The notes under the pieces: generated by a model | Told to the model about the DNA's origin: nothing | The model's database searches: none | What the model saw: the letters and a program-made list of their open reading frames with translations, nothing else | Position numbers and translations under genes: made by a program | Assembly (NCBI GenBank): GCA_035515475.1 | Contig: DATJBF010000008.1 | Coordinates: 1,899 to 65,898, forward strand | DNA from: Verrucomicrobiia bacterium | Lineage (GTDB): Bacteria; Verrucomicrobiota; Verrucomicrobiia; Palsa-1439 | Length of the DNA stretch: 64,000 bases | Direction: 5' to 3' | Shown here: positions 1 to 64,000 of the stretch, one piece after another | Position numbering within the stretch: the first letter of the stretch is position 1 | How the letters are laid out: each line of letters starts with the position of its first letter

Positions 1-145
1 GGCAGCGCGGCGCGACGTTGTTTCCCAATAACAACACGCTCCGTGAGAAGCTGGCGGGACTGCAACCGAACTGATGCTGGCTTAATAAGCAATTGCCCTT
101 GGAGAGTGAGAGGTAAAATCTTAACCCGTCCATCTTTCCACCATC

Positions 146-186
146 TCGGTGAACATGATGGCCGCGAGCTTGCGTTGTTCGGTGCC
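146..186. repeat. 41-nt direct repeat copy 1 (second copy at 2251-2291, inside the cyclase 5' coding region); encodes the remnant 'EQRKLAAIMFTEMV' out of frame just past the cyclase stop
   Basis: tcggtgaacatgatggccgcgagcttgcg[t/c]tgttcggt found at both positions with 1 mismatch; the short ORF 121-318(-) reproduces the cyclase N-terminal peptide. Confidence 0.75.
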
Positions 187-191
187 GGCGC

Positions 192-2303
192 TCACTTCTC
201 CAGCCCGACTTTCTTGAGCAGCGCGATGAACGTCGGATCGGAACGGAGGTTGTCCAAAAACGGGATGATCTTCAGATCGGACACATCTTCTCGCGCTTCG
301 ATTGCTTGTTCCAACCATGCCAGAGCCTCGTCGCGATCACCTAGACCGTTATGGACCCAGGCGACAAGGTAACGAACATCGTATCCTCGCTGCAAAAAGC
401 CCATCAGGTCGTGGAGCACCTCGTGAGCCTCGTTCGTCCGGCCTGAAACCGCATAGGCGTACCCGAGGTCTCCGAGTCCATCGGGACTGCTGCCGGTCAG
501 CCTTCTCATGGTCTGCAACTCGGCGATGGCTTCGGTGAACATCCCCGCCATTATGTAAGCATCACCAAGGGTCTCGTGCACACTGGGAAAGTCTGGGCTT
601 AGCTCTACGACCTTGCGGAATTCCGTGATGGCTTCTTGGGGGCGTCGGTCGTATACGAGTACCCCTCCTACGTTCATGCCGATGACGGGCGAGACCGGGT
701 CAAGGTCTTGGGCGCGGCGGATCTCCCGGATCGCCTCATCAAACCGGCCCAGACACCGCAGTAATATTGAATACCAGAGGTGGGCGGTCGCATAGTTCGG
801 GTTAAGCTCTATGGCTCGCTTGAATTCGGCTTCGGCGCCGGGCCAGTCCCAATCCCAACTCTGCTTGATAGAGCCCAAGGCCGCGTGAGCCTCGCCCAAG
901 GTGTTGTCCAGTTCCAACGCCCGGAGCGCCGCGGCTCGCGCTTTTGGCATAGACTGCTTGGCCGGCGTGCCTGTGTAGCCAGGGAGCACGAGGTAACAGT
1001 CCGCCAAAGCTGCATACGCCAACGCGAAGTTGGGGTCTTTGCCCACCGCTTGTTCGAGGTAGTCCGCCGCTTTCTTCAGGCTGTCACTGGTGCGCTGGTT
1101 CCACAGGTAGCGGCCCTGGACGTAGAGCCGGTAGGCTTCCGCATTGGCAGTGATCGGTTTGGTGAGATGTTGCGAGTCCTCGCTCAGTAACTGGCCTTTC
1201 AGCGCCTCGGCCACCCGTTCCGCTACGTCCGCCCGGATGGCCAGCAGATCGTCGAGGCCGCGATCGTAGGTCTCCGACCAGAGATGAAAACCGTCGGTCA
1301 CGTTGATGAGTTGGGCGGTGACGCGCAGCTTGCTACCTGATTTGGTAATGCTGCCTTCGAGCACGGTGCCCACGCCGAGTTGTTCGCCGATGTGCCGGAT
1401 GTCTTCGTTCTTGCCCTTGAACGCGAAGCACGACGTGCGGGCCGGGACTCGCAAGCCCTTGACTTTCGACAGCGCGGTGATGATTTCCTCGCTGATGCCA
1501 TCGCCGAGATACTCGTCGGACCGGTCGGCGCTCATGTTGGCGAACGGCAGGACAGCGACGGACCTGGACTCTGCGGCACGGGCAATGGGGATCGGCGCAT
1601 TGGTCGGCGGCGCCGCCGTCACTTTCGCCGGCCGGCCGCTGGAATGGTAGAGCCACAAGCCGACCCCAATCAGAATGGCGATGACCACCGCCACGGCCAG
1701 GCCGACAACGGGACCGTGCGGCTTCCCGGGGCCCAGAGTCCGTCGCCCCGCGCTCGATGATTCCTGGTGCTCCCACGGCAGCACGATGCGGAACAGGTCC
1801 ATCGGTACCCGGATGTTCTTGAGCGCCGCGGGAGGCAGCTTGATCAGCGACGCTGCCAACGCATGGCGAATCTGCCGCTCCACATCCATCGATACGCAAA
1901 TCCCGTCCGGCTCAGCCACCTGCTGGATCCGCGAAGCGATGTTCACCCCATCGCCCAGCACGTCGCTTTCCCGATGAATCACGTCGCCGATGTGGATGCC
2001 GATGCGCACCTGGATTCTGCTCGCCGCCGAAACGTCGGCGTTGCGTTTGGCGAGCGTGCGTTGAATCTCAATCGCGCACTGCGCGGCTTCCAGGGCGCTG
2101 CCAAATTCGACCAGAAAGGCGTCGCCGATCGTTTTGACTTCCGTGCCGTTGAAGCGGGGAAAGAGCGACCGCAGCAGGCGCCGGTGTTCTTCGAGCAGTT
2201 CGAGCGCGAGGGCCTCGCTCTGCTGCACCAGCGCACTGTAGCCGACCATGTCGGTGAACATGATGGCCGCGAGCTTGCGCTGTTCGGTTCCTTCGACAGC
2301 CAT
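192..2303 (-). CDS. Class III adenylate/guanylate cyclase, membrane-anchored, with periplasmic-type middle domain and C-terminal TPR repeats (ORF extends to 2333; likely start at internal Met near 2303)
   Basis: N-terminal 'MFTDMVGYSAL...KTIGDAFLVEFGS...RIGIHIGDV' cyclase catalytic motifs; one TM helix; multiple TPR-like repeats at the C-terminus. Confidence 0.8.
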   Translation of the reverse strand: MAVEGTEQRKLAAIMFTDMVGYSALVQQSEALALELLEEHRRLLRSLFPRFNGTEVKTIGDAFLVEFGSALEAAQCAIEIQRTLAKRNADVSAASRIQVRIGIHIGDVIHRESDVLGDGVNIASRIQQVAEPDGICVSMDVERQIRHALAASLIKLPPAALKNIRVPMDLFRIVLPWEHQESSSAGRRTLGPGKPHGPVVGLAVAVVIAILIGVGLWLYHSSGRPAKVTAAPPTNAPIPIARAAESRSVAVLPFANMSADRSDEYLGDGISEEIITALSKVKGLRVPARTSCFAFKGKNEDIRHIGEQLGVGTVLEGSITKSGSKLRVTAQLINVTDGFHLWSETYDRGLDDLLAIRADVAERVAEALKGQLLSEDSQHLTKPITANAEAYRLYVQGRYLWNQRTSDSLKKAADYLEQAVGKDPNFALAYAALADCYLVLPGYTGTPAKQSMPKARAAALRALELDNTLGEAHAALGSIKQSWDWDWPGAEAEFKRAIELNPNYATAHLWYSILLRCLGRFDEAIREIRRAQDLDPVSPVIGMNVGGVLVYDRRPQEAITEFRKVVELSPDFPSVHETLGDAYIMAGMFTEAIAELQTMRRLTGSSPDGLGDLGYAYAVSGRTNEAHEVLHDLMGFLQRGYDVRYLVAWVHNGLGDRDEALAWLEQAIEAREDVSDLKIIPFLDNLRSDPTFIALLKKVGLEK

Positions 2304-2407
2304 TGGTCGCGATTCTAACCACAACGGGCCCAAACTGGAAACAAAGGATTTGATTGGGGAAAGCAGTGGATTTTCCTGTCAGCTTTTGGTCGCTTTCGAC
2401 CACTATT

Positions 2408-3892
2408 ATGGTGAGAATGAAGGCGACCTTGAACACCGAGTCAGCCAGCGATGAGCGGCTGGTGTTGAGCAGCCGAAATGGTGACCGCGACGCGTTTGCC
2501 CGGATTGTGGAGCGGTATCAATCCTTGATCTGTGCCCTGACCTACGTTGCCTGTGGCGATCTACAGACCAGCGAAGACCTGGCGCAGGTGACGTTCATCA
2601 CAGCCTGGTGCGAACTGCCGAAACTGCAAGAGCCTTCCAAGCTCAAATCCTGGCTGTGCGGGATCGCCCGCAATGTGACCAACAATTCCTTTCGTCAGAA
2701 ACAGCGGACGCCCACGGCGAACGCTGCGGACTTGGATGAGATTATCGACATCCCCTCGGAAGCGCCGTCGCCGCGCGATCATGTGATCTCGAAGGAAGAA
2801 GAAGCGATCCTGTGGCGGGCGTTGGGCGAACTGCCGCCAACGTATCGCGAACCGCTGGTGTTGTTCTATCGTCAACATCAATCGGCGGCCGAGGTGGCGG
2901 AAGTGCTCGGCCTATCGGAAGATGCCGTTCATCAACGTCTTTCGCGCGGGCGGACAATGTTGACCGAGCGCGTCGCGCGGTTTGTGGAAACCACGTTGAG
3001 CAGCACCGGACCGACGCAGGTGTTCACCGTCGGCGTGCTGGCAGCGTTGCCAGCCGGTCCGGCAGCAATGGTGAGTGTCTGCATGGCGGGCAAGGGCTCG
3101 GCGGCAGCCAAGTCGGGTTTTCTGGCCGCGTGGGTGGCGCCCTTTATTGGAATTGCTGCCGGCGTCGTGGCACAATGTCTGATCATCCGTGCCACCACGC
3201 CGGACCGCAAACTGCGGGTCAAAAACACCGTACAACTTGTCGTTGGTTGGATTGTCCTGCTGGGAATTGCCATCGCCGGGCCGAATGCCGTGCATGCTCT
3301 GGGACATCACTTTGAGTGGGGTAGCCGGACTCGTTTTGTCGCGATGGCGGGCTTTTGGTGGTGCTATTGCATGGGCCTGCAGACTTTGGCCATCGTGGGG
3401 TTTGCCCATATCCTGGGCATCAGCCGACAGAGCGGGAAGGCCGGCGAAACTCCCCAGCCGGCCAACCCGCCGATGAAGCCGGGCACACTCGCGATGGTGG
3501 TGGCCGGCGTGCATTTGGCGCTGTTTTCGTGGCTGGTTCGTCTGGCGTGGCGTGCCGATGATCTGATGGCGGCCGGAGTCATCGCGGGAATGATGGTTGT
3601 GCTGGGCATTGCGGCTTTCTTCAACACTCGCGGCAAGACCGGAGCAGCCCTCGCGCGGGCCACCGCCGCCCATATGGCTGTGTGCGGCACAGTGCTGCTG
3701 GTGACATTGAACCTGCGATTGGACGTGTGGGTGGCGTCCGCGTACGGAGTCACCGTTGCCGAAGCGCACCGTCTGCAACCGGTGTGGATTGTTCCTCTGC
3801 TCACGTTGGCCTTCCTCATCTGGAGCGGAGTGGTCGTGGCCCTGACCAAATCCAAACGCGTTGCCCGATTCCCTCGAAACCCAGCCTTGTAA
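2408..3892 (+). CDS. ECF sigma-70 family factor fused to a C-terminal polytopic (~8 TM) membrane domain (ORF from 2354; probable start ~2408-2417)
   Basis: Sigma region 2 ('DAFARIVERYQSLICALTYVACGD...EDLAQVTFITAW') and region 4 ('LPPTYREPLVLFYRQHQSAAEVAEVLGLSEDAVHQRLSRGRTML'); ~8 hydrophobic helices follow to the C-terminus. Confidence 0.8.
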   Translation: MVRMKATLNTESASDERLVLSSRNGDRDAFARIVERYQSLICALTYVACGDLQTSEDLAQVTFITAWCELPKLQEPSKLKSWLCGIARNVTNNSFRQKQRTPTANAADLDEIIDIPSEAPSPRDHVISKEEEAILWRALGELPPTYREPLVLFYRQHQSAAEVAEVLGLSEDAVHQRLSRGRTMLTERVARFVETTLSSTGPTQVFTVGVLAALPAGPAAMVSVCMAGKGSAAAKSGFLAAWVAPFIGIAAGVVAQCLIIRATTPDRKLRVKNTVQLVVGWIVLLGIAIAGPNAVHALGHHFEWGSRTRFVAMAGFWWCYCMGLQTLAIVGFAHILGISRQSGKAGETPQPANPPMKPGTLAMVVAGVHLALFSWLVRLAWRADDLMAAGVIAGMMVVLGIAAFFNTRGKTGAALARATAAHMAVCGTVLLVTLNLRLDVWVASAYGVTVAEAHRLQPVWIVPLLTLAFLIWSGVVVALTKSKRVARFPRNPAL

Positions 3893-4047
3893 ACAAGGCT
3901 GTACCGCAATTTGGGCAGCCGCACTCGTGGCAGTCACCAGATCAAGGAACTGCCGTCTCACAACTTCTTGGTGTGTCTGCGAAGCTTGCGCTTTGCCCAT
4001 GGCGTTCTTGTCACCTCTTCCGTCTTTCCCGGTACTGATACGGTGCT

Positions 4048-5802
4048 ATGATGACGACCGGGAAAATGCCTGTGGCAGGGGACAGCGACGCGCAACTGGT
4101 GGAATGGAGTCTGACGGGCGACCGTGAAGCGTTCGGCCGGATCGTCGAGCGGTATCAATCTCTGGTTTGCTCGATCACCTACGGTGCGACCGGCAGCTTG
4201 ACCCTGAGCGAGGACCTCGCCCAGGAGACCTTCGTTACCGCGTGGAAACGGCTTTCGGAATTGCGTGAGCCGACGAAGCTGCGGGCGTGGTTGTGCGGCA
4301 TCACCCGCTTCCTGATCGGCAAAGAACTCCGGCGACAGGGCCGCGAACCGGTTCACGCTGCCGAACCGCTGGATACGGTTCAGGAACCGGCCGCACCGGA
4401 ACCGTCTCCATCCGCCCGGGCCATCGGTCGCGAGGAAGAAGCGATTCTCTGGCGCGCGCTGGAACAGATGCCCACCACATATCGCGAACCGTTGATTCTG
4501 TTCTATCGTGAACACCAATCGGTCGCACGCGTAGCAGAAGAACTGGAGTTGAGCGAGGACGCGGTGAAACAAAGGCTCTCGCGCGGGCGGACGATGTTGA
4601 CCGAGCAGGTCGCCGCATTCGTCGAGGGCGCGTTGCAGCAGACAACGCCGGGCCGGGCGTTCACGCTGGGCGTGCTGGCGGCGTTGCCGGCGCTCACAAC
4701 TTCCGTTAAGACGGCGACCGCGGCTTTGTCTGAAGCGGCCCATCACGGCACGACAACCTTGGAGGTAACCAAAGCGTTGGCCATGACAACCACACAGAAG
4801 ATTTTGATCGCTACCGCCGCCGCGAGCGTCGCGGTGGCGACCAGCACGGCGGTGTACGAAACGCACCACACGTCACAATTGCAGGAGGAGATTCGGACGC
4901 TCGAGCAACAGCAAGAACCGCTTACTGAACAGGTCCGGCAGTTGCGTCAGGAGCGGGATGGGGCCAGGCACAACGTAGCGGTGCTGCAGCAGGAAAACGA
5001 ACAACTCCGCCTCGACACTGCCGAACTCGTCAAACTGCGCGGCAAGATGGCACAACTGCAGGCGCCAGTTGGTCCGTCCGTCGCAGCGACGGGCAGTAAG
5101 TTGGCGGAGAGACTGAAGAACCCGCAGACGAGGCAGGAGGAGCGGACCCAGCAGAGGTGGATGATCTATAACATGTATGGAGGCCTGTCCAAGTACTTGA
5201 ACCTCCCGGCGGATGAAATGGACGCACTCAAGGAGTTGCTCGTGGAACGCAACATGGCGAATTTGGATGCACTCGTTTCCATTGAGAGTCAACCAGAGGT
5301 CGATCCGAAGCAGCTAAACGAGGCCCGCACCGCGGTGCAAGCGGAGTACAACCGTAAGATCCAAGATCTGCTCGGCCCTCAGGATTACGCAATCTTCGAG
5401 GATTACAATAAGAGCGCAAGTTTTCGCTGGGCCGTTCAGACCTTCAAGAGTGAGCTTCCGGTCGCCGATGCGTTGACCGATCAGCAGGAAAATGACCTGG
5501 TTCACGCCATCTTCGAAGCGAGCAACACCGTGCCGGTCTCGCCCGAGTTGTGGAATTTGCCGGTGGATCGGTCGCAATGGACAGAAGAACAGGTGGCAGA
5601 GTGGCTGAAAGCAGAGGAGCTGCGTCACCAGTTGTGCGTTGAGCGGGCGGCGACGGTCCTCAGTCCCGCGCAACTTGAGCGATTCGAAACCTATCAAGAC
5701 GAGGACTACGCCATGCAGGCGGAGTACGTCAAGGGGTTGCAGAAATCCGCGAACAAAGCCGCCGTGCAACCGCCTACTGCCACCCAAAGCGAAGCACATT
5801 GA
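4048..5802 (+). CDS. ECF sigma factor fused to single TM + coiled coil + conserved ~230-aa extracytoplasmic domain
   Basis: Sigma2/4 regions nearly identical in pattern to the previous gene, plus the shared linker 'FT(L/V)GVLAALPA'; C-terminal domain is homologous to ORF 5926-6945 (motifs 'YG(G/S)LSKYLNLPAD', 'KIQDLLGPQDY'). Confidence 0.8.
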   Translation: MMTTGKMPVAGDSDAQLVEWSLTGDREAFGRIVERYQSLVCSITYGATGSLTLSEDLAQETFVTAWKRLSELREPTKLRAWLCGITRFLIGKELRRQGREPVHAAEPLDTVQEPAAPEPSPSARAIGREEEAILWRALEQMPTTYREPLILFYREHQSVARVAEELELSEDAVKQRLSRGRTMLTEQVAAFVEGALQQTTPGRAFTLGVLAALPALTTSVKTATAALSEAAHHGTTTLEVTKALAMTTTQKILIATAAASVAVATSTAVYETHHTSQLQEEIRTLEQQQEPLTEQVRQLRQERDGARHNVAVLQQENEQLRLDTAELVKLRGKMAQLQAPVGPSVAATGSKLAERLKNPQTRQEERTQQRWMIYNMYGGLSKYLNLPADEMDALKELLVERNMANLDALVSIESQPEVDPKQLNEARTAVQAEYNRKIQDLLGPQDYAIFEDYNKSASFRWAVQTFKSELPVADALTDQQENDLVHAIFEASNTVPVSPELWNLPVDRSQWTEEQVAEWLKAEELRHQLCVERAATVLSPAQLERFETYQDEDYAMQAEYVKGLQKSANKAAVQPPTATQSEAH

Positions 5803-5925
5803 GGCTGCCGGTCTTTTTCCCGATCTTCTGTCAGGCCGCGCCCAACGCCCTCCGGGCGCGCCGCGACCAGCAGCGCAGTGAAACTGGGAGCTTGTGGGAT
5901 TCGGGTCGTTTTGGTTCTGTAGTGG

Positions 5926-6945
5926 ATGACAACGACCGGAGGTCGGCCTATGAAACGAGACGCCTTGTTGGTTGTGTTGGTTGTCGCGGTCAGCACGCTG
6001 GCCATCGTGGTCGTACGTCAGCGAAGCGAGATCGCGGAATTAAAGAAGACCGCCGAGGAAGCCGCCGCGGCCAAACAAGTTGCTTCGGCCAAACCACGAT
6101 CAGTTCTTCCACCAAAGAAAGAATTGCCGGAGCCGATGCCGGAAGCTGCCCCGGCTGAACCCGCTGCCACCCCGGTGCCTGCCGCGCCGGTCACGAACGC
6201 ACCCACCGGCACCGGCGGCGCCGTCAGCAATTACTTCTCGAGTCTCGCGAACATGATGAAGGATCCCCGGATGAAAGAGGTGATCCGCATCCAGCAAAAG
6301 ATGACGCTCGACAAGATGTACGGATCGCTGTCCAAGTACCTGAACCTGCCTGCCGACAAACTGGACGCGTTGAAAGAGTTGCTCGTGAATCGCCAGATGG
6401 CCATGACCGAAGCAGGAATGGCCCTGATGACCGGGTCCGGGGACCGGACGCAAGCGGCAGCGGAAGCCAAGACCGTCAAGGCGGACTACGACAAGAAGAT
6501 TCAGGATTTTCTCGGCCCTGAGGATTATGAGACCTTCCAGGATTACGAGAAGACCGTAAGCGAGCGCGTGCAAATCCAGATGTTCAAGGACGCCTTGCCG
6601 GCCGATGCGGCGCTGACCGACCAGCAGGAGGACGACCTGATCAACGCGATGTATGAAGAACGGAAAACCCTGCCGCCGTCGTCACTGATAAACAGCCAGA
6701 CCACCGACCCATCACAGTTGACCGAAGAGCGGGTTGCCGAGGCGTTGAAGCAATGGGAGGAGTTGCAGCAGCGGTATGCCGACCGGGCGGCAGCAATTCT
6801 CACCCCGGCTCAACTCGATCAATTCACCAAATGGCAGCAACAATTCAGTGCCATGCAAGTAGCCGGCCTGAAAATGGCCGCGGCGATGTTCGGAAACAAA
6901 GGAACGCAGTCGTCGCCGTCTCCCAGCCCGGGTCCGACGCCGTGA
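5926..6945 (+). CDS. Membrane-anchored protein (TM + coiled coil + conserved domain), stand-alone paralog of the C-terminal extension of ECF fusion 4048-5802; putative anti-sigma/sensor-like partner
   Basis: N-terminal TM 'LLVVLVVAVSTLAIVVV', coiled coil, then 'MYGSLSKYLNLPADKLDALKELLVNR...KIQDFLGPEDYETFQDYEKT' homologous to the gene 4048-5802 C-terminus; its stop overlaps the start of the next ECF sigma (GTGA). Confidence 0.7.
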   Translation: MTTTGGRPMKRDALLVVLVVAVSTLAIVVVRQRSEIAELKKTAEEAAAAKQVASAKPRSVLPPKKELPEPMPEAAPAEPAATPVPAAPVTNAPTGTGGAVSNYFSSLANMMKDPRMKEVIRIQQKMTLDKMYGSLSKYLNLPADKLDALKELLVNRQMAMTEAGMALMTGSGDRTQAAAEAKTVKADYDKKIQDFLGPEDYETFQDYEKTVSERVQIQMFKDALPADAALTDQQEDDLINAMYEERKTLPPSSLINSQTTDPSQLTEERVAEALKQWEELQQRYADRAAAILTPAQLDQFTKWQQQFSAMQVAGLKMAAAMFGNKGTQSSPSPSPGPTP

Positions 6946-7643
6946 CGACCACTGCAGCCAGCCGCTTCGCCGCGACGCGTTGGACGATCGTGTTGGCCGC
7001 CGGTCACGGCACGTCCCCACAAGCCGGACGCGCTTTGGAGGAATTGTGCCGGACGTATTGGTATCCGCTCTACGCCTACGTCCGCCGGCGCGGTTACGAG
7101 TCGCACGAGGCGGAGGATCTTACGCAGGAGTTCTTCGCGCGTCTGCTGGCAAAGAAATACCTGGCAGATGTGGACCGGGAGAAGGGACGATTCCGCTCGT
7201 TTCTGTTGGCGTCGTTGAAACATTTTCTAGCGAACGAATGGGACCGGGCGCATGCCCAAAAACGCGGTGGCGGCCAGACACTCGTCTCGCTGGACGCCGA
7301 GACGCGTTATCAACGCGAGCCGGTCGATGAGGCGAGCGCCGACAAACTGCTCGACCGGGCGTGGGCGGTCGCCTTGTTGGACCAGGTGCTGGCCCGGCTG
7401 GAGATGGAGAGCGAACCCAAGCAGTTCGCGGCGCTGAAAGCGTTTCTCACGGTTGGCCAAGACGCGATTCCCTACGCCGAAGTGGCCGGCAAGCTGGGCA
7501 CGACCGAGGGCGCTGTGAAAGTGGCCGTGCACCGGCTGCGCAAGCGGTACCGGGCCCTGTTGCGCGAAGAAATCGCCCACACGGTGGCCAGCCCCGCAGA
7601 AATCGACGACGAAATCCGTCATTTGTTTGCCGCGTTCCGGTAA
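6942..7643 (+). CDS. ECF sigma factor of the Ser/Thr-kinase-associated type (probable GTG start at 6942; no in-frame ATG)
   Basis: 'WYPLYAYVRRRGYESHEAEDLTQEFFARLL' (sigma2) and 'IPYAEVAGKLGTTEGAVKVAVHRLRKRYRALL' (sigma4); located directly upstream of the FHA and STK genes. Confidence 0.8.
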   Translation: MTTTAASRFAATRWTIVLAAGHGTSPQAGRALEELCRTYWYPLYAYVRRRGYESHEAEDLTQEFFARLLAKKYLADVDREKGRFRSFLLASLKHFLANEWDRAHAQKRGGGQTLVSLDAETRYQREPVDEASADKLLDRAWAVALLDQVLARLEMESEPKQFAALKAFLTVGQDAIPYAEVAGKLGTTEGAVKVAVHRLRKRYRALLREEIAHTVASPAEIDDEIRHLFAAFR

Positions 7644-7647
7644 CTTT

Positions 7648-7681
7648 CCCGCCGGTTTGCTTCTGTACCGAGTAGGAGAGG
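7648..7681 (+). promoter_or_regulatory. Conserved ~32-nt leader motif upstream of the FHA gene (paralogous copy at 8221-8254 upstream of the kinase gene); includes GGAG ribosome-binding site
   Basis: cccgccgGtttgcttctgtaCcgagtAggagAgg vs cccgctgAtttgcttctgtaAcgagtGgaggCaa (~27/32 identical), each 10-15 nt before the start codon. Confidence 0.5.
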
Positions 7682-7690
7682 AAATTCGTC

Positions 7691-8041
7691 ATGGCATTTC
7701 TCTACCAAATCCGGGCCGATGGCATGGTGATCGAGCACCGGGAGATTGGCGATGAGCCGGTCGTCGTCGGTCGCGGTCACGGTGCCGATCTGGAAGTGGA
7801 CGACCGACGGCTTTCCCGGGCGCACTTTGTGGTCGCTCGTGAAGGCGACGCATTCATCGTTCGCGACCTGAACTCCACCAACGGCACATGGGTGCACGGG
7901 CGGCGCGTTTCCGCGGTGCTGCTGAAACCGCATGACCACATCGGCGCGGGGCGGACGCGATTTCTCTTTGAGCCAGGGCTGACCACAGCGATGGAAGCGC
8001 TGGAGGGAAGTCGAGCCGGCGACACGGAGATCATGGCGTGA
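7691..8041 (+). CDS. FHA (forkhead-associated) domain protein
   Basis: 'VVGRG...ADLEVDDRRLSRAHFVV...IVRDLNSTNGTWVHGRRV' FHA signature (GR...SR.H...S.NGT.VNG). Confidence 0.85.
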   Translation: MAFLYQIRADGMVIEHREIGDEPVVVGRGHGADLEVDDRRLSRAHFVVAREGDAFIVRDLNSTNGTWVHGRRVSAVLLKPHDHIGAGRTRFLFEPGLTTAMEALEGSRAGDTEIMA

Positions 8042-8268
8042 TGGCGGCCATTGGTGCCCCGAATCGGTGTGGCCGTTCGCCCGCCTTTATCCCGCTCCGA
8101 GCGGGACAGATGTGGTGGTCTGTCGAATCTGGCGGGAAGCGCCCGCTGAGGGTTGCCCCGTTTCACGAGGGTAATGGACCTACGGCCGGCCAGACTGACC
8201 AGCGAGGAATCTGTAACCGTCCCGCTGATTTGCTTCTGTAACGAGTGGAGGCAATCAGGTAGAAAGGA

Positions 8269-11200
8269 TTGGCGGTTATGGCTGAAGAGAAGCGATGCCC
8301 GGAATGCGGCGGTCCGTTGGCCGCCGATGCGCCTCAGGGATTGTGCCCGGCTTGCCTGTTGAAACGCGGTCTGGCTGCCGGCAGTTCGGTCGACGCATCC
8401 CCACAAGGGGCCCGCACCGAATACGTGCCACCGACGCCGGACGAACTGGCCCGGTATTTTCCTGAGTTGGAGATTCTGGAATTGATTGGCCGGGGCGGCA
8501 TGGGGGCGGTGTACAAGGCCCGGCAGAAACGGCTGGATCGATTTGTTGCGCTGAAGGTACTGCCGGTTTCGGTCAGCCGCGACCCGGCATTTGCCGAGCG
8601 GTTCGCACGCGAGGCGAAGGCATTGGCCCGGCTTACGCACCCCAACATCGTGGCCGTTCACGATTTTGGTCAAACCGATGGGCTGTTCTATTTCGTGATG
8701 GAGTTCGTGGATGGCTTGAATCTGCGGCAACTGCTCAACACCGGCCAGATCAGTCCGAAAGAAGCACTGGCTATCGTGCCGCAGATTTGCGAGGCGCTGC
8801 AGTACGCTCACGACAAGGGCATCGTCCACCGCGATATCAAACCGGAAAACATCCTGCTCGCCAAAGACGGCACGGTGAAGATCGCCGACTTCGGTTTGGC
8901 GAAACTGGTCGGGCTCGAACCGAAAGATCTCACAATTACCGGCAAGGGCGACGTGATGGGCACGCCACATTACATGGCGCCGGAACAGGTCGAGCATCCG
9001 CAAGACGTCGATCATCGCGCGGACATCTATTCGCTCGGCGTCGTCTTCTACCAAATGCTGACGGGCGAATTGCCCATCGGCCGGTTCGCCGCGCCCTCGA
9101 AGAAGGTCACCATTGACGTGCGCCTTGACGAAGTTGTGCTGCGGGCGCTGGAAAAGGAGCCCGAGCGACGTTACCAGCAGGCCAGCGTGTTGAAGACCGA
9201 AGTCGAGACCATCGTGACCACGCCGCCGGTCAGCGCCGAGGGTCTTGCCGGGGATGTTCTGGCCCGGGATTACAGGCTGGACATTGGCAGTTGTCTGGGC
9301 CGCGGCTGGGCTTTGGTGCAGGGTGATTTCTGGCGGATCGTGGGCATCACCGCGTTGATCTGGGTGCTGATGCACGCGGCCAAATCCACTTTGGTGGGCA
9401 TCGTACTCGAGGGCCCACTCATAGGCGGGTTGCAGTTGTATTTCCTGCGGAAGATCCGTGGACAACAGGCCGTCCTGCAAACGGCGTTCTCCGGGTTCAG
9501 TACCGCCTTCGCGCAACTCTTTCTCGTCTACCTCGTGACTACGGTGCTCACGGTAGTGGGGTTTGTTTGCCTGGTACTACCTGGCGTTTATCTCTTGGTT
9601 GCTTGGACATTCGCGGCGACCTTGGTCATCGACAAGCGGATCGATTTCTGGCCCGCCATGGGGTTGAGCCGTAGGGCGATCTCGAAACATTGGTGGAAGT
9701 TTTTTTGGTTCGGCATCGTTTTGGGGCTGGTCCAGCTGGCGGGGATATTGGTCTTTTGCGTTGGATTCCTGGTCGCGGTTCCCGTCGCTTGGGCGGCAAC
9801 GATGTATGCCTATGAGGACATCTTTGGTCCGGCGGCACGTGCGGTCGTCAAACCGATGAACGGATCGCCAGCCCCGGCCGTCGCGCCGACCCTTGGTCGA
9901 CGGCATTCTGGCTGGGGCGTCGCGATCGGTACGGTCGCCGTCATCCTGACGGTGGGTGGCGTTCTGCTGGCCGCTCACCATTTTTATCCGGTCAAATCCG
10001 ATTACATCGGCCAGGCGTACTTTCCCGGCGGGGATTGGATTGAAATCACCTCGGTGAGCCGTTCCGAAGCGCGGCTGACGGTCAAAGGTCACTACAATCT
10101 CGTCAGCACCGACAAGGCGCTACTGGCTCTTTATTGCACTTCCACAAACGGCGCAAATTTTCCCGAAGATCCAACACAGCGCATGCAGATTTCCAAAGGA
10201 CGAGCGGATTTTGAATTGTCCCGCTCCCACCTCTACCCGGGGCTCCATCATGTGACGATGTATTCTGCCGACGGCAAGCCTTTTGCCGGGGTTTATTTCG
10301 GGACAAAGCGGGAAGCCCGCCGAGAGGCCAGACTCGATCTTTCCGACTACCAAGTGCCGGGCGGCACACCGGCGGCGCCGTCGGAGAGCCAGAATGGTCA
10401 CGATAAGAGTTCGCTGGTTGGCTCTAAAACCGGTCTGGGCGCCGAGGGCGAGATCAACTCGGTCGCGAACTCCCAAGCCGAGTTGCCTGCGCAACAGGAA
10501 ACTCAAGGGACTTTAGGCGAACCCTACAGATACCGGAGCCCTATCATCGGCCGTCTGTTGGCAAAGGACGAGGTGTGTCAGGACTTCAACCAGATACTCC
10601 CGCTCCGGCCCGGTGGCAGCCTCAGCCTCGACGACGTCAGCGGCCGGATCAGGATCGCCGGCTGGAACCGGGACGAGGTGGTCATCAAAGCCGTCAAGCG
10701 AGGCAAGACCCGGGAAAGCGTCGAGGCCACGGGAATCGAAATTGACGCCGGGACCGATCACGTCGCCGTTCACACCAAGCGACCCACGGGTTGGCCCTGG
10801 AGTTGGTTTTGGTGGAACAGGGGCGACGTGGACGTCGATTACACGATCCAGGTTCCGCAGCGCACGCAATTGGAGAAGATCAGCAGCGTCAGTGGAGAAA
10901 TCGGGATTGAGGGTGTGTCTGGCGATATCAAGGCTTCCACTGTCAGCGGTGAGATCCAGATCAAGGGCGCAACGGGTAACCTGAAGCTTTCCACCGTGAA
11001 CGGCGCGATTGCGGCGGAGTTGGGTTTGCTGGGTGGCGCGCAGTCGGTGTCGCTGGACACGGTCAACGGCGAAATCGTGGCCACGTTGCCCGATGGGGCC
11101 GACGCCGAAGTCTCGGCCAGGACGGTCAACGGTGCCATTACCAGCGAGTTCGCTTCGTTGTCCATGAAGAAGGGTTTCCCGATGGGCGGCAGCCTGGAAG

Positions 11201-11658
11201 GCACGCTCGGCAGCGGCGGCGCCAGCGTGAGTGCCAACGCCGTCAACGGCAGCATCAGCATTCGGCGGGGCAGGGACGCGCTGAAGTCCGGTGCGAAACA
11301 GACGGAAGAGGAAGAGGCGGGGCGATCCGTCGCTGGGCTGCCTCCCGTCGTCGTGTGCACCCAGCCGGTTTCCGGCGCCCGCGACGTGGAGCCGGGTCTT
11401 GCCGAGATCCGCGCCACGTTCAGCAAGGAGATGACCGACAGGTCGTGGAGTTGGTGTTACGCCTGGAAGGATTCCATTCCCGAAATGATTGGCGAGCCGC
11501 GATACGAAGCCGATCACCGGACGTGCGCGCTCAAAGTGAAGCTGGAACCGGGGCGGACCTATGCTTTCTGGCTCAATACCGGGCAGGTCCAGGACTTCAC
11601 GGACCAGGCGGGGCGGCCGGCCGTTCCCTATTTGCTGATCTTTCAAACGAAACAATGA
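8269..11658 (+). CDS. Ser/Thr protein kinase with N-terminal Zn-ribbon, polytopic membrane region, Toastrack-like (DUF4097-like) beta-repeat domain and C-terminal Big_5-like Ig domain
   Basis: 'CPECGG...CPAC'; kinase motifs 'GRGGMGAVYKA...ALKVL', 'HRDIKPENILL', 'DFGLAK'; ~6 TM helices; repeats 'VSGEIGIEGVSGDIKASTVSGEIQIKGATGNLKLSTVNGAI...TVNGEI...TVNGAI...AVNGSI'; last ~110 aa homologous to ORF 11681-12094. Confidence 0.85.
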   Translation: MAVMAEEKRCPECGGPLAADAPQGLCPACLLKRGLAAGSSVDASPQGARTEYVPPTPDELARYFPELEILELIGRGGMGAVYKARQKRLDRFVALKVLPVSVSRDPAFAERFAREAKALARLTHPNIVAVHDFGQTDGLFYFVMEFVDGLNLRQLLNTGQISPKEALAIVPQICEALQYAHDKGIVHRDIKPENILLAKDGTVKIADFGLAKLVGLEPKDLTITGKGDVMGTPHYMAPEQVEHPQDVDHRADIYSLGVVFYQMLTGELPIGRFAAPSKKVTIDVRLDEVVLRALEKEPERRYQQASVLKTEVETIVTTPPVSAEGLAGDVLARDYRLDIGSCLGRGWALVQGDFWRIVGITALIWVLMHAAKSTLVGIVLEGPLIGGLQLYFLRKIRGQQAVLQTAFSGFSTAFAQLFLVYLVTTVLTVVGFVCLVLPGVYLLVAWTFAATLVIDKRIDFWPAMGLSRRAISKHWWKFFWFGIVLGLVQLAGILVFCVGFLVAVPVAWAATMYAYEDIFGPAARAVVKPMNGSPAPAVAPTLGRRHSGWGVAIGTVAVILTVGGVLLAAHHFYPVKSDYIGQAYFPGGDWIEITSVSRSEARLTVKGHYNLVSTDKALLALYCTSTNGANFPEDPTQRMQISKGRADFELSRSHLYPGLHHVTMYSADGKPFAGVYFGTKREARREARLDLSDYQVPGGTPAAPSESQNGHDKSSLVGSKTGLGAEGEINSVANSQAELPAQQETQGTLGEPYRYRSPIIGRLLAKDEVCQDFNQILPLRPGGSLSLDDVSGRIRIAGWNRDEVVIKAVKRGKTRESVEATGIEIDAGTDHVAVHTKRPTGWPWSWFWWNRGDVDVDYTIQVPQRTQLEKISSVSGEIGIEGVSGDIKASTVSGEIQIKGATGNLKLSTVNGAIAAELGLLGGAQSVSLDTVNGEIVATLPDGADAEVSARTVNGAITSEFASLSMKKGFPMGGSLEGTLGSGGASVSANAVNGSISIRRGRDALKSGAKQTEEEEAGRSVAGLPPVVVCTQPVSGARDVEPGLAEIRATFSKEMTDRSWSWCYAWKDSIPEMIGEPRYEADHRTCALKVKLEPGRTYAFWLNTGQVQDFTDQAGRPAVPYLLIFQTKQ

Positions 11659-11680
11659 CCAAGCCCAAAGGAGCAAGCGC

Positions 11681-12094
11681 ATGAGAACAATCCGACTACT
11701 GATGGTGGCCACGGCCGTTGCGGTGTGGCCTCTGGCCGCCATCAACAGCGGGGCGGAGGACATCGATTCGATGCCGCCCGTGGTGGTCAAAACCGTGCCC
11801 GAATCAGGCGCCAAGGACGTTGCGCCCGGCGTGGTGGAAATCAAGGTCACCTTCAGCAAAGAGATGACCGACAAATCCTGGAGTTGGTGTTACGCCTGGC
11901 CAGGTTCGATTGCCGAGTCTGCGGGAGACATCCGCTACGAAGGCGACCACAAGACATGTGTGTGGAAAGTCAAACTAGAGCCCCACAAGACGTACGCCTA
12001 TTGGCTGAACACCGCCAAATTCCAGGACTTCAGAGACAAGCAGGGCCATGCTGCCGTGCCGTACCTGCTCGTCTTCCAGACGAAGGGGAATTGA
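11681..12094 (+). CDS. Small secreted protein, stand-alone paralog of the kinase C-terminal Big_5-like Ig domain
   Basis: Signal peptide 'MRTIRLLMVATAVAVWPLAA'; 'PPVVVKTVPESGAKDVAPGVVEIKVTFSKEMTDKSWSWCYAW...KTYAYWLN...AAVPYLLVFQTK' aligns with the kinase tail 'PPVVVCTQPVSGARDVEPGLAEIRATFSKEMTDRSWSWCYAW...RTYAFWLN...PAVPYLLIFQTK'. Confidence 0.8.
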   Translation: MRTIRLLMVATAVAVWPLAAINSGAEDIDSMPPVVVKTVPESGAKDVAPGVVEIKVTFSKEMTDKSWSWCYAWPGSIAESAGDIRYEGDHKTCVWKVKLEPHKTYAYWLNTAKFQDFRDKQGHAAVPYLLVFQTKGN

Positions 12095-12232
12095 GTGTTC
12101 AGCCGGTAGTTTTGTCGGTTTTTGGAGACGGCGACGCACGCGTCAAAGTCAGGAGCGGCAAGGGAGCGATCGGCATCCGACGGGGTGAGACGACGAGAAG
12201 TGAACAACTGCATCCAGAAGGTGAGTCAGCAA

Positions 12233-14182
12233 ATGAGAAGACAAGGCCAGGTTCTTTCTGGGCAACCGCGCGGCGCCCGGGCAGTCGTGTTCGTAGCCGC
12301 CACGGCAACGGTCGTCGCTGCGCTGGTTGCGCACGCGGTTAGCGCGCAGGCGCAAAGCGCCACTCCCACACGGATTCCGCTGCGCGATTTCTTCCGCAAT
12401 CCGGAGCGGACGGCGTTTCAGGTCTCGGAGGACGGTAAGACCATCTCGTTCCTGGCGCCCTACGAGCGACGACTGAATCTGTTCGTGCAAGCACGCGGCA
12501 CGACGGAAGCCAGGCGCATCACGTCCATCACCGACCGCAGCATCGCGAACTACATGTGGAAAGGCAGCGACCAACTGCTGTTCAGCAAAGATACCGGCGG
12601 AGACGAGAATTTTCATCTGTTCACCGTGAGTAAGGAAGGCGGCGAAGTGAAAGACCTCACCCCGTTCGAGAAGGTCCGGTCCGGGTTCGTGGACCGACTG
12701 TGGGACGATCCGGATCACATTCTCATCTCGATGAACAAGCGCGACCCGAAAGTGTTCGACCTGTACCGCATTCACGTCATCACGGGCCGACTTGAGCTCG
12801 TCGCGGAAAACCCTGGCGACGTGACGCACTGGGTGACCGATTATGCGGGCCGCGTTCGGGCTGTCGTCGCGACTGACGGAGTGAACCGCACGCTGTTGTA
12901 TCGGGAGACCGAGACGAACAGTTTCCAGAAGATCCTGACCACCGATTTCCGCGAGCGGCTGGACCCGCAGTTCTTTACGTTCGACAACGCCTATCTCATC
13001 GCCGCTTCCAACCGCGGCCGCGACAAGATCGAGATCGTCAAGCTCGACCCGCACTCGGGCCAAGAGTTGAGCGTCATCGCGCGCCGCCCGGACGTCGATA
13101 TGGACGGCGCCAGCTACTCGCGTCAGCGAAAAGTGCTCACCGAGGCGCATTACACGACGTGGAAGGAAGAGCGCGAATTCCTCGACGGCGAGACCGCCGC
13201 GATGTACCGGCGCATCAAGGCCAAGTTGCCCGGCTACGAAATCGCCAGCCTCGACAATCACGACCGCGCCGAACAGACATTCATCGTTCACGCCTACAAC
13301 GATCGCACGCGTGGCGCCGATTATCTTTACGACAAACGCTCGGGCGAACTCACCAAACTCGCCGACCGCACACCATGGCTCCACGAGAGCGACATGGCAG
13401 AAATGAGACCGATCACGTACAGATCCCGCGATGGCCTGACCATTCATGGCTACCTCACCTTGCCCAGAGGCGTGAAACGGAGGAATCTTCCCGTCGTCGT
13501 CGTCCCGCACGGTGGCCCGTGGTATCGCGACGATTGGTCCTTCGATCCGGAAGTGCAGTTTCTGGCCAACCGCGGCTACGCCGTCCTGCAAATGAACTTC
13601 CGCGGTTCGACCGGTTACGGGAAGAACTTCTGGGAAACTTCCTTCAAGCAATGGGGCCGCAAAATGCAGGACGACATCACCGACGGCGTTCATTGGCTCG
13701 TGCGGAAGGGGATTGCCAATCCGAAGAGAATCGCAATCTACGGTGGCAGCTACGGCGGGTATGCCGCGCTGGCCGGCGTCACGTTCACGCCCGACCTCTA
13801 TGCCTGCGGCATCGACTACGTCGGCGTCGCCAACATGTTCACCTTCCTGAAAACGATTCCGCCCTACTGGGAGCCATTCCGTCAGATGTGGTACGAAATG
13901 GTCGGCGACCCGGTCAAAGACAAGCAACTGCTCGAGGACGTCTCCCCTGTCTTTCATGTTGACCGCGTCAAAGTGCCGATGCTCATTGCCCAAGGAGCCA
14001 ACGACCCGCGCGTCAACAAGAACGAGTCCGACCAGATGGTCGAAGCGTTGCGCAAACACGGGATTCCTGTCGAGTACATCGTCAAAGACAACGAAGGCCA
14101 CGGCTTCCGAAACGAAGAAAACCGCTTCGAGTTCTACGAGGCGATGGAGGAATTCCTCGCCGAGCATCTGAACAACAACTGA
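12233..14182 (+). CDS. S9 family serine peptidase (prolyl oligopeptidase / dipeptidyl aminopeptidase-like), secreted (ORF from 12122; signal-peptide start ~12233)
   Basis: '[12 protein letters not shown]' (GxSxGG nucleophile), 'ANDPRV', 'NEGHGF' catalytic triad context; beta-propeller-like N-terminal half. Confidence 0.8.
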
Positions 14183-14199
14183 CCCGGGAGAAACTGGCA

Positions 14200-15963
14200 A
14201 TGCCAACACTGAGCGCGCGAACCATCACTTCCTTGCTCCTGCGCGGTATTCTAGCCCTCGCCGCTGCGACGGCCTTCGGTCAAACCGAAACGCCGACGCC
14301 CGAACAAATCAAGGAGCGGGTTACGATCCGGCGTCCGTACACGATCGGGGAGGAAGCCGAAGTGAACCTGCCCATCGGACAGGCGGTGCAGTTCGACTGT
14401 GCCGACAATCCGTATTGGGTGCGGGAATATATTCTTTATGCCGCGCCTGATAATCAAATCTGGGTCTGCCCTCTCGACGCCGAAGGCGACCAGATGGACA
14501 CCAGTGGACCCTGTCTCCAGAAGAAGCGGGGATGGCTCCGACAGATGGCAGATACACCATGTCTGGCGATCATCAAATGGGACCTCCAAGACCAAACGCT
14601 GCGGCTTCACTTCTGCCTGTCCACGGACAAGGAGCGAGACCAACGCGAGTGGGACGAGGCGACCAGGGAAGAATCCAACATGGCTCGTGGACGGAATGAC
14701 TCCAGACCATTTCCACCGCGCAAGCTGTCCGAAACCGACCGGCTGGCGGGATTTGCCCGGTTGTGGAGCGAGGTCAAATACAACTTTGCATTCTTCGACC
14801 GCGTTCCCGAGGTGGACTGGGACAAAGTGTTGGTGGAATACATCCCCAAAGTCCAACAGGCGGAGACGGAGGATGAATATTTCTGCGTGCTCGCGCGCTG
14901 TCTGGCCCTGCTGCATGACGGGCATACCGACATCCAAACCGCCATGGCTCACCCGGACTACGGAGCTTATGGGCTACCTCTGGAAGTTCGTTCGTTGGAC
15001 GGCAAGCGAGCGGTCATTGTCCGCACGACGCCGGTCGCGGATGTCGGGGGTCCGAAGCGCAAAGAGGAATTCGTCAAAGCGAACTTGAAGCCTGGCGAAG
15101 AGGTCACGCACATCAACGGGCGATCCATCGAAGAGATTCTGGAACGGGGTATTTACCCCTATATCAGCGCTTCCACTCCACAAGGCCGGGATGTGAGAGC
15201 TTACCCGTGGCTTCTGCTGGGCGAATGCGGTTCCAGGGCCGTTCTGCGCATCAAGGGCTTGGACGGAACCGAGCGTGAAGTGGCCCTGACACGAGGCTCC
15301 TATCCGAAAAAGCAACCGGCCAACGTCTTCGAGCATCGTGAACTGGACAACGGCATCCACTACGTCAATCTGCCGGGCTTCCAGACAAATCAGGTGGTCA
15401 AAGACTTCGAGAGAATTTTCCCGCAGGTGCAAAAGGCCAAAGGTCTGATCTTGGATATCCGGCACAACGGTGGTGGAAACTCCGGTAACGGTGAGGCGAT
15501 CGTCCGCATGCTGATAGATAAACCCATCCAGGCATCACCGTGCAAAACACCCGAAAACGTCGCCGCATTCCGGTGCTGGGGAGTGAAAGAGCAATTCTGT
15601 GAGCTGCGACCCGACTCACTCCAACCCAGCCGGCCAGACCCATTCCTTGGGCCGGTAGCTGTGCTGACCGGGCCGGAAACGTTCAGTGCTGCGGAAGACT
15701 TTGTTGTGCTGCTGCACGCCAGCAGGCGGGCGACGGTCGTCGGCGAACGCACCGGCGGGTCCACCGGCCAACCTCTGACGATTGACCTGCCCGGCGGGGT
15801 GAAGGCCCAAGTCTGCACGAAACACGACACATATCCCAACGGGCGCGAGTTTGTGGGTGTCGGCGTAATCCCCGACGTGGAGATTCATCCCACGGCAGCG
15901 GATATCGCCACGGATCGAGACGTCGTTCTTAAAAAGGCAATTCAGGTTCTGCTCGCAAGATGA
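14200..15963 (+). CDS. S41 family peptidase (C-terminal processing / tail-specific protease-like), secreted
   Basis: Signal peptide; 'DIRHNGGGNSGNG' and 'LTGPETFSAAEDFVVLL' (S41 Ser-containing motif). Confidence 0.7.
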   Translation: MPTLSARTITSLLLRGILALAAATAFGQTETPTPEQIKERVTIRRPYTIGEEAEVNLPIGQAVQFDCADNPYWVREYILYAAPDNQIWVCPLDAEGDQMDTSGPCLQKKRGWLRQMADTPCLAIIKWDLQDQTLRLHFCLSTDKERDQREWDEATREESNMARGRNDSRPFPPRKLSETDRLAGFARLWSEVKYNFAFFDRVPEVDWDKVLVEYIPKVQQAETEDEYFCVLARCLALLHDGHTDIQTAMAHPDYGAYGLPLEVRSLDGKRAVIVRTTPVADVGGPKRKEEFVKANLKPGEEVTHINGRSIEEILERGIYPYISASTPQGRDVRAYPWLLLGECGSRAVLRIKGLDGTEREVALTRGSYPKKQPANVFEHRELDNGIHYVNLPGFQTNQVVKDFERIFPQVQKAKGLILDIRHNGGGNSGNGEAIVRMLIDKPIQASPCKTPENVAAFRCWGVKEQFCELRPDSLQPSRPDPFLGPVAVLTGPETFSAAEDFVVLLHASRRATVVGERTGGSTGQPLTIDLPGGVKAQVCTKHDTYPNGREFVGVGVIPDVEIHPTAADIATDRDVVLKKAIQVLLAR

Positions 15964-16164
15964 CGCGTATCGAATCCAAAGCGGTTTTTGCCGACATCCG
16001 CAAGGCGGCATGGATTGCATGAGCCAAGGCCCAAGCTGTGGGCCGCACGAACCGACATTGCTAGCTCGCCCGGCGTAAAGATCCGCTGGAAGCTGGCCCA
16101 GTGCGCAGGTGTAGCTGACATCCGGCCAGCAGAGCAGTAAGATGGCAGCGGTAGAGCGAATGGT

Positions 16165-16626
16165 ATGAAACAGCCAACTGCACCGACGAGCCTGGCCATC
16201 AAGATTGTGACCGGATGCGTGCTGGCGTTGGATGCGGGCTTGTATATCGCGGCGTTCTTCCAGCGGAAGTTTCTCTGGGCGGGGATCTTCGTCAGCGTGA
16301 TTGTGTTGGGCTGTTACTTCTGCTGGGCGCCGGTGGCCTACGAGTTGAACGATGACGAACTGAAAGTGTCGTTTCGCATCGGTCGTGTTCGCTACCGGCC
16401 CGTGTTGAACTGTTCGATGGTCGAGATATCACTGGGCTTCGGCCTCCGGCTGTGCGGCAACGGCGGATTGTTTGCCGGCTCGGGGATCTTCTGGAGCCGT
16501 AAACTCGGCGTGTTCCGCGCCTACGTCACCACCAGCAAGCCTGGCACGATGGTGCTGGTGGAAACCGCAAGAACCAGGATCCTCATCAGTCCGGCCAATC
16601 CGCAAGCGTGGCTCACGGCACGGTAA
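16165..16626 (+). CDS. Hypothetical membrane protein (2 TM + PH-like soluble part)
   Basis: Two hydrophobic helices followed by a ~90-aa soluble region; protein-like composition, unlike the GC-artefact antisense ORFs. Confidence 0.45.
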   Translation: MKQPTAPTSLAIKIVTGCVLALDAGLYIAAFFQRKFLWAGIFVSVIVLGCYFCWAPVAYELNDDELKVSFRIGRVRYRPVLNCSMVEISLGFGLRLCGNGGLFAGSGIFWSRKLGVFRAYVTTSKPGTMVLVETARTRILISPANPQAWLTAR

Positions 16627-17530
16627 TGTCGTCCATCTGCACGACTTCGAAGTCGCTGCCTTTGACCTGGCCGAGCGTGTGCAGTTCGTCATCGTCCCAC
16701 CGCGGGTCGGGCGCGCCGCTGATGTACCAGTTGCTGCCGTTGTCGGCCACGAACATGCCGTACGTCTTCAACGCCGTCAGAATCACCTGCACGTGGGCCG
16801 GGAACGGGGAAATGTCGAAACCCGCTTTCAGACGCACCCGCATGCCCATCGGCGGGAGATTGGTGTCCGTGGACGAACTGGCCCAATGCCGGGCCGGCGA
16901 CACGTAGGCGCGCCGCGTCCGGCTGACCGTGAACCGCAGCGCATGAGCGATCAACCCCTGTTCGACGACTTCATCGTACCGGACCAAGCCGGGGAAGATT
17001 GGCAGACCGGCCGCGTCGGCGGACGTCCAGCCCGCAGGACGCAGCTCGTTGGAATTCAAATCGAACACCGCGCCGGAATCCGCCGTCCACCTCCGGCCGT
17101 GACGCCGGGCGTTGGACAGCTCGTAGAGTATCCAGTTGTCGCGGTCGATGACGAGGACATGACGGTCGCCTTTCGATTTCTTGCCGCCCTCAATCGGCGC
17201 GTTACGCGGGATCGGAAATGGTCCGGGATCACTCTCGTCACCGTAAGCTCTGTATTTGATCTTCACCAGCTTCTGCGTGCCGGGCACGACGCAGTAGGGG
17301 ATGCCGATGGGCGCGTGTTGCCAGACCGTGCCGAAATCGGGATGCAAACCGGTGTCGAGTCCGATGCTGGCGATGAGGGCATCGGAGTTCGGATCCACCG
17401 GCGCGTCGGAGATGTCGGTATTCCACGGGTTGTCGGCCGGAAAAACCTGCTTGTCGGAGGGCAAGGTCGTGTCCACCGCCCACGCGTTCGCTCCGAGGAG
17501 CAATGCCAGAACAATGAGTCGCGTTCGCAT
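16613..17530 (-). CDS. Secreted hypothetical protein
   Basis: Clear signal peptide 'MRTRLIVLALLLGANAWA'; balanced composition; the overlapping + strand ORF 16472-17809 is Arg/Gly/Val-rich antisense noise. Confidence 0.6.
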   Translation of the reverse strand: MRTRLIVLALLLGANAWAVDTTLPSDKQVFPADNPWNTDISDAPVDPNSDALIASIGLDTGLHPDFGTVWQHAPIGIPYCVVPGTQKLVKIKYRAYGDESDPGPFPIPRNAPIEGGKKSKGDRHVLVIDRDNWILYELSNARRHGRRWTADSGAVFDLNSNELRPAGWTSADAAGLPIFPGLVRYDEVVEQGLIAHALRFTVSRTRRAYVSPARHWASSSTDTNLPPMGMRVRLKAGFDISPFPAHVQVILTALKTYGMFVADNGSNWYISGAPDPRWDDDELHTLGQVKGSDFEVVQMDDITVP

Positions 17531-17720
17531 AACCCATCTCGTGGAGCGACCAGCGTGCCGGTAGATTGCGCAGGCAGGAAGGCCCAGCAGCCGAAGCGTG
17601 AGATTCGGGTATTCCGCGGCTCCCTTCGACTCCGCTCAGGGCAGGTGCGCCGCGTATGGAGCGAACCGGGGTTGCCGTCGCTGGTCAGTTTCTTGCCACG
17701 CTGTGGCAACGCGGTTGCCG

Positions 17721-18896
17721 TTACGGCGCCGCGACGCTCACCTCGATGGGCGACGCGAGCCCTTGGGCGAACTCATCGACGTACGTCTTCCACGCGTCGA
17801 GGCTGGTGAACGGCCCGGCCTTGTCCCAGCAGAACCCGGCCCAGAATGAAACCGGGCCGTCGGCCGGCACCTTGGCCAACATGAGCAGGTTCCGCTTGTC
17901 CTCGGTTTGTCTCTCGAAGAGCTTCGGGTCGACGATCACTGCGAGACCCTGCATGCCGGCGTTCTTTTCCATCGGCTCCCATTTCGCCAGCCAGGCGTGC
18001 TCACTGTTCAGCGCCTTTTCTTCGCCGTCCACTTTCTTGAGGCCGACGGCCATGGTCAGGGTCACCGGCTTCTCGGGCCGGCTGTAGGCTTTGTAGAAGC
18101 TCTGGTAATGATTGAGATTCTGTCCGGCATCGAGCGTGACGCGTTTGACCTCGCTGGCGCCCACACCGTTCACGTCGAATGGATCGTAAACGAGTTCGAA
18201 GACGACGCGGATCGGTCCGTTGGCCAGCACCCGCGAGTCGACGAAGTTGTTCGCCACCCAGAGCTTGTCCGCCGCCCAGATCCCGGTCCCGCCGCAGCCG
18301 CGGGTCTGGCCGGCGGTATAATCGTCAAACCCGTCGCCTTCATCGGCGTGATAATTGTCCACCATGTACCACTCATCGATCACCATCCGCGGCGTGCGTT
18401 TCGACCAGACATCGATGCTGCTGCTGATCAGGGGTTCGCCTGCCCACGTTTCCAGTGCTTTGCCGTAGGTGCGATGCGCGATCCGGTCGTTCTCCCACGC
18501 AAAATCGTCGAACCGTTCCCGGACAAACCGTCCGTGCGCCTTGAACTGTTCTCTGGTGTACTCCTGTTTCGCGCCGGCGTAGGCCGTGAATGACTTCGTC
18601 TCTTTGGGAGCGAAATTGGCCTGGAAAATCACGATGTCCGGCGTGTGATACGCGTCGTAGTCGGTGTCGACCGCCTGACACAACACTTCGTTGCCGGCGA
18701 CGTCCCGGACGTGAATCTTGGTCAGATCATCGCCGAGCGGGGCGAGATCTTTCGCCGACAGCTCAATCGTCTGGCTGGGCCGGGCAAACGACAGCGTGTT
18801 GACGGCTTTCACCGTTAGTTGATTGCCCGCTGCCAGACACAAGTTTGGCAGGGCAACAAGTGTCACGACGACCAACGCCTTTTCAGATTTCGTCAT
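17721..18896 (-). CDS. Secreted protein, possibly DUF4861-like (ORF to 18965; signal-peptide start ~18896)
   Basis: 'MTKSEKALVVVTLVALPNLCLA' signal peptide; motifs 'FAWENDRIAHRTYGKALE', 'GQTRGCGGTGIW'; the family name is recalled from memory, not verified. Confidence 0.4.
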   Translation of the reverse strand: MTKSEKALVVVTLVALPNLCLAAGNQLTVKAVNTLSFARPSQTIELSAKDLAPLGDDLTKIHVRDVAGNEVLCQAVDTDYDAYHTPDIVIFQANFAPKETKSFTAYAGAKQEYTREQFKAHGRFVRERFDDFAWENDRIAHRTYGKALETWAGEPLISSSIDVWSKRTPRMVIDEWYMVDNYHADEGDGFDDYTAGQTRGCGGTGIWAADKLWVANNFVDSRVLANGPIRVVFELVYDPFDVNGVGASEVKRVTLDAGQNLNHYQSFYKAYSRPEKPVTLTMAVGLKKVDGEEKALNSEHAWLAKWEPMEKNAGMQGLAVIVDPKLFERQTEDKRNLLMLAKVPADGPVSFWAGFCWDKAGPFTSLDAWKTYVDEFAQGLASPIEVSVAAP

Positions 18897-19102
18897 GGGA
18901 AACGCTCCTTTTTTCTTCGGGCTCGCGAGTCCCGATTGCTTGATCGAGCCTGCAATACCGGACAAACAAAGTCAATTGTTTCGGCGGTTTGGGAAAATCT
19001 GGTCTGAAATCTGTAGCGGCGGTCTATGACCGTCGACAACAGAAGACGCTGGCTGCCACGGCGCTCACAGGGCGCCGCTACAGTACGGCTGACGTCTGCG
19101 CC

Positions 19103-19936
19103 CTACCGCGCCAACTGCGCGGCGAGGTTGATCGCGGCGATCATGCTGGCGGGGTTGGCGATACCTTTGCCGGCGATGTCGAACGCCGTGCCGTGGTCGG
19201 GCGAGGTGCGGACGAATGGCAACCCCAACGTCAGATTCACACCCGAATCGAACGCGATCATCTTGAGCGGTGCCAAACCCTGATCGTGGTACATCGCCAC
19301 CACCGCGTCGAATCCACCGTGATAGGCTTTATGAAACAGCGTGTCGGCCGGCCACGGGCCGCTGACTCCGGGAAGTCTGTGGGCGACCCGGCGCACCGCC
19401 GGTGCAATGATGCGTCGCTCTTCGTCACCCAGCAGACCGTCTTCCCCGGCATGTGGATTCAAGCCGGCCACGCCGATCTTCGGTCGACGGATGCCGAAGC
19501 GCTTGCAGACGTCGTGAGAAAGCTCGATCACTTCGATGATCCGTCTCGCCGAGAGCAACCGAGGCACTTTGGCTATCGGCACGTGAATCGTCGCCAAGGC
19601 GACCCGCAACGGTCCACCCACGAGCATCATGGCAAATCGTTTTGTCCGGGCGATGTGCGCCAGCAACTCGGTGTGGCCTTCGAATGGATAACCCGCGTCG
19701 CGCAGGAGTTGCTTGCTGATGGGCGCGGTAACGAGCGCGGCCAGTTCGCCTGCAAGACAGCGTTTCGCACCGTCAACGATCCAGTCGGCGGCATCGGCCC
19801 GGCGTTTGGTGCGCGGGTTGCCGATGACCTCGTAGTCGAATCGTTTGTCGAGCTTGCGCGACGCGAGGGCTTTGGCGACGATTTCCGGGCCGATGCCGGC
19901 CACGTCGCCCAGCGTGATGCCAATGCGCGGTTTCAT
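19103..19936 (-). CDS. pdxA: 4-hydroxythreonine-4-phosphate dehydrogenase
   Basis: 'MKPRIGITLGDVAGIGPEI...HTELLA...GLNPHAGE...MYHDQGL...RTSPDHGTAFDIAGKGIA' PdxA signature; sits downstream of the surA-like gene as in the classical surA-pdxA arrangement. Confidence 0.9.
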   Translation of the reverse strand: MKPRIGITLGDVAGIGPEIVAKALASRKLDKRFDYEVIGNPRTKRRADAADWIVDGAKRCLAGELAALVTAPISKQLLRDAGYPFEGHTELLAHIARTKRFAMMLVGGPLRVALATIHVPIAKVPRLLSARRIIEVIELSHDVCKRFGIRRPKIGVAGLNPHAGEDGLLGDEERRIIAPAVRRVAHRLPGVSGPWPADTLFHKAYHGGFDAVVAMYHDQGLAPLKMIAFDSGVNLTLGLPFVRTSPDHGTAFDIAGKGIANPASMIAAINLAAQLAR

Positions 19937-20047
19937 GGGAAATGGAGTATTGGAGTAACGGAGTGTTGGAGTAATGGGGTCGACACGATCTGCCGACGTC
20001 CCGTCAGACAATACTCCAAGACCCCATCAGTCCATCGCCCCATTCCG

Positions 20048-21223
20048 TCAGAAGAGGCGGATATACGCCTTGGCGCGGAGGTCTTTGACCCAGTCTTCCT
20101 GCATCTTGGCGCGTTGCTGCTGCAACAGGGTTTTCTCGATGTCGTCGCGCACCTCGGCCAGCGGAATCGTGTGTGCCGGTCTCACGTCGTCAACTTCCAA
20201 GATGTAGTAGCCTTCGGCAGTCTCGATAATGCGGCTGTGTTGGCCCGGCTTTAGTTTGAAAGCGGTTTCGTTGAGTTCCTTGCGCAAGATATCCCGGCCG
20301 ATCCAGCCCCAATCGCCGCCTTCCTTCGCCTCTTTGGCCTCTGAATACACCTTGGCCATGCTTTCGAAGCTGTCGCCCGCATCGAGCTTGGCCAGAATCT
20401 CCTCGGCCAGCTCGCGTTGGGGATCGACGGGCGGCGGAGTCGGCTTGCTGACCGCTACCGCATTCGTCTCCGCCGCCGGGGCATTTGTCGTCGCAGCGCC
20501 TGCCTCGGCGACCGTCGTGGTGGATGCGATGGCTTGGACGTTGTTGGTGCCAGGGATCTCGCCGGCGGACGGGGCGATCGTTGTCGCCGCGCTTGCCGGG
20601 GGCGCCAGTCCTGCCGCTTCGTTGGTGGACGCAGTGGCTGCCGGCGCGGCGGTTGGTTGGCTGACCGGTTGACTGCGTTTGATGAAGATCATCCGCAGTT
20701 TGATCTGGTCGCCGACCTTGTACTGGTCGAGGTTGTCCTGGTAATACTTTTCGATCTTGTAGGGCGACACGATGACGGCCTGCTGGGTTTTGTGGCCGCG
20801 CATGGCCTGAACGATCACCCGGTCGCGCACCTGGTCGCGGTATTGCGACAGCGTGAGGTTCTCGGCCTCGAGTGTCTTGATGAACGTGGCGCGGTTCCCG
20901 CCGTAGTCGTCGGCAATGATGTCGTTGATCTGCTGGTCGACGACCGTTTCCGGGATCTTGTACCCTTTGGTATTGAATTCCTGGATGATGAGCGCCCGTT
21001 CGATGAGGCTGTTCAGCGCGTCCATTTGTGCCTTCCGCACCTGGTCCACCAACTCCTGGCCCGAGAAATTGCGCCGAAGTTGTTGGACTACGGGCTGGAC
21101 GAACTGGCGAACCTCACTGTAGGTGATGATGTTGGAGTTGACGATGGCGGCCACGCCGTCGATGATTTCCGCGCCCCGAACCGTGCCGGCGAACGCCAAG
21201 ATTGTCACCACCACCGCGGCCAT
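20048..21223 (-). CDS. surA: SurA-like periplasmic chaperone / PpiC-type peptidyl-prolyl isomerase (ORF runs to 22021 through a GC-artefact extension; likely start 21223 or 21301)
   Basis: Signal peptide 'MAAVVVTILAFAGTVRGAEI', 'VAAIVNSNIITYSEV' SurA N-domain start, C-terminal parvulin-like region. Confidence 0.7.
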   Translation of the reverse strand: MAAVVVTILAFAGTVRGAEIIDGVAAIVNSNIITYSEVRQFVQPVVQQLRRNFSGQELVDQVRKAQMDALNSLIERALIIQEFNTKGYKIPETVVDQQINDIIADDYGGNRATFIKTLEAENLTLSQYRDQVRDRVIVQAMRGHKTQQAVIVSPYKIEKYYQDNLDQYKVGDQIKLRMIFIKRSQPVSQPTAAPAATASTNEAAGLAPPASAATTIAPSAGEIPGTNNVQAIASTTTVAEAGAATTNAPAAETNAVAVSKPTPPPVDPQRELAEEILAKLDAGDSFESMAKVYSEAKEAKEGGDWGWIGRDILRKELNETAFKLKPGQHSRIIETAEGYYILEVDDVRPAHTIPLAEVRDDIEKTLLQQQRAKMQEDWVKDLRAKAYIRLF

Positions 21224-21390
21224 CCGTCGCCCTGCAATTCCTGCTCGCGATGACCCGATCCGGTTGTCCGCGGCGAGACCGCTCTCGGAAGTCTTCAACA
21301 TGTCACGGGAGAATAACCGAACACCGCCTCGCGGTGCAAGCTGTTGAACGCGTTTGTATGCCGCGAGCCGGCTCGCGGCCACGATGGGTC

Positions 21391-22968
21391 TCAGACTTTC
21401 GGACCGGCCGCGACGATCTCGGCACGGGCGTCTTTGAATTGCTCGAAGTTCTTGGCGAACTTTGCGGCGAGGTCGCGGGCACGGCGTTCGTAATCCTTGG
21501 GGTTCTTGGCACAGAGGCGCGGGTCGAGCATTTCCCGCGGCATTTCGGGCAACGCCTTCGGCACCTCGAAGCGGAAGACCGGGTCGATCCAAAACTCGGC
21601 GCGATCGAGCGAGCCGTCCAGCATGTTCGCCACGTTGTGCCGATTGTTCCAGAGCGGAATGCGCGGGCCCTGGCCGAACGGATTCCCCACCCAGCCGGTG
21701 TTCAACAAATAACAGTGCACGTTGTGCTGTTTCATCTTCTGGGCCAGCATCTCCGCGTAGACCTGCGGCGGCAACGGCAAAAACGGCGCGCCGAAACAGG
21801 TCGAGAACGTCGGCGTCGGATCCTTGCCCAGGTTGGCCTCGGTGCCCGCGAGCGACGCGGTGTAGCCGGCCATGAAGTGATACATCGCTTGCGCGGGATT
21901 GAGCCGCGCGACGGGCGGTAGCACGCCGAACGCGTCGCACGCCAGGAACACGATCGCTTTCGGATGCCCCCCCATGCCGCCGGGCACGGCGTTGGGAATG
22001 AATTCCAACGGATACGCGCAACGCGTGTTCTCCGTGATCGAATCATCGAAGTAATCCGCCTCGCGCGTTTCGGGATTGACGGCGACGTTCTCGATGACCG
22101 AGCCGAACCGGATGGCGTTCCAGATCATCGGCTCGCGTTCCTTCGTCAGTTTGATGCACTTCGCGTAACAGCCGCCTTCGAAATTGAATACGCCCTGATC
22201 GCTCCAGCCGTGTTCGTCGTCGCCGATCAGGCCGCGCGCCGGATCGGCCGAGAGCGTCGTCTTGCCCGTGCCGCTCAGTCCGAAGAAGATCGCCACGTCG
22301 CCGTCGTTGCCGACGTTGGCCGAACAGTGCATGGGGAGCACGCCTTTTGGGGGCAGCATGAAGTTGAGGACGCTGAAGATGCTCTTCTTGATCTCACCGG
22401 CGTACTGCGTGCCGCCAATCAGCACGGTCTTGCGGGAAAAATCGACAATGACAAACGCTTCGCTGTTGAGCTTGTGCTTCTTGGGATCAGCGAGAAACCG
22501 GCAGGCGTTGATGACCGTCCACTCCGGCACGTGCGACTTGAGCTGCTCCGAGGTGGCCCGACGGAACAGCTGTTTCACGAACAGATTGTGCCAGGCCAAC
22601 TCCGTAACAATGCGGATCGGCATCGTATACCGCGGATCGGCGCCCGCATAACCGTCCATCACGAACAATTCGCGTCCCTGCAGGTATGCCAGGACTTCCT
22701 GGCGTAGTCCGAGGTAATTCTTCTCCGTGATCGGCTGGTTGATCTTGCCCCACCAGATCTTGTCTCTGGTCGATGGCTCGTCGACGACCCATTTGTCGCG
22801 GGGCGAGCGGCCCGTGCGTTTGCCCGTCAACGCGTTCAATGCGCCGCTGCTCGTCAGCATGCCCTCGCCGCGCCGGATCGATTCTTCCACCAACTGCGCC
22901 ACCGGCAGGTTCCAATGCACTGTACCCGGGCTTACAATCCCATGATGTTCCAATCCGTATTGGCTCAT
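21391..22968 (-). CDS. pckA: Phosphoenolpyruvate carboxykinase (ATP)
   Basis: 'FGLSGTGKTTLSADP', 'IGDDEHGW', 'NTGWVG' and overall PckA-like sequence. Confidence 0.9.
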   Translation of the reverse strand: MSQYGLEHHGIVSPGTVHWNLPVAQLVEESIRRGEGMLTSSGALNALTGKRTGRSPRDKWVVDEPSTRDKIWWGKINQPITEKNYLGLRQEVLAYLQGRELFVMDGYAGADPRYTMPIRIVTELAWHNLFVKQLFRRATSEQLKSHVPEWTVINACRFLADPKKHKLNSEAFVIVDFSRKTVLIGGTQYAGEIKKSIFSVLNFMLPPKGVLPMHCSANVGNDGDVAIFFGLSGTGKTTLSADPARGLIGDDEHGWSDQGVFNFEGGCYAKCIKLTKEREPMIWNAIRFGSVIENVAVNPETREADYFDDSITENTRCAYPLEFIPNAVPGGMGGHPKAIVFLACDAFGVLPPVARLNPAQAMYHFMAGYTASLAGTEANLGKDPTPTFSTCFGAPFLPLPPQVYAEMLAQKMKQHNVHCYLLNTGWVGNPFGQGPRIPLWNNRHNVANMLDGSLDRAEFWIDPVFRFEVPKALPEMPREMLDPRLCAKNPKDYERRARDLAAKFAKNFEQFKDARAEIVAAGPKV

Positions 22969-23071
22969 AATATTAGGTTTCCTCGCCTTAGGATGCGTAA
23001 CCGCGCCCTGCACGCTTTTACCGATTTTTCTGCAAAAGCGCAACAGGAAAGGACGCCTTCACCGCGAAGCG

Positions 23072-23095
23072 CACGAAGAACACGAAGGCTTCGTG
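23072..23095. repeat. CACGAAG/CTTCGTG heptamer element with a perfect 15-nt palindrome cacgaagGcttcgtg (related array at 26948-27013)
   Basis: cacgaagaacacgaaggcttcgtg in the intergenic region between pckA and the radical-SAM gene. Confidence 0.6.
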
Positions 23096-23113
23096 AACTT
23101 CATTTCGGCGCGG

Positions 23114-23986
23114 TCAGCTTCCATAAAAACTTTCGGCGCCGATGCCGGTTTCTTGCCGGACACGCGCCGTGATGGCGTCGACTTCGGCATCGGACAGCGC
23201 CGTCACGAATTGCCACGCGGGCACGCCGTCCACCATCGTCATCGGCTTGCGGGCGATGGTGTAGACCTGGACGAGCTTGATCTGACCGCCCGCGGTGACG
23301 ATGTCACGCAACCGCTGACAGTAGGCGGTGATTTCCTCTGAACTCGGCCCTACACCGTGCACGTTCATGAACAGGCTCTGAATCACGATCGGCCGCGCTG
23401 CCGCGCAGGCCGTGATGTTTTTCAGGATCCGCGCAAGCGGGATTTTCGTGCGACTGATCAGTCTGAAATATTCTTCCGTGCCCGCATCGAGCTTCGCCCA
23501 GACTTCACCGTTGGTCGCGTCCATGATTTCCAGGCCGCGTTTCACGTCGGCCCGGTCCAGTCCGCCCGCATCGGTGATGAGAACGATCTTCGCGTCCGGC
23601 GGTTTGGCGCGGGCGATCATCTCGATGGTTGCCGAGAAGTTGGGCAGCGTCGTCGGCTCGGCGTCCCCGCTGAGGGCGAAGTCGTTGAGCTGGAGCTTCT
23701 CCGGCGGCACGGAATCGAATGGCGGATGCTGCGCGAGTTCACCCGACTTCAGGATGTCCAGCATCGCGCGCAGTTCTTCCTCAGCGGCGGCCAGGTTGAA
23801 GTCCTGGACCGGGGAAGGCGCGGTGCGGTCCACCTGACAATAGATGCAGTCGAAATTGCAGACCTTGTCGGGATTGGTGTTGATGCCGATGGAAATGCCG
23901 TGGCTCCGCCGCGAGAGGACCGGATAGACGAACCGGAAGCTCTCCCAGTGACGCGGGTGTGATTTATGTGCCGGAAGGATGTCCAC
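23114..23986 (-). CDS. Radical SAM domain protein
   Basis: 'CNFDCIYC' CxxxCxxC cluster motif near the N-terminus. Confidence 0.7.
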   Translation of the reverse strand: MDILPAHKSHPRHWESFRFVYPVLSRRSHGISIGINTNPDKVCNFDCIYCQVDRTAPSPVQDFNLAAAEEELRAMLDILKSGELAQHPPFDSVPPEKLQLNDFALSGDAEPTTLPNFSATIEMIARAKPPDAKIVLITDAGGLDRADVKRGLEIMDATNGEVWAKLDAGTEEYFRLISRTKIPLARILKNITACAAARPIVIQSLFMNVHGVGPSSEEITAYCQRLRDIVTAGGQIKLVQVYTIARKPMTMVDGVPAWQFVTALSDAEVDAITARVRQETGIGAESFYGS

Positions 23987-24047
23987 GACGGGAAATTATC
24001 CGCGGATTACGCGAATTGCACGGATGAAATATCCGCGGCCATCGGCG

Positions 24048-24566
24048 TCATCCGCGGTTCACTACAAACGCCAGCCGTTCCCGCGGATCGGCGGACTGTG
24101 GCGCGAGCGTGACCGTGGCACCGGCGAAAGCGTGTTTGACCACCGGTTCGAGTTGCTGGCGGGCTTCGACCGTATTGGGTGCCAGCAAACGATCGTTGCT
24201 AAACACCTCAAACTCATCGGCGCGGAATTCGATCCCACCGAGTTTGGGTTCGGCTTCGAGAAGGCGGACGGCCGCCTGCGCCGATTCGAACGCGGTCTGG
24301 AGAGGGTTGGCGACGGGCTGTTTGCGGTAATAAACCAACCCCAGATGGTCGTCCGTTTGCTCCACGCTGAAGTTGCCTTCATGCGCCACGAGCAGGATGC
24401 CGGGTCCATTGTAGACGTGTGAGTAATCATGCACGTCGATCAGCAAATGCCCGGCGATCTTCTGCTGCTGGATCCACGAATGAAACACCGGGATGAAATC
24501 GCGGAGATCCACGGCCGCGGGATTCGCCGTGAAGATTTTCACGCCGAGTTTGTAAAGTTCTATCAT
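24048..24566 (-). CDS. Conserved hypothetical protein (172 aa; ORF reaches 24965 via an antisense extension)
   Basis: Start 'MIELYKLGVKIF' lies immediately downstream of the sulfite reductase gene; no recognisable motif. Confidence 0.45.
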   Translation of the reverse strand: MIELYKLGVKIFTANPAAVDLRDFIPVFHSWIQQQKIAGHLLIDVHDYSHVYNGPGILLVAHEGNFSVEQTDDHLGLVYYRKQPVANPLQTAFESAQAAVRLLEAEPKLGGIEFRADEFEVFSNDRLLAPNTVEARQQLEPVVKHAFAGATVTLAPQSADPRERLAFVVNRG

Positions 24567-24601
24567 CGGTCGGTTTCTTGTAACGGTGAAAGCCTTCGGA
24601 G

Positions 24602-26851
24602 CTACAGTTTCAAATTCGCTGCCTTCTGTTCCCGCAATTTGTCGGCGCACGCGTGCGACGCGTCGATGAACAGTTGCGCTTCCTGGACGAGCCGATGGAT
24701 CTCGTCGGGATCGAGCCGCGTCGGCGGATTCTCGTGGCGCTGCAGGAAATCCTGGGCGAACTTGCCGCCCACAAACCGGTCCCAAAACAGTTTCGGCTCG
24801 TAAAGACGCGTGCGGAATTCCTTGGCGATCGCGTCGGGATCGGCCGGCACGTCGTACCACAGTTCTTTCACCAGCGCGTGGGCGGCCTGCAACATCGATT
24901 GGTAAGCCAACGCGTCGGCGTTCGCCAAATCCTTGGCTTCGAGTTTGAGTTGCGCCTCGAAGCACAACCGCTCGGCGGCCTGCAAATCGAAGTCCAACCG
25001 CGACACGACTTCACCGGCGCATTCGCCGACGCCCATGTCGCCCATGGTGAACTCGCGCGGGTCGTCCCAATCACTGTAGAACGACGGGTCGTTTTCGTAC
25101 GGCGGCACTTCCATCAGGTCTTCCAGCATCTTGCGGCTCTCGGCTTTGCCGATCCGCGTGATGAACTCCTGAAAACTCTCGTTCCCCTGCCGTCCGTCGA
25201 CGAACCGCTGCGTGATGCGGTCGACGACGTCCGGCACGCGCTTCGACGGCACCGAGCCGATGGCCAGGCCGTACGACCCGGCGTTATCTTTCCATTTGCC
25301 GCCGAGCAACACCTGGAAGTGCGGCACCTTGTGCTTGCCGATGGTGCGGCTGTTCCCGTAGAAACCGATATCGGCGACGTGATGTTGGCCGCAGGAGTTG
25401 AAGCAGCCGCTCATCTTGATCCGCAATCCTTGCACGGCTTTGTCGAGGGTGAAGAACTTCTCCGCCAACCGACCGCGGATTTCGCGCGCCAGCCCGCGCG
25501 ACGATGCAATCCCCAGTTTGCACGTGTCGGTGCCGGGGCAAGCAACCACGTCGAGAATCGTCCCCGCGCCGTGCTCGCCGAGGCCGATCTTCTTCAGTTC
25601 GCGGTAGAGCGCCGGCAGGTCGGCCTCGGTGATCCAGCGCAACACGATGTTCTGCTCGACCGTCGTGCGAATGTTGTCGCCGCTGAACTTCCGCGCGAGG
25701 TCGGCCAGTTGCCGCATCTGCCACGCCGTAATGTCGCCAATGGGCAGAGTGACCGTCGCCACCGCGTACCCGGGCTGGCGCTGACGGTAGACGTTGGTGT
25801 TGACCCAGGCGTCGAAGCCTTCCGGATGTCCCGCCCCGGCGGGATTCAAGGAGGACGCGAGCTTACACGGTTTCTCGGCAAACTCATGGGCTTGCGGCAA
25901 ATACGCCGTCCACCGCGGATCGTGCGGCAGAATCTGGCGCTCTTCCAGCACGAGCCGGCGAAATTCATCGATGCCGAGTTTCGCGACGAGGAACTTGATG
26001 CGGGCCCGAGACCGGTTCTGTTTCTCGCCGAGTCGGGCAAACACACGTGCGATCGCTTGAGCGATCGGCAACAACTCCTCTTCAGGGAGAAACTCGGCGA
26101 AGACCTTCGCCTGATACGGCACCGGTCCGAGTCCGCCGCCGACAAACAACTTGAAGCCGCGCTGGCCGTCGCGGATCTGGGCGATGGCGCCGAGGTCGTG
26201 CATGGTGACGAGTCCGCAGGCTTCCTGTTCGCAGCCGGAAAAGGCAGGCTTGAATTTGCGTCCGAAATCCTGCGTGTCGGGATGCCCGAGCAAGAACCGC
26301 GACAACGCTTTCGCGTAGGGTGTGACGTCGAACGCCTCGGTATGGCAGGCGCCGGCCAGCGGGCAGGCGGTGACATTGCGCACCGCGTTGCCGCAGGCTT
26401 CGCGGGTGGTGATGCCGACCGACGCCAGCCGCCGCATGATCGTCGGGGTATCGTCGATGTGAACGAAATGAAGTTGAAAATCCTGTCGCGTGGTGACGTG
26501 CAGAATGCCGTCGGCATATTCTTCCGCGACGTCGGCGAGCATTTCCATTTGCTCGGCCGTCAGTCCGCCGAACGGGATCTTGATCCGCTGCATGCCGGGC
26601 GCGTCCCACATCGTGTCCGGGCCTTTGGTGAGCGTGCCCGATGGATAATTCAGGTGCTGGGTCTTGATGCCGTCGTGGCGCTGGCCGTTGTCGTAGCGCT
26701 GGCCGTACGCACCCCGGCGCAGGCGGGTCTCGGCAAACAACTTCTCGTCGATCTTGCCGAGTTTCCGCAGTTCGAGCTGGGTCTCGTACACGTCGATCTC
26801 CTGAGCGAGTTCGACGGGAATGCGACCAGCCAGCGTGTCTTTCCAGGTCAT
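24602..26851 (-). CDS. Ferredoxin-dependent sulfite/nitrite reductase hemoprotein (siroheme-[4Fe-4S]) with extra ~140-aa C-terminal domain (ORF to 27829 is antisense extension over era)
   Basis: 'TREACGNAVRNVTACPLAGAC' and 'MSGCFNSCGQHHVADIGFYG' siroheme/Fe-S binding motifs; start 'MTWKDTL' at ~26851. Confidence 0.8.
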   Translation of the reverse strand: MTWKDTLAGRIPVELAQEIDVYETQLELRKLGKIDEKLFAETRLRRGAYGQRYDNGQRHDGIKTQHLNYPSGTLTKGPDTMWDAPGMQRIKIPFGGLTAEQMEMLADVAEEYADGILHVTTRQDFQLHFVHIDDTPTIMRRLASVGITTREACGNAVRNVTACPLAGACHTEAFDVTPYAKALSRFLLGHPDTQDFGRKFKPAFSGCEQEACGLVTMHDLGAIAQIRDGQRGFKLFVGGGLGPVPYQAKVFAEFLPEEELLPIAQAIARVFARLGEKQNRSRARIKFLVAKLGIDEFRRLVLEERQILPHDPRWTAYLPQAHEFAEKPCKLASSLNPAGAGHPEGFDAWVNTNVYRQRQPGYAVATVTLPIGDITAWQMRQLADLARKFSGDNIRTTVEQNIVLRWITEADLPALYRELKKIGLGEHGAGTILDVVACPGTDTCKLGIASSRGLAREIRGRLAEKFFTLDKAVQGLRIKMSGCFNSCGQHHVADIGFYGNSRTIGKHKVPHFQVLLGGKWKDNAGSYGLAIGSVPSKRVPDVVDRITQRFVDGRQGNESFQEFITRIGKAESRKMLEDLMEVPPYENDPSFYSDWDDPREFTMGDMGVGECAGEVVSRLDFDLQAAERLCFEAQLKLEAKDLANADALAYQSMLQAAHALVKELWYDVPADPDAIAKEFRTRLYEPKLFWDRFVGGKFAQDFLQRHENPPTRLDPDEIHRLVQEAQLFIDASHACADKLREQKAANLKL

Positions 26852-26947
26852 GCCCGAACCAATTTGTCGCAAATTCCCCGGAACACAACAAGAAAGTCGT
26901 GGTTTCCACGCCCAATTCTGAGCGAGCCGCCTAGGATTCACCACCAA

Positions 26948-27013
26948 GATCACGAAGGCCACGAAGCTCCCAAGCTTCAGGGAAACCTTCGTGCTCTTCG
27001 TGCACTTCGTGGT
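26948..27013. repeat. Array of five CACGAAG/CTTCGTG heptamers (2 direct + 3 inverted) in the divergent sir-era intergenic region
   Basis: atcacgaaggccacgaag...cttcgtgctcttcgtgcacttcgtgg; same heptamer as at 23072-23095. Confidence 0.55.
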
Positions 27014-27025
27014 AAACTCCGAGTC

Positions 27026-27973
27026 GTGGGACAACAATCGGCGTCCAATCTCAAGTCCGGCTTCGCCGTGCTCGTTGGCCGGACCAACGTCGGCAAGTCC
27101 ACGCTGCTCAACGCGCTGGTGGGCACCAAGATCGCCATCGTCACACCCAAACCGCAGACCACGCGCGACACATACCACGGCATCGTGACCCGGCCTGAAG
27201 GCCAGATCGTTTTCGTGGATACGCCCGGCATTTTCAAGACGCAACCGAGCAAACTCGTCCAGAACCTCCACCACAAAGTCCGCGACGCGATCGAGGACAT
27301 CGATGTGGTTATCCACGTCGTGGATCCCACGCGCGCCATCGGCGTCGAAGACCAGCGCGTCAACGATATGGTCGACCACATGGCCAAACCGAAAATTCTT
27401 GTGCTGAACAAGAGTGACCTGCCGGACCGCTACTACCGGGAGACGTGGCTCGAACGCGCCAAAGCGGCCGCTTTTGGTGGCACAGGCGCCTGCGCTGAGC
27501 CCAGCCGAAACGTCCCTGCCTGTGGTCGGTATGTTTCCGTCGTCGAACTCTCCGCGCTCACGGGCAAGAACGTCGAGTTGCTCATCCAAGCCATCTTGCG
27601 TCACCTGCCGGTCGGTCCGCTGCAATATCCGGACGGCCAGGTCACCAACGTCACCAATGAATTCTGGATCGGCGAACTCATCCGCGAAAAGCTTTACCTT
27701 CAAACCTCGCAGGAGGTTCCCTACACCGCCAGCGTTGTGGTCGAACAGGTCGAAGACCGCAAGGACAAGACCGGCAAACCGCTGCTCTACATCAAGGCCG
27801 TCATCCTCACGACCGACGACCGTCACCAACGCATGCTCATCGGGCAGGGGGGCAAGAAGATCAAAGACATCGGCAGCGCCGCGCGCAAAGAACTCGAAGT
27901 CGCCATGAACAAGAAAGTCTTCCTCGACCTCGACGTGCTCGTGGACGAGGAGTGGATGGAGCGGCTCAGCTGA
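27026..27973 (+). CDS. era: GTPase Era (likely GTG start; 3' part of the chimeric ORF 24653-27973)
   Basis: 'GFAVLVGRTNVGKSTLLN', 'DTPG', 'NKSD' G-motifs and C-terminal KH domain 'GQGGKKIKDIG'. Confidence 0.85.
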   Translation: MGQQSASNLKSGFAVLVGRTNVGKSTLLNALVGTKIAIVTPKPQTTRDTYHGIVTRPEGQIVFVDTPGIFKTQPSKLVQNLHHKVRDAIEDIDVVIHVVDPTRAIGVEDQRVNDMVDHMAKPKILVLNKSDLPDRYYRETWLERAKAAAFGGTGACAEPSRNVPACGRYVSVVELSALTGKNVELLIQAILRHLPVGPLQYPDGQVTNVTNEFWIGELIREKLYLQTSQEVPYTASVVVEQVEDRKDKTGKPLLYIKAVILTTDDRHQRMLIGQGGKKIKDIGSAARKELEVAMNKKVFLDLDVLVDEEWMERLS

Positions 27974-27977
27974 CCGT

Positions 27978-28565
27978 GTGGTAGATTATCGCGTGGCCCG
28001 GCGCGCGGCGAAATCAACGGTGGTTCTCACGATCGGTCATTCGACGCATCCACTGGATGAATTCATCGCCCTGCTGAAAGCGCACGACGTGAAGCAGCTG
28101 GTGGATGTCCGAACGGTGCCGCGTTCGCGGCATAATCCGCAGTTCAACTCCGACACGTTGCCAGTTGCGCTGCGCGCCGCTCGGATCGATTACACGCATT
28201 TGCCCGGGCTTGGTGGACTGCGGCACGCTCGCCAGGATTCGCCCAACACCGGTTGGCGCAATGCCAGCTTTCGTGGATTTGCCGATTACATGCAGACGCC
28301 GCAATTCGAACGGGCGCTGGGCGACCTCCTGGACGTCGCGAAGAAGAAGCCGGTGGCCATCATGTGCGCCGAAGCGGTTCCGTGGCGCTGTCATCGCTCG
28401 CTGATTTCCGATGCTCTTACCGTCCGAGGCATCAGGGTTGAGCACATTACCAGCGTGACGCACCGCCAACAGCACAAGCTCACCCCGTTCGCCAGAGTCG
28501 TGGGCCGGCAGATCACTTACCCGCCGGATTCGGTCCAGACGACCTTGGATTTGAAGAACCCGTGA
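27978..28565 (+). CDS. DUF488 family protein
   Basis: 'VAIMCAEAVPWRCHRSLISD' characteristic DUF488 motif. Confidence 0.6.
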   Translation: MVDYRVARRAAKSTVVLTIGHSTHPLDEFIALLKAHDVKQLVDVRTVPRSRHNPQFNSDTLPVALRAARIDYTHLPGLGGLRHARQDSPNTGWRNASFRGFADYMQTPQFERALGDLLDVAKKKPVAIMCAEAVPWRCHRSLISDALTVRGIRVEHITSVTHRQQHKLTPFARVVGRQITYPPDSVQTTLDLKNP

Positions 28566-28661
28566 ATTCTTGCAGGCGGTTCCCGGTTTCCTTCGGGAGG
28601 TTCTTCGCTTCGCTCAGAATGACAGGTGGGGCTGGATGCGCTAGAGTAGCACGCGGCGAGT

Positions 28662-34436
<5,775 letters not shown>

Positions 34437-34504
34437 CGCGCTGCGGGACCGCAACCGGGGAACCCTCTGCGGCAATCGGTTTCGATTGACTGGTTCGTCT
34501 CCCT

Positions 34505-36934
34505 TTACCCGGTGCTTTTCATACCGAAGGCCACCCCGTTCACGGTGAGGGCGAGCAACCGACGGAGCTTCTCGGCGTTCGGTGATTCGCGGGCCCGGCG
34601 CCAGCGTGGCAGGAAGCGAATCTGCAGGTAGTTGAGCGGATCGATATAGGGATTGCGGAGTCGGATCGACTCGGCCAGCACGGGTTGATTGGCAAGCAGA
34701 GCACCACGCTGGTTGACACTGAGCACCATCCGAACGGAGCGATGATACGCGTCCTCGATCAACCCGAGAATCTTGCGGCGGACGCCCACATCCTGGACCA
34801 GCGACGCGTACCGCCCGGCGATGTACAGGTCGGTTTTCGCGAGTGACACCTCGGCGTTGTCGAGTACTGCGGCGAAAAACGGCCAGCCGGCATACATCTC
34901 GCGCAAGCAGGCCAAACCGTCGGGTTGATGATGAACGAATTCCTCCAGCGCGTGGCCGACGCCGTACCAAGCGCCGAGCAGGTGGCGTGATTGCGTCCAC
35001 GCGAACACCCACGGGATGGCGCGCAATTGACGCAGGTCGGTCGTCTGTTGTCGGCGGCTGGGGCGCGAGCCGATGCGCAGATGTTCGATGAGGTCGATCG
35101 GCGTCGCATGCCAGAAATACTCCTGGAACTCCGGCGTTCGATAAACCAACTGTTGGTAGGACTCGAATGCGGTCCGCGCCATCTCAGCCATCCATTGTTC
35201 CCAATCCGTGATTCTGGTCGGATCGACGCGCGGCGGCAGGCAGTTGGCGGCAATGACCGCCGAGGTAAGCTGTTCGAGGTTGCGCTGCGCAATCAGCGGG
35301 TTGGAGTATTTCAGCGAGATGACTTCGCCCTGTTCGGTGATGCGGATCCGGCCGCCGTGGGCGGCGAACCGTTGCGCTCGCAGGCTGCGATGGCTCGCGC
35401 CGCCGCCGCGGTCGATGGATCCGCCCTTGCCATGGAAAAAACGCAACTTCACGCCGCACTCGTCGGCCAGCAGCGCCAATTCCTTTTGCGCGCGATACAA
35501 GGACCAGTTGGCGGCGAGGTAGCCGCCGTCCTTGTTCGAGTCCGAATAGCCGAGCATGATTTCCTGCACGTCGTCGCGGGTCGCCAGATGGGTCCGGTAA
35601 CCGGCGTTGCTCCACAAATCGCGTATGATCTGCGGCGCCCGGTCGAGGTCGTCGATGGTTTCGAACAGCGGCACCACGTCGATGTGTCGCAATTTCGCGC
35701 GACCCGCGAGTTGCCACACCGTTCGGATATCGTCGGCTTCGCGCGTCATGCTCAGGATGAAGTGATTGGCTGCCGCGACGCCGTGCTCGCGCTGGATGTG
35801 CCGGATGCACTGCAGTTCGGTCAGCAGTTCGTCCGGTGCGTCCGCCAACCGACGGCTGTCGTCCCGGAAATCCAGTTCGGCGAGGTGGAACCCAAACACT
35901 TTGGCCTGGGTGATGAGACGCGCCAACCGGCCCGACGCGGCGCGGTGTGCGTGCTGGCGGTGAAGTCCGTCATGGATCTGTTCGAGGTCACCGACGAATT
36001 CCGCGGGCCGGAGGTAGCGCCCGCGCAGTTTGCGGCGGATCGCGACGAGTTGTTTGCGGAAGGTTTCGCCCGGTTGAAACGGATCGCGTCCGGGTGTGGA
36101 CCGGCGGCCGCGCGGCGACGAGTGCGTGAGTTCTTCGAGAAGCTTCTCGCATTGCCGGTCGTAGTCGGTGCGAAGACGGCTGCGGTGGAGCGTGGCGGTG
36201 AGCAAGCTGATCTCCGGCGTGACGAACGGGTTCCCGTCCCGGTCGCCGCCGACCCACGACGCGAAGGTGAGGAACGAACGGGTCCGCTGCACGTCGGGAT
36301 AACACGCGGCCAACTCGGCATCGAACGTGGCATAAAACCGGGCCACGGTCTCGAAAATCGCGTGGTCGAAGAAGAAGAGCGTGTTCTCCACTTCGTCGAG
36401 CGGGCCGACCTTGCGCTCCCGGACTTCCTGCGTTTGCCAGAGCGATTCGAGGATTTCGTCGGGATCGTCCAGATGACGGGCCAAGCGCAGAATCTGGTTC
36501 AGCACCGTGCGGCGTTTGGCTTCGGTCGGGTGCGCGGTGAGGACCGGCTGGATTTCCAGCGCATTCAGGCAATGCTGCAACGTTTTGGACGAAACGTTGG
36601 CGCGGTTGAGTTCGTGAAACAACCAGCGCAACGATTGGGTGGGCGACGAACTCGACTGCAGGTGACGGATGCGGGCGCGCTCTTCGCAGAGGTTCACGAC
36701 CTGGAAGAAGAGGCTGAACGCGTGGGCGACCTGGTTCGCCTCGGTGATGGTTAACCGGGCGATGAGGCGCCGCTTGCTCCGGATGGAGGCGAGATCGTGG
36801 TTGTCGCGGATGGCCTTCGCGAGCTTGCGGATCTGTTCGATGTGGTCGAACACGCGGTCGCCGGCCTGTTCGCGAATGATCGCGCCCAGCCGGGTGGTCA
36901 GAAAGCGGACTTCATGCTTAAGCTGAGCATCCAC
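34505..36934 (-). CDS. ppc: Phosphoenolpyruvate carboxylase (ORF to 37105; start probably ~36934-36949, non-ATG or upstream Met uncertain)
   Basis: 'LGYSDSNKDGGYLAANWSLY' PEPC signature, 'DVRFLTTRLGAIIREQ' N-terminal motif, C-terminal '...NGVAFGMKSTG'. Confidence 0.85.
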   Translation of the reverse strand: MDAQLKHEVRFLTTRLGAIIREQAGDRVFDHIEQIRKLAKAIRDNHDLASIRSKRRLIARLTITEANQVAHAFSLFFQVVNLCEERARIRHLQSSSSPTQSLRWLFHELNRANVSSKTLQHCLNALEIQPVLTAHPTEAKRRTVLNQILRLARHLDDPDEILESLWQTQEVRERKVGPLDEVENTLFFFDHAIFETVARFYATFDAELAACYPDVQRTRSFLTFASWVGGDRDGNPFVTPEISLLTATLHRSRLRTDYDRQCEKLLEELTHSSPRGRRSTPGRDPFQPGETFRKQLVAIRRKLRGRYLRPAEFVGDLEQIHDGLHRQHAHRAASGRLARLITQAKVFGFHLAELDFRDDSRRLADAPDELLTELQCIRHIQREHGVAAANHFILSMTREADDIRTVWQLAGRAKLRHIDVVPLFETIDDLDRAPQIIRDLWSNAGYRTHLATRDDVQEIMLGYSDSNKDGGYLAANWSLYRAQKELALLADECGVKLRFFHGKGGSIDRGGGASHRSLRAQRFAAHGGRIRITEQGEVISLKYSNPLIAQRNLEQLTSAVIAANCLPPRVDPTRITDWEQWMAEMARTAFESYQQLVYRTPEFQEYFWHATPIDLIEHLRIGSRPSRRQQTTDLRQLRAIPWVFAWTQSRHLLGAWYGVGHALEEFVHHQPDGLACLREMYAGWPFFAAVLDNAEVSLAKTDLYIAGRYASLVQDVGVRRKILGLIEDAYHRSVRMVLSVNQRGALLANQPVLAESIRLRNPYIDPLNYLQIRFLPRWRRARESPNAEKLRRLLALTVNGVAFGMKSTG

Positions 36935-36948
36935 GCCAGTGCCGTGGA

Positions 36949-37590
36949 CTATAGCAGAAGACGGCGGACGTCGTCGTAGTTTTTCGCGATGAAATCGGCT
37001 TGCTGGAGCTGTTCGGGAGGCAGGCTGGTGGTGAGGCCGATACAGGTCATGCCGGCCATTTTCGCTGCTTGGACACCCAGGGCGGCGTCCTCGATGACGC
37101 AGCACTGCGAGGGGCGCACGCCGAGACGCTGGGCCGCGGTGAAATAAATCTCCGGATCGGGCTTGGTAAAGCGAATGTCTTCGTAACCCACGATGACGTT
37201 GAAGTGGGGGCGCAAGCCGCTGAATTCCATGACGACATCGATGACGCTGTGGAAATTGCTCGAGGCGATGGCGAGCTTGTAGTGCCGGGCAAGTTCCGGC
37301 ACGAGCGAATGTAATTCCTTGAACACGGGCTGCCGCTCACGCAGGTAACGCACGAAGTACTTCAGCTTCCGTCGGGTGAGATCTTCCAGTTCGAACGGCA
37401 GCTTGTGTTTCTCGATGAAATCCTGGAGCAACACTTTGTCCGAGCGGCCGTAGTACTCGTGGAACACGATGCCGTGGTCGTGTTTGCGGCCGAGTTCGTC
37501 GAACAACGCTTCGAACGCCTTTTTGTGGAGCGGCTCGCTGTCCACGATCACGCCGTCCATGTCGAACACGATCGCCGAGAATCGTTTCAT
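36949..37590 (-). CDS. HAD superfamily hydrolase (beta-phosphoglucomutase/phosphatase-like)
   Basis: 'AIVFDMDGVIVDSEP' motif I, 'IASSN' motif II, 'CVIEDAALGVQAAKMAGM' motif III/IV. Confidence 0.8.
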   Translation of the reverse strand: MKRFSAIVFDMDGVIVDSEPLHKKAFEALFDELGRKHDHGIVFHEYYGRSDKVLLQDFIEKHKLPFELEDLTRRKLKYFVRYLRERQPVFKELHSLVPELARHYKLAIASSNFHSVIDVVMEFSGLRPHFNVIVGYEDIRFTKPDPEIYFTAAQRLGVRPSQCCVIEDAALGVQAAKMAGMTCIGLTTSLPPEQLQQADFIAKNYDDVRRLLL

Positions 37591-37970
37591 CCGCGGTAGA
37601 CGCGAACCTCGACGGCGTCGGGTTTGAGGAACAGATTCAGGAGGATGCTGATGATGCTGATGACCAGCGCGCCGCCGACGGCCGTCCAGAATCCTTCCAC
37701 GTGGAACGCGGGGATGAGCCAGCTCACGAGTTTGAGCATCGCGGCGTTGATGACCAGCGTGAACAGGCCGAGCGTGAGAATGTTGATCGGCAACGTGAGA
37801 AGGATGATCAGCGGCCGCAGGTACGTGTTCACGAGCGCCAGCATCACAGCGGCCGCGATGGTGGCCTGCGTGGTTTCCAGCCAGATGTGACGGAACAAGG
37901 CTTCAGCCACCAGCAGCGCCAGAGCGTTGATCGCCAGTTTGGTAACCAGGATGAGCAGGCGTCGTCCCAT
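37587..37970 (-). CDS. Small 4-TM membrane protein (phage-holin-4 / DUF360-like)
   Basis: 127 aa with four hydrophobic helices; start overlaps the HAD gene stop. Confidence 0.45.
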   Translation of the reverse strand: MGRRLLILVTKLAINALALLVAEALFRHIWLETTQATIAAAVMLALVNTYLRPLIILLTLPINILTLGLFTLVINAAMLKLVSWLIPAFHVEGFWTAVGGALVISIISILLNLFLKPDAVEVRVYRG

Positions 37971-38015
37971 GACGAGGATGTAACCACAGGCGGGGACGGT
38001 GGCGCCACCGAAAAA

Positions 38016-38552
38016 TCAGTACTTCCACTTGATCGTGCAACCGATGGCGTGGGTGATGGGATTCTCGACCTTCCTGTGCGCGAGCACGGCGTCGATCGCA
38101 CTCCGCAGGTCGTGCGTCTTCACCTTGTCGGGGTGCTGCCAGTTGTCGTCGATGCGCCCGATGTAGCGCACCTGAAACCGGGAATTGAGCAGGAAGGCTT
38201 CCGGCGTGTACTCCGCGCCGTAGGCGCGCGCCACGCGTTGGGTTTCGTCGCGCAGGTACGGGAAATTGATCTGCCGTTCCTTGGCGCGGCGCACCATGTT
38301 GTCGAAACCGTCCTCGGGATACGCCACGGCATCGTTGGCGTTGACGGCGATCAATTGCACGCTCTTCGGGCCGTAGTCGCGCTGGATGCAGATGAGTCGT
38401 TCCTCGTAGGCTTGGACGTACGGGCAGTGATTGCAGGTGAAGAGCACGACCACGATCTTGTTGTCCTTGAACGAACCCAGGGAATAGTCTTTTCCATCGA
38501 CTCCTGGCAGGGTGAAATCCGGCGCACGCTGGCCGATTTCCAACTTCTTCAT
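38016..38552 (-). CDS. Thioredoxin-fold protein (AhpC/TSA/TlpA-like) with CxxC (ORF to 38618; Met starts at ~38552/38561)
   Basis: 'GQRAPDFTLPGVDGKDYSLGSFKDNKIVVVLFTCNHCPYV'. Confidence 0.7.
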   Translation of the reverse strand: MKKLEIGQRAPDFTLPGVDGKDYSLGSFKDNKIVVVLFTCNHCPYVQAYEERLICIQRDYGPKSVQLIAVNANDAVAYPEDGFDNMVRRAKERQINFPYLRDETQRVARAYGAEYTPEAFLLNSRFQVRYIGRIDDNWQHPDKVKTHDLRSAIDAVLAHRKVENPITHAIGCTIKWKY

Positions 38553-38770
38553 GGCGTTCATGACCCAATCCCGATTCCCATGTTGCTTCCCCGAAGTAGT
38601 GAGGCTGCGACTCCCCATAACCTACCAGCGCGGACCGAAACGTCAAGGTCTCGTTCGGTGCCGCGAAAGAGGTTGAGCGGGTCCGCTGATTCTGTTACAC
38701 AGACTCCCATGACCGTGCGGAGTGCAACTTCAGTGCCAGTTGCTCGTTCTCGCCCCGAGGGAAGTTCTGT

Positions 38771-39886
38771 GTGAAGGTCGAATCTCTTTCGCGCCGCGCG
38801 GCGGAGGATCTTCGCGCGGAAGTCCCCGTGCTTTCATCTCTGCACGCCACCATCGGGCTGGACGGATTTGTGGACGAAATTGTCACCGTTGTGGACAAAC
38901 GTGAATCACCCACGAGGTTCACGCGCGTTCCAACAATCTCCGCCTTTGCCGAGCGCCTCGCGCGCGCCGCCGGCAGAAGTTCGAACGTCGAACTGGTCGT
39001 CGAGCGCGTCAAACTGGGAGGGAATGGCCCGATCATGGCCAATGCCCTGGCCGCCGTTGGTGTCAGGGTCGCCTGCATTGGCTGTCTCGGCTGCCCCCAG
39101 ATTCACTCTGCGTTCGCCGAACTGGTCGCGCATGCGACCGTCCACAGCATTGCCGAGCCGGGGCACACGGACGCGCTGGAGTTCGATGATGGCAAGCTCA
39201 TGCTGGGCAAGCAGCAGCCGCTCCAGGATGTCACCTGGCAAACCCTCGTGGAGCGGGTCGGCCGGGACCGTCTTCGCACCCTGCTTTCCGAGGCCGACCT
39301 CGTCGGCTTGCAAAGTTGGACGATGGTGCCGTGCATGAGCGACATTTGGGAGCATATGCTGACCGAGTTGTGCCCCGGGTTTTCTCCCGGGCGGACGCGC
39401 CGGATGTTTTTCGACCTGGCCGACCCCGAAAAACGGGACCGCAAAGACATCGCGCGCGCTCTCGAGTTGCTTGGGCAGTTCCAGAAGTTTTTCGCCACCC
39501 ATCTCGGCCTCAACGAGAAGGAGGGGTTCTCGGTCGGTCGGGTGCTCGGCTATCGGGGAGCGACCGTGGGCGAAACCGCGGTGAAATCCGTTGCTGAATT
39601 CATCTTGGGCAAACTCGGCATCAGCACGGTGGTCGTTCATCCACGCGAGTACGCCGTTGCCGCATCCGCCGACGGTGTGTCGAAGGTCACCGGGCCGTCG
39701 GTGGGGAAACCGCTGATCAGCACGGGCGGAGGCGACCATTTCAACGCCGGATTTTGCCTCGGCAAACTCCTCGGTGCCGATGACGAGATTGCGCTCCAAC
39801 TCGGTGTCGGTGCGTCGGGCTACTACGTGCGGACTGGCAAAACCCCTCGTGTCAACGAGTTGGCAGATTTCCTGCACTCACTGTGA
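38771..39886 (+). CDS. PfkB/ribokinase-family carbohydrate kinase
   Basis: 'GGNGPIMANA' and C-terminal 'STGGGDHFNAGF' (PfkB DTxGAGDxF-type) motifs. Confidence 0.6.
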   Translation: MKVESLSRRAAEDLRAEVPVLSSLHATIGLDGFVDEIVTVVDKRESPTRFTRVPTISAFAERLARAAGRSSNVELVVERVKLGGNGPIMANALAAVGVRVACIGCLGCPQIHSAFAELVAHATVHSIAEPGHTDALEFDDGKLMLGKQQPLQDVTWQTLVERVGRDRLRTLLSEADLVGLQSWTMVPCMSDIWEHMLTELCPGFSPGRTRRMFFDLADPEKRDRKDIARALELLGQFQKFFATHLGLNEKEGFSVGRVLGYRGATVGETAVKSVAEFILGKLGISTVVVHPREYAVAASADGVSKVTGPSVGKPLISTGGGDHFNAGFCLGKLLGADDEIALQLGVGASGYYVRTGKTPRVNELADFLHSL

Positions 39887-39889
39887 GAC

Positions 39890-40207
39890 ATGGGACCATT
39901 GACTGCGGAGAACCGGGACGTCATCGGCCTGCTGATTTTGTTGGGCCTGACCGTGGTGGCCAACGTCTTGGTTCACTGGCTCGCCGTCTGTCCGCGGCTG
40001 TATCGACACGGCGCACGATTCCCGACGGGATTGTTTTTTTGGCGTGTGTTCCAAGAACTGCGGACGTATCGGGAACTCACGATTGCCCGAAGCCGTCCGC
40101 TGACGTTCTACTACCTCGATTTCATCCTCTCGTGGTTCAACCTGCTCCTGGCCTTCGCATTCGCGTTGCGTCTCCTGTGGATGCAAACGCATCCGGGCCC
40201 GTTCTAG
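39890..40207 (+). CDS. Small hypothetical membrane protein (3 TM)
   Basis: Hydrophobic helices; starts 4 nt after the previous stop. Confidence 0.4.
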   Translation: MGPLTAENRDVIGLLILLGLTVVANVLVHWLAVCPRLYRHGARFPTGLFFWRVFQELRTYRELTIARSRPLTFYYLDFILSWFNLLLAFAFALRLLWMQTHPGPF

Positions 40208-40289
40208 GACGGAACTTAACTGACGATGACCGGCCGGATTTCTCCGGGTCGGACCAGCGCCTTGCCACGACCAGCGGGAATCTGCTACG

Positions 40290-41660
40290 GTGCCACCCCG
40301 AATGAATGTTCGCGTCCGCTTCGCGCCCAGTCCCACGGGTTTTCTGCACATCGGCAGCGTGCGCACGGCCTTGTTCAACTGGCTCTATGCCCGGCACACG
40401 GGCGGCACGTTTGTGTTGCGCATCGAGGATACCGACGTCGCCCGCAACACCGAGCGGTCGCTGCGTACGATTCTCGACGGCTTGCGCTGGCTCGGCCTCG
40501 ACTGGGATGAAGGTCCGGACAAAGACGGTCCGTTCGGACCATACTTTCAATCGCAGCGCGCGGGTGTCTACCAGCGGCGCGTGCGCGAACTCATGGACAA
40601 CGGCATGGCCTGCGAGCGGGAAGGTGCGGTTCGCTTCAAGATGACGCGCCAGCCCATTGAGGTGTCCGACCTCATTGCCGGCCGCGTGGTGCGCCCGTTG
40701 AACGAAACGGAAATGCTCGATCCGGATTTCGTCATCGTCCGCAGCGACGGCAACCCGGTCTTCCATCTCGTCAATGTCGTCGACGACATCGAGATGAAGA
40801 TCACCCACGTCATCCGTGGCGAGGATCACCTCTCGAACACGCCGAAGCACATCGCCCTGTTCCGCGCGTTTGGCGTCGAACCACCGAAGTACGCCCACAT
40901 CCCCATGATCCTCAACCCCGACGGCACCAAGATGAGCAAGAGCGATCCCGACGCCGTGAAAGCGCGGTTGGCGTCCCTGCAAACGTACGTCGACGACGGC
41001 TACGTGCCCGAGGCAGTGCGCAACTATCTCTGTCTACTCGGTTGGTCGCCCAAGGACAACCGCGAAGTCGTGCCGATTGAAGAAACCATCAAACTCTTCG
41101 ACCTGCCGCAGATCCTGCGAACCAACGCCCGCTTCGATGTCGCCAAACTCACGTGGATCAACGGGGAATACATCCGCGCGATGCCGCTCGACCGGTTCTT
41201 CGAGTTGGCCAAGCCGTTCGTCCCGATAACCGGCACGGGCGGATCGCCCAATCGCGTAGCCGACGACGATTACACCCGCGCCGTCGTTGCGCTCGTCAAA
41301 GAGAAGGTCAAGCTGTTGAGGGAATTACCTGACCGCACCAATTACTTCTTTGCTGACGACTATCCGGCTGATCCGGAGGCCGTGAAGAAATCGTGCAGCG
41401 CACCGCAAACCAGTGAGCGGCTGACGAGGCTGGCCGAAAGGTTTGCCGCCGTCGCCGACTGGAAGGCGGCGACGCTGGAAACGACGCTTAAGGCGCTGGC
41501 GGCTGAATTGGGCGTGAAAACCGGCGAGTTGATTCACCCGTGCCGCGTCGCCGTCTCGGGCCAGGCGGCCGGGCCGTCCCTCTATCATATGTTGGAGGTG
41601 ATGGGTTCCGACCGCGTTCTGGCGCGCTTGCGGCGCGCGGCGAAGGAATTCCAGTCATGA
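40290..41660 (+). CDS. gltX: Glutamate--tRNA ligase
   Basis: 'PSPTGFLHIGS' (HIGH) and 'KMSKS' class I motifs; full-length with anticodon-binding domain. Confidence 0.9.
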   Translation: MPPRMNVRVRFAPSPTGFLHIGSVRTALFNWLYARHTGGTFVLRIEDTDVARNTERSLRTILDGLRWLGLDWDEGPDKDGPFGPYFQSQRAGVYQRRVRELMDNGMACEREGAVRFKMTRQPIEVSDLIAGRVVRPLNETEMLDPDFVIVRSDGNPVFHLVNVVDDIEMKITHVIRGEDHLSNTPKHIALFRAFGVEPPKYAHIPMILNPDGTKMSKSDPDAVKARLASLQTYVDDGYVPEAVRNYLCLLGWSPKDNREVVPIEETIKLFDLPQILRTNARFDVAKLTWINGEYIRAMPLDRFFELAKPFVPITGTGGSPNRVADDDYTRAVVALVKEKVKLLRELPDRTNYFFADDYPADPEAVKKSCSAPQTSERLTRLAERFAAVADWKAATLETTLKALAAELGVKTGELIHPCRVAVSGQAAGPSLYHMLEVMGSDRVLARLRRAAKEFQS

Positions 41661-42262
41661 CGGCGTCCACCCAACATCTCACGCTGCCGAACAAGATCAC
41701 GATTGGACGGATCCTGTTGATTCCTCTGTTCGTGCTGGTGTGCATCGACTACATTCGCAGTTGTAGCCATGGACACCCGCAGGAATGGGAGCGCATCCTG
41801 GCCTGCGCGATCTTCGCGCTTGCGGCGGTGTCTGACGCCGTGGACGGCTACATTGCCCGTCGTTACCACCAGAAAAGTGAGTTGGGCACATTCCTCGACC
41901 CGCTGGCCGACAAGGCGTTGTTGGTCTCGGCGTTGATCCTATTAAGCCGCGACAACGGCGACGCCTTCGAGCAACTGCCGTTGTGGTTTCCCGTGTTGGT
42001 AATCAGCCGCGACGCCATCCTGCTGGCCGGCACAGTCCTCATCCACATCGTCGCCGGTCACGCGCGGTCGCAGCCGCGCATCGTCGGCAAGTGCGCGACG
42101 TTCTTTCAGATGATCACCCTCGGCTGGGTGTTGCTCAAGATCGAGCACCCGCCGTTCAATTGGCCGATGATCACGGCCGGTGTGTTTACCTTCATTTCCG
42201 GGGTCTGGTACATCTTCGACGGCGTCAAACAGCTCAATGCCCCGGCGACAAAGCCCGCGTAA
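41657..42262 (+). CDS. pgsA: CDP-alcohol phosphatidyltransferase (CDP-diacylglycerol--glycerol-3-phosphate 3-phosphatidyltransferase-like); ATGA overlap with gltX stop
   Basis: 'DAVDGYIARRY...GTFLDPLADK' D-G-x2-A-R...G-x3-D-x3-D motif; ORF track 41540-42262, Met start at 41657. Confidence 0.8.
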   Translation: MTASTQHLTLPNKITIGRILLIPLFVLVCIDYIRSCSHGHPQEWERILACAIFALAAVSDAVDGYIARRYHQKSELGTFLDPLADKALLVSALILLSRDNGDAFEQLPLWFPVLVISRDAILLAGTVLIHIVAGHARSQPRIVGKCATFFQMITLGWVLLKIEHPPFNWPMITAGVFTFISGVWYIFDGVKQLNAPATKPA

Positions 42263-42421
42263 CATCCAGCTGTGGCCCCTGGTTGTCGGCGATCTTGTTG
42301 CCGGTGGATCTTGTCGCGTTCCGCGTCCTGGCCCGACCGGGGCGTTGTCGGCGGTGCGGATTCCCGTCATCGGTATTCTCTCGACACCCGCGGCGTGGCT
42401 TCGTAGAAGTCCATTTGGGAA

Positions 42422-44263
42422 ATGAACCTCTTGCTTGCGGCCGTGGCGGCTCTGGTGCTGGCGCTCGCGGGCTGTGGAATGCTGCGGTGTGTTTGGCCCG
42501 GGGTCTGCGAGCAGCCGCGTTATGCACGGCTCGCCCTTGGCTACTGCGTCGGCTGTGGCATCGTTACCGCAATCTTTTTCGTGACATATCTCGTTGGTTT
42601 TGCATTCTCGCGTGCCGTGATCGTGGTGCCGGTGCTTGGGCTGGCAGTATTCGGCGCGTTCGTCGGTTTGAGAAGCGGCGAGGACCACCTGTGGAAAGAC
42701 GCGGCTGCGAGTCCGGCATCTTCCGTGGCGTGGGGACTCCTGATCTTGCTGGCGTTCGTGCTCTCGTGGTCCCGGCCGATCTATGGGTACGACGCACTAT
42801 CGATGTGGGGGTTGAAGGCGAAGGTGGCGTTCTTCGCCCGGACGTGGCCGCCGGCGTTGTTCGACCCGCATACGACGCATCACCCGGGTTATCCCCCACT
42901 GATACCGAGCGCCCAGGCGTTCGTCTTCTTTGTTCTCGGTGAATTCGATGACGTGGCGTCGCGGGTGATCTTTGCGGCGTTTTATGCGGCCGGGGCGGGG
43001 ATTTTGTGGTGGTTGCTGGAGCGGCTGCGGGTGAGCGCGCGGGGGGTGTGGCTGTTGTGGTGGTGTGCGTTGCCGTTGATGATGGAACAGGTGAAGATCA
43101 CGTATGCCGATCTGCCGCTGGCGGTGTTGCTCATGGCTTTCTACGGGGCTGTCGTTCTGTGGCTCCGCGAGCCGCGGCGGTCGGACTGGCTCTGGCTGGC
43201 GTCCGTATTTGCCGGCATAGCATTCTGGGTAAAAGAGGATGCGTTGATCGGAGTGGGCAGTGGATGCATTGCGCTCGTGCTCGTCGCGTTCAAACGGAGA
43301 TTCCCGTCGGGACGAGCTTGGCGAATGATCCTCGTGTCGGCGTTGATTTCCGCGCCATGGGAGTTGCTGGTGTGGTGGAAGCGGCTGCCGAGCGACTTTG
43401 ACCTCCCGACATCGGACATCGGCTCCAGGTCATTGGTTATATTGCGGGGACTCTTGAACGCTGCGTTCCTGGATGGCGGCTACGCGTTCTTCTGGCCGGT
43501 ATTCGTTGTGGTGTTGGTTTTTTGTGGCCGGAGGCTCGCCCGGACAGAGAATCTCTGGCTGACGCTCTCAACCGTGTTTGGTGTCGGGGGGACGATGTTT
43601 GTGTATCTCGGGACGCGGCTGGATTTGGCAGCGCAGTTGAAGACGTCGGCCGATCGCGTGCTGCTCGGGGCATTCGTGCCGTCGCTGCTCTTAGTGGCGT
43701 TGTTGTGGCGGGCGAGTTTCCGTGAGTTGCGGTCACGGAGGTGGAACGTGGGTGTGGCGGTGGCGACGTTTGTTGTCGCCCTCGGGATGTTTTGGAGCGG
43801 CTTGCACCGGAAAAGTGACGAGCAGATCATGGGGTTTACGATCTCGCCGTTTCCGCTGGCCCTGTCGTGGGTGTGGCTGGTTACCGCGGGGATCAACTTG
43901 GTGAAGTTTGTGCCGAGGGTGCGTCGGCACCGGCCGACGTTGGTCTGGCGGGCCACACAGTTTGCGGTGGTGGTCGCAACGTTCGGGCTGGCGGCGGTGT
44001 CGGTGGGAGTTCGCGCACAGGAAGCCGGCGAATTGCGGCGCCAGTTTGGCGGCAAGACGTTGGCGCAGCAGCATGCGTTGACCGTCGATCCGCGCGTGCG
44101 CGAGCGACTCGAGTTGGCCATGCGGGAATGGCCTGCAGGAACCCACGTGCGGGTCAGGCCCAAGCGTTCGTTGCTTTACCACCAGTTCTACTACGAGTCA
44201 TTTCCCTCGCTGGTGGTGGATGATTCAGCCGAGCACGAGGTGAGCTTCAGTTCAAGCCCTTGA
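42422..44263 (+). CDS. Polytopic membrane protein, GT-C-like glycosyltransferase (family uncertain)
   Basis: ~13 predicted TM helices; first loop 'YGYDALSMWGLKAK...HPGYPPLIP' resembles the ArnT/PMT-type first-loop motif. Confidence 0.45.
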   Translation: MNLLLAAVAALVLALAGCGMLRCVWPGVCEQPRYARLALGYCVGCGIVTAIFFVTYLVGFAFSRAVIVVPVLGLAVFGAFVGLRSGEDHLWKDAAASPASSVAWGLLILLAFVLSWSRPIYGYDALSMWGLKAKVAFFARTWPPALFDPHTTHHPGYPPLIPSAQAFVFFVLGEFDDVASRVIFAAFYAAGAGILWWLLERLRVSARGVWLLWWCALPLMMEQVKITYADLPLAVLLMAFYGAVVLWLREPRRSDWLWLASVFAGIAFWVKEDALIGVGSGCIALVLVAFKRRFPSGRAWRMILVSALISAPWELLVWWKRLPSDFDLPTSDIGSRSLVILRGLLNAAFLDGGYAFFWPVFVVVLVFCGRRLARTENLWLTLSTVFGVGGTMFVYLGTRLDLAAQLKTSADRVLLGAFVPSLLLVALLWRASFRELRSRRWNVGVAVATFVVALGMFWSGLHRKSDEQIMGFTISPFPLALSWVWLVTAGINLVKFVPRVRRHRPTLVWRATQFAVVVATFGLAAVSVGVRAQEAGELRRQFGGKTLAQQHALTVDPRVRERLELAMREWPAGTHVRVRPKRSLLYHQFYYESFPSLVVDDSAEHEVSFSSSP

Positions 44264-44329
44264 CGGCCCGCAACCGCCGTGGAGTTTGAGGCTTGATTGT
44301 TGGCGAAGCTTTCTTAAGTATCTGCACGC

Positions 44330-45112
44330 ATGCAACCCGATCTGACTTCTTTGGCGGGCAAGTACGGCCTTGTTTTTGGCGTGGCCAATCGGCGCTCGAT
44401 CGCTTGGGCAATAGCCAAGACGTGGCAGGAGGCGGGCGCCAAATTGGCGTTTACGTACCAGGGCGAGCGGCTCAAGGAGAACGTTGAAGAACTCGCCGGC
44501 AATTACGGAGCGGATACGCCGATGTATCCCTGTGACGTCACCCGTGACGACGATATTGCGCGGGTCTTCCAGCAGGTCAGGAAGGATTTCGGGAAGTTGC
44601 ACATTCTGCTGCATTCGGTTGCTTTCGCTCCCAAGGAGGCGCTTGAAGGGGAGTTCATCAATACTTCGCGGGAAGCATTTCGGATCGCCCATGACGTGAG
44701 CGCCTATTCATTGGTTGCCTTGGCGCGGGCGGCGGTACCACTGATGACCGATGGCGGGTCGATCGTGGCGATGACGTATCATGGCTCGGTGAAGGTGATT
44801 CCGCACTACAACGTGATGGGGGTAGCGAAGGCGTCGCTGGAAGCTTCGGTGCGGTACCTCGCTTACGATTTGGGACCGAAGAAGATCCGTGTCAATGCGA
44901 TCAGCGCTGGTCCCGTGAACACGCTGGCGGCCCGCGGTATTTCTGGTTTCACCCAGATGCTCAAGTATTACGAGGAACGGTCTCCCTTGAAGCGGAACAT
45001 TGAGCCGCAGGAACTTGGGGCAGCTGGGCTGTACCTCGGTAGTGATATGTCGACAGGGACAACCGGGCAAATCCTGTACGTCGACAGTGGCTACGAAATC
45101 ATGGGGATGTAG
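44330..45112 (+). CDS. fabI: Enoyl-[acyl-carrier-protein] reductase (NADH)
   Basis: 'GKYGLVFGVANRRSIAWAIA', 'Y...K' active-site region 'MTYHGSVKVIPHYNVMGVAKASLE'. Confidence 0.9.
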   Translation: MQPDLTSLAGKYGLVFGVANRRSIAWAIAKTWQEAGAKLAFTYQGERLKENVEELAGNYGADTPMYPCDVTRDDDIARVFQQVRKDFGKLHILLHSVAFAPKEALEGEFINTSREAFRIAHDVSAYSLVALARAAVPLMTDGGSIVAMTYHGSVKVIPHYNVMGVAKASLEASVRYLAYDLGPKKIRVNAISAGPVNTLAARGISGFTQMLKYYEERSPLKRNIEPQELGAAGLYLGSDMSTGTTGQILYVDSGYEIMGM

Positions 45113-45185
45113 ATTGGTTTCAAACCACGTTTTTCGGTTTGCCTCGGAGCCTTGGTGCCGATTTTCTCCCGCCCGACGGTAAAGG

Positions 45186-45476
45186 TTGGCCAAATTGGTA
45201 GTTGGCGTTCTACAAATTGAACTGTCGATTCCGTCAGCGAACAGCCTGAAGGCTAAGAGGCAGGTTCTCCATAGTCTTAAAGACCGCATTCGTAGGCACT
45301 TCAACGTATCGGTGGCCGAGGTCGGCGAAAACGACTTATGGCGGAGCGCAGTACTAGCAGTAGTCGTGGCAAGCAACGATAAGCGGTTCGCTAACAGGAT
45401 TCTGTCGAAAGTGGTAGATTTCATCGGGGACTCGCATGATATCGTCGTGGACGACTATCAACTCGGTATAATCTGA
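45186..45476 (+). CDS. DUF503 family protein
   Basis: 96 aa, 'LQIELSIPSANSLKAKRQVLHSLKDRIRRHFNVSVAEVGENDLWRSAVLAVVVASND' pattern typical of DUF503. Confidence 0.5.
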   Translation: MAKLVVGVLQIELSIPSANSLKAKRQVLHSLKDRIRRHFNVSVAEVGENDLWRSAVLAVVVASNDKRFANRILSKVVDFIGDSHDIVVDDYQLGII

Positions 45477-45610
45477 CATGTTCAGCACGCAATTCCTGCC
45501 ATGTTAACCTTGATGGGTTACTAGGCCGTAGATAGCTTGACAAAGCTGGGTTGGAAGGCTATTAACATGTTCAATTGACACCGCCACGTTCGCGGTAGGC
45601 TGCATTTCGC

Positions 45611-45626
45611 TGGCTTGGAAGGTGCT
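45611..45626 (+). promoter_or_regulatory. Putative sigma54 (-24/-12) promoter upstream of the bEBP gene, within a 24-nt direct repeat pair (45545-45570 / 45611-45636)
   Basis: cTGGCttggaaggTGCtt: GG and GC separated by the canonical 10 nt; a second, degenerate copy gcTGGgttggaaggctatt lies 67 nt upstream. Confidence 0.35.
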
Positions 45627-45715
45627 TGACATGTCGGGAGCGCTGTCGAGGTGCAGTGTTAACATGGACGGGGCTGGCGATCGCATGGTTTACGCGTAGG
45701 AATGGCACGCTGGGC

Positions 45716-47107
45716 ATGCCAAGAGCGAAAATACTCGTAGTCGATCCGGACGTTTCATGGACCTTGAAGTTGTCCGAACTGTTGATTCAGGATGACTGCG
45801 AGGTGTTCTCCGCGAATTCCGTCCACGACACAATGCTTCTGCTCGATGCGCGGAGCATTGATATTGTGATCGCGGAGATCAATATGCCGGATCAGGACGG
45901 GGTGGCGTTCTTGGAGCAGATTCGCCAGGTTTTCCCAGAGATAATCGTCTTGGTACATACGGTGAGAACCTCCGTGGAGCAGGCAGTGCGGGCGACGAAG
46001 TTGGGGGCCTTCGATTACGTACAGAAATCTGACGATCCCGCCATGCTGGCAACGCTTCGCCAGAGGATCGGTCAGGCTGCGCAAGAATTGGGTATGATGG
46101 TGCGCACGGGCGGGACCGATCCACGCAACCGTGGTTTGCTGGCCGTACCGGCTCACGGTTTTTACGGAATCATCAGCCAAAACTCACAGATGCGCGACAT
46201 CTTTGAATTAATCCAGACCATTGCGGACAGCTATGCCAACGTGCTCATCCACGGCGAAACGGGAACAGGCAAGGAGCTGGTCGCCCGCGCCATCCACGAG
46301 GCGAGCGGGCGACACGGAAAGGCGTTTGTGACGCTGGATTGTACGGCGTTGGCCCGTGAGCTTTTGGAGAGCGAGTTGTTCGGTCACGAGAAAGGAGCTT
46401 TTACGGGGGCCGTCGAGCGCCACGTGGGCCGGTTCGAACGGGCCAACACCGGTACGCTATTTCTGGACGAGGTCGCGACCATCCCGTTGAATGTGCAGGC
46501 CAAGTTGCTCCGCGTGCTGCAAACGCGGACCTTCGAGCGGGTGGGCGGGTCGAAGCCAATTTCCGTGGATGTGCGGATTATCGCGGCGACAAACCGTCCA
46601 CTTGAGCAAGGCGTTGCCGAGGGAACCTTTCGCGAGGACTTGTACCACCGGCTCAACGTTGTGCAGATCGAGTTGCCGCCGTTGCGCGACCGGACGGAGG
46701 ACGTCCCGCTCTTGGCGATGGAGTTTTTGCGGCGTTTCGCGCGGCAAAACGGGAAGGAACTGCGCGGCTTTACGGATGCGGGCATTGACGTGCTTTGTCG
46801 TTACAATTGGCCCGGCAACGTCCGTGAGTTGGAGAACGTGGTTCTGCAAGCCGTTGTGCTTGCGAAATCGTCTCTCATCGACGCCAGCGACCTGCCCAAA
46901 CGAATCACCGAGTCCAAGCCGGTATTGGGCGCGGCATCTCCTGCCTTGGCCGACCAGCTCGGCGAACCCGAAAAACAAATCCTCATCAACGCTTTGCGTC
47001 AGCACGCTGGCAACATCAAACGGACCGCTGAAATCCTGCAAATCAGCCGGACCACGCTCTATGCGAAGCTGAAGAAGTACCAGATCAATCCCGACCTCAT
47101 TCGGTAG
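45716..47107 (+). CDS. Sigma54-dependent transcriptional activator (NtrC family bEBP) with atypical receiver (Glu at phospho-acceptor position)
   Basis: Receiver 'ILVVDPD...IDIVIAEINMPDQDG'; AAA+ 'IHGETGTGKELVARAIH', 'GAFTGA', 'ESELFGHEKGAFTGA' GAFTGA motif; C-terminal HTH 'RTAEILQISRTTLYAKLKKY'. Confidence 0.85.
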   Translation: MPRAKILVVDPDVSWTLKLSELLIQDDCEVFSANSVHDTMLLLDARSIDIVIAEINMPDQDGVAFLEQIRQVFPEIIVLVHTVRTSVEQAVRATKLGAFDYVQKSDDPAMLATLRQRIGQAAQELGMMVRTGGTDPRNRGLLAVPAHGFYGIISQNSQMRDIFELIQTIADSYANVLIHGETGTGKELVARAIHEASGRHGKAFVTLDCTALARELLESELFGHEKGAFTGAVERHVGRFERANTGTLFLDEVATIPLNVQAKLLRVLQTRTFERVGGSKPISVDVRIIAATNRPLEQGVAEGTFREDLYHRLNVVQIELPPLRDRTEDVPLLAMEFLRRFARQNGKELRGFTDAGIDVLCRYNWPGNVRELENVVLQAVVLAKSSLIDASDLPKRITESKPVLGAASPALADQLGEPEKQILINALRQHAGNIKRTAEILQISRTTLYAKLKKYQINPDLIR

Positions 47108-47138
47108 GGGGTAGACTGGGCAGAGCCGCCCCGCGCGA

Positions 47139-48380
47139 TTAAGTATCGACTCCTGCCGGTTGGCGGACGGTCAGTCTGGCGAAGTGGAGATAGAGCAGGC
47201 CGAGAACGAACACAGGAGCATTGTTGGCTGCTACAGACAACCAACGGGACACAGTGATTACTGGTTCGGTGTCCGCGGTATTGAAAGCCAACAGGCTTAC
47301 GACAACCAGCACTACGAGCCAGACGCGTTGGAGTCCGCGTGCGGGCGCGATCTCCGCAGAAACACGGAGCAGCGGATAAATCATAAACACAAAATAGTGT
47401 GCCCAGGCAATGGGGGAAGCCACCAAAGACGCTACCAACAGCAAACAAAAGGCTGAGTCTTGGTTGACTGCAGTTTTCGGCCGCGACGCGCGGCTGCAAC
47501 ACCACCACGCGAATCCGCCGACGGCGACTGCGGAGGTCATCTCCGCAACCAAGGCAAAGCCGGGGACCGGCAACATGCCTTCGCTCAGGCGGCCAATGAG
47601 GAACGGTACCGTATAATTGGAGCGAACACGCTCCGCGAATGTTTGCAGGAGAGGAAGCGCGTGGTTGAAGAAAGAAATCCAGGCAGATGCCGTGGCGACC
47701 GTGGCAAAGCCGAGCACGGCAGCGAAAGCCAGAGCGGAAAGTCTCAACCGCTCTCGCCCCCGTTCAGCGAGTGCCGGCAACGGTACGAACACGAGGGGAA
47801 ACAATTTCGCTGTGCCTGCCAGGGCAAACGCCACGATGGCCCAACCATTCCAACCGCGTCGCCATAACCAGTAGCCGAGCATGACCACGGCCAGCAACGG
47901 AAGCTGCACTTGGGACAACCACAAGTGGTAGAGCACGGGGTACGAGAATAACGTCAACCCCAGAGCGAGCGTCCAGGCCCCGGCAGAAAGTCGGCCGCGG
48001 ATGACGTGCCAGGCGATTCCGAAGATGACAACCAGGCTGGCGACCTCGATGGTGACGTAGCACCAAAACGCAGTTGCGATTGGCACGGCAGCCAACGGGC
48101 GAAGCAACCACATGAGGAACGGAGGGTTCGTTTCCCGTTCCATCAAGTCCGTTGTGGGAAAACCAATGTGCCGGGCGTACTCGTGCAGCGGCACTGCGTA
48201 CACATCGGTCCCGCGTCTCAGCAGCCCGGCTGATAGATAGAAGTGTGCGAAGTCCGGCTTGAACATCCTTTCTGGCAGGAACGTGGCGCAGGAGTGGATC
48301 GCCGTTACGGCAAGTCCCACACCCAGCCCGGCCATGAGCGCGCCCCGCAGTCGCTTGAGATTGTATCGGCTGCCGTTCAT
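47139..48380 (-). CDS. DUF2029/GT87-like polyprenol-phosphate-mannose-dependent glycosyltransferase-like membrane protein (ORF to 48626; Met start ~48380)
   Basis: ~10 TM helices; promoter-distal (3') gene of the minus-strand paralog operon, with stop/start overlaps. Confidence 0.45.
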   Translation of the reverse strand: MNGSRYNLKRLRGALMAGLGVGLAVTAIHSCATFLPERMFKPDFAHFYLSAGLLRRGTDVYAVPLHEYARHIGFPTTDLMERETNPPFLMWLLRPLAAVPIATAFWCYVTIEVASLVVIFGIAWHVIRGRLSAGAWTLALGLTLFSYPVLYHLWLSQVQLPLLAVVMLGYWLWRRGWNGWAIVAFALAGTAKLFPLVFVPLPALAERGRERLRLSALAFAAVLGFATVATASAWISFFNHALPLLQTFAERVRSNYTVPFLIGRLSEGMLPVPGFALVAEMTSAVAVGGFAWWCCSRASRPKTAVNQDSAFCLLLVASLVASPIAWAHYFVFMIYPLLRVSAEIAPARGLQRVWLVVLVVVSLLAFNTADTEPVITVSRWLSVAANNAPVFVLGLLYLHFARLTVRQPAGVDT

Positions 48381-49948
48381 GGGCCTCCGTGCGCGATCTC
48401 CTGTCGGGTGTAGACAGCCGCAACGCGGTCCGCGTACGCGAGTCGCCAGTCTGCCCGCAGACCAAGCAGAGTATTCAGCGCGTGGTCGCGCGGCAGAATC
48501 GTCCAACCGATGTGATGGACCCGAAAGACACCCTCCCACTGCGGTTCGGCCTTGTCGACAGTCCGGAAATCCTTGATCAGATTTCCGCCGTAAAAGTCTG
48601 TCCGCCCGTCCATGAACACCCGCCACTCCGGCGCGGCCAGCACCAGGTAGCCACCCCAGCGGCGGTCGTTAAACATCTCTCCCCGTATTGCATCGGGATG
48701 GGCATGGAGAAACTCGACGGCGGCCACTGGAAAACAGTTTGGCAAAATCCCGGCGGTCACAATCGGCGAGCCGCCGAACCATTGAGGTCTTGCTGCTGAG
48801 GCAACAAGCATTGCCACGCAACCGACCGCCAACGCACGTCCATCGGCAATCGCATCCCACTGGCCGACTGCTTCGGATAGCCGCCGACCCAGGCGCGGGA
48901 AAACTCCCTCGGGCGCGGTGTGGATTGAGGCCGTCCAATGTTCGGCCAAGATCGGGGTCAGAACCAGGGCGAGGATGGACGCGTGGCGGACCGAGTAGAG
49001 CGAGGCGCAACCCCAAATGCTCGTCACGACCACATCGCTGGGTCTCAGCCGTGGCCGAGCGATGATCAGCAGTAGTCCGAACACCAGGGCTTGGGCGAGA
49101 AATCCACGCATCCAGAATCCATGGAAGTCGGGCGAGCGGAATTCACTGCTCAGCGCGACGACCTCATGGTGGCGCAGAATGCTGAGAATGTACGCATGAA
49201 GTTTCCAACCGTTGGGGTTGAGGAATGTGGCCAACAAACACGCGCCACCGAGCAGAGTTAGCGCCCGCATCTTGGAGTATTCTTGGATACGGTCCGCGTC
49301 ACGCCCTCGGAGTGCGGCGACGGCGCTGCCGATCCAGAACGCGGCGATCAGGACGAGTCCTCCGAAAAATCCGCCGTGTAGATTTGCCCACACCGCCGAC
49401 AATGGCGGCAGGACCATGAACAGGCGTTTCGCCGACACGCGTCCACAATCAAACGCCCGGAGCTGCCAGAGGAAGATCACGATGAGCACGAGCGTCCAAA
49501 GGTGCGGTCGCGCCAGCCAATGCAGCGAGGTGCCCCACGCTGCCAGGAGCACCAGTACGAGGGAGAGCAACGCGTTGTTCCCTTCGGCCAGGAGCAGCTG
49601 GTATAGCAACCACAGACTTGTTGTGATCAGGGCCGCGGCCAGGAGCACAATCCCATTCCAGCCCAACGCGTTTCCGGCGGCGGCATACAGCACTTGGCTC
49701 AACCATTCCATGGCGATCACGGGTGCGCCCCATCGCGTATGCGAGAACGGATCGCTCCGGATGATCGCGCGATGTCGGATCATCCAGTCCCCCATGCGCC
49801 AATGAAGGCATGAGTCGCCATCGACGTTGATGAGCGCGTAACGCCACTGGCTGAGGTTCAGCGTCAAGAAGATCGTCAGCCACAATACGACGCCCACGCC
49901 TGGCAACCACCAGCGGCGTTGGCGGCGGTTTTCCCCGCGCGTGATCAT
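48377..49948 (-). CDS. GT-C-like polytopic membrane protein, tandem paralog A (ArnT/PMT_2-like first-loop motif, C-terminal periplasmic domain)
   Basis: 'DGDSCLHWRMGDWMIRHRAIIRSDPFSHTRWGAPVIAMEWL', 'NLHGGFF', 'FLNPNGWKL', C-terminal 'MFNDRRWGGYLV...VFMDGRTDFYG'. Confidence 0.55.
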   Translation of the reverse strand: MITRGENRRQRRWWLPGVGVVLWLTIFLTLNLSQWRYALINVDGDSCLHWRMGDWMIRHRAIIRSDPFSHTRWGAPVIAMEWLSQVLYAAAGNALGWNGIVLLAAALITTSLWLLYQLLLAEGNNALLSLVLVLLAAWGTSLHWLARPHLWTLVLIVIFLWQLRAFDCGRVSAKRLFMVLPPLSAVWANLHGGFFGGLVLIAAFWIGSAVAALRGRDADRIQEYSKMRALTLLGGACLLATFLNPNGWKLHAYILSILRHHEVVALSSEFRSPDFHGFWMRGFLAQALVFGLLLIIARPRLRPSDVVVTSIWGCASLYSVRHASILALVLTPILAEHWTASIHTAPEGVFPRLGRRLSEAVGQWDAIADGRALAVGCVAMLVASAARPQWFGGSPIVTAGILPNCFPVAAVEFLHAHPDAIRGEMFNDRRWGGYLVLAAPEWRVFMDGRTDFYGGNLIKDFRTVDKAEPQWEGVFRVHHIGWTILPRDHALNTLLGLRADWRLAYADRVAAVYTRQEIAHGGP

Positions 49949-51522
49949 GGCTTGCGGAGATCGCGTGCGTAGACGATGGCCACTTTATCGGCGTAAACAC
50001 GGTGCCAATCGTCTCGCAACGCGAGCAGGTTGTTCAATGCATGCCCACGCGGCAAAATGGTCCAGCCAACGCGGTACTTCTCCAGCACGGTTTCCCAGTC
50101 GCGATGAACTTGGTTTACCGCGTCGAATTCCCGGATGAGATCCGCCCCGTAGAAGTCGTTGCGTCCGTCAACGAAAACCTTATGTTCGGGCATGGCCAAA
50201 ATGAAATACCCGCCCCAGCCATAGTCATTAAACATCTCACCGTTCACGGCCCGGGGATGCGCGGCGATAAAGCCGGTCGCTGCGACGGGGAAGCGATTGG
50301 AGAGGATGTTGGTAGCTATGAGCGGATCGCCCCCGACGAGTCGGGGCTTGGCCATGACTGCGAGTAGTGCGACCAGGACAACTGCGGTTATTACACGCCC
50401 ATCGGCGGTCCGGTTGATCTGAGTAAGGTTTGCGGACAGCCGGCAATACCGGTCAAGCGCAGGACTTGGGTTTCGGCTCCGCAGTGCAGTCTGCCAGTGC
50501 GCGGCGAGGATGGGCGTCACCATGAGGGCGAAGATGGGGACGTTGCGGGCCGCTAGCAACGCCAGCAACCCCCAAGTGGCGACGATCGCCATGTCCGTCA
50601 CACCAAGTTTTGGTCGCATAATGAGGAGCGTCAGCGCCACCAACGTCAATTCAGCGACAAAGCCGTGTGCGCCGCTCGCATGGAAGTTCGGCGAACGAAA
50701 CTCGTTCGCATACCGGCTGACGAAAGGATCGCGGAGGAACTCCAACACGTGGGCCGGCAGTTTCCAACCGTTCGGGTTGAGGAGCGTGGCCAACATGCAA
50801 GCGAGCCCAAGTGCGGCCAGTACCACCAATCTCCTTCGCGCGGCGAACCGTGCTGTTGGCTCGGCAACAAGAACCGTCACACCGTCTCCCACCAAGAACG
50901 TTCCGGTGACGACGAGGCCCGTGAAGAAGGCGCCGTGCAAGTTCACCCAGAGGATCATGAGAGGCACGAGACTCAAGAACAGCGTTTGCGCGCGCAGGCG
51001 CCCAAGATTGAACCACCGCAGTTGCCAGGCGAACAGGACTGCGAACAAGTGTGTAAACAGGTGGGGACGCGCCAGCCAATGCACCGAGCAAGACCAAGCC
51101 GCCACGAGTATCAGCGCGGTAGAGAGCAAGGGTTCGTTTCCCTCAGCCAGGAGCTGGCGGTGCAGCACGCATAAGCAGGTCGCGATCAACACGGCCGATA
51201 GCAGGACAATGCCATTCCAACCGAACGCGTCCCCCAGGGTGGCGAATGCCACCTCCGCCAGCCACTCCTTGGAAATCAGGGGGGCTCCGTCACGCGTGTG
51301 AGAGAACGCGTCGACTCGAATCACGGCGCGGTGTTGAATCATCCACTGGCCGATCCGCCAGTGCAGGCAGGGGTCGCCGTCGGCGTTGATGAGCACCAGC
51401 CGCCATTGGGTCAGGATCAATCCAAGAAAAAACGCCAGCCAGATGAACTGACTGAACGATGGGAGCCACCAATGCCGCGGCTCGATGACAGTGGGCACGG
51501 AAGCGGACCCGGGGGTGCTCAT
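49945..51522 (-). CDS. GT-C-like polytopic membrane protein, tandem paralog B
   Basis: 'DGDPCLHWRIGQWMIQHRAVIRVDAFSHTRDGAPLISKEWL', 'NLHGAFF', 'LLNPNGWKL', 'MFNDYGWGGYFI...VFVDGRNDFYG'; ATGA overlaps with both neighbours. Confidence 0.55.
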   Translation of the reverse strand: MSTPGSASVPTVIEPRHWWLPSFSQFIWLAFFLGLILTQWRLVLINADGDPCLHWRIGQWMIQHRAVIRVDAFSHTRDGAPLISKEWLAEVAFATLGDAFGWNGIVLLSAVLIATCLCVLHRQLLAEGNEPLLSTALILVAAWSCSVHWLARPHLFTHLFAVLFAWQLRWFNLGRLRAQTLFLSLVPLMILWVNLHGAFFTGLVVTGTFLVGDGVTVLVAEPTARFAARRRLVVLAALGLACMLATLLNPNGWKLPAHVLEFLRDPFVSRYANEFRSPNFHASGAHGFVAELTLVALTLLIMRPKLGVTDMAIVATWGLLALLAARNVPIFALMVTPILAAHWQTALRSRNPSPALDRYCRLSANLTQINRTADGRVITAVVLVALLAVMAKPRLVGGDPLIATNILSNRFPVAATGFIAAHPRAVNGEMFNDYGWGGYFILAMPEHKVFVDGRNDFYGADLIREFDAVNQVHRDWETVLEKYRVGWTILPRGHALNNLLALRDDWHRVYADKVAIVYARDLRKP

Positions 51523-53045
51523 TGTATCTTGTGGAAGATGGTGGCGACTTCGTTAGAGTACGCGAGTTTCCAGTTCGGCAGCAATGCGAGTGCGAGATTC
51601 AGTGGACGGTCGGTTGGCACGAGCGTCCATTCCACCTTGTATTGCTGGAGAACTGCCAGCCAGTTCGTGGTGAGCTGGGAAGTTTCATTGTATTGACGGA
51701 TCAGCGGCTCTCCATAGAAGTCCGTGCGCCCGTCCACAAAAACCCGATGCTCCGGGAGCGCGTACAGCAAGTACCCCCCCCAAATGTATTCATTGAACAT
51801 GTTGCCTTGGAACTGGCCGGGGTGTTGCTTGATGAATTCCACCGCGGCGATCGGCCATTTCTTCGCGGGCATTTCTGTCGGGCGCGAGACGCCGACCAGG
51901 GCGACCGCGGCAATCACCACGACGAGCAACGAGCCACGCGAAATCTCATGGATCTCCCGAAGCCGTCCGGATAAACGCCGCCCCCAGTGGGGCGACGCGT
52001 CCGCCAGAGCGGTGGCGAGAATCGGCGCTGTGAAGATGGCCAGCAACGGAATGTTGCGGCCGGCATACAAGGCTAGGTACGTCCAGCCGATGAGAAGAAT
52101 TCCGGAGGCGGCCGACAAACGCGGTCTCGCCAGCGCCAGCGTGAAGAACGTCAATGCCAACCACGCCAGGAACCCGCGTGAATCGGGCGCATGAAAATCT
52201 GAAGAAGCATATTCCGCCAGCCAGTTCGTCAGATAATCCGAGCGAAGGAACTGCAGATTGTGCAGATGGAGTTCGTAGCCGTTCGGGTTGACCAACGACA
52301 CGCCCGCGCACAAGAGGGCGACGCCGCTGAGAACGGCCAGCTTTCGTCGCGCGGTGGCCCATCTGGTGGCGTCGGCGCGGACAAGGGGCATTTCAATAAG
52401 GGCACCCAGCCAGTACGCGCCCAGCGTGATGAACCCGGCGAGGTAGCCGCCGTGCAGGTTGACCCACAATACCATGAGCCCGGCAAGCGTGATGGCGAGA
52501 CGGCGGGCCGATGCGCCGTGCTCGAAGCGTCGCAACGCGTCGCCCCACAGCGCAGCCAAGAGAAAACTGAACGCGTGTGGTCGGGCCAACCAGTGTGTGC
52601 AGGCGGCCCATGCTGCAGTGAATGCTACAAAGACGGCCACCGCGTGATTGCCCGTCTCGCGCAGCAATTGATGATGTAGGAAGGCGAAGGTCGTGGCGAT
52701 CACCAGCGCGGCGACCACGACCAGCCCGTATAATCCACCAAGGCGGCCGGCAGTCGCGAGGATGATTTCGGAGAGCCATTCCTTGGAGATAATCGGCTGG
52801 CCAAAGCGGGTGTGCGAAAAGATATCAGTGCGAATAATTCGTTTGTGTCGGAGCATCCATTCGCCCACGCGCCAGTGCATACACGCGTCGCCGTCGCTCG
52901 AGACCATCATGACGCGCCACGGTTGCGCAAGAAGGATGAGCAGAATCACAAGCCACAACCATTGGGTCATCGACGGCACGAGCCAATGCCAAAGACGGCG
53001 AGATGGAGACGCGATTCTGGTAGGGCCCTCTGCCAAAGCTGCCAT
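51519..53045 (-). CDS. GT-C-like polytopic membrane protein, tandem paralog C
   Basis: 'DGDACMHWRVGEWMLRHKRIIRTDIFSHTRFGQPIISKEWL', 'NLHGGYL', 'LVNPNGYEL', 'MFNEYIWGGYLL...VFVDGRTDFYG'. Confidence 0.55.
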   Translation of the reverse strand: MAALAEGPTRIASPSRRLWHWLVPSMTQWLWLVILLILLAQPWRVMMVSSDGDACMHWRVGEWMLRHKRIIRTDIFSHTRFGQPIISKEWLSEIILATAGRLGGLYGLVVVAALVIATTFAFLHHQLLRETGNHAVAVFVAFTAAWAACTHWLARPHAFSFLLAALWGDALRRFEHGASARRLAITLAGLMVLWVNLHGGYLAGFITLGAYWLGALIEMPLVRADATRWATARRKLAVLSGVALLCAGVSLVNPNGYELHLHNLQFLRSDYLTNWLAEYASSDFHAPDSRGFLAWLALTFFTLALARPRLSAASGILLIGWTYLALYAGRNIPLLAIFTAPILATALADASPHWGRRLSGRLREIHEISRGSLLVVVIAAVALVGVSRPTEMPAKKWPIAAVEFIKQHPGQFQGNMFNEYIWGGYLLYALPEHRVFVDGRTDFYGEPLIRQYNETSQLTTNWLAVLQQYKVEWTLVPTDRPLNLALALLPNWKLAYSNEVATIFHKIQ

Positions 53046-53077
53046 GGCGCGCAGCTTACGGAGTCATCCGCGAATCT

Positions 53078-55210
53078 TCAATGTTGAACTGCAACGGGCC
53101 GTCGTAAAATCGCAATCAGGTAGAACAGTCCGACGAGAACGACGAGGGCGCGAATCCCGGCCACAAACGAGACGGACTCGAGCAAGCCGCCAACCAATGC
53201 GCCGACGAGATTGGAGCCGAGTGCGCGGGCCTTGTCGGTGCAGGCGGCAAAAGATCGGATGAAGATCAAGCCGGCAAAGAACACCGGCGCGGTCAGAAAT
53301 GCGCTTGCGGCCATGACCTTGGTCGCGCCGGCGAGCGTGTTGAACCTATCGAGGGGAATCAGCGCCAAAGCAGCAACCGTGATCGCCAACCCGGTGACGA
53401 TCAGCCACAGCGGGAGCCGGGACCAGCGCCACGCGACAAAGTTTGAGGCCAGGATCATGACCAGCACTGCTGAAATCACAATGGCGTTGACGACCCACGT
53501 CATGCCGAACAGCAGCGTGGCACGGCTGACCGTCTGTACCTCGAGGAGCAAGAATGCCGCACCCAGCGCAAAGAAATGCCAATCAAACCCCTGCTTGAAG
53601 TCGAATACGCGGCGCTGTGCGAGCATAACAGTACCGAGGATTGCCAGTCCCATCAGGAGATGAAGCTTTGGAATCCTGGCCCGTTCCAAGTACAGATAGG
53701 GCCAGTCGTCGGTCGTGGGGCAAGTTGTTCCTTGGAGATGAAGCGATTCATGGGCGACCACCGAGTGCAGAATTTCATCGGAGATGTTGTTGACGTCGAG
53801 TGGGGCGTTTGCGCAAACGAGCGTGATGCCACCCCCTGTGCCGTACCTCTCGGGGTAGGAAACGCGGTAAGCGATTGGGTTGTGGCCAAAGACCAGGCGA
53901 ACCTCTCCAAACAAACGGTCTGCGATCCAGGGGCGCAGCGCTTCAAAGTTAAGGATGAGCAACCCATCCTCGGCAAGGAGCCGCCGCAATTCCGTAAGCC
54001 CTTCGGTTGTGTAAACATAATGATCAAGGCGGAGATTGGCGTAGGAAGAAGCGAGCGTGTGGGAGTCCAGTAGACCAAGCCAAATGGCGTCGTACGGACC
54101 ACGCGCCTGTTTGTAGAAGGCACGGGCGTCGTTGACGAGCATGTGGACCCGCGGCGAGTCATAGGGATGCTCGGGATGAAGCTGCTTGCCGAGCGCGTAG
54201 ATACGCGGGTCGATCTCGACGCAATCAATCTGATCGACCCCGTGACGGAGTGCCGCGGCAGCATTGTTGCCCGCGCCCGCACCCACAATGAGCATGCGGC
54301 GGATGTGTTGTTTGAAGTGGAACGGGAGGTTGTAGTGACTCCGCTCAGCAGTCTGGAGATCGAAGAGCGCTGGATGCGAGCGGAGGAAATCCGGTGAGAG
54401 ATTGATGAGCGATTGATAAAAGGTGTTGTTCACTTCCAGCCAGTAACCCTGTCGGATGCGGTTCGCACCTTCGCCGACGTACATCGGCCAGATCGTGAGC
54501 TTTTGATACGGCGACCAAATGACGCGCAGCGCACGCGATTGACCGAGTGATACGGTAACGGCCGCAGCAGCGGTCAAGCCAACGGCCAGCCAGGCGCGCC
54601 TCCATCCACACAGCGGAAGCGTGGCCAAGATGGCGGCTGCGACGGCGAGCCAGATTGCGGGTGGAGCCGACCACCAACTGAGTACATTGAACAGCCAAAC
54701 ACCGACCAAGCTGCCAGCGATGTTGATCGAATAGGCGTGAATGACTTGCGGATGCTCTTCCAAGGCGCGGCCGAGAATCTGTCCCATCGGTACGAACGTC
54801 AGCACCAGCAGATACATCAACACCGCCACAATTACTACGGCCCCCGAAACTTCGGGAACCGAGCGACTCCAGAGGACGCCCCAGACGGGCGAATCTTCAA
54901 GACTTCCCAACGCAGTCGTGATCTTGCCCAGATCGAACGACGGCAGTCTGAAGGGATTGCTGACGAGTACCACAAGCAAGAGGAGATTGATTCCACATCG
55001 AGAGATGGATACAGGCTTTGAGGCAAGATAGCAGCCGAGTCCGACGCCAAAGAAGCAAACTACGAGTACCAGATTGCCAAGATAGGCGAAGATGCGAATC
55101 TCCGTCCCGATCCAGCGAATCAGCACGAGTTCCAAGTACAGAATCAGGGCGCTGACGGTGAAGATTTCAAAATCGCGTCGGAGAAGCGTGTCATCACACA
55201 GGTCGCACAT
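53078..55210 (-). CDS. Membrane-embedded spermidine-synthase-fold protein (polyamine aminopropyltransferase-like domain flanked by TM segments; 'fused membrane/SpeE-like' family); ORF to 55345
   Basis: N-terminal ~7 TM, central 'RMLIVGAGAGNNAAAALRHGVDQIDCVEIDPRIYALGKQ...VNDARAFYKQARGPYDAIWLGLLD' SpeE/AdoMet-fold motif, C-terminal ~5 TM. Confidence 0.65.
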   Translation of the reverse strand: MCDLCDDTLLRRDFEIFTVSALILYLELVLIRWIGTEIRIFAYLGNLVLVVCFFGVGLGCYLASKPVSISRCGINLLLLVVLVSNPFRLPSFDLGKITTALGSLEDSPVWGVLWSRSVPEVSGAVVIVAVLMYLLVLTFVPMGQILGRALEEHPQVIHAYSINIAGSLVGVWLFNVLSWWSAPPAIWLAVAAAILATLPLCGWRRAWLAVGLTAAAAVTVSLGQSRALRVIWSPYQKLTIWPMYVGEGANRIRQGYWLEVNNTFYQSLINLSPDFLRSHPALFDLQTAERSHYNLPFHFKQHIRRMLIVGAGAGNNAAAALRHGVDQIDCVEIDPRIYALGKQLHPEHPYDSPRVHMLVNDARAFYKQARGPYDAIWLGLLDSHTLASSYANLRLDHYVYTTEGLTELRRLLAEDGLLILNFEALRPWIADRLFGEVRLVFGHNPIAYRVSYPERYGTGGGITLVCANAPLDVNNISDEILHSVVAHESLHLQGTTCPTTDDWPYLYLERARIPKLHLLMGLAILGTVMLAQRRVFDFKQGFDWHFFALGAAFLLLEVQTVSRATLLFGMTWVVNAIVISAVLVMILASNFVAWRWSRLPLWLIVTGLAITVAALALIPLDRFNTLAGATKVMAASAFLTAPVFFAGLIFIRSFAACTDKARALGSNLVGALVGGLLESVSFVAGIRALVVLVGLFYLIAILRRPVAVQH

Positions 55211-56736
55211 GAGGGGGTGATTCAAGCAGAGGTCTTCGGTGGCTGCAAACAAACTTTCAAGGTCGGGACAATCTGTTTTGCGCTGGCTTGTGGTTGTTCG
55301 CGCCCAGAACGCCACCCCCGAGGTTCGGCGGCGAACGAGGGCCATACGAGCCGTAGCCGAATCCCGTTAAGCCTCGTGCGGTGAGTCCGGCTGGTGATGG
55401 AAGCAACGCATGCTCGCTCCGGCGGCGTCATCGGCTACGACGTTTTGAACTAGAGCCGACCCATCAAGTCCGCTAGTGGAGAGCAAACCGTAACGGCAGC
55501 CATGAATTGGTTACGGGGCGGGACCGTCTGTAGCACGGCGGACGGCGGCTTGGGCCGTGAGGTGTAGCGTTGCCATTCCATCGCGCAATTGCTCGACGAG
55601 ATTCGAGAGGACCAAGTGACAAGATGGCTGGGGTGGACAGGAGATCTCCAAGGGCTGGCGAGACGGTGCAGCCAGGCGATCGCTGGGCGGGACTGGAGCT
55701 CCTTCTCGTGGCGCGGGCGCTACAAATCCGGTTCCACAGCAGGTTTGTCGACCACTGGAATCGCGCCGAGTCCTCTACAACCATCGGCGAGCACACACTG
55801 TGGCACTGCGTCGGTCCCACATGCCGGACTGCTTTCTTTGCGTCATGCCGGGGCGGTTGGTGAACGTTTTCGTGGCTGTCTTTTGCCGTATGGCTTAGTG
55901 CTCAACACGGAGCTATTGGCACACGCGCTTATCAGGAGGCTGCGAATGAAGAGTGGTCCTATCGATCTCTGCAAATTATAGTGACGCCAATGCTTCTTGG
56001 AAACCCCTGTAAACAAGGGCAAAAAAACATCGTAGGGTGTCACCCAATTATGCAGCCCTCAATAGGAGCAATTGGAACGTGGCACATGCGGAGGTGTTGC
56101 GGGCGCTGGCGCCATGGGATGGGCGATAACGATGGGGACGGCAATGGCTTTGATGATGCAGCCGGGACAGGTGACGGGTGATTCACTGGGGTGGATCATG
56201 CTGGCGGCTGTTGTCACGAGCCACCTGCAGAAGTCCGCTATATTTGGTAAGATAACGACCATCGTGTGCCTTATTGATGCGGCGGTATTTCCGGTTTCGC
56301 TACGCTCGTGGGACAGTACTTTCTTCCATGTAAGGCGTACGGCGCGCGAAGTTGGGGAGCACGATCAGCAACCGGCTCAGATGGTCTATGCGGTCTGCCA
56401 CCAATTGGACCCGAAAGAAGTGGCGATTTGCCATGCGCACGAGTCCTTACCGTTGGGATCGAGGCATCCGCAACCATGCCTGCCCAAGTCCGAACAGTAC
56501 CAACTGGTTGGCGATCCTGTGATGCCGTCCCCCGCGGACACACCAATGATTGGGAATATAAGGCAACCGACTGAAATTCGTTCGCGGAATCGAGCTCACG
56601 GGAAGCGAATGCTGGCGCTGGTTGTTTCGCGCGGCACATCGCCCAAGGATTGCACTCCGCGCTTTGACCTGCGCCACACCAGGCCGTCGCCAGGCGGTTG
56701 GGTCTGTGTGAATACGATACCGGGCAGGACGATGAG

Positions 56737-58368
56737 ATGAGCGGTGGCGAGACAAAACTCGAGCGGCGTGATTGGATGATGGCAGGGGTCTTTCTTACCG
56801 TGGCATTGATCTTGCGAATTCCATTCCGCAGCCATCTGGCATATCACTGGGACGGGGCGCAGTTCGCGCTCGCCATCGAGCACTACGACATGCGAATCAG
56901 CCAGCCGCAGCCACCGGGGTACTTCCTGTATGTGATGCTCGGGAGGTTGGTGAAGCTTTTCGTCGGCGAGCCACACACCAGTCTGATTTGGATAAGCGTC
57001 TTTGCCGGGGCGGCGTTGACGGGGATTGGGTTTCTGTTGGCAACGGCGATGTTTGGTAGGGGTGTCGGCGTAGCAACGGCAATGATCCTTGCGACGAGCC
57101 CGGTGTGTTGGTTTCATAGTGAAGTTGCGTTGACCTCGATTGTTGACGCGGCCTTGGTGACGGCAACGGTACTGGTATGTTGGACGGCCATGCAGCGCGG
57201 CGGGAGATGGCGTGATGTGCTCTGGATGTCAGTATTGTTTGCCGCCGTTGCCGGCGTGCGCCAGCAAAGTGGAGCGATCTTGGCCCCACTGTGGTGTTAC
57301 ACGTTGCTGAGGTTTCGCCATCCACGTCGGTCGAAGATGTTGGGCGCGGCGGTACTGACGGGACTGTTTATCGCACTCTGGCTTGTTCCGATGGTGCGAA
57401 CCACGGGCGGAATTGCGCAGTACCTGGGCGTGCTGCGAGCCAAGGGCCGATTCGACGCCCCACGAACGCCGTGGGGTAGCGGGGGGATACAGGCGCTCTT
57501 AACGAACGTGAGCGTTATCGGACGGGTGTGTTGGGTGGGATTGCTGTTAGCCGCCCTGATTTCGACAGGTGAGTTGGTTCACTGGGTCTTCAGAGAGCGG
57601 CCAGAGGCGAAGAGGAGATTGTACAGTGAGTATGCGGAGCAGATTCGCGTTCTCACATTGTGGATTGCTCCGATGCTGGCATTCTGGCTAGCCATGTACG
57701 TCACGACGCCGGGGTATGTACTGTGCTTTTTCCCTGGCCTCACGATCGTAGCAGGAGTTGCCATCCGCCGGTGCGCTGGCCGACTCAACCGATCCTCTTA
57801 CGGACGCAGCGTTACGGCCGGGCAGTGGTCGGGCGCCGTCACAGCGTGGCTGACTCTCGGCTTCGTAGTGGGAGCGAACACAGTTGTTTTTGTATGGGAG
57901 CCGAGACTCTCGGTTCCGCTGTTGGCGGACTTACCTCTTACCGCGGTGGAGATTCAGCGGCACGACCGGCAACTCACAGAATGCTTTCGGGTGATCCGAG
58001 AGAAGTTTCGGCCGGAAGATGTGGTCATATACCACAGCGATCAGTTTTTCTACTGGGGGTTTCGTCAGTTCCAATATTATCTCACCGAGTATCGCAACGT
58101 ACTGTTGACGCCTGACGCTTCCTTGGCAGGTGGTCTGCGACGAAAGCAGTGGGTCGGAGAACAGCGGCAGACGATCTTCGCAGATGCAACGTATGATCTA
58201 CCCTGTGAATGGCGTTTATTGGTCGTTCCTCCCGGGCAATCGATCCATATCTTTGGTAGGTACTTCGATGTATCGACGGCAAAGTTAGTACGCACATCGC
58301 GGCCAAAGTTGTACTTAGTTCGAGACCAAGTAGAGTCGACTGTACAGAAACTGAACAACCCCCCGTAA
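56737..58368 (+). CDS. GT-C family membrane glycosyltransferase (ArnT/PMT-like, GT39/83-type first loop); ORF from 56698
   Basis: 'AYHWDGAQFALAIEHYDMRISQPQPPGYFLYVML' matches the DE..Y..A..EM...PPL.YW-type loop; ~11 TM plus C-terminal soluble domain. Confidence 0.55.
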   Translation: MSGGETKLERRDWMMAGVFLTVALILRIPFRSHLAYHWDGAQFALAIEHYDMRISQPQPPGYFLYVMLGRLVKLFVGEPHTSLIWISVFAGAALTGIGFLLATAMFGRGVGVATAMILATSPVCWFHSEVALTSIVDAALVTATVLVCWTAMQRGGRWRDVLWMSVLFAAVAGVRQQSGAILAPLWCYTLLRFRHPRRSKMLGAAVLTGLFIALWLVPMVRTTGGIAQYLGVLRAKGRFDAPRTPWGSGGIQALLTNVSVIGRVCWVGLLLAALISTGELVHWVFRERPEAKRRLYSEYAEQIRVLTLWIAPMLAFWLAMYVTTPGYVLCFFPGLTIVAGVAIRRCAGRLNRSSYGRSVTAGQWSGAVTAWLTLGFVVGANTVVFVWEPRLSVPLLADLPLTAVEIQRHDRQLTECFRVIREKFRPEDVVIYHSDQFFYWGFRQFQYYLTEYRNVLLTPDASLAGGLRRKQWVGEQRQTIFADATYDLPCEWRLLVVPPGQSIHIFGRYFDVSTAKLVRTSRPKLYLVRDQVESTVQKLNNPP

Positions 58369-58530
58369 CATGTGAAGGAGATTGGGCATCAGAGCGCGAC
58401 TGGTGAGAAACCTTGAGAATAGTGTGGGAGAAATATGGTTTGGGGATTGACGGGATAACAGGTTAGCGAGTAAATGGTTACAGCAAGACGGTGCAGTTCA
58501 AGGCCACAAGGGGGACCCGGCGGACGACGA

Positions 58531-58545
58531 TGGCACGTAAGCTGC
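58531..58545 (+). promoter_or_regulatory. Sigma54-dependent promoter (-24/-12) upstream of flp
   Basis: TGGCACGtaagCTGCc vs consensus TGGCACG-N4-TTGCW: GG/GC spacing exact, 1 mismatch; ~70 nt upstream of the flp start. Confidence 0.6.
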
Positions 58546-58618
58546 CTTTAGTGCTTCGTGTAAACGTGGAATGAGTCGGGTGATAAGAACGTGGAAGCCA
58601 GATGAAGGAGGTGAAACG

Positions 58619-58798
58619 ATGAAGAAGTCTCTCCGAAAGCTGTATCGTGGACTGAACGGACGGAAGGGCCAGAGCTTGGTTGAGTATGCGCTGATCTTGG
58701 CGCTGATCGCTGTCGTGGCGATCTTGGTGCTCCAAGGTATCGGCGGCCGAGTGAATAACACACTTGAGAAGGTTAACAGTAATCTCCCCGCGAGTTAG
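58619..58798 (+). CDS. flp: Flp family type IVb pilin (ORF from 58571; Met start 58619)
   Basis: 'MKKSLRKLYRGLNGRKGQSLVEYALILALIAVVAILVL' with Flp motif (G/QSLVEYALI...). Confidence 0.85.
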   Translation: MKKSLRKLYRGLNGRKGQSLVEYALILALIAVVAILVLQGIGGRVNNTLEKVNSNLPAS

Positions 58799-58830
58799 CA
58801 GTGATTCACGGGGGACGGCAAACATGGCTT

Positions 58831-58870
58831 GGGGGTGGAGTGGGCACGGAGCCCCTTCACCCCCTGAGTT
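58831..58870 (+). terminator. GC-rich hairpin downstream of flp (possible intrinsic terminator/attenuator)
   Basis: gggggtg...(loop)...caccccc followed by tgagtttgac; sits between the abundant-pilin gene and the assembly genes. Confidence 0.3.
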
Positions 58871-59257
58871 TGACAGAACCAGTGGCCGTTTCTTAAAGCG
58901 GGGCCGGGCACTTGGGAAGGTCATCGTGACATCCGTCGGTCGTGACTGTAGATAAACGGCACGACGGCAAATCACTAGTTGAGGGGGCTATGGCGTTCAA
59001 ACAGACTCAGATCATTTGCAGTGGAGTCTGGTGGCAGAATCAACCGAGTTTGCGCATGGCCGAAATCGTCGGTCACGTTTGTAGGAGATGGCGCGTGCGA
59101 GAATGCATCCGACCATCGGTGCGGGTTTGGCGGCGGAACGTTGGCCTGTGGTTTGCTGTCTATCAGCGATCCGAAGCCAACAATGTAGTTGCTTTTTTGG
59201 ACAAGAACGAGCTATATCACTGAAAGCTAGGAAGTAGAGTCGAACAAGGAGGACTCA

Positions 59258-60097
59258 ATGGCTAAAAAACCTGGTGCAGGTGGGATCATTTTGGCGGCTG
59301 TCGTTTTGGGTCTTATCGCGGTGTACTTGATCTGGAATCTAGAACGACAGCGCGACAGGCAAGCCAAGAAGAATTGGACGCCGGTTGTGGTTGCCCTTCA
59401 GGATATTCCTGCCCGTTCGAAAGTTACGCGCGAGATGGTGACGCTGACCAGCTATCCGAAGGAATTGATTGCAGCGGGGGCCATTACCGACCCAAAGGAA
59501 GTCGAAGGACGTATCGCACTTTCCCGCATCCGGGCGAAGGATCAAATACGGTCTTCCGATCTGGTTGCTGAGGGCCAGGGACCCAGCTTGGCATACGAAA
59601 TTCCCAAAGGGATGCGCGCCATTGCCATCCAAGCGGGGGAAGTGATGGCCGTCGGCACGGCAGTCAAGCCGGGTGATCGCGTGGACATTCTGGCGACGTA
59701 TCAGAATCCTGTCACGCGACAAGAGACGACCCAGATGATTTTGCAGAACGTTCTTGTGCTGGCGGTCAATAAAGGCCAGACCGACACGCAGGGCAATGTG
59801 GGCGCCAACACTTCCATGACGCTGGCCGTCAAACCCGAGGAGGCTGAGTTGCTGACGGCGGCTGATCGTATCGGCGCGTTGCGAGTGGCGCTACGTCCCG
59901 TGCAGGACAAGACTATCATTCCGAGCACTGGCGTGGAGGCTCGCGATTTCTTAGGCAGCAGGACCTTCGAGATGTCCGCGGAGGCGCCGGACGCTGCGAA
60001 GGCCACGCCAATCATTATCAATCCGCCGTCAAGTCATCAGCGGCCTGAGGTCAAAATATACCGAGGCACCCAGGTGCAGACGGTGACGACCGAATAG
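59258..60097 (+). CDS. cpaB: Flp pilus assembly protein CpaB/RcpC (SAF domain)
   Basis: N-terminal TM, 'VVVALQDIPARSKVTREMV', 'GMRAIAIQAGEVMAVGTAVKPGDRVDIL' CpaB-like. Confidence 0.8.
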   Translation: MAKKPGAGGIILAAVVLGLIAVYLIWNLERQRDRQAKKNWTPVVVALQDIPARSKVTREMVTLTSYPKELIAAGAITDPKEVEGRIALSRIRAKDQIRSSDLVAEGQGPSLAYEIPKGMRAIAIQAGEVMAVGTAVKPGDRVDILATYQNPVTRQETTQMILQNVLVLAVNKGQTDTQGNVGANTSMTLAVKPEEAELLTAADRIGALRVALRPVQDKTIIPSTGVEARDFLGSRTFEMSAEAPDAAKATPIIINPPSSHQRPEVKIYRGTQVQTVTTE

Positions 60098-60140
60098 GGG
60101 CCGGAAGAGAATCTCCAAAGAACGAAAGGACGACACAATA

Positions 60141-61679
60141 ATGAAGAAGATTCAATGGGGAGGAATTGGGGTTATCGTGATGGTGCTTGTATTCGGAATC
60201 CTGCTTGTCCCGCCGGCGCAGGCGGACACCATCCAGGTGAACGTTGGGGAAGCGGTGACGATTCCGGGTGAGAACGTTTCAAAGATTGCCATTGCCGACC
60301 CGGCAGTAGCTGACGTAGTGCCGCTCTCAGACAAGGAATTGAGCGTCATCGGCAAGAAGGCAGGCGTCACCACGCTGACGATTGTGAAGAGCGATGGTTC
60401 AGCAACTCAGTTGCACCGCATCGAGGTGGGAAATGATGCTGTTGCTTCCACAATCCGCCAGATGATAGGCCAGTCGGGCGTCAACGTGCGCGCCGTGGGC
60501 GACACGCTGGTGCTGGATGGCCGCGTGGAAAACGAACTCCAAGCTCAACGGGCGGCGCAGATCGCATCTGCGTATAAGGACAAGGTCCTCAACCTCATTG
60601 AGGTCGAGAAGCCGCGGCAGATCAGGATCCGCACCCGGGTCGCCGAGGTGAATAGCGCGGCACTCAAGAATGTCGGGTTCCAATGGCTCGGCTCAGGTGG
60701 TGAGGTGAGGTATGCATTGGATTTCGCCGGGGGTGGATCGATTATCCACGGGCTCGTGCAACCGGAAAGCGCCGGTGGGCCGACCGTCACTCAGCCCAAC
60801 ACGGTGGATATTGGCGCGGATGTAATTCTGCAATTGCTGATCACCAAGAACTTCGCGCGGCTGCTGTCGGAACCGACTCTCGTAACCTTGAGTGGCAAGG
60901 AAGCCAGCTTCCTTGTCGGCGAGGAGGTTCCCATCGTGCAGCAGTTGCCGCAATCGTTTACCGTTGAGTTCAAGGAGGTCGGCGTGCGGATGAACATCAA
61001 ACCCACTGCCGATAGTCAGAACCAGATTAACACAGTGTTGCACGCGGAAGTCAGCCAGGTGCTAGGCACCGGGGCGTTTGGCATTCCGATCATTGGCTCC
61101 AAGAAGGCCGATACCACCCTTCAGGTCAAGGATGGACAGACGGTGGTCATCGGCGGGCTTTTGGAAAACAACATCAACACCGACACGCTGAGAAAAGTAC
61201 CGTGGTTGGCGGACATTCCGCTATTCGGCTACCTGTTTCGAAACAGGCAATTCCAGCAGTCCCAGCGCGAAGTCTTGTTCTTCATGACACCTGAGATTGT
61301 GAAGAATGTTGACGCGGCGACGGCGGGAGCAGCCCAGACGCTTTTGATGAAGGAATGGGTTCGCACCAAGTCCAAAGAAAAGCTGTTGAAGGTGACACCT
61401 CTTGACGAACTGTTCCCCGCGGGCATGCAGCGCGGCTCTTCGAACGAGAAGGCGCCCGCTGAGAAGCCATCCCCGGTCGCGCAACCGGCCGCTAAACCGG
61501 CACCCGTCTCGAAGCCGGCGCCGCAACCAGCGCCGGCCCCGAAAGCTGCGGCGGCCAAGCCTGCGGCAGTTGAGCAATCGGCGGCGGTTGAGAAACCGGC
61601 TCCGAAGAAGCCTGCCCCAGCGGTTCAGACGGAGGAACCGACGACGAACTTTTCGCCGGCGCGACCTGCGGGACAATGA
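60141..61679 (+). CDS. cpaC: Flp pilus secretin CpaC/RcpA with C-terminal Pro/Ala-rich low-complexity tail
   Basis: Signal peptide; N-terminal pilus-formation/BON-like region; secretin C-domain 'VPWLADIPLFGYLFRNRQFQQSQREVLFFMTPEIV'; tail 'PAAKPAPVSKPAPQPAPAPKAAAAKPAA'. Confidence 0.85.
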   Translation: MKKIQWGGIGVIVMVLVFGILLVPPAQADTIQVNVGEAVTIPGENVSKIAIADPAVADVVPLSDKELSVIGKKAGVTTLTIVKSDGSATQLHRIEVGNDAVASTIRQMIGQSGVNVRAVGDTLVLDGRVENELQAQRAAQIASAYKDKVLNLIEVEKPRQIRIRTRVAEVNSAALKNVGFQWLGSGGEVRYALDFAGGGSIIHGLVQPESAGGPTVTQPNTVDIGADVILQLLITKNFARLLSEPTLVTLSGKEASFLVGEEVPIVQQLPQSFTVEFKEVGVRMNIKPTADSQNQINTVLHAEVSQVLGTGAFGIPIIGSKKADTTLQVKDGQTVVIGGLLENNINTDTLRKVPWLADIPLFGYLFRNRQFQQSQREVLFFMTPEIVKNVDAATAGAAQTLLMKEWVRTKSKEKLLKVTPLDELFPAGMQRGSSNEKAPAEKPSPVAQPAAKPAPVSKPAPQPAPAPKAAAAKPAAVEQSAAVEKPAPKKPAPAVQTEEPTTNFSPARPAGQ

Positions 61680-61728
61680 TATCAGATTGAGTTGAGATTA
61701 ACCGGTATTCTGGGACGCGCCGGAAGGA

Positions 61729-62976
61729 GTGCCGGCGGGAGTGATGCAGACAACAGATATGGAGTCGATAACTGTCATTATCGCCGAGAATGAATTGAGC
61801 GAGCGGGAGAAACTCAAGGGCTTGCTCAGTGGCGAGAAGGACATTCAGGTTGTAGGGGAAGCTCGCGACGGCAAGGAATGTCTCGATCTGGTTACTCGCC
61901 AGCGTCCCAGCGTTGTCCTGATCAAGGAGGACCTGCCGGTGGTCAATGGCCTGACCGCCGCCGAGCAAATTGCTACGGAAATGCCTGAAGTCGGGGTCAT
62001 TTTGCTCTTGGGCGGCTCGGAAGGCGAGGAAGTCTGGCACAAGATGCTGCGGGCGGGAATCAAGGAGTTTATCACGCGACCCCTCACGGCGGATCGTGTC
62101 TTGGAGGAAGTGCGCAAAGTGGCCGCCATCCAAGCTAAGGCAGCGAAGCGCACGGCGACCACCGCCGGCGCGAGCGTGGCCGAGACCAAGGGCCCCAAAC
62201 GTCAGATCGTCACCGTGACCGGCCCGCGCGGCGGTTGTGGCAAGACGGTCATTGCCGCAAATCTGGCGGTGACCTTGGCCAACAGCAGTGAGAAGGTCGC
62301 CCTCGTGGACTTGAATCTGTGGGGCGGCGATGTTGCGATGCTCTTGGACATCAGCCCGAAGCGCACGTTGGGTGACTTGCTGCCGGGCTTCGGTGGGATT
62401 GACTACGACGTTGTTGACAGCGTGATGAACAAGCACGCTTCCGGAGTTTCGGTCTTGGCTGCGCCGTTGACAGGCACTTTCGATGGTTCGACGCTGTCAC
62501 GCTACATGGTACAGAGCATCTTGGAAGCCTTGCGCGAACACTACGAATTCACGGTCGTTGACACCGGCTACGCCAACCTGGAGTCCACGCTAGCGGCGAT
62601 GGATTACTCGGATTTGATTCTCGTCGTGGTGGGAATGGACCTGCCGCGGCTGCGCGATGGGAAACTGTATTTGAAGAACTTGATAGCCGCCAATTATCCC
62701 AAGGAAAAGATTCGCGTGGTCGTCAACCGCGCGGGCAACTCGAAGGAGATCTCGTCGTCAGAGGTCGAAGCGATTCTGGAATTCTCGGTGACGGCCCAAA
62801 TTCCAAGCGATGATACGCTGGTAGGCTCGTCGGTGAACCTGGGGCAGGCGTTCGTGGCGTCGAGTCCGAACAAACCGGTTTCCAGGGCGATTTTCAATCT
62901 GGCCGAAAAACTTGGGCCGATGGCTGTCGCCGCGGGCAAGAAGCGCCCGGGACGATGGTTTTCGTTTATGCAATGA
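61729..62976 (+). CDS. cpaE: CpaE/TadZ: atypical (pseudo-)receiver domain + MinD/ParA-like ATPase
   Basis: Receiver-like 'ITVIIAENE...PSVVLIKEDLPVVNG' (Lys at acceptor position); deviant Walker A 'GPRGGCGKTVIAANLA'. Confidence 0.8.
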   Translation: MPAGVMQTTDMESITVIIAENELSEREKLKGLLSGEKDIQVVGEARDGKECLDLVTRQRPSVVLIKEDLPVVNGLTAAEQIATEMPEVGVILLLGGSEGEEVWHKMLRAGIKEFITRPLTADRVLEEVRKVAAIQAKAAKRTATTAGASVAETKGPKRQIVTVTGPRGGCGKTVIAANLAVTLANSSEKVALVDLNLWGGDVAMLLDISPKRTLGDLLPGFGGIDYDVVDSVMNKHASGVSVLAAPLTGTFDGSTLSRYMVQSILEALREHYEFTVVDTGYANLESTLAAMDYSDLILVVVGMDLPRLRDGKLYLKNLIAANYPKEKIRVVVNRAGNSKEISSSEVEAILEFSVTAQIPSDDTLVGSSVNLGQAFVASSPNKPVSRAIFNLAEKLGPMAVAAGKKRPGRWFSFMQ

Positions 62977-63005
62977 AAACGACCTAGGAGGAGGTGCAGC
63001 AGATT

Positions 63006-64000
63006 ATGGCTTCCACTCCGGAGATCAGCACGCAGTTGTATGTGGAGTCCAAGAACGCAATCCTTGCGTACTTGGTTCAAAACATAGACCAGAAACTCTT
63101 GGAAAAGGGCGATGAAGCGTTGTTGCGTCGCCGGGTCGAGGAGTTGGTCGAAGAAAAACTCCGCTCTGAGAAGCTGCCGTTCTCACGGCAGATGCGCAAT
63201 CGTCTCGTATCCGACATGGCCGACGAAATTCTCGGCTTCGGCCCCATCGAACCCCTCCTGCGCGACCCGACTGTCACAGAAGTCATGATCAATCGCCCCG
63301 ACCAAGTGTACTGCGAACGTTTTGGCAAGCTCGAGTTGACGGACATTCAGTTTCGCGACTACGAGCACATCCGTCATGTCATCGACAAGATTGTAACCCC
63401 GCTCGGTCGGCGCGTCGATGAGTCCAGCCCGATGGTGGACGCGCGTTTGCCCGACGGCTCGCGCGTCAACGCGATCGTGCCTCCACTGTCCCTCAATGGC
63501 CCCGTGCTGACGATTCGCAAGTTCTCGGTCGACCCGTATACGGTGGAGGACCTGATCGGGTTCGGCACCATCACGCAGGGGATGGCAGCGTTCTTGGCCG
63601 CGTGCGTGAAGGTGAAGCTGAACATTATCGTGTCGGGCGGCTCCGGTGCCGGTAAGACGACGCTGTTGAACGTGCTGTCCTCGTTCATTCCTGAGGGCGA
63701 GCGTGTTGTCACTGTTGAAGACGCCGCAGAATTGAAGCTGCACCAACCGCATGTGGTGCGGCTCGAGTCTCGCCCGCCCAATATCGAGGGCAAGGGCGAA
63801 GTCAAGATTCGCGACTTGGTCCGCAACTGTCTCCGTATGCGCCCCGACCGCATCGTCGTCGGTGAAGTGCGTGGGGGCGAAGCGCTGGACATGTTGCAGG
63901 CGATGAACACGGGTCACGAAGGTTCGATTTCGACGATTCACGCCAACACGCCGCGCGACGCGCTGGCACGCCTGGAAACGATGGTGATGATGTCGGGCAT
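63006..64000 (+). CDS. cpaF: Type II/IV secretion ATPase CpaF/TadA (5' part; continues beyond window, so absent from ORF track)
   Basis: Translation from ATG 63006: '...VMINRPDQVY...NIIVSGGSGAGKTTLLN...DRIVVGEVRGGEALDMLQAMNTGHEGSISTIHANTP' (Walker A, Asp box, His box). Confidence 0.85.
   Translation, partial: MASTPEISTQLYVESKNAILAYLVQNIDQKLLEKGDEALLRRRVEELVEEKLRSEKLPFSRQMRNRLVSDMADEILGFGPIEPLLRDPTVTEVMINRPDQVYCERFGKLELTDIQFRDYEHIRHVIDKIVTPLGRRVDESSPMVDARLPDGSRVNAIVPPLSLNGPVLTIRKFSVDPYTVEDLIGFGTITQGMAAFLAACVKVKLNIIVSGGSGAGKTTLLNVLSSFIPEGERVVTVEDAAELKLHQPHVVRLESRPPNIEGKGEVKIRDLVRNCLRMRPDRIVVGEVRGGEALDMLQAMNTGHEGSISTIHANTPRDALARLETMVMMSG

Follow-up and report, generated by a model that had tools for sequence, protein, structure and literature searches.

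Two ECF sigma factors with different membrane extensions, and a free copy of one extension domain, at a locus of a soil Verrucomicrobia genome

The locus described here comes from a soil Verrucomicrobia genome and lies in a stretch of 64,000 nucleotides of contig DATJBF010000008.1 (hereafter the window). Two neighbouring genes, A and B, encode ECF sigma factors that run on into long C-terminal parts, gene C encodes in free form the ca. 230-aa domain that ends B (hereafter the C domain), and a third sigma gene, D, is followed by a kinase module. The features are:

2368..2407, + strand: variant of the family motif, promoter-like and ahead of gene A (cCTGTCAGCTTTT ... CACTATT-ATG)
2408..3892, + strand: gene A, ECF sigma, hydrophobic linker and 7-helix membrane domain (Pfam, NCBIfam, AF2)
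4002..4047, + strand: promoter-like motif ahead of gene B (TTGTCACCTCTT, 4008-4019, ... TACTGAT)
4048..5802, + strand: gene B, ECF sigma, linker, weak TM segment, heptad-like helix and C domain
4700..4720, + strand: mosaic breakpoint, just 3' of the linker codons in B
5950..6945, + strand: gene C, free C-domain member with short K/R tail, strong TM segment, helix, Pro-rich linker and C domain
6942..7643, + strand: gene D, PF07638-type ECF sigma whose GTG start overlaps the C stop; belongs with the FHA/kinase module
7691..8041, + strand: FHA-domain protein (PF00498, E 1e-15), which adjoins the kinase also in the related locus L001
8269..11658, + strand: membrane Ser/Thr kinase (Pkinase, E 9e-56) that carries DUF4097 and, at its C-terminus, Big_5
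11681..12094, + strand: small secreted protein with a Big_5 match, a free copy of the kinase C-terminal domain

The products of A and B both matched Sigma70_r2 (PF04542) and Sigma70_r4_2 (PF08281) in Pfam (E 1e-11 to 1e-14) and, at 88.7 and 78.4 bits, respectively, scored above the 42.9-bit cut-off of the ECF superfamily model TIGR02937 (NCBIfam); the sigma structure of A resembles SigW, sigmaE and AlgU (Foldseek, E 3e-7). In gene A, whose reading frame is also open from 2354 (2354/2408-3892), sigma2 occupies residues 33-101, sigma4 134-185, the linker ca. 205-226 and the membrane domain 232-480, and the tail is rich in K/R. In gene B, sigma2 (32-99), sigma4 (133-184) and the linker (203-220) are followed by a TM segment at ca. 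245-267 (preceded by MTTTQK), a helix at ca. 268-340 and the C domain at ca. 350-570. Beyond sigma4 the extension measures ca. 300 aa in A and ca. 390 aa in B, both longer than the 50 aa used as a threshold, and in either protein the hydrophobic linker begins some 15 residues after sigma4. The two sequences align over 203 aa, including FT(V/L)GVLAALPA (E 3e-78), and together with the domain matches this agrees with the original prediction, i.e., two ECF sigma factors with different extensions and a shared linker, made from the letters and reading frames alone; the sigma regions that it called near-identical are 61% identical.

The AF2 model of A (mean pLDDT 78, below 50 in the linker region 200-233) has seven confidently predicted helices between residues 232 and 480 and no folded element from sigma4 to the membrane. 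An eighth membrane passage, as in the ca. eight first proposed, would be reached only if the marginally hydrophobic linker also crossed the membrane. The A-type extension is kept in 51 homologues at 44-52% identity, and A-type and other fusions are full-length in many Verrucomicrobiia MAGs, i.e., the fused genes of relatives are not pseudogenes. Gene B is an intact frame of 584 aa and matches the NCBI MAG protein P0121 (100%); since P0121 has 583 aa, the start may instead be at 4051. The TM segment of B is weakly hydrophobic (Kyte-Doolittle score 1.21), the stretch MTTTQK-TM-YETH matches the N-terminus of P0115, a free-standing gene, and a coiled coil adjoins the TM segment in B as it does in P0137 and the sigma-534 fusion of L008. 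A TMF_TATA_bd match in B (Pfam, 30.1 bits) was taken as a generic coiled-coil match, and RskA_C, spanning TM segment and coiled coil, reached 17.1 bits against a cut-off of 29.4.

Residues 339-568 of B align with residues 92-319 of C at 46% identity (E 4e-58), and both sequence motifs originally quoted for the domain are present, which bears out the claim that it exists fused as well as free. The frame of C is also open from 5926, the start initially given (in this numbering the C domain spans aa 101-325), but ATG 5950 is the most probable start because of GGAGG at 5939-5943, the MKK/MKR beginnings of homologues and the 331 aa of P0001, the database copy of C. The C domain occurs in three architectures and is modelled as all-helical (AF2, pLDDT ca. 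90). It has no sequence match in Pfam, NCBIfam or the PDB and no significant Foldseek match in the PDB, and the family thus appears undescribed, as had been supposed; a PDB profile search with A1 likewise gave nothing at E<=10. Comparison of its two halves gave no convincing internal repeat (hhalign probability 2%). The domain is marked by the motifs LTDQQ and LTPAQ, by the invariant residues L230, T231, Q234, L292 and Q296 and by conserved Met residues; no conserved metal-binding His/Cys pattern was seen, so that the Met residues give the sole hint of metal binding.

With CpxP, Spy and ZraP it would share the character of an all-helical envelope domain, and its two LTxxQ motifs fall in register with the Spy motifs, in an alignment of weak similarity (hhalign E 3.5e-4 and 5e-5, probability 37-67%). 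LTxxQ is a generic helix-capping pattern too. The C domain is, however, about twice as long as these proteins and without a Pfam, PDB-profile or Foldseek match: none of 21 members matched PF07813 or PF13801 (LTXXQ) at E<=1, matches to DUF4890 were weak (E 0.15-0.8), and structure comparison brought up none of Spy, CpxP, ZraP and CnrX. CnrX, the sensor of CnrYXH, is laid out as a membrane anchor plus a helical domain, and the free C protein shares this layout, a likeness by architecture alone.

The free form is spread over the PVC superphylum (Verrucomicrobiota, Kiritimatiellae and Lentisphaerae); it is the membrane-anchored form of the domain and an older family than the fusions. Its N-terminal tail, averaging 4.1 aa with a net charge of +1.7 in 101 orthologues, is signal-anchor-like, and one orthologue carries a lipobox. 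In the close relatives L001, L004, L006 and L007 gene C lies directly 3' of a sigma-fusion gene, the usual order of sigma and anti-sigma genes, and one could suppose that the C domain is cytoplasmic and inhibitory, an anti-sigma-like element acting in cis in B and in the 750-aa type of fusion and in trans, as free C, on the upstream sigma fusion. Such a view is in line with the K/R clusters that, if one counts from the linker, come after each second hydrophobic segment in both the A-type and the 730-790 aa type and place the C domain of the latter inside the cell, and next to ECF241 there is a precedent of an anti-sigma-like part C-terminal to TM helices (PMC7826278). Yet the K/R-rich 4-aa tail of the free family and its lipoprotein variant point to export, searches in Pfam, the PDB and Foldseek revealed no similarity to any anti-sigma domain, against the initial description of the C domain as anti-sigma-like, and in 32 of 39 species-level loci the 3 kb around the free C gene contain no sigma gene. 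As a sigma gene lies that close in just the other seven, the role of dedicated sigma partner that had been assumed for C is not supported, and we regard the anti-sigma explanation as rather unlikely. The distance of most free C genes from any sigma gene also counts against the model that we favour below.

Gene D is of another kind. Its frame is also open from 6753 (6753/6942-7643), its N-terminus was aligned with homologues, and it matches PF07638 at 26.7 bits (cut-off 21.1); BLASTP of B against D finds nothing, contrary to the idea of a plain ECF sigma factor related to A and B. The overlap of the C stop with the D start is real (TGA 6943-6945 over GTG 6942, ccGTGAcg), and from it the original prediction had derived a coupling of C to a third sigma factor, with free C as sensor or anti-sigma partner of D. 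The overlap is not kept in relatives, however: in L004 an extra gene sits between C and the D-like gene, and in L001 the D-like gene lies 3' of the kinase and the gene 382 bp downstream of C is not D-like. In both loci the D-like genes adjoin Ser/Thr kinase genes, i.e., they travel with the FHA/kinase module. This synteny largely refutes the partnership, against which the PF07638-type sequence of D and its place beside FHA and Ser/Thr kinase genes also speak, and which we consider very improbable. D is a separate, kinase-associated ECF sigma factor of another type than A and B, and the kinase at 8269..11658 is likely its regulator. Kinase-linked ECF groups have been described (PMC7826278), and ECF43 and its relatives as well as EcfK-PknS compare with D, which is PF07638-type and adjoins FHA and Hanks-type kinase genes, and not with A, B or C. 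The Big_5 domain of the kinase is 64% identical over 111 aa to the protein at 11681..12094 (E 7e-51), and the two make a second pair of a fused sensor domain with a free copy downstream, a parallel that we counted in favour of our main model.

The unit of sigma part plus linker (FTxGVLAALP) is common to hundreds of Verrucomicrobiia proteins, in which it is joined to at least four different extensions. Nearly all of the best 120 of 5913 matches are long Verrucomicrobiia sigma fusions, their sigma parts 54-92% (mostly 70-90%) identical to that of B and their lengths clustered at ca. 480-500, 535-550, 570-590 and 730-790 aa. A search among cluster representatives, aimed at the C domain, retained the sigma columns after MAFFT alignment and sequence weighting (739 profile positions); it measured the sigma family, and its 2483 representatives at E<=1e-30 against this sigma-dominated profile therefore serve for family size only. 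Relatives carry arrays of three to five sigma-fusion genes. A and B are two paralogues in this large family, in which a constant unit is joined to interchangeable modules. The ECF papers searched offered general classifications and reviews, and no description of the sigma-fusion family or of the C-domain extension was found there. Sigma factors of the ECF type that bear a fused extension count as one-component regulators; to our knowledge, studies deal with very few of them and with no verrucomicrobial one.

At the DNA level B is a mosaic. From ca. 3998 to ca. 4716, through promoter, sigma part and linker, it is 85-97% identical to the gene of the L007 sigma-550 (P0125), a multi-TM paralogue in a close relative, and then drops to ca. 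45%. In the sigma part, protein identity is 90-92% to P0124/P0125 and 73-76% to the B-type P0122/P0123, the latter reaching 65-68% in TM segment and coiled coil. Judged by these alignments, an extension swap exactly at the linker produced B. Of the evolutionary series proposed for the locus, an old, PVC-wide free form with derived fusions stands, but B did not come about by simple fusion of the neighbouring genes; at 48% identity, the domain of C is not nearer to that of B than other free copies are.

B could also be a recent recombinant with a drifting C domain and little or no sensor function, and the arrangement of B, C and D an accident of a rearrangement-prone locus. The sharp breakpoint, the weak TM segment, the gene content of the arrays, which varies among relatives, a C gene that is frameshifted in L007 and a B domain that has changed at 32 of the 86 positions highly conserved in the free-C consensus (0-11 in other members) would all be compatible with such a history. 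On the other hand, the B frame is intact, all 27 family-invariant positions are retained, and the B-type architecture is present in other genomes at identities down to 40% (P0122, P0123, P0144), and we think decay of this sort improbable.

The sigma-fusion genes also share their upstream sequence. In all 11 fusion genes examined the family motif TTGTCACC...ACTTAT stands just before the ATG; in the alignment of the 11 upstream regions (A4), TGTCA never varies, and ca. 10 nt separate the -10-like ACTTAT from the ATG. The stretch upstream of B has 80% DNA identity to the region upstream of the L007 sigma-550 gene. Within the window the family motif occurs at A and B only, and other matches with one mismatch number 8 against 6.35 expected, i.e., chance level. 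An ECF-like motif upstream of C (TGTAAC-N15-CTTCT), seen in three close relatives, was discarded as evidence because the window has a degenerate form and distant loci lack it, and a scan for sigma-70 consensus promoters and terminators gave nothing above the shuffled expectation.

Several one-component sigma systems invite comparison. TM extensions of five or seven helices are known from ECF263 (PMC7826278), and A, with its seven predicted helices (AF2), is the only one of the two proteins to have such an extension. Both A and B are like ECF263 in layout: a sigma2-sigma4 core runs on into a long C-terminal extension, and a separate anti-sigma gene is lacking. Each ECF group is said to have one extension type (PMC7826278), whereas here a near-constant sigma-linker unit bears at least four unrelated ones. 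In IutY (ECF243) and in ECF48/52/53 (e.g., SCO4117) the sigma factor carries a membrane-bound anti-sigma part, and regulated proteolysis activates it (PMC8999054). As probably in A and B, a single polypeptide links the sigma factor via TM helices to an extracytoplasmic domain. These proteins, however, hold a FecR-like or zinc-finger anti-sigma domain between sigma4 and the membrane, where A and B have just ca. 15 residues and a disordered hydrophobic linker and, between sigma4 and the first TM segment, no anti-sigma Pfam match above cut-off.

From sequence, models and these analogies we tentatively favour, at somewhat below even confidence, a reading in which A and B are membrane-tethered one-component ECF sigma factors released by proteolysis, the sensor of B being a captured copy from the older envelope protein family to which C belongs. 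The sigma domain would be inactive by being held at the membrane, as an anti-sigma domain is not predicted and would not fit in; a signal sensed by the extension would, as in IutY and ECF48/52/53, lead to regulated proteolysis within the linker or close to it and free the sigma factor. Candidate proteases would be one of the RseP type (site-2) and the S41 peptidase encoded at 14200-15963. The C domain of B would be periplasmic like free C, act as the sensor and possibly bind the same ligands or clients. Alternatively, it may pair with C, the free protein being a partner or decoy, as CpxP is to CpxA; CpxP is a free modulator of a membrane sensor, as free C might be for B. The positive-inside analysis of the 730-790 aa type, in which the C domain is cytoplasmic and the linker membrane-spanning, is at odds with such a periplasmic location in B, and with its many changed conserved positions and weakly hydrophobic TM segment the B domain may not work like C. 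The linker contains an ssrA-like 'LAA', which might, speculatively, serve as a degradation signal after cleavage.

It is also conceivable, if distinctly unlikely, that the sigma factors are never released and work tethered, like ToxR or CadC, tuned by a change of conformation or by extension-driven oligomerisation (in B through the coiled coil). The absence of an anti-sigma element and of a recognisable cleavage module would agree with this, as would the coiled coils beside the TM segment in B, P0137 and the L008 sigma-534, and a near-leaderless promoter motif adjoining the genes could favour local action. With ca. 15 residues between sigma4 and the membrane, however, assembly of the holoenzyme on DNA would probably be sterically demanding, and the TM-bearing sigma fusions that have been studied (IutY, SCO4117) point to proteolytic activation (PMC8999054). 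A more speculative proposal, to which we would give little weight, is a plug-in system in which a constant promoter-sigma-linker cassette exchanges varied sensor modules by recombination at the linker, B and C form a titration pair that reports envelope folding stress, and the kinase follows the same logic; the captured C-type module would then possibly be a distant Spy/CpxP-like chaperone.

The locus is a variant of a known one-protein signalling switch and not a new kind of system. To what is known it adds an unannotated ca. 230-aa domain family kept in Lentisphaerae, Kiritimatiellae and Verrucomicrobiota, direct evidence in the DNA for a swap of sensor modules at a conserved linker beside a sigma part that hardly changes, a motif that is a candidate auto-promoter of the entire sigma-fusion family and two adjacent cases of a sensor domain with a free copy. 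If our interpretation is true, it would show a route by which new sigma-based signalling proteins are assembled and would provide a testable model of envelope sensing in a little-studied soil phylum, without overturning current ideas.

All four open reading frames of the original prediction (genes A to D) are present as it described them, in a window whose source is a Verrucomicrobiae MAG.

Features of the window (strand where recorded)
192-2333 (minus): adenylate/guanylate cyclase with TM and long TPR region, divergent from A; another membrane signalling protein, at the array edge
2368-2407 and 4002-4047: upstream motif sites before A and B
2408-3892: gene A, ECF sigma fusion
4048-5802: gene B, ECF sigma fusion
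5950 (probable start) to 6945: gene C, free C domain
6942-7643: gene D, separate ECF sigma factor
Downstream of D: FHA protein
8269-11658, following the FHA protein: 1129-aa Ser/Thr kinase
11681-12094: small secreted (signal-peptide) protein directly downstream of the kinase, a free Big_5 copy
14200-15963 (plus): Peptidase_S41 gene (Prc/CtpA-like, with Tricorn_C1), ~6 kb downstream
28662-34436 (plus): 1924-aa ORF, about twice the length of canonical UvrA, with duplicated UvrA-like ABC ATPase modules (Pfam UvrA_inter, UvrA_DNA-bind)

Both A and B carry Sigma70_r2 and Sigma70_r4_2 and pass TIGR02937, the ECF superfamily model (Pfam, NCBIfam), and neither reached a narrower NCBIfam model. Their sigma parts together with the linker FT(V/L)GVLAALPA are 61% identical over 203 residues (E 3e-78), clear homology but not the near-identity originally stated. 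Residues 339-568 of B, itself a 100% match to an NCBI MAG protein, align with residues 92-319 of C (46% identity, E 4e-58), and both motifs originally quoted for this shared C domain fall within the alignment.

A search with B as query gave 5913 matches, and the best 120, nearly all Verrucomicrobiia "sigma-70 family" proteins, align only across the first ~37% of B (54-92% identity, mostly 70-90%) and fall into distinct length classes, typed by reading and clustering.

Sigma-fusion types among the best 120 of 5913 matches
A-type, ~480-500 aa: multi-helix membrane domain (52 of 98 clustered)
~535-550 aa type: multi-TM, Gly-rich
730-790 aa type: multi-TM region, then C domain (14 matches)
B-type, ~570-590 aa: P0121-P0123, P0144
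At least one further type, P0137: TM, coiled coil, another domain

The sigma-dominated profile found 2483 cluster representatives at E<=1e-30, a number that counts the sigma family. Given this large fusion family, and that relatives carry sigma-fusion genes in arrays of 3-5, neither A nor B is a pseudogene-like oddity, as the original prediction required. Inside one such array (L001/L006, 3641-6081) lie two adjacent paralogous genes (407 and 406 aa) that are absent from the window and gave no match in a Pfam search. P0126 (888 aa) comes from a 4.8-kb JGI contig and joins a 540-type sigma fusion in frame to the free C gene downstream of it, possibly a natural read-through fusion or an assembly/frameshift artefact.

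B itself is a mosaic. Its sigma part is 90-92% identical to those of the 550-aa-type proteins P0124 and P0125 and only 73-76% to those of the B-type P0122 and P0123, with which its TM and coiled coil share 65-68% identity. Against the P0125 gene (MAG SPRUCE 672), DNA identity is 78-97% per 60-nt window across 3998-4716 and falls at once to ~45% past the linker codons; the extension of B was thus swapped at the conserved linker. The B segment MTTTQK-TM-YETH matches the N-terminus of the free-standing gene P0115 (MKATQQ-TM-YETHR), which supports a separate-gene origin of the extension.

All 11 fusion genes examined, from the window and four relatives (L001, L004, L006 and L007, before every sigma-fusion gene), share one upstream motif, TTTCCTTGTCACCTTTTCG, ~12 nt, (C)ACTTAT and CGGTGA, running up to the ATG; within the window it precedes A and B only. 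It looks like a promoter, and the spacing, with a -10-like element ~10 nt from the start codon, suggests an mRNA with little or no leader, or else a 5' regulatory element. As autoregulation is common among ECF genes, an ECF auto-promoter would be the natural guess.

The C domain was predicted to be undescribed, and this is borne out: it had no match in Pfam or NCBIfam, none in the PDB by profile search at E<=10, and none by Foldseek below E=1. Residues ~100-325 of C are modelled by AF2 as eight helices (pLDDT around 90). Two LTxxQ motifs are invariant in the family, and hhalign places both in register with those of E. coli Spy (Spy sequence confirmed against 3OEO) at E 3.5e-4, improving to 5e-5 when the profile was made more diverse (probability 37-67%). 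Weak DUF4890 matches occur in a few members, and Spy also touches DUF4890; we consider Spy/CpxP kinship a lead, not a finding. Eight methionines are invariant or nearly so in the family alignment (M110, M111, M116, M168, M242, M310, M317, M321), and these cluster in the first and last helices (window 6250-6900), hinting at a Met-rich surface for binding hydrophobic peptides or Cu(I). Bearing on the rival reading of B as a drifting chimera, the B copy has changed at 32 of the 86 positions that are highly conserved in the free-C consensus (other members, 0-11) and retains every family-invariant residue.

Counting hydrophobic segments from the linker in A-type and 730-790 aa type proteins, K/R clusters come after every second one (5, 9, 8, 3 vs 3, 1, 2, 1 by alternating segment). 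This implies that the linker is TM1, that A would have eight spans and that the C domain of the 750-type would be cytoplasmic, the location assumed by a rival explanation in which the C domain is a cytoplasmic inhibitor acting in cis or in trans. For the free form, a 4-aa N-tail with net charge +1.7 vs +1.0 after the TM (101 orthologues) and a lipobox in one orthologue point to export. The linker, which contains a Pro and no more than ~16 hydrophobic residues, is disordered in the AF2 model; it may span the membrane only if the next TM is strongly oriented.

The free form, built of a K/R tail, a single TM, a helix or Pro-rich linker and the C domain, was found in 39 species-level genomes, including Verrucomicrobiia, Kiritimatiellae, Lentisphaeria, Chthoniobacter and one Planctomycetota. 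A sigma gene lies within 3 kb in seven of the 39, a fused one in only one, and unrelated housekeeping genes flank it in L009 and L010. In the window's close relatives C follows a sigma-fusion gene, which makes the linkage a trait of this subclade. In the closest (L007, 11754-12739, MAG SPRUCE 672), free C is split by a frameshift into 242 + 85 aa, the C-domain HMM continuing across both frames: either a sequencing error or a pseudogene.

In the window, the likelier start of C is ATG 5950, given a GGAGG 7 nt upstream, the MKK/MKR starts of homologues and a 331-aa database copy. Its TGA does overlap the GTG of D at 6942 (GTGA), but the translational coupling predicted from this is not conserved: D-like genes in L001 and L004 adjoin Ser/Thr kinase genes, apart from C, and the overlap is thus probably a local accident of spacing. 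D matches PF07638 and showed no relationship to A or B by BLASTP; kinase-linked ECF groups are already established (PMC7826278). The kinase's C-terminal Big_5 domain and the protein at 11681-12094 (64% identity, E 7e-51) are a second pair of fused sensor domain plus free copy in the locus, which fits the logic proposed for B and C.

TM-containing C-terminal extensions ("five or seven" helices) are already known from ECF263 (PMC7826278), as are sigma/anti-sigma fusions (IutY, ECF48/52/53). Against the sources compared, three things appear new: the C-domain family together with its capture by sigma factors, one sigma-linker unit with several unrelated extensions and a demonstrable swap point, and an upstream motif across the whole family. 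For IutY and the ECF48/52/53 groups, release by regulated proteolysis has been either demonstrated or put forward, and the carboxypeptidase Prc has a part in the proteolysis of IutY (PMC8999054). The best-supported idea is likewise that the sigma factor is held inactive by tethering and freed by regulated proteolysis, favoured because the stretch from sigma4 to the membrane is too short for an anti-sigma domain; alternatively, sigma could act while tethered. Under tethering and release, the sigma domain would be sequestered at the membrane, the extension would serve as sensor and regulated proteolysis would release sigma, while free C would be an ancestral envelope protein, and may be a partner of, or a competitor against, the C domain of B.

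Follow-up and report, generated by a model that had tools for sequence, protein, structure and literature searches.

Control of ECF sigma factors by Ser/Thr kinases is a recently established branch of bacterial signaling, with only two ECF43 pairs studied, both proteobacterial: EcfP-PknT of Vibrio parahaemolyticus and EcfK-PknS of Xanthomonas citri. In both pairs the kinase phosphorylates the ECF43 sigma factor directly; in region 2.2, sigma factors of this group have the phosphorylated threonine in place of the acidic DAED motif (PMC13147305, PMC8999054). Direct sigma factor phosphorylation by an adjacent Hanks kinase has precedents (PMC13147305, PMC8999054, PMC7826278). The kinase-associated groups ECF59, ECF61, ECF62, and ECF217 (also ECF267 and ECF283) of Planctomycetes have been described by prediction only (PMC7826278, PMC8999054).

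We analyzed a 64,000-nucleotide stretch of Verrucomicrobiia DNA (the window) with a locus that resembles the ECF43 pairs in having an ECF sigma factor beside a transmembrane Hanks kinase with a predicted extracytoplasmic sensor, and no anti-sigma factor. It differs from them in phylum, in its sensor domains, and in a sigma factor that keeps the acidic motif EAEDLTQE. With ECF59, ECF61, ECF62, and ECF217 it shares a PF07638-type sigma factor, a DAED-like motif, an adjacent Ser/Thr kinase, and the PVC superphylum. Here, the kinase ends in an Ig-like domain (T), and a paralog of this domain is encoded by the next gene as a secreted protein (S). A secreted paralog of the sensor is not described for ECF43 systems, and the accessible part of the literature on ECF59, ECF61, ECF62, and ECF217 does not mention a conserved third gene for a Big_5 paralog. 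Searches combining Big_5 with ECF/kinase, or Limisphaerales/Pedosphaera with ECF, yielded no published description of an obligatory secreted paralog of a kinase tail. We thus regard the ECF-kinase pairing as already known and the secreted-paralog partner as apparently new.

Gene content of the locus

The locus (positions 6942 to 15963) reads, on one strand, ECF sigma factor, FHA protein, Hanks kinase, S, S9 peptidase, and S41 peptidase (Table 1). This arrangement, originally proposed from the open reading frames, agreed for all six genes with a public annotation made independently for the identical sequence, which gave products of 233 (GTG start at 6942), 116, 1126 (ATG at 8278), 137, 649 (from 12233), and 587 aa. 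The intergenic gaps from the sigma factor gene through the S41 gene are 47, 227, 22, 138, and 17 nt. A scan of the locus region for sigma-70 promoters and terminators gave no signal above background, and no terminator-like site was seen in the S-S9 or S9-S41 gap. The GTG start of the sigma factor gene overlaps the stop codon of an upstream gene for a 339-aa protein; this gene was rejected as a module member, being absent from all related loci. Flanking heptosyltransferase, UbiA-like, and DUF1080 genes were also rejected as module parts, since they reflect synteny among related genomes and do not occur in the window.

Table 1. Positions of genes and elements in the window
Feature	Position	Strand	Evidence or remark
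ECF sigma factor, PF07638 kinase-associated type, 233 aa	6942..7643	+	Pfam, NCBIfam, public gene call
Junction element copy 1 (GTAACTTT..TTTGCTTCTGTACCGAGT)	7640..7676	+	Overlaps sigma factor stop codon, 5' of FHA gene
Stand-alone FHA protein, 116 aa	7691..8041	+	Pfam FHA, E 1e-15; between sigma factor and kinase
Junction element copy 2	8213..8250	+	Immediately 5' of kinase start
Receptor Ser/Thr kinase, 1126 aa (1129 aa from TTG 8269)	8278..11658	+	Pfam, NCBIfam, hydropathy, AlphaFold
T domain, Ig-like (Big_5), extreme C terminus of kinase	11320..11652	+	64% identity to S
S protein, 137 aa, signal peptide plus single Big_5	11681..12094	+	Pfam, AlphaFold
Secreted S9 (prolyl-oligopeptidase family) serine peptidase	12233..14182	+	Pfam Peptidase_S9, E 6e-52
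Secreted S41 peptidase plus Tricorn_C1 domain	14200..15963	+	Pfam, NCBIfam

The two copies of the junction element, against 0.01 expected in the window, flank the FHA gene. A scan of 1.89 Mb, covering the related loci and the window, gave 33 matches including these two copies; every match lay on the strand of the module, between the sigma factor and kinase genes, and the opposite strand had none. A hairpin read by eye in this element was rejected, as RNAalifold predicts no conserved structure. In the related loci, conserved strand-specific elements, read here as operon signals, lie upstream of the sigma factor gene and upstream of the kinase gene. The conserved motif upstream of the sigma factor gene is missing in the window, where its position weight matrix gave two weak, wrongly spaced matches within the shuffled background. 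Together with the overlap of the sigma factor gene and the preceding gene, this suggests that regulation in the window may differ from that of the typical module.

The sigma factor and the receptor kinase

The sigma factor matched Pfam Sigma70_ECF (PF07638; 26.7 bits, cutoff 21.1), Sigma70_r2, and Sigma70_r4_2 as well as NCBIfam sigma70-ECF (49 bits, cutoff 42.9), as expected of an ECF (group 4) factor. It is 52 to 77% identical to the sigma factors encoded 5' of the kinase in related loci, and the region 2.2 consensus of 52 of these is dA.DLtQ. The Hanks kinase gene follows two genes 3' of the sigma factor gene in the window and directly 3' in most related loci, with no anti-sigma factor gene. 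Membership of the window sigma factor in ECF43 was rejected: the DAED-like acidic motif is kept, with no QTTA-like Thr replacement. The ECF43 activation mechanism is therefore not transferable to this sigma factor, which may be phosphorylated at another site. The family thus offers a case of sigma factor control where the ECF43 charge switch cannot apply.

The kinase (numbered here by the 1129-aa open reading frame from TTG 8269) comprises a Zn ribbon (aa 10 to 29), a Hanks kinase domain (aa 68 to 330), seven predicted transmembrane (TM) helices (aa 353 to 571), and an ectodomain of MID (aa 573 to 690), Toastrack (aa ~775 to 1000), and the T tail (Big_5; aa 1018 to 1128). The catalytic domain was recognized by Pfam (Pkinase, E 9e-56) and NCBIfam (PknB-type), and the motifs GRGGMG, VALK, HRDIKPEN, DFG, and MAPE can be read intact in the sequence. 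The Toastrack region scored 30.9 bits with Pfam DUF4097/Toastrack (cutoff 22.9) and matched NCBIfam LiaG (E 1.3e-9) and LiaX; its AlphaFold model (pLDDT 92 to 98) had 4QRK as its best PDB match (Foldseek E 3e-9), and 4OPW was also found. The tail scored 25.0 bits with Pfam Big_5 (cutoff 23.6), a marginal value by Pfam alone. The original prediction of a kinase with a Zn ribbon, catalytic domain, Toastrack, and terminal Big_5 domain was thus borne out by sequence motifs, Pfam, NCBIfam, and AlphaFold/Foldseek, and the Toastrack and Ig domains, which it had exposed to refutation by HMM search, have both HMM and fold support. The Zn ribbon (CPxCG..GLCPxC) was present in 33 of the 44 tail-bearing kinases of the genome loci. 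Those without it mostly had an over-extended N-terminal open reading frame call.

The membrane part of the kinase showed a weak UPF0259-like match (Pfam) and a YciC-like match (NCBIfam). Its hydropathy profile contains a single hydrophobic helix in addition to three hairpins, seven helices in all, which corrects the earlier count of about six. Hydropathy-based TM counts over the 44 kinases were too noisy to establish parity, and single-TM relatives (L060 and L062), which share the juxtamembrane motif VKSDYIGQ with the window kinase, were used instead. On the basis of these relatives and of the signal peptide of S, MID, Toastrack, and T are predicted to be extracytoplasmic, on the same side of the cytoplasmic membrane as exported S. 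The Toastrack shares its beta-helical fold with those of the Lia/Psp systems (LiaG, LiaF, LiaX, and YvlB; 4QRK), which likewise adjoin multi-TM domains and have a tie to envelope-stress transcription, but it differs in lying within a Hanks kinase ectodomain that is periplasmic by predicted topology; no PspA, PspC, or LiaFSR genes are present in the locus. Toastrack domains have been argued to be generally intracellular (PMC11237479), whereas the one in the window, flanked by MID and T and C-terminal to all seven TM helices, is predicted to lie outside. By prediction, the family clearly exemplifies a Toastrack domain located in the periplasm.

Conservation of the sigma factor, kinase, and S genes

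We compared the window with 159 related loci, comprising genome loci anchored on S and metagenome loci anchored on T; 79 of 99 matching stretches were kept, and most genomes gave one locus. The order sigma factor, kinase with T, and S recurred as a three-gene unit in more than 100 related loci. Among the S-anchored genome loci, a same-strand kinase gene lay upstream of S in 48 of 64, and 34 of 64 carried the tandem T and S pair. A Big_5 gene followed 43 of the 44 tail-bearing kinases in the genome loci versus 9 of 25 tail-less ones (Fisher p 1.5e-8), and the T-anchored metagenome loci had the kinase gene followed by a Big_5 gene in 70 of 72 cases. These counts uphold the proposal that sigma factor, kinase, and secreted tail paralog form one unit; far from being absent or unlinked in homologous loci, which would have spoken against it, the small gene is near-obligatorily linked to T. 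The distance from the kinase stop codon to the ATG of S has a median of 17 nt (46 pairs) and is 22 nt in the window, where an SD-like AAGGAG precedes S. The conserved unit occurs widely among Verrucomicrobiota (Limisphaerales, subdivision 3). Peat and soil Verrucomicrobia, a little-studied group of ecological importance, harbor the family in abundance.

S itself matched Pfam Big_5 (32.2 bits), and AlphaFold gave an Ig-like fold with pLDDT >90 over the domain. It has more than 2,496 homologs, mostly of about 137 aa, and a signal peptide was found in all aligned stand-alone S proteins. In the window, T and S share 64% identity across 111 aa (E 7e-51), close to the ∼60% first estimated, and no further copy of the domain occurs elsewhere in the window. 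Across loci, identities were 70% for S-S, 68% for T-T, and 57 to 59% for T-S, with class-specific residues present and those of the T class conserved over 43 loci; these sequence comparisons make T and S two ancient paralog classes, each conserved in its own right. In comparisons aimed at T-S co-evolution or gene conversion, own-partner T and S were slightly more alike than permuted pairs (58.3 versus 57.7%, z 2.7, a statistic that ignores phylogeny), the identity ranks of own-partner pairs were spread out, and column-by-column analysis left no column significant after multiple testing. A conserved disulfide in S and T was rejected, the first (SWSWC) of the two Cys that they share in the window being Ser in most homologs.

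Long proteins ending in a T-type domain were kinases in 42 of 56 sampled cases; Big_5 domains of the S/T type were also found fused to HEAT or TPR proteins, and about a quarter of the S-like genes had no kinase gene nearby. S-type domains can thus work without a kinase. Within the kinases, varying sensor domains (Toastrack, TPR, DUF4019, malectin-type, or S41) separate the catalytic domain from the constant T tip, and the proposed three-component architecture would thus be modular.

Possible roles of the secreted tail paralog

We lean, with modest confidence, toward the explanation that sigma factor, kinase, and S constitute a three-component envelope-signaling unit in which S is the partner of the kinase tail and to which accessories were added locally. 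S is most likely a putative stoichiometric periplasmic partner of T. A cue would be received by the variable periplasmic modules, in the window MID and Toastrack, and S, produced at a constant ratio to the kinase, would bind T or compete with T-T pairing. This contact could control kinase oligomerization and autophosphorylation, and the active kinase would phosphorylate the sigma factor by analogy to PknT-EcfP and PknS-EcfK, at a site that must differ from that of ECF43 because the acidic region 2.2 motif is kept. Against this explanation count the barely elevated own-partner T-S identity, the S-like genes that have no kinase neighbor, and the HEAT or TPR fusions of the domain. The constant kinase tip and its secreted copy offer a testable handle on receptor activation from outside. 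A more specific version, which we regard as tentative, holds that secreted S is an obligatory soluble co-receptor or decoy gating kinase dimerization, and hence ECF sigma factor phosphorylation, in Verrucomicrobia of subdivision 3. Among eukaryotic receptor kinases, soluble decoy or co-receptor paralogs copy part of the ectodomain; the analogy to S is conceptual only, the proteins being evolutionarily unrelated, but if this version is true, bacteria would have in S an equivalent of soluble decoy receptors.

Alternatively, S might be an output or effector of the system, such as a periplasmic binding or chaperone protein (e.g., for metal or an envelope glycan), and T the same domain used as a sensor; both would then recognize one ligand separately, with no need for mutual contact. 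Such a role would suit the unusually high conservation of S across genomes (60 to 80% identity), its apparently low copy number (one or few per genome), which fits a conserved ligand, and an invariant Trp/Tyr-rich motif (SWSW..W, YW.N) common to the S and T classes. The CopC/YcnJ CopC-like domains, however, are only 13 to 18% identical in sequence, a resemblance of fold alone, and a CopC-like copper site was rejected: the Cu(II) ligands of CopC (N-terminal His, Asp/His pair) are not conserved, the N terminus left by signal peptide removal reads A(E/Q)D instead of starting with His, and the candidate His residues are not shared, the QGH His of S being Arg in T. Moreover, the 17-nt coupling of S to the kinase gene suggests a fixed, kinase-level stoichiometry rather than effector-level expression, and we consider an effector role rather unlikely.

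We regard as improbable a six-gene circuit in which S9 and S41 process S or the kinase tail to start or end the signal and FHA is an integral relay, even though the six genes share a strand, short gaps, and the lack of terminator-like sites around S9. The FHA protein has readable motifs for phosphothreonine binding (GR, SRAH, NGT), and the S9 peptidase has a GGSYGG nucleophile motif, a signal peptide, and a weak Tricorn_N match, but neither gene occurred in any of the 159 related loci. The FHA gene is thus a lineage-specific insertion between sigma factor and kinase, and the S9 gene a local accessory outside the conserved module. An orthologous locus (L005), with a 1129-aa kinase of the same architecture, is without FHA, S9, and S41. 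The self-contained circuit of the original prediction was accordingly not supported.

Its suggestion that the peptidases are linked to the system found partial support for S41, which recurs, and none for S9. The S41 peptidase (Peptidase_S41, E 4e-26, plus Tricorn_C1; NCBIfam CPAF/prc-like) has counterparts, as neighboring genes or fused domains of the Big_5 system, in six further loci (L038, L041, L055, L070, L073, and L122), about 4% of the 159 and in several different arrangements: a 73% identical ortholog directly follows S in L073, and in the L038 and L122 kinases an S41 domain is fused after T, in the ectodomain. Periplasmic or extracytoplasmic S41 peptidases are genetically tied to transmembrane regulators of alternative sigma factors in other pathways, where Prc (cell-surface signaling) and CtpB (sigma-K activation) act in regulated proteolysis by cleaving anti-sigma factors or their partners. 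The present locus differs in having no anti-sigma factor and so infrequent an S41 association, and the polar C termini of S and T (..FQTKGN and ..FQTKQ) are unlike those of classical Prc/Tsp substrates. Under the favored three-component explanation, the inserted FHA protein would probably serve the window genome as a phosphothreonine-binding adaptor and, of the S9 and S41 pair that follows the unit, S41 may degrade S or T.

That T and S are alike because one was recently copied from the other at this locus, or became neighbors by chance, with no functional meaning, might be read from their 64% identity and shared Cys/Thr peculiarities (SWSWCYAW, LNT) in the window, but is already contradicted by the sequence comparisons, in which more than 100 loci keep the pair as separate orthologous classes and the window T is nearer to the S of another genome (L001, 67.6% identity) than to its own S (64.0%).

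Composition of the six-gene locus

The genes between 6942 and 15963 all lie on the forward strand, and an identical sequence in a public record carries the same six gene calls. The original prediction had described this locus correctly, and every domain that it named is backed by Pfam (see the table). The kinase possesses a complete set of Hanks catalytic motifs and a UPF0259/YciC-like membrane region (Pfam). Its DUF4097-type (Toastrack) domain, which reaches 30.9 bits against a Pfam cut-off of 22.9, also matches LiaG and LiaX in NCBIfam and is modelled by AlphaFold with a pLDDT of 92-98; the PDB structure closest to the ectodomain model is 4QRK (E 3e-9), an example of the Toastrack fold in PMC11237479. 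The extreme C-terminus of the kinase is formed by a Big_5 (Ig-like) domain, here called T (25.0 bits, Pfam cut-off 23.6), which shares 64% identity across 111 aa with S, the secreted single-domain Big_5 protein. T and S are the sole two copies of the domain within the window, and NCBI holds the identical S sequence as an "Ig-like domain-containing protein" from a Verrucomicrobiae MAG. The phosphothreonine-binding residues are kept in the FHA protein.

A second pair in which a protein tail is repeated as the next gene lies directly upstream of the sigma gene (4048-6945, forward strand). Here, the C-terminal part of the 584-aa protein (nt 5062-5751) and the 339-aa protein share 46% identity across 232 aa.

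Features of the window, with kinase residues numbered on the 1129-aa ORF
Feature	Position (nt)	Strand	Description
584-aa protein	4048-5802	+	ECF sigma domain at N-terminus
339-aa protein	5926-6945	+	Membrane-anchored; no Pfam match
Sigma factor	6942-7643	+	233 aa; Pfam Sigma70_ECF PF07638, r2, r4_2
Junction element, first copy	7640-7676
FHA protein	7691-8041	+	116 aa; Pfam FHA E 1e-15
Junction element, second copy	8213-8250
Kinase	8278-11658	+	1126 aa; ORF opens at TTG 8269 (1129 aa); Pkinase E 9e-56
Four-cysteine motif	8296-8355		Kinase aa 10-29
MID (juxtamembrane domain)	9985-10338		Kinase aa 573-690; VKSDYIGQ.YFP.GD.IEITSV...
Toastrack	10591-11268		Kinase aa ~775-1000
S	11681-12094	+	137 aa; Big_5 32.2 bits (cut-off 23.6)
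S9 peptidase	12233-14182	+	649 aa; Pfam Peptidase_S9 E 6e-52
S41 peptidase	14200-15963	+	587 aa; Pfam Peptidase_S41 E 4e-26, Tricorn_C1

Linkage of sigma factor, kinase and secreted paralog

Homologs of S number more than 2,496; of the 120 best, most are ~137 aa long. Clustering at 50% leaves 2,191 matching representatives, the long ones mostly with the domain at the extreme C-terminus. Of 56 sampled proteins with such a C-terminal copy, 42 are kinases, with variable sensor modules (Toastrack, DUF4019, TPR, Laminin_G_3, S41 and others). We compared the window with 159 related loci: 79 from genomes, with S as the anchor, and 80 from metagenomes, anchored through T-specific patterns, a set that is free of selection on S. 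Upstream sequence of 4.5 kb or more was available for 64 of the S-anchored loci; in 48 of these, a same-strand Hanks kinase lay upstream of S, and 34 of the 64 had a tandem T-S pair. The usual order was sigma (250-290 aa), kinase (650-1700 aa, with T at its end) and S, with sigma located after S in some lineages. In the S-anchored loci, a Big_5 gene came next after 43 of 44 T-tailed kinases versus 9 of 25 tail-less ones (Fisher p 1.5e-8), and the same was true of 70 of the 72 T-anchored matches with enough downstream sequence. The median spacing from kinase stop to S start was 17 nt; in the window it is 22 nt, with an AAGGAG Shine-Dalgarno sequence. Linkage across related loci thus bears out the proposal that sigma, kinase and secreted tail paralog form one unit. 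Judged by record titles, the source genomes were mostly Verrucomicrobiota (Verrucomicrobiia/Verrucomicrobiae, Limisphaerales and subdivision 3); Planctomycetota and other phyla were more frequent among the sources of S-like genes without a kinase.

Over 43 pairs, mean identity was 70% for S-S, 68% for T-T and 57-59% for T-S comparisons. Since identity within each class is above that between T and S, and some conserved residues are class-specific (e.g., QGH in S versus GRP in T), sequence comparison indicates that T and S are two old orthologous lineages maintained together, not a recent copy. Chance or recent duplication as the source of these old, linked classes is excluded. Co-evolution of T and S cannot be claimed, because own-partner identity was barely above that of shuffled pairs (z 2.7) and no single column was significant.

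Several sigma-kinase modules stand in tandem in L002/L013 and similar loci. The kinase has 672 aa in one example, alongside sigma and a Big_5+TPR protein; 749 aa in another, alongside sigma and S; and ~1200 aa in a third, where it bears TM2, malectin and Toastrack domains and stands with sigma, without tail or S. Many 137-aa S proteins (P0021-P0118) are labelled "RNA polymerase sigma-70 factor (ECF subfamily)" by JGI and have no sigma domain; the label was probably transferred from the neighbouring gene.

Accessory genes and upstream signals

Searches with tblastn, and with phmmer on six-frame ORFs, found neither the FHA gene (0 of 159) nor the S9 gene (0 of 159) in the related loci. In the orthologous locus L005/L111, with the same 1129-aa kinase architecture and a kinase domain 85% identical to that of the window, sigma immediately precedes the kinase and no peptidases are present. 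Two copies of a junction element of ~37 nt (GTAACCTT..CTTCTGTAAC; consensus GTAAC(C/T)TT-N12-TT(T/G)CTTC(T/A)GTAAC) flank the FHA gene in the window, and this duplication fits an insertion of the gene into the sigma-kinase junction. The element lies between sigma and kinase, upstream of the kinase gene, and recurs in L005, L007, L008, L010, L031, L039, L040, L073 (3 copies) and other loci. In 1.89 Mb of related loci plus window, it had 33 matches on the module strand, including the two of the window, and 0 on the other. It resembles an ECF-type promoter, and the search for a conserved RNA fold was negative.

A bipartite motif, GCTTGCG-N14-GGCGTTAC, is located ~10 nt ahead of the sigma GTG in related loci (L010, L013, L019, L022, L023, L028, L031, L039, L044, L050, L052, L067 and metagenome loci), also before sigmas of paralogous modules within one locus. 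The strict pattern occurs in 25 of 113 sigma-upstream regions, and all 30 of 30 high-scoring matches in 1.82 Mb lie upstream of a sigma of the unit's family. It is probably an autoregulated promoter of the sigma genes, and its short distance from the GTG suggests near-leaderless sigma transcripts. No such motif is present in the window, where the sigma GTG (6942) and the stop codon of the 339-aa gene in front of it overlap, and the window module may therefore be transcribed by read-through from upstream.

S41 genes were associated with the system in 6 of the 159 loci, in several arrangements. An ortholog 73% identical to that of the window directly follows S in L073; S41 genes adjoin Big_5 genes in L041, L055 and L070; and the kinases of L038 and L122 carry, immediately after T, a fused Peptidase_S41 domain (E 2.8e-10) in the ectodomain. 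We conclude that S41 is a recurrent accessory of the Big_5 system, not part of its core. The original prediction had joined all six genes in one self-contained circuit: it was right about the sigma-kinase-paralog unit, the wider circuit has support only for S41, and its inclusion of FHA and S9 overreaches.

The two peptidase genes of the window (12233-15963) are 17 nt apart, with a weak Tricorn_N match in S9 and Tricorn_C1 in S41, and seem to belong to a tricorn-like set. In L073, the nearest relative of the window's S41 locus, the S41 protein has an additional transglutaminase-like domain, and a 420-aa ankyrin-repeat protein (8633-9892) lies between the S gene and a 1742-aa Toastrack kinase without detectable T tail.

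Predicted topology, known systems and proposed mechanism

According to hydropathy analysis, the window kinase has three helical hairpins plus one more helix, the seventh (aa 549-571), with positively charged loops on the kinase-domain side. Two relatives have only one TM helix between kinase and periplasmic domains; in L062, this single TM helix leads into VKSDYIGQ.YFP, which is also the juxtamembrane motif behind helix 7 of the window kinase. A signal peptide is present at the start of every aligned stand-alone S protein. On these grounds, MID, Toastrack and T are all predicted to be periplasmic. This placement is contrary to the generalisation that Toastrack is intracellular (PMC11237479) and consistent with LiaX being exposed at the surface (PMC6936494). 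MID itself has no Pfam match, is poorly modelled by AlphaFold (pLDDT 30-45) and recurs in many tail-bearing kinases from other loci.

That a Hanks kinase directly phosphorylates the ECF sigma encoded beside it is established for the ECF43 pairs EcfP-PknT and EcfK-PknS (PMC13147305, PMC8999054) and predicted for planctomycete ECF59-62 and 217 (PMC7826278). The acidic 2.2 motif is retained in the window sigma (EAEDLTQE) and likewise in 52 relatives; the window sigma thus lacks the feature that defines ECF43. It resembles uncharacterised PVC groups, whose mechanism may differ according to the reviews. The open-access text searched yielded no description of a Big_5 kinase tail or its secreted paralog. 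The locus is a form of known ECF-kinase signalling, in a conserved three-component version in which the receptor tip has a secreted twin; this sigma-kinase-S form merits experimental follow-up.

The analysis shows the architecture, the predicted topology, the linked and closely spaced genes, the old age of the T-S paralogy, and catalytic and FHA motifs that are intact. Beyond this, we propose a mechanism in which S would be a stoichiometric periplasmic partner of T, controlling kinase oligomerisation. The main rival explanation makes S a ligand-binding effector and T its sensor copy, the two having no mutual contact. In the mechanism with S as partner of T, the kinase would phosphorylate sigma outside region 2.2, the FHA protein would serve as a local adaptor, and S41 may act on S or T.

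A four-cysteine motif, CPxCG-x9-GLCPxC, is found at the kinase N-terminus in the window and in 33 of 44 tail-bearing kinases from genome loci, most exceptions being over-extended N-terminal ORF calls. Zinc-binding anti-sigma domains offer an analogy that makes the motif a candidate site for sigma docking.

Follow-up and report, generated by a model that had tools for sequence, protein, structure and literature searches.

Introduction

Tad/Flp pili are widespread organelles of adhesion and biofilm formation. They are thought to be of archaeal origin, and in archaea the pilins are glycosylated by AglB. We know of no glycosyltransferase for Tad/Flp pili, and in the literature that we searched none was described. 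In mycobacterial protein O-mannosylation, Pmt initiates and a GT87-type enzyme elongates. TfpW of Pseudomonas aeruginosa group IV, a pilin D-arabinofuranosyl transferase of the GT-C type with 11 transmembrane (TM) helices, is encoded next to its pilin gene and glycosylates Ser/Thr residues of the pilin (bioRxiv 10.1101/2020.04.19.049825).

Here we describe a locus from a Verrucomicrobiae MAG, lying in a window of 64,000 nt (the whole stretch of DNA that was analysed), where three tandem paralogs of an unnamed protein family are encoded close to a Tad pilus locus. The analysis suggests an unstudied pathway that adds sugars to Tad pili or to something that works with them.

Organisation of the locus

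The initial annotation, which covered positions 47139-58368, had described a minus-strand operon with three tandem paralogs, adjoining flp-cpaBCEF. Both are there as described, the operon being transcribed in the order SpeE-like (MFS::SpeE-fold), parC, parB, parA and GT87, and all five pilus genes being identified by Pfam, motifs and reading frame (Table 1). The stop/start overlaps ascribed to the operon are present at three junctions, parC/parB, parB/parA and parA/GT87, each as a 4-bp ATGA, but the SpeE-like gene and parC are at least 33 nt apart. In the window the array is a separate operon on the strand opposite to flp, about 3.2 kb away.

Table 1. Features of the locus, with positions in the 64,000-nt window.
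Feature	Position	Strand	Remarks
PMT_2-like polytopic protein	42422-44263	+	613 aa; below Pfam cut-off; outside 47139-58368
Sigma-54-dependent response regulator (REC, AAA+, HTH_8)	45716-47107	+	Convergent with the end of the array; Pfam
GT87 (DUF2029) GT-C glycosyltransferase	47139-48380	-	413 aa; final operon gene; Pfam GT87
parA, paralog A	48377-49948	-	523 aa; parA/B-type clade (tree); all family invariants kept
parB, paralog B	49945-51522	-	525 aa; family member whose structure was modelled
parC, paralog C	51519-53045	-	parC-type clade; 508 aa as longest ORF; gene callers: start 52970, 483 aa
SpeE-like / MFS::SpeE-fold gene	53078-55345	-	First operon gene; longest ORF; gene callers: start 55210, 710 aa
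Decayed PMT_2-like pseudogene fragments	55705-56722	+	~55705-55874 (two frames) and 56129-56722
PMT_2/ArnT-like polytopic protein	56737-58368	+	543 aa; sub-threshold Pfam; upstream of flp, same strand
Sigma-54-type -24/-12 element TGGCACGTAAGCTGC	58531-58545	+	Upstream of flp
Flp pilin	58571-58798	+	Likely start 58619; processing and Flp motif
cpaB	59258-60097	+	Pfam RcpC
cpaC secretin	60141-61679	+	Pfam Secretin
cpaE, N-terminal receiver domain	61729-62976	+	Pfam CbiA/ParA and Response_reg
cpaF ATPase	~63005 to window end (64000)	+	Runs off the window; reading frame with Walker A motif

Six GT-C genes had been counted in the annotated range; five intact GT-C-type genes lie inside it and the sixth, a PMT_2-like gene, lies outside. 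The proposed DUF2029/GT87-like protein matches Pfam GT87 above the gathering cut-off (E 1e-20, 75 bits against 25) over profile positions 2-237 of 237. The gene just upstream of flp, which had been called ArnT/PMT-like, does resemble PMT_2 (E 1.7e-4), but its score of 22.3 bits is below the cut-off of 26.1, and the same is true of the outlying PMT_2-like gene (E 4.2e-4, 21.0 bits against 26.1). A PMT_2-like gene adjoins flp in the related loci L020, L022 and L025 too, and the outlying gene has homologues at corresponding positions in L015 and L020. The gap between the operon and the ArnT/PMT-like gene, given earlier as 1.35 kb, measures 1.39 kb and is not empty but holds the remains of another PMT_2-like gene: tblastn with the PMT_2-like protein of L020 matches aa 34-89 and aa 326-523, the middle being missing, and a 198-aa ORF (56144-56740) corresponds to the C-terminal portion of the PMT_2-like genes found in L007, L014, L020, L022, L023 and L025.

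The regulator at the end of the array has the Pfam domains Sigma54_activat (E 7e-71), Response_reg and HTH_8. In most Verrucomicrobiia loci it directly adjoins the last array gene, whereas in L006, L011 and L017 it lies 3-7 kb further from the array. A sigma-54 activator flanks the family in Pyrinomonadaceae as well. In the window and in L020, L022 and L030, flp is preceded at a distance of 41-90 nt by an element of the form TGGCA[CT]-N5-NTGC; a sigma-54-type element is absent from this place in L025, and none was found upstream of the array operon. Since the whole window contains 7 sigma-54-type sites where about 6 are expected, the weight of the flp element lies in its position and conservation. 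The neighbouring response regulator may drive flp.

The paralog family

The identity between the paralogs, earlier put at 40-45%, is real but not uniform; parA and parB are 51% identical, while parC is 39-40% identical to either. The motifs first quoted for them were also real, with small deviations such as PVIAMEWL and MFNDRRWGGY in parA. None of the three has a sequence match in Pfam, NCBIfam or PDB, so that for them the HMM search proposed as a check brought up no characterised family. Likewise, 30 family members searched against Pfam at E<=1 gave no match, STT3, Dpy19, PMT, PMT_2 and TPR included, and a PDB search with a 38-sequence family profile gave nothing even at E<=10. The paralogs belong to a large family that has no name. 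Clustered at 50% identity, it comprises 29,400 clusters at E<=1e-3, 19,482 at E<=1e-10 and 5,445 at E<=1e-30, and it is spread over Verrucomicrobiota, Acidobacteriota, Chloroflexota and other phyla. Wherever the sources name these proteins, the label is 'hypothetical protein'.

The family has its own motif set, DxD, RP, NxH, E, R and FN[DE]YxWGGY. In 38 sequences from at least five phyla, D48, D50, R152, W192, N194, H196, P250, R326, G437 and G438 are invariant, and H54, D71, E274, F431, N432, W436 and Y439 are conserved in at least 90%. Because the family-invariant residues are kept in each of them, all three paralogs are probably active. A parC-type gene is the most upstream family gene in those multi-copy arrays that have an intact one; the parC orthologues at this end are 51-78% identical (66-78% in larger arrays), and loci L005 and L024 are without an intact parC-type gene.

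Linkage to flp-tad operons

In genomes of several phyla, the family is associated with flp-tad operons and with GT87 genes. Tad genes were found inside the examined flank at 19 of 69 family loci in the genome scan, and at 21 of 81 when 12 loci obtained by other routes are added. Pyrinomonadaceae/Acidobacteriota are tad-linked at 11 of 12 loci, and at the twelfth (L043) the contig ends about 350 nt past the family gene. Ten of these 11 have everything on one strand, in the order sigma-54 activator, M50, (861-aa TM protein), GT-C, two to three flp genes and cpaA-F; at L039 the tad genes are about 4.8 kb off on the opposite strand. Verrucomicrobiia (L020, L022, L025, L030) and Chloroflexota-type loci (L042, L064, L066, L069) also have tad genes close to the family. 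The linkage recurs in at least four lineages with differing gene orders. In soil metagenomes a same-strand flp or tad gene follows within 3.5 kb at 38 of the 47 loci that have at least 1.5 kb downstream (median gap 276 nt), in a sample that is skewed to relatives of one query and whose loci are phylogenetically non-independent. The pairing with GT87 is seen in the window, in L073, L075 and L077, and, within 4 kb, at 27 of the 39 metagenome loci having at least 3 kb upstream. The comparison of gene neighbourhoods that had been proposed as a check shows the link of the family to tad loci to be conserved across phyla; the SpeE-like gene is lacking from the tad-linked loci outside Verrucomicrobiia.

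The Flp pilin of the window was recognised by its G/QSLVEYALILALIAV processing site and Flp motif; tadB/C and any cpaA were not found within the window and may lie past its end. Flp pilins have only about 40 residues when mature, and no conserved sequon or other glycosylation motif was found among those compared. The tails are Ser-rich in the soil clade (...NNVFSSVASSIQ), and those of Pyrinomonadaceae have few hydroxyl residues. An NNT sequon is present in the Flp of the window, and almost no related Flp pilins have N-x-S/T. A sequon-directed N-linked mechanism on Flp was considered and is unsupported, the site not being conserved in relatives.

The family could instead belong to general envelope or exopolysaccharide clusters, the GT-C enzymes, GT87 and PMT_2-like proteins making or decorating a surface glycan or glycolipid (a holdfast-like adhesin, LPS or a lipid modification) that is co-regulated or co-inherited with Tad for attachment to surfaces, the acceptor not being a Tad protein. 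No tad gene lies within 10 kb at most Chloroflexota loci or at L073, L075, L079 and L081, and the non-tad members stand in general multi-GT-C glycan clusters. At L073, L079, L080 and L081, where a complete tad operon is absent, the family is found among PMT_2, Wzy_C-TPR, YfhO/DUF2079, GT2, methyltransferase, epimerase and MurJ-like flippase genes. The missing glycosylation motif in Flp speaks for the same explanation, as does cryo-EM of the Caulobacter crescentus Tad pilus, where glycan density was not seen, a comparison that concerns the pilus of that species (PMC10710030). However, the family gene sits just upstream of same-strand flp down to about 40% identity, in Pyrinomonadaceae too, and the linkage to tad genes recurs with different gene orders in several lineages. 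An unrelated polysaccharide gene would not usually keep so close and lasting a place at the start of a pilus operon, and we regard this explanation as rather unlikely.

Predicted fold of the paralogs

An AlphaFold (AF2) model of parB (pLDDT 89.4) has a GT-C fold, its best structural matches being STT3 (STT3B), DPY19, ArnT, AglB and PglB, and its TM core can be superposed on those of GT-C enzymes with solved structures. By this model the three paralogs are GT-C proteins, presumably of class GT-C_A (OST, DPY19, ArnT, PMT-like). The structure prediction suggested as a check thereby supports the GT-C assignment made at the outset, with a confident model (pLDDT 89) that matches ArnT, PglB and other GT-C enzymes. 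There are 11 hydrophobic TM segments with the N-terminus inside; the amphipathic helix 354-372 is assigned to the cytoplasm and not counted. The C-terminus forms a periplasmic alpha/beta domain of about 120 residues which resembles the C-terminal domain of AglB. D48 and D50 of the DxD motif follow directly after TM1, in the first extracytoplasmic loop, and in the predicted topology all family-invariant residues map to loops assigned as periplasmic. In the interior of the chain pLDDT falls below 50 only at residues 276-278, beside E274, which suggests a flexible loop there.

Were the family a divergent N-oligosaccharyltransferase of the PglB/AglB/STT3 type, its donor would be a preassembled oligosaccharide on a polyprenyl-pyrophosphate carrier, and it would attach this oligosaccharide to the Asn of N-x-S/T in Flp or other periplasmic proteins. 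The top matches (STT3B, AglB, PglB), the AglB-like domain and the FN[DE]Y..WGGY motif after the last TM helix agree with this, together with the NNT sequon in the Flp of the window and a PAP2 phosphatase gene that overlaps the family gene in L075. The DxD, the Glu beside the predicted flexible loop and the invariant Arg of the family bring to mind the catalytic set of PglB. Nevertheless, it is very improbable that the family is of this type, with no Pfam STT3 match, no PDB profile match even at E<=10, 11 TM helices instead of 13, no literal WWDYG, and no sequon in nearly all related Flp pilins. The structural scores of DPY19 and ArnT, whose donors are monosaccharide phosphates, are about equal to those of the OST-type matches. 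Since ArnT, with its lipid acceptor, scores nearly like the protein-modifying GT-C enzymes, the fold does not tell the acceptor class.

The first gene of the operon

The first gene had been described as a polytopic protein with a spermidine synthase fold. It is polytopic and has the SpeE fold, but its body is an MFS-fold transporter (6+6 TM) and not GT-C, and it carries the SpeE-fold domain as an insertion in the central cytoplasmic loop, which joins its two halves of six helices. This is an unusual architecture that may merit study by itself. The domain matches Pfam Spermine_synth above the cut-off (E 9e-11) and PRK03612 weakly (E 1.8e-9). The Asp of the GGGDGG motif, which is said, in work of Korolev and colleagues from 2002, to select decarboxylated AdoMet, is missing from the GAGAGN aligned to it here.

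It had been proposed that this protein is a dedicated partner and points to an aminopropyl- or polyamine-type modification of the envelope or pilin, with the GT-C paralogs as partners. In spite of the Spermine_synth match and a position immediately before the parC-type gene, both in this window and at about eight related loci, such a modification is most unlikely because of the MFS fold, the GAGAGN sequence, a best NCBIfam score of 44 bits against aminopropyltransferase equivalog cut-offs of 250-470 (260 for the best match), homologues for which the label 'SAM-dependent methyltransferase' is about as frequent as 'spermidine synthase', and, against a dedicated role, paralogs of about 60% identity that stand alone in unrelated neighbourhoods away from arrays and the absence of the gene from all tad-linked versions outside Verrucomicrobiia.

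Proposed function

It is very likely that the family is a catalytic GT-C enzyme with a lipid-linked donor, and likely that it is functionally tied to the Tad pilus. The lipid-linked donor is indicated indirectly, by the periplasmic location of the conserved residues and by GT2, flippase and PAP2 genes near the family at other loci. Counted for the proposal, besides the linkage to tad genes and the precedent of TfpW, are the Ser-rich Flp tails of the soil clade and glycan-pathway partners at other loci (GT2, methyltransferase, epimerase and a MurJ-like flippase; PMT_2, Wzy_C-TPR, GT87 and GT2; PAP2 overlapping the family gene). Counted against a Tad-pilus reading are the tad-less members, the short Flp without a conserved sequon, the hydroxyl-poor tails in Pyrinomonadaceae, the cryo-EM of the C. 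crescentus pilus, the array on the opposite strand, the biased metagenome sample and the ArnT score. Taken together, we lean towards a periplasmic glycosylation pathway that draws on lipid-linked sugars and is linked to the Tad pilus.

In this glycosylation pathway each paralog would take its sugar from a polyprenyl-phosphate-linked donor and attach it to an extracytoplasmic acceptor. The four lipid-donor glycosyltransferases of the operon, working in sequence or as a parC-type/parB-type pair, would start and extend the glycan. The MFS::SpeE-fold protein may supply, flip or modify the donor, using AdoMet more likely than decarboxylated AdoMet. The acceptor would be within the Tad pilus system, and the exposed C-terminal tail of Flp is the leading candidate because of the analogy with TfpW, the pilin-adjacent GT-C enzyme, though Flp as the direct acceptor is a tentative and somewhat doubtful proposal. 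A fuller version, in which an OST-related, Tad-dedicated family starts glycosylation of Flp or another Tad subunit from lipid-linked sugars, GT87 extends it, the expansion into parC-type/parB-type arrays in Verrucomicrobiia varies the pilus glycoforms and the MFS::SpeE-fold protein flips or modifies the donor, is unlikely to be right in all its parts.

The family heads flp-tad operons in many soil bacteria. If Tad pilins are glycosylated in this way, it would be the third independent route of bacterial pilin glycosylation, after PilO/TfpO/PglL and TfpW, and the first for Tad pili. The GT-C superfamily would gain a new family, a big block of unannotated proteins would gain a function, and the surfaces of Tad pili in abundant soil phyla would be seen anew with regard to adhesion, phage receptors and evasion of immunity or predators. 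Were the acceptor something else, the family would still merit a profile model and a name, as it has none in Pfam or NCBIfam.

Comparison with known systems

The oligosaccharyltransferases STT3, AglB and PglB (GT66) are 700-970 aa long with 13 TM helices, whereas the family has about 500 aa and 11; no sequence-level similarity was found, and their WWDYG and DK/MI motifs are not present as such. Their acceptors are N-x-S/T, in contrast to the neighbouring Flp pilins without a conserved one. From DPY19 (GT98), ArnT (GT83) and PMT (GT39) the family is set apart by the lack of a Pfam Dpy19, PMT or PMT_2 match and by a different C-terminal domain and motif set.

The first operon protein resembles the membrane-bound spermidine synthases (PRK03612 type), which we take to be those that NCBI also calls 'fused MFS/spermidine synthase', in combining a SpeE-fold domain with a polytopic membrane part. 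It differs in that the SpeE-fold domain is inserted between the MFS halves, lacks the GGGDGG Asp and scores far below the equivalog cut-offs. Mycobacterial O-mannosylation offers a parallel of another kind, an initiating protein-directed GT-C enzyme and GT87 polyprenyl-phosphate-mannose-dependent enzymes acting outside the cytoplasm. The initiator here would be of a different family, however, and the mycobacterial system has nothing that corresponds to the pilus-operon linkage or to the tandem arrays of paralogs.

TfpW, by its description, serves type IVa pili, whereas the family adjoins Tad/Flp genes. It has a C-terminal TPR domain and the motifs DDX and YX6PFX7P, unlike the small OST-like alpha/beta domain of the family, which has no Pfam TPR match, and the family motifs DxD, RP, NxH and FN[DE]YxWGGY. 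The likeness to TfpW lies in a gene immediately beside the major pilin gene and in what would be a periplasmic pilin modification from a lipid-linked donor.

Fold and probable active site of the paralogs

The three tandem paralogs parA, parB and parC belong to a family whose members, where the sources give a name, are called 'hypothetical protein'. Identity is 51% between parA and parB and 39-40% between parC and either of these, and the motifs reported in the initial annotation are common to all three. No Pfam or NCBIfam model matched the paralogs, 30 homologues or 10 distant cluster representatives. A sequence-profile search of the PDB gave no related chain with a 3-sequence alignment, only chance matches to protein kinases (E≥0.4), and zero matches with a 38-sequence alignment. 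The AlphaFold2 model of parB, made from 30 homologues, is confident (pLDDT 89.4, pTM 0.89). Its structural matches, each with two figures, were human STT3B (15.5; 427), DPY19 C-mannosyltransferase (15.4; 423), ArnT (14.2; 381), AglB (13.6; 409) and PglB (13.0; 396), followed by AftD, ALG12, Pmt4 and others. Foldseek with the same model returned DPY19, AglB, yeast STT3 (TM-score 0.57), AftA and ArnT, all with probability 1.00. The two sets of matches agree, and the earlier GT-C assignment of the paralogs is thus right at the level of the fold.

Judged by its hydrophobic segments and the charges of its loops, the protein has 11 TM helices, starting inside and ending outside; residues 354-372 of parB form an amphipathic helix on the cytoplasmic side. 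In an alignment of 38 members from Verrucomicrobiota, Acidobacteriota, Chloroflexota, Bacillota, Dormibacterota, Rokubacteria and other phyla, the invariant residues (parB numbering) are D48, D50, R152, W192, N194, H196, P250, R326, P412, G437, G438, L496 and W506, and at least 90% conserved are H54, G58, D71, P153, G202, G252, E274, F280, F431, N432, W436, Y439 and G453. Every one of these is found in a periplasmic loop or in the periplasmic domain. The pattern is that of a periplasm-facing GT-C active site, with the DxD of the first external loop and basic residues that could be its phosphate binders. E274 adjoins the only internal stretch of the model with pLDDT below 50 (residues 276-278), as would be expected for a mobile catalytic loop. 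The invariant residues are complete in parA, parB and parC, so no copy looks degenerate.

The family is large. An exhaustive profile search gave, as clusters at 50% identity, 29,400 at E 1e-3, 19,482 at 1e-10 and 5,445 at 1e-30, and cultured Anaerolinea genomes also carry it (L055, L058). The family profile had no significant match to the neighbouring GT87 and PMT_2-like proteins, to an 861-aa Pyrinomonadaceae neighbour or to the other unnamed neighbours.

Layout of the window

Every ORF listed in the initial annotation was found in the window, which originates from a Verrucomicrobiae metagenome-assembled genome; parB is 100% identical to 'MAG TPA: hypothetical protein VL486_01345 [Verrucomicrobiae bacterium]'. 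The last three junctions of the array operon (parC/parB, parB/parA and parA/GT87) are ATGA stop/start overlaps. What had been described as a 1.35-kb gap holds instead the remnants of a decayed PMT_2-like gene, which corresponds to the one that adjoins flp, still intact, in the related locus L020, and gene callers report its C-terminal remnant as a 198-aa ORF. The window contained neither a GT2 nor a GtrA-type gene, and an Rfam search of 44000-64000 gave no match. The remainder consists of housekeeping genes.

The 1,924-aa ORF at 28662-34436 has about double the usual length of UvrA and may be a tandem UvrA-UvrA fusion. Where two long ORFs overlap on opposite strands (24602-27973), the domains of the plus-strand ORF are confined to its last 300 residues, and for this reason the true gene may be the minus-strand ORF, and the long N-terminal extension of the plus-strand one an artefact.

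Features of the window, in window positions
Feature	Position	Strand	Remarks
Three ECF-type sigma-factor-like genes	2354-7643		Precede the Ser/Thr protein kinase gene
Ser/Thr protein kinase	8269-11658	plus	1,129 aa; DUF4097 ('toastrack') and Big_5 domains C-terminal
Two overlapping ORFs	24602-27973	opposite	Each ~1,100 aa; Era-like GTPase and KH domains in the plus-strand ORF
1,924-aa ORF	28662-34436	plus	UvrA interaction and DNA-binding domains; repeated ABC/AAA P-loop matches throughout
Second PMT_2-like gene	42422-44263		Sub-threshold in Pfam
Sigma-54-dependent response regulator	45716-47107	plus	Convergent with operon end
GT87 protein	47139-48380	minus	413 aa; final gene of array operon
parA	48377-49948	minus	Family paralog, transcribed after parB
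parB	49945-51522	minus	Family paralog, transcribed after parC
parC	51519-53045	minus	Family paralog, transcribed after SpeE-like ORF
SpeE-like ORF	53078-55345	minus	755 aa, SpeE-like region central; gene callers' start 55210 gives 710 aa
PMT_2-like remnants	55705-55874, 56129-56722	plus	Frame change; middle of protein (about aa 90-325) gone
PMT_2-like gene	56737-58368	plus	Under Pfam cut-off; upstream of array operon
Sigma-54 -24/-12 element	58531-58545	plus	TGGCAC-N5-CTGC; just upstream of flp
flp	58571-58798	plus	Upstream of array operon
cpaB, cpaC, cpaE, cpaF	after flp	plus	cpaF extends past window end
CpaE/TadZ-like ATPase	61729-62976	plus	Response-regulator receiver domain at N-terminus (Pfam Response_reg E 2.6e-17)

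Arrays in Verrucomicrobiia and their regulation

The arrays of Verrucomicrobiia hold 2 to 5 tandem family copies, which a neighbour-joining tree divides into two clades, a parC-type and a parA/B-type. The parC-type gene is the most upstream family gene in the multi-copy arrays that have an intact one (L005 and L024 are without) and is 51-78% identical between loci; the parA/B-type is present in 1 to 4 copies per array. The minimal array, given these clades and copy numbers, is therefore a pair of one parC-type and one parB-type gene. In the window, as in about eight related loci, the gene directly upstream of the parC-type gene is the SpeE-like one, and further upstream are 1 to 3 GT87 genes and a PMT_2-like gene. 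The flp-tad genes come next wherever the fetched flank is long enough (L020, L022, L025, L030 and the window).

At the other end, a sigma-54 regulator adjoins the last gene of most arrays and is 3-7 kb further away in three loci. A sigma-54-type -24/-12 element, TGGCA[CT]-N5-NTGC, precedes flp by 41-90 nt in the window and at L020, L022 and L030, three of the four related Verrucomicrobiia loci that bear flp. This links flp to the sigma-54 response regulator beyond the array and suggests that this regulator drives it. The array operon itself showed no sigma-54 promoter upstream, nor was the element found 5' of flp in the Pyrinomonadaceae loci, although a sigma-54 activator adjoins there.

Linkage to tad genes in other lineages

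The genome scan found tad genes in the fetched flank at 11 of 12 Pyrinomonadaceae/Acidobacteriota loci; in the twelfth, L043, the sequence stops about 350 nt past the family gene. In 10 of these 11 the genes follow on one strand, in the order (read in detail on L054) sigma-54 activator, M50 peptidase, in some loci an 861-aa membrane protein, family gene, two to three flp, cpaA, cpaB, cpaC, tadG-like, tadE, tadF, cpaE and cpaF. Only L039 departs from this, with its tad genes about 4.8 kb off on the opposite strand. The activator preceding the family gene lacks a receiver domain, and the M50-family peptidase is very short, 164 aa (L054 4981-9833, plus; corresponding positions of L037, L043, L061, L133 and L156). 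The 861-aa protein is polytopic and has neither a Pfam match nor detectable similarity to the family. At four Chloroflexota-type loci the distance to tad genes is 1-3.3 kb, and over the whole genome scan 19 of 69 family loci have such genes in the fetched flank (21 of 81 when 12 loci fetched by other routes are included).

A metagenome scan that started from the non-Verrucomicrobial clade gave 80 loci, with identities to the seed from 85% down to 39%; it used the narrower alignment A5, the broad A3 being too diverse, and the sample is therefore biased to one clade. The recurrent order is GT87 on the opposite strand, a small GT87-like membrane protein, the family gene, one to two flp, cpaB, cpaC, cpaE, cpaF, tadB and tadC. 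Among loci with at least 1.5 kb downstream, 38 of 47 had flp or a tad gene on the same strand and at most 3.5 kb away (median gap 276 nt), and GT87 was within 4 kb at 27 of the 39 with at least 3 kb upstream; these loci are not phylogenetically independent. The small protein between the divergent GT87 and the family gene in this soil clade is conserved, 287-307 aa long and without a Pfam match (L077 1259-2122, plus; L075 7882-8805, plus; many of L084-L163). By eye, its N-terminal region resembles the start of GT87/DUF2029, and it may be another small GT-C-type enzyme.

The link between the family and tad is seen in at least four lineages with differing gene orders. As a tad locus makes up well under 1% of a genome, chance is no explanation. 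Other family members, with no tad genes close by, are found in general glycan clusters: next to a GT2, a methyltransferase, an epimerase and a MurJ-like flippase (L079), among PMT_2, Wzy_C-TPR, GT87, PMT, GT87 and GT2 genes (L073), overlapped by a PAP2 gene (L075), with YfhO/DUF2079 and a methyltransferase (L081), or with two PMT_2, Wzy_C-TPR and one lone Flp gene (L080). In L079 and L081 the methyltransferases adjoining the family gene are soluble proteins, a hint of glycan methylation.

The SpeE-like protein

The SpeE-like identity proposed earlier for the first gene of the operon stands as far as Pfam Spermine_synth, which scores above its cut-off. An aminopropyltransferase function is unlikely, the NCBIfam equivalogs reaching at most 44 bits against cut-offs of 250-470. 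Its glycine loop reads GAGAGN as compared to GGGDGG in plant spermidine synthase, where the aspartate selects decarboxylated AdoMet. The protein is not GT-C. It has an MFS fold of six plus six helices, and the central loop on the cytoplasmic side carries the SpeE-fold domain as an insertion.

This MFS::SpeE-fold family has several copies per genome, up to three on one contig (e.g. P0315, P0351, P0362), and paralogs of ~60% identity stand alone in unrelated neighbourhoods (L082 10001-12172; L083 10001-12175), which points to a wider role for the architecture in Verrucomicrobiia. An obligate partnership with the family was rejected, because these close paralogs have no array beside them and the non-Verrucomicrobial versions of the system lack the gene. 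Our guess is that the protein transports, flips or modifies a donor or precursor; LtaA, an MFS flippase of a lipid-linked sugar, is a precedent.

Proposed mechanism and acceptor, and known systems

Most likely, polyprenyl-phosphate carriers supply the sugars, which the family enzymes would transfer to an extracytoplasmic acceptor, and GT87, in Verrucomicrobiia together with the extra paralogs and the PMT_2-like proteins, would extend or diversify the glycan. The acceptor would be a member of the Tad system, with the exposed C-terminal tail of Flp, Ser-rich in the soil clade (NNVFSSVASSIQ), as the lead candidate. The main rival is an envelope or adhesive glycan which is co-inherited with Tad pili. 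It takes this place because Flp has no conserved sequon, the Flp tails of Pyrinomonadaceae have few hydroxyl residues, the Tad pilus of C. crescentus showed no glycan density by cryo-EM (PMC10710030), many family members are without tad linkage, and ArnT, which has a lipid acceptor, is nearly as close in structure to the parB model as the protein-modifying GT-C enzymes. N-linked glycosylation of Flp as a general mechanism was rejected, as the N-x-S/T in the Flp of the window is not conserved in relatives.

GT-C glycosyltransferases are already known as a kind of enzyme. The literature on GT-C enzymes with tad and pilin, on Flp glycosylation and on fusions of MFS and spermidine synthase gave no description of the family. 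As far as these sources and the searched resources go, what is new is the family itself, its combination of an 11-TM core with an OST-like C-terminal domain, the tandem arrays and the persistent placement at flp-tad. For a glycosylated Flp tail the nearest precedent is TfpW, which is encoded next to pilA and glycosylates Ser/Thr of the pilin; it too has 11 TM helices, with an acidic motif in its first loop and a C-terminal domain in the periplasm (bioRxiv 10.1101/2020.04.19.049825).

Follow-up and report, generated by a model that had tools for sequence, protein, structure and literature searches.

A predicted sigma-54 promoter, a candidate enhancer and a linked activator gene at the flp-tad locus of a Verrucomicrobiia bacterium

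Introduction

What switches on the pilin gene of a Tad pilus locus in Verrucomicrobiia, and does the activator gene found on the same piece of DNA take part? In the stretch of 64,000 nucleotides that we analyzed (hereafter the window), a small pilin gene, flp, lies just upstream of genes for a Tad machinery, and a gene for an NtrC-family enhancer-binding protein (bEBP) lies on the same strand. The first-pass annotation of this DNA had suggested that a near-consensus sigma-54 promoter drives flp and that the bEBP gene, preceded by a weaker element of the same type, belongs to an autoregulated sigma-54 cascade controlling pilus expression. We found no description of the regulation of Tad pili in Verrucomicrobiota in the literature searched. 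The lineages concerned are known solely from soil, peat and bog metagenomes.

Results

The features discussed below are collected in Table 1. Between them, the window and the related locus L039 encode an Flp pilin with a G/XXXXEY motif, CpaB/RcpC, a secretin, TadZ/CpaE, TadA/CpaF and TadB/C, as an Flp/Tad locus does. A prepilin peptidase (TadV/CpaA) was absent from the called genes of L039, L040, L124 and L125, and may be encoded elsewhere in the genome.

Table 1. Positions of genes and of observed or candidate regulatory features in the window
Feature	Position	Strand	Basis or remark
Three ACATGT(T/C)(C/G) motifs, at 45476, 45565 and 45629	within 45476..45636	+	
Invariant TTGACA (45537-45542), then TATTAA (45560-45565) 17 nt on	within 45476..45636	+	
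-24/-12-like element TGGCTTGGAAGGTGCT upstream of the bEBP gene	45611..45626	+	conserved; candidate autoregulated promoter
NtrC-family enhancer-binding protein (REC, AAA+ with GAFTGA, HTH_8)	45716..47107	+	Pfam domains
Candidate UAS site 1, 17-bp dyad TGTACAGAAACTGAACA (consensus TGTYCAG-N3-CTGRACA)	58341..58357	+	best window match
Candidate UAS site 2, ACATGTGAAGGAGATTGGGCA	58368..58388	+	CATGT conservation; motif common to bEBP region
Partly conserved A/T-rich block midway between UAS and promoter (TTAA-N4-TT...TTGC in relatives)	58455..58484	+	alignment
Sigma-54 type -24/-12 promoter element TGGCACGTAAGCTGCC	58531..58546	+	motif, spacing, conservation
Shine-Dalgarno AAGGAGGTGA	58605..58614	+	near-invariant among relatives
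flp, Flp/Fap pilin gene, 59 aa, G/QSLVEY processing motif	58619..58798	+	Pfam Flp_Fap, E = 3.9e-8; orthologues
GC-rich hairpin 3' of flp (GGGGGTGGAG...CTTCACCCCC)	58831..58864	+	conserved, covarying
Second sigma-54-type element TGGCCTGTGGTTTGCT, ~100 nt upstream of cpaB	59142..59157	+	similar distal element in relatives
Tad machinery genes	59258..64000	+	profile matches; full operon seen in relative L039
cpaB	59258-60097	+	
Secretin gene cpaC	60141-61679	+	
cpaE/tadZ	61729-62976	+	
cpaF	after cpaE/tadZ; continues past window end	+	

The proposed sigma-54 motif upstream of flp stood up to comparison with related loci. On the + strand, TGGCACGTAAGCTGC (58531-58545) differs from TGGCACG-N4-TTGC by a single mismatch (a -12 box reading CTGC instead of TTGC), shows the exact GG-N10-GC spacing and is separated from the flp ATG (58619) by 73 nt; extended by one base, as TGGCACGTAAGCTGCC, it matches 10 of the 12 specified positions of TGGCAC-N5-TTGCW, with GG and GC exactly 10 nt apart. 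Such matches are not enriched in the window: two were observed with at most one mismatch for 2.21 expected, and six for 5.1 expected under the 10/12 scoring scheme. Since these counts are those of chance, the reality of the motif rests on its position and its conservation. TGGCA[C/T]-N5-nTGC was found 84-98 nt upstream of flp in 26 out of 26 distinct orthologous Verrucomicrobiia loci, with TGGCA and TGC at 2.0 bits of information content, the spacer at 0.99 and the decayed flanks at only 0.32 (the ten specified positions average 1.89 bits). A chance occurrence without function would agree with a number of window matches equal to that of shuffled sequence, but it was rejected on the basis of this same-place conservation amid randomised flanking bases, and we regard it as extremely improbable.

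Conservation alone does not identify the factor that binds, and the window has a short inverted repeat here (GGCA-N7-TGCC), as might be seen if the TGGCA...TGC block were the operator of another DNA-binding protein; it could also be part of a sigma-70 or ECF promoter. However, the spacer and the base after GC vary among the 26 loci, including the +15 base that would complete the palindrome (0.2 bits), which makes the element asymmetric like a sigma-54 promoter and not like a palindromic operator. Moreover, what is invariant coincides exactly with the positions of the sigma-54 consensus, GG and GC being a fixed 10 nt apart, a sigma-70 scan of positions 58000-59400 called no promoter-like -35/-10 pair and, as described below, an enhancer-like dyad is found at a helically phased distance and a bEBP with a GAFTGA loop is encoded next door. 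With these observations against it, an operator or a sigma-70/ECF promoter seems very unlikely to us. From the favored sigma-54-type promoter, transcription of flp is predicted to start near 58557, giving a leader of ~62 nt; a consensus structure of this predicted leader was sought among relatives and not found, and an Rfam scan of 58000-59400 gave nothing meaningful (its sole match was a snoRNA at E = 0.25).

Two candidate UAS sites lie upstream of this promoter. The first, the 17-bp dyad, is centered at about -208 from the predicted start and overlaps the last codons of the open reading frame at 56698-58368. The full dyad occurs once per related locus, solely upstream of flp, at 190-194 bp from the -24 box in 21 loci and at 181-183 bp in 5 loci, and these two distance classes are one helical turn apart, as expected for an enhancer. 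The second site reads ACATGTYCAGA..TTGG[G/T]CA in relatives and thus contains a third TGTYCAG half-site; counted from the -24 T, its CATGT falls at -162 to -165 in 19 of 22 loci, and once at -153. The A/T-rich block between these sites and the promoter might be bound by an architectural (IHF-like) protein, which we leave as speculation because such blocks are a loose or poor fit to the IHF consensus of E. coli.

The candidate activator encoded at 45716-47107 is indeed a bEBP by its domains: Pfam profiles Response_reg, Sigma54_activat, AAA_lid_14 and HTH_8 were matched, the GAFTGA loop is intact and the start codon (ATG, 45716) was confirmed by the N-termini of orthologues. It scores below every NCBIfam equivalog cut-off and is not a named orthologue; a metagenome scan with this protein returned 4 orthologues among 80 loci, the remainder being paralogues of ~40% identity. 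When its receiver is aligned to that of NtrC (1dc7), D54 is replaced by Glu and D11, a residue of the acidic pocket, by Pro, so that the phospho-acceptor Asp is missing; among the orthologues, position 54 is Glu in 58 and Asp in 50, and position 11 is highly variable. In the window as in 8 related loci, the bEBP gene has fabI, DUF503 and glycosyltransferase-like genes as neighbors, and no gene for a cognate histidine kinase was found beside it. Considering the receiver Glu and the lack of a nearby kinase gene, the output of this bEBP would probably be set by its level or by a non-phosphoryl input. In NtrC itself, the D54E mutant is known to be partly constitutive.

The weaker -24/-12-like element previously noticed within a direct repeat upstream of the bEBP gene is present and conserved. 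TGGCTTGGAAGGTGCT sits in a 26-nt direct repeat (45545-45570 and 45609-45634, 81% identical), its TGGC...TGCT positions are invariant across 11 orthologues and it comes nearer to the consensus (TTGCT) in several relatives. The TTGACA-N17-TATTAA arrangement in the same region is a possible weak sigma-70 promoter, which we keep as tentative only since a sigma-70 scan upstream of the bEBP gene did not call it. An ACATGTYC(A) / TGTYCAG motif is common to the flp and bEBP regulatory regions, and the full 17-bp dyad is absent upstream of the bEBP gene. Of UAS inverted repeats, for which a scan of both regions had been suggested, the ACATGTYC / TGTYCAG core is shared and the dyad is found at flp only; with the core alone in common, the pairing of activator and enhancer is circumstantial. 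Comparative support for the suggested autoregulated sigma-54 cascade comes from the conserved element before the bEBP gene, the shared motif and the synteny of this gene with the tad locus.

This synteny is kept in at least six genomes although the number of intervening genes differs, and the gene order fabI, bEBP, glycosyltransferase-like genes, flp, cpaB recurs in L040, L041/L022, L042, L124 and L125. In L025, a distant relative, the bEBP gene and flp are direct neighbors in divergent orientation and enclose the dyad and TGGCATACACCATGCA, and no other bEBP was found within 10 kb of the tad loci. These observations, like the ACATGTYCA core common to both regions, argue against a scheme in which the flp promoter is sigma-54 dependent but activated by another bEBP encoded elsewhere, while the neighboring one controls, for example, the glycosyltransferase-like array. 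Such a scheme would fit with the missing dyad upstream of the bEBP gene, with the 11.5 kb that separate this gene from flp in the window, with the 2-6 unrelated genes between them across loci and with the large size of bEBP families (hundreds of paralogues at ~40% identity), but we find it rather unlikely and retain the syntenic bEBP as the best candidate.

How would expression of the pilin be uncoupled from that of its machinery? The hairpin downstream of flp, for which a possible role in pilin versus machinery stoichiometry had been put forward, is real: a 111-nt segment folds at -49.6 kcal/mol (z = -3.6), and the structure is conserved with compensatory changes at 7 of its 13 pairs. Many relatives carry TTGGCTTTTC after the stem, where the window has GAGTTTG only, and a terminator scan of 58000-59400 did not call the hairpin as a canonical terminator because this T-tract is weak. 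The hairpin probably corresponds to the 3' end of the flp transcript, as a terminator or a stabiliser. Further downstream, every locus examined has a sigma-54-type element ahead of cpaB, distal in five loci (the window, L001, L014, L016 and L021) and proximal in 17 other relatives, where RGGCACAGCATYTGCT is found at -50 to -61 from the cpaB ATG; the proximal element belongs to a block conserved wholesale in a subclade, so that its conservation says less. Since cpaB has its own sigma-54-type element, flp probably is a separate transcription unit.

Alternatively, the tad machinery could be expressed mainly through read-through from the flp promoter, with the hairpin as a leaky attenuator responsible for the excess of pilin: all these genes lie on one strand, and the weak U-tract of the window hairpin would make partial termination possible. 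This possibility looks somewhat unlikely to us when set against the element found before cpaB in every examined locus and the variable length of the flp-cpaB spacer (262 to 780 nt). Consistent conserved small ORFs or TGTYCAG half-sites were sought in this spacer and not found. The reading of the hairpin needs correcting in that two promoters, together with the terminator or stabiliser, are more likely to determine the pilin:machinery ratio than is attenuation of read-through by itself.

The sigma factor itself is assumed to be encoded in this genome: a search of the window and of 1.43 Mb of related loci found no RpoN box, and RpoN is frequent among Verrucomicrobia (PMC3372290, PMC12316311). 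A third sigma-54-like site precedes a gene for an AhpC/TSA-like protein, for which no homologue was found among the related loci compared.

Discussion

Altogether, we consider it quite probable that flp has its own enhancer-dependent sigma-54 promoter within the circuit outlined here, in which we infer sigma-54 binding, the flp start site, activator-dyad pairing, autoregulation and termination from sequence and its conservation. Sigma-54 RNA polymerase would be held as a closed complex on TGGCAC-N5-CTGC (58531-58545), while an NtrC-family activator, most likely the syntenic bEBP, would bind the dyad and the adjacent ACATGT site ~185-210 bp upstream, loop to the polymerase and open the flp promoter with ATP and its GAFTGA loop. 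The flp mRNA then transcribed from near 58557 would be short, carry a strong ribosome-binding site and end at the hairpin (58831-58864) or be stabilised by it. The genes from cpaB onward would be transcribed from a separate sigma-54-type promoter (59142-59157), and a sigma-54-type promoter before the bEBP gene (45611-45626) would create positive feedback.

A bolder and, in our opinion, unlikely reading is that the bEBP is a kinase-independent orphan that activates its own promoter, forming a self-reinforcing, possibly bistable switch for the Flp pilin and the Tad machinery through two sigma-54 promoters in soil Verrucomicrobiia. The receiver of such an orphan would be one that lost its phospho-acceptor, with Asp and Glu alternating among orthologues. 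The cpaB promoter would have shifted between two positions in evolution. The variable glycosyltransferase array that separates the bEBP gene from flp may also be part of this programme, for instance through glycosylation of the pilin or of the surface.

This analysis provides a testable regulatory map for adhesion pili, with a predicted promoter, enhancer, activator and transcript ends, and a clean comparative case for enhancer-promoter helical phasing and sigma-54 promoter turnover. Since it is already established that sigma-54 controls pilins, Flp-type ones included, the general view of sigma-54 or of Tad pili does not change with it: the predicted flp promoter with its enhancer and linked activator is well supported as an ordinary example of a known mode of switching on pili.

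Other flp-tad loci are also switched on by a dedicated regulator encoded beside tad, as with PprA/PprB in Pseudomonas aeruginosa and the ECA0785 two-component system in Pectobacterium, but sigma-54 dependence is not reported for either in the literature consulted; in Pectobacterium, the sigma-54 label is attached only to VasH, and qPCR revealed no VasH-dependent change of flp/tad (PMC3767616). With glnAp2/NtrC, the locus would share a dyad enhancer of 17 bp (7-3-7) ahead of a -24/-12 promoter and a regulator gene behind a sigma-54 promoter, possibly with an upstream sigma-70 promoter overlapping activator-type sites; it differs in its target function, its site sequence, its greater enhancer distance (~-208) and the Glu that replaces the phospho-acceptor Asp. 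The PilS/PilR-sigma-54 pilA systems of type IVa pili (Pseudomonas, Myxococcus, Geobacter) likewise combine a -24/-12 promoter of the major pilin gene, an NtrC-type activator at upstream sites and a pilin gene that forms a highly expressed separate unit, whereas the pilin of the present locus belongs to the Flp (type IVc/Tad) class, there is no PilS-like kinase and a sigma-54-type element is found at the machinery operon as well. Still another comparison is with DVU2114 of Desulfovibrio vulgaris, a sigma-54 response regulator that targets an Flp-type pilin and tad genes (PMC3333781, PMC4641369) and that binds upstream of pilin genes (DAP-chip), where sigma-54 promoters are predicted (PMC3333781, PMC4641369, PMC12363597), and with Dde_2355 of O. 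alaskensis G20, these regulators being encoded next to an Flp/Tad locus. The phylum is another one (Verrucomicrobiota here, Desulfobacterota there), the binding motif differs, membrane glycosyltransferase-like genes in a variable array here lie between the activator gene and flp, and the activator has no nearby partner kinase and a receiver with Glu or a degenerate acidic pocket; in both cases, a GAFTGA-containing NtrC-family activator is linked to an Flp-type pilin gene and a cpa/tad operon.

Conservation of a sigma-54-type promoter upstream of flp

The 59-aa ORF starting at position 58619 matches the Pfam Flp_Fap family and carries the G/QSLVEY processing motif, and genes for CpaB (RcpC), a secretin and a TadZ/CpaE-type ATPase follow it on the same strand. 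The near-consensus sigma-54 element that the first-pass annotation had proposed before this pilin gene was indeed located there, with exact spacing and with conservation in relatives: TGGCACGTAAGCTGC differs from TGGCACG-N4-TTGC by a single mismatch (CTGC), and a gap of 73 nt separates it from the flp ATG. Since such motifs were not enriched in the window (2 matches at ≤1 mismatch for 2.21 expected; 6 for 5.1 expected with a 10-of-12 score requiring GG and GC), the argument must rest on position and conservation. A promoter scan of 58000-59400 detected no sigma-70-like -35/-10 pair.

Using CpaB homologues and a scan of species-representative genomes, the window was placed among uncultured members of the Verrucomicrobiia recovered in soil, peat and bog metagenomes (nearest CpaB homologue: 89% identity). 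Flp is strongly conserved throughout the comparative loci, whose CpaB proteins are 49% to 81% identical to that of the window. In every locus with an identifiable flp, TGGCA[C/T]-N5-nTGC is located 84-98 nt 5' of the ATG, and a motif-blind MAFFT alignment displayed this element as an island of identity amid unalignable sequence. Among 26 distinct sequences, the T, G, G, C, A and T, G, C positions reach 2.0 bits, the C/T position 1.6 bits and the spacer about 1.0, whereas the flanks average 0.32 bits over 104 columns. Considering that all loci are related and that their counts do not represent independent events, the argument rests on these invariant boxes as opposed to saturated flanks. At 0.2 bits, the base following the GC shows no constraint. 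The GGCA...TGCC symmetry of the window copy is therefore a coincidence, and the element has the asymmetry expected of a -24/-12 promoter. No rpoN gene was found in the window or in the sequence examined from related loci. Altogether, the predicted sigma-54 promoter of flp has good comparative-genomics support.

Several relatives also display a short stem at or just before the predicted flp start site (e.g., CCCGAC...GTCGGG at 1917-1945 of the related locus L005), which might form a stabilising hairpin at the 5' end of the transcript if transcription started 1-3 nt upstream of the estimate; RNAalifold from the assumed +1 returned no consensus structure.

Features of the window
Feature	Position	Strand	Sequence or remark
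Sigma-54-type element before flp	58531-58545	+	TGGCACGTAAGCTGC; GG-N10-GC spacing
Candidate enhancer dyad	58341-58357		TGTACAGAAACTGAACA; overlaps final codons of upstream ORF
Second conserved site	58368-58388		ACATGTYCAGA...TTGG[G/T]CA; ~27 bp downstream of dyad; partly diverged in window
A/T-rich block	58455-58484		midway between enhancer and promoter
bEBP receiver domain	45716-46100
-24/-12-like element 5' of bEBP	45611-45626		TGGCTTGGAAGGTGCT
Hairpin 3' of flp	58831-58864		found in all relatives
Sigma-54-type element before cpaB	59142-59157		TGGCCTGTGGTTTGCT; ~100 nt 5' of cpaB start codon

A candidate phased enhancer upstream of flp

At every locus, a 17-bp dyad (TGTYCAG-N3-CTGRACA) with the 7-3-7 layout of the classical NtrC site lies about 190 bp 5' of the -24 box. 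A search of 575 kb from the clade with the loose pattern TGT.CA-N5-TG.ACA gave a single match per locus, 5' of flp, plus one stray match in the related locus L014. The dyad is 190-194 bp from the promoter in 21 loci, and in 5 others it is 181-183 bp away; the two classes differ by one helical turn, the phasing expected if the activator, once bound, has to be oriented towards the promoter. Reading the A/T-rich block as an IHF site is speculation from a loose resemblance.

An activator gene linked to the tad locus

The NtrC-family activator gene (bEBP; ORF 45716-47107) encodes receiver, Sigma54_activat, AAA lid and HTH_8 domains with an intact GAFTGA, and its orthologues across the clade share 65-94% identity. 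The order fabI, (DUF503), bEBP, two to six membrane proteins of ~500 aa (GT87/PMT_2-like), flp and cpaB is kept, as read directly in loci L040, L042, L124, L125 and L041/L022 and in part in L123. Contigs of matching length among the CpaB and bEBP homologues suggest further cases of this linkage. In the more distant locus L025, bEBP adjoins two flp genes in divergent orientation, with GGTGTTCA-N6-TGAACACC in the intergenic DNA and TGGCATACACCATGCA 82 nt 5' of flp, which is a more compact form of the same circuit; its two tandem flp genes are followed by TadE-like and TadG-like genes and then by cpaB (3974-5928). No second bEBP was found within 6-10 kb of the tad loci examined. Because of its linkage to the tad locus, bEBP is the strongest candidate for binding the flp enhancer, a pairing that we infer from sequence.

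Between bEBP and flp (47139-58368), the window encodes paralogous polytopic membrane proteins of ~500 aa (GT87, weak PMT_2/GT39-like, mostly without Pfam match), an array that varies in copy number (2-6) and orientation among L040, L041, L042 and L123-L125, together with a protein of 755 aa (53078-55345) that bears a spermine-synthase-like domain. Proteins of this interval may glycosylate the pilin or the envelope.

Alignment with the NtrC receiver 1dc7 showed that bEBP has a Glu at D54 and a Pro at D11, the first acidic-pocket Asp. Of 108 orthologues, 58 have Glu and 50 have Asp at position 54; residue 11 varies widely, and the conserved Thr and Lys are kept. No histidine kinase gene was found near bEBP in any of 9 loci. 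Considering these substitutions and the lack of a nearby kinase, bEBP lacks two of the features that define a two-component response regulator. It is probably active without being phosphorylated and looks like an orphan activator, in which case its own expression or some other input would govern its activity.

The region upstream of bEBP

The first-pass annotation had also hinted at an autoregulated cascade, from a -24/-12-like element lying in a direct repeat before bEBP. The 26-nt repeat is real, and TGGC-N8-TGCT is invariant ~105 nt 5' of the start in 11 orthologous upstream regions, several relatives carrying a better TTGCT. Three to five copies of ACATGT(T/C)(C/A), a motif that encompasses TGTYCAG, one half-site of the dyad before flp, and that is otherwise rare in clade sequence, are found at conserved offsets. 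An enhancer shared by flp and bEBP was partly recovered: this core is present in both regions, but a search of clade sequence did not find the full 17-bp dyad upstream of bEBP, which is the chief gap in the autoregulation case. TTGACA is also invariant there, with TAYKAR 17 nt on; the pair could be a weak sigma-70 promoter, a reading kept tentative because the promoter scan does not call it. The same leader contains further repeats (45497-45517 and 45652-45672, TGCCATGTTAACC... vs TGCAGTGTTAACATGG), among them a perfect 10-nt inverted pair, CCATGTTAAC and GTTAACATGG (45499-45508 and 45658-45667), 149 nt apart.

The region between flp and cpaB

The hairpin 3' of flp, previously proposed to set pilin versus machinery stoichiometry, is real, conserved and covarying, with compensatory changes in 7 of its 13 pairs, but a ratio set by attenuated read-through alone is less likely, as cpaB has a sigma-54-type element of its own. 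Similar copies of this distal element exist in L001, L014, L016 and L021, while in 17 other loci the distal copy has decayed and RGGCACAGCATYTGCT is located at -50 to -61 relative to the ATG of cpaB. GG-N10-GC, distal or proximal, thus precedes cpaB in every locus examined, which argues that flp is probably a separate, monocistronic unit and not the first gene of a single attenuated operon. The position differs by subclade (59142-59157 in the window vs about -50 in L002-L026), with decay of whichever site is not in use, an apparent promoter turnover. No enhancer for cpaB was identified in the flp-cpaB spacer of the loci examined. Transcription may terminate at the hairpin, which is followed by TTGGCTTTTC in many relatives and by just GAGTTTG in the window, where a terminator scan does not call it. 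Relatives also have a conserved CTTGGCAACTAAAACATGCCCAAG between the flp stop and the hairpin (e.g., L006, 5284-5310), a small inverted repeat with ACATG that is not in this form in the window.

Other features of the window

The best sigma-54 consensus match of the window, TGGCACTGAAGTTGCA (38723-38738, minus strand, 11/12), is intergenic, ~105-160 nt 5' of an AhpC/TSA-family redoxin gene (38618..38016, minus strand), and could be a third sigma-54 promoter; the overlapping plus-strand ORF (37701-38774) lacks any Pfam match and is unlikely to be a gene. Separately, a 1924-aa ORF (28662-34436, plus strand) combines UvrA interaction and DNA-binding domains with several ABC ATPase modules; at ~2 times the normal UvrA length, it appears to be a UvrA-like protein that was fused or duplicated.

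Comparison with known systems

Control of type IVa pilin genes by sigma-54, through PilR, is long established. RpoN is common in Verrucomicrobia (PMC3372290) and a 2025 survey recorded sigma-54 promoters in Verrucomicrobiia (PMC12316311); no Tad regulation in Verrucomicrobia was found in that survey or in the literature searched. In Desulfovibrio vulgaris, the sigma-54 response regulator DVU2114 binds 5' of Flp-type pilin and tad genes (PMC3333781, PMC4641369), and in O. alaskensis the gene for its counterpart Dde_2355 neighbours that of the Flp pilin (PMC12363597). Like DVU2114, the bEBP described here is a GAFTGA-containing protein linked to Flp-type pilin and tad genes. Sigma-54 control of a Flp-type pilin being already known in Desulfovibrio, the predicted circuit of the window would be a further instance of it. 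Its few particulars of modest interest are the helical phasing of the enhancer, the presence of two or three sigma-54 promoters, the turnover of a promoter, and an activator that has no kinase gene nearby and alternates between Asp and Glu among orthologues.
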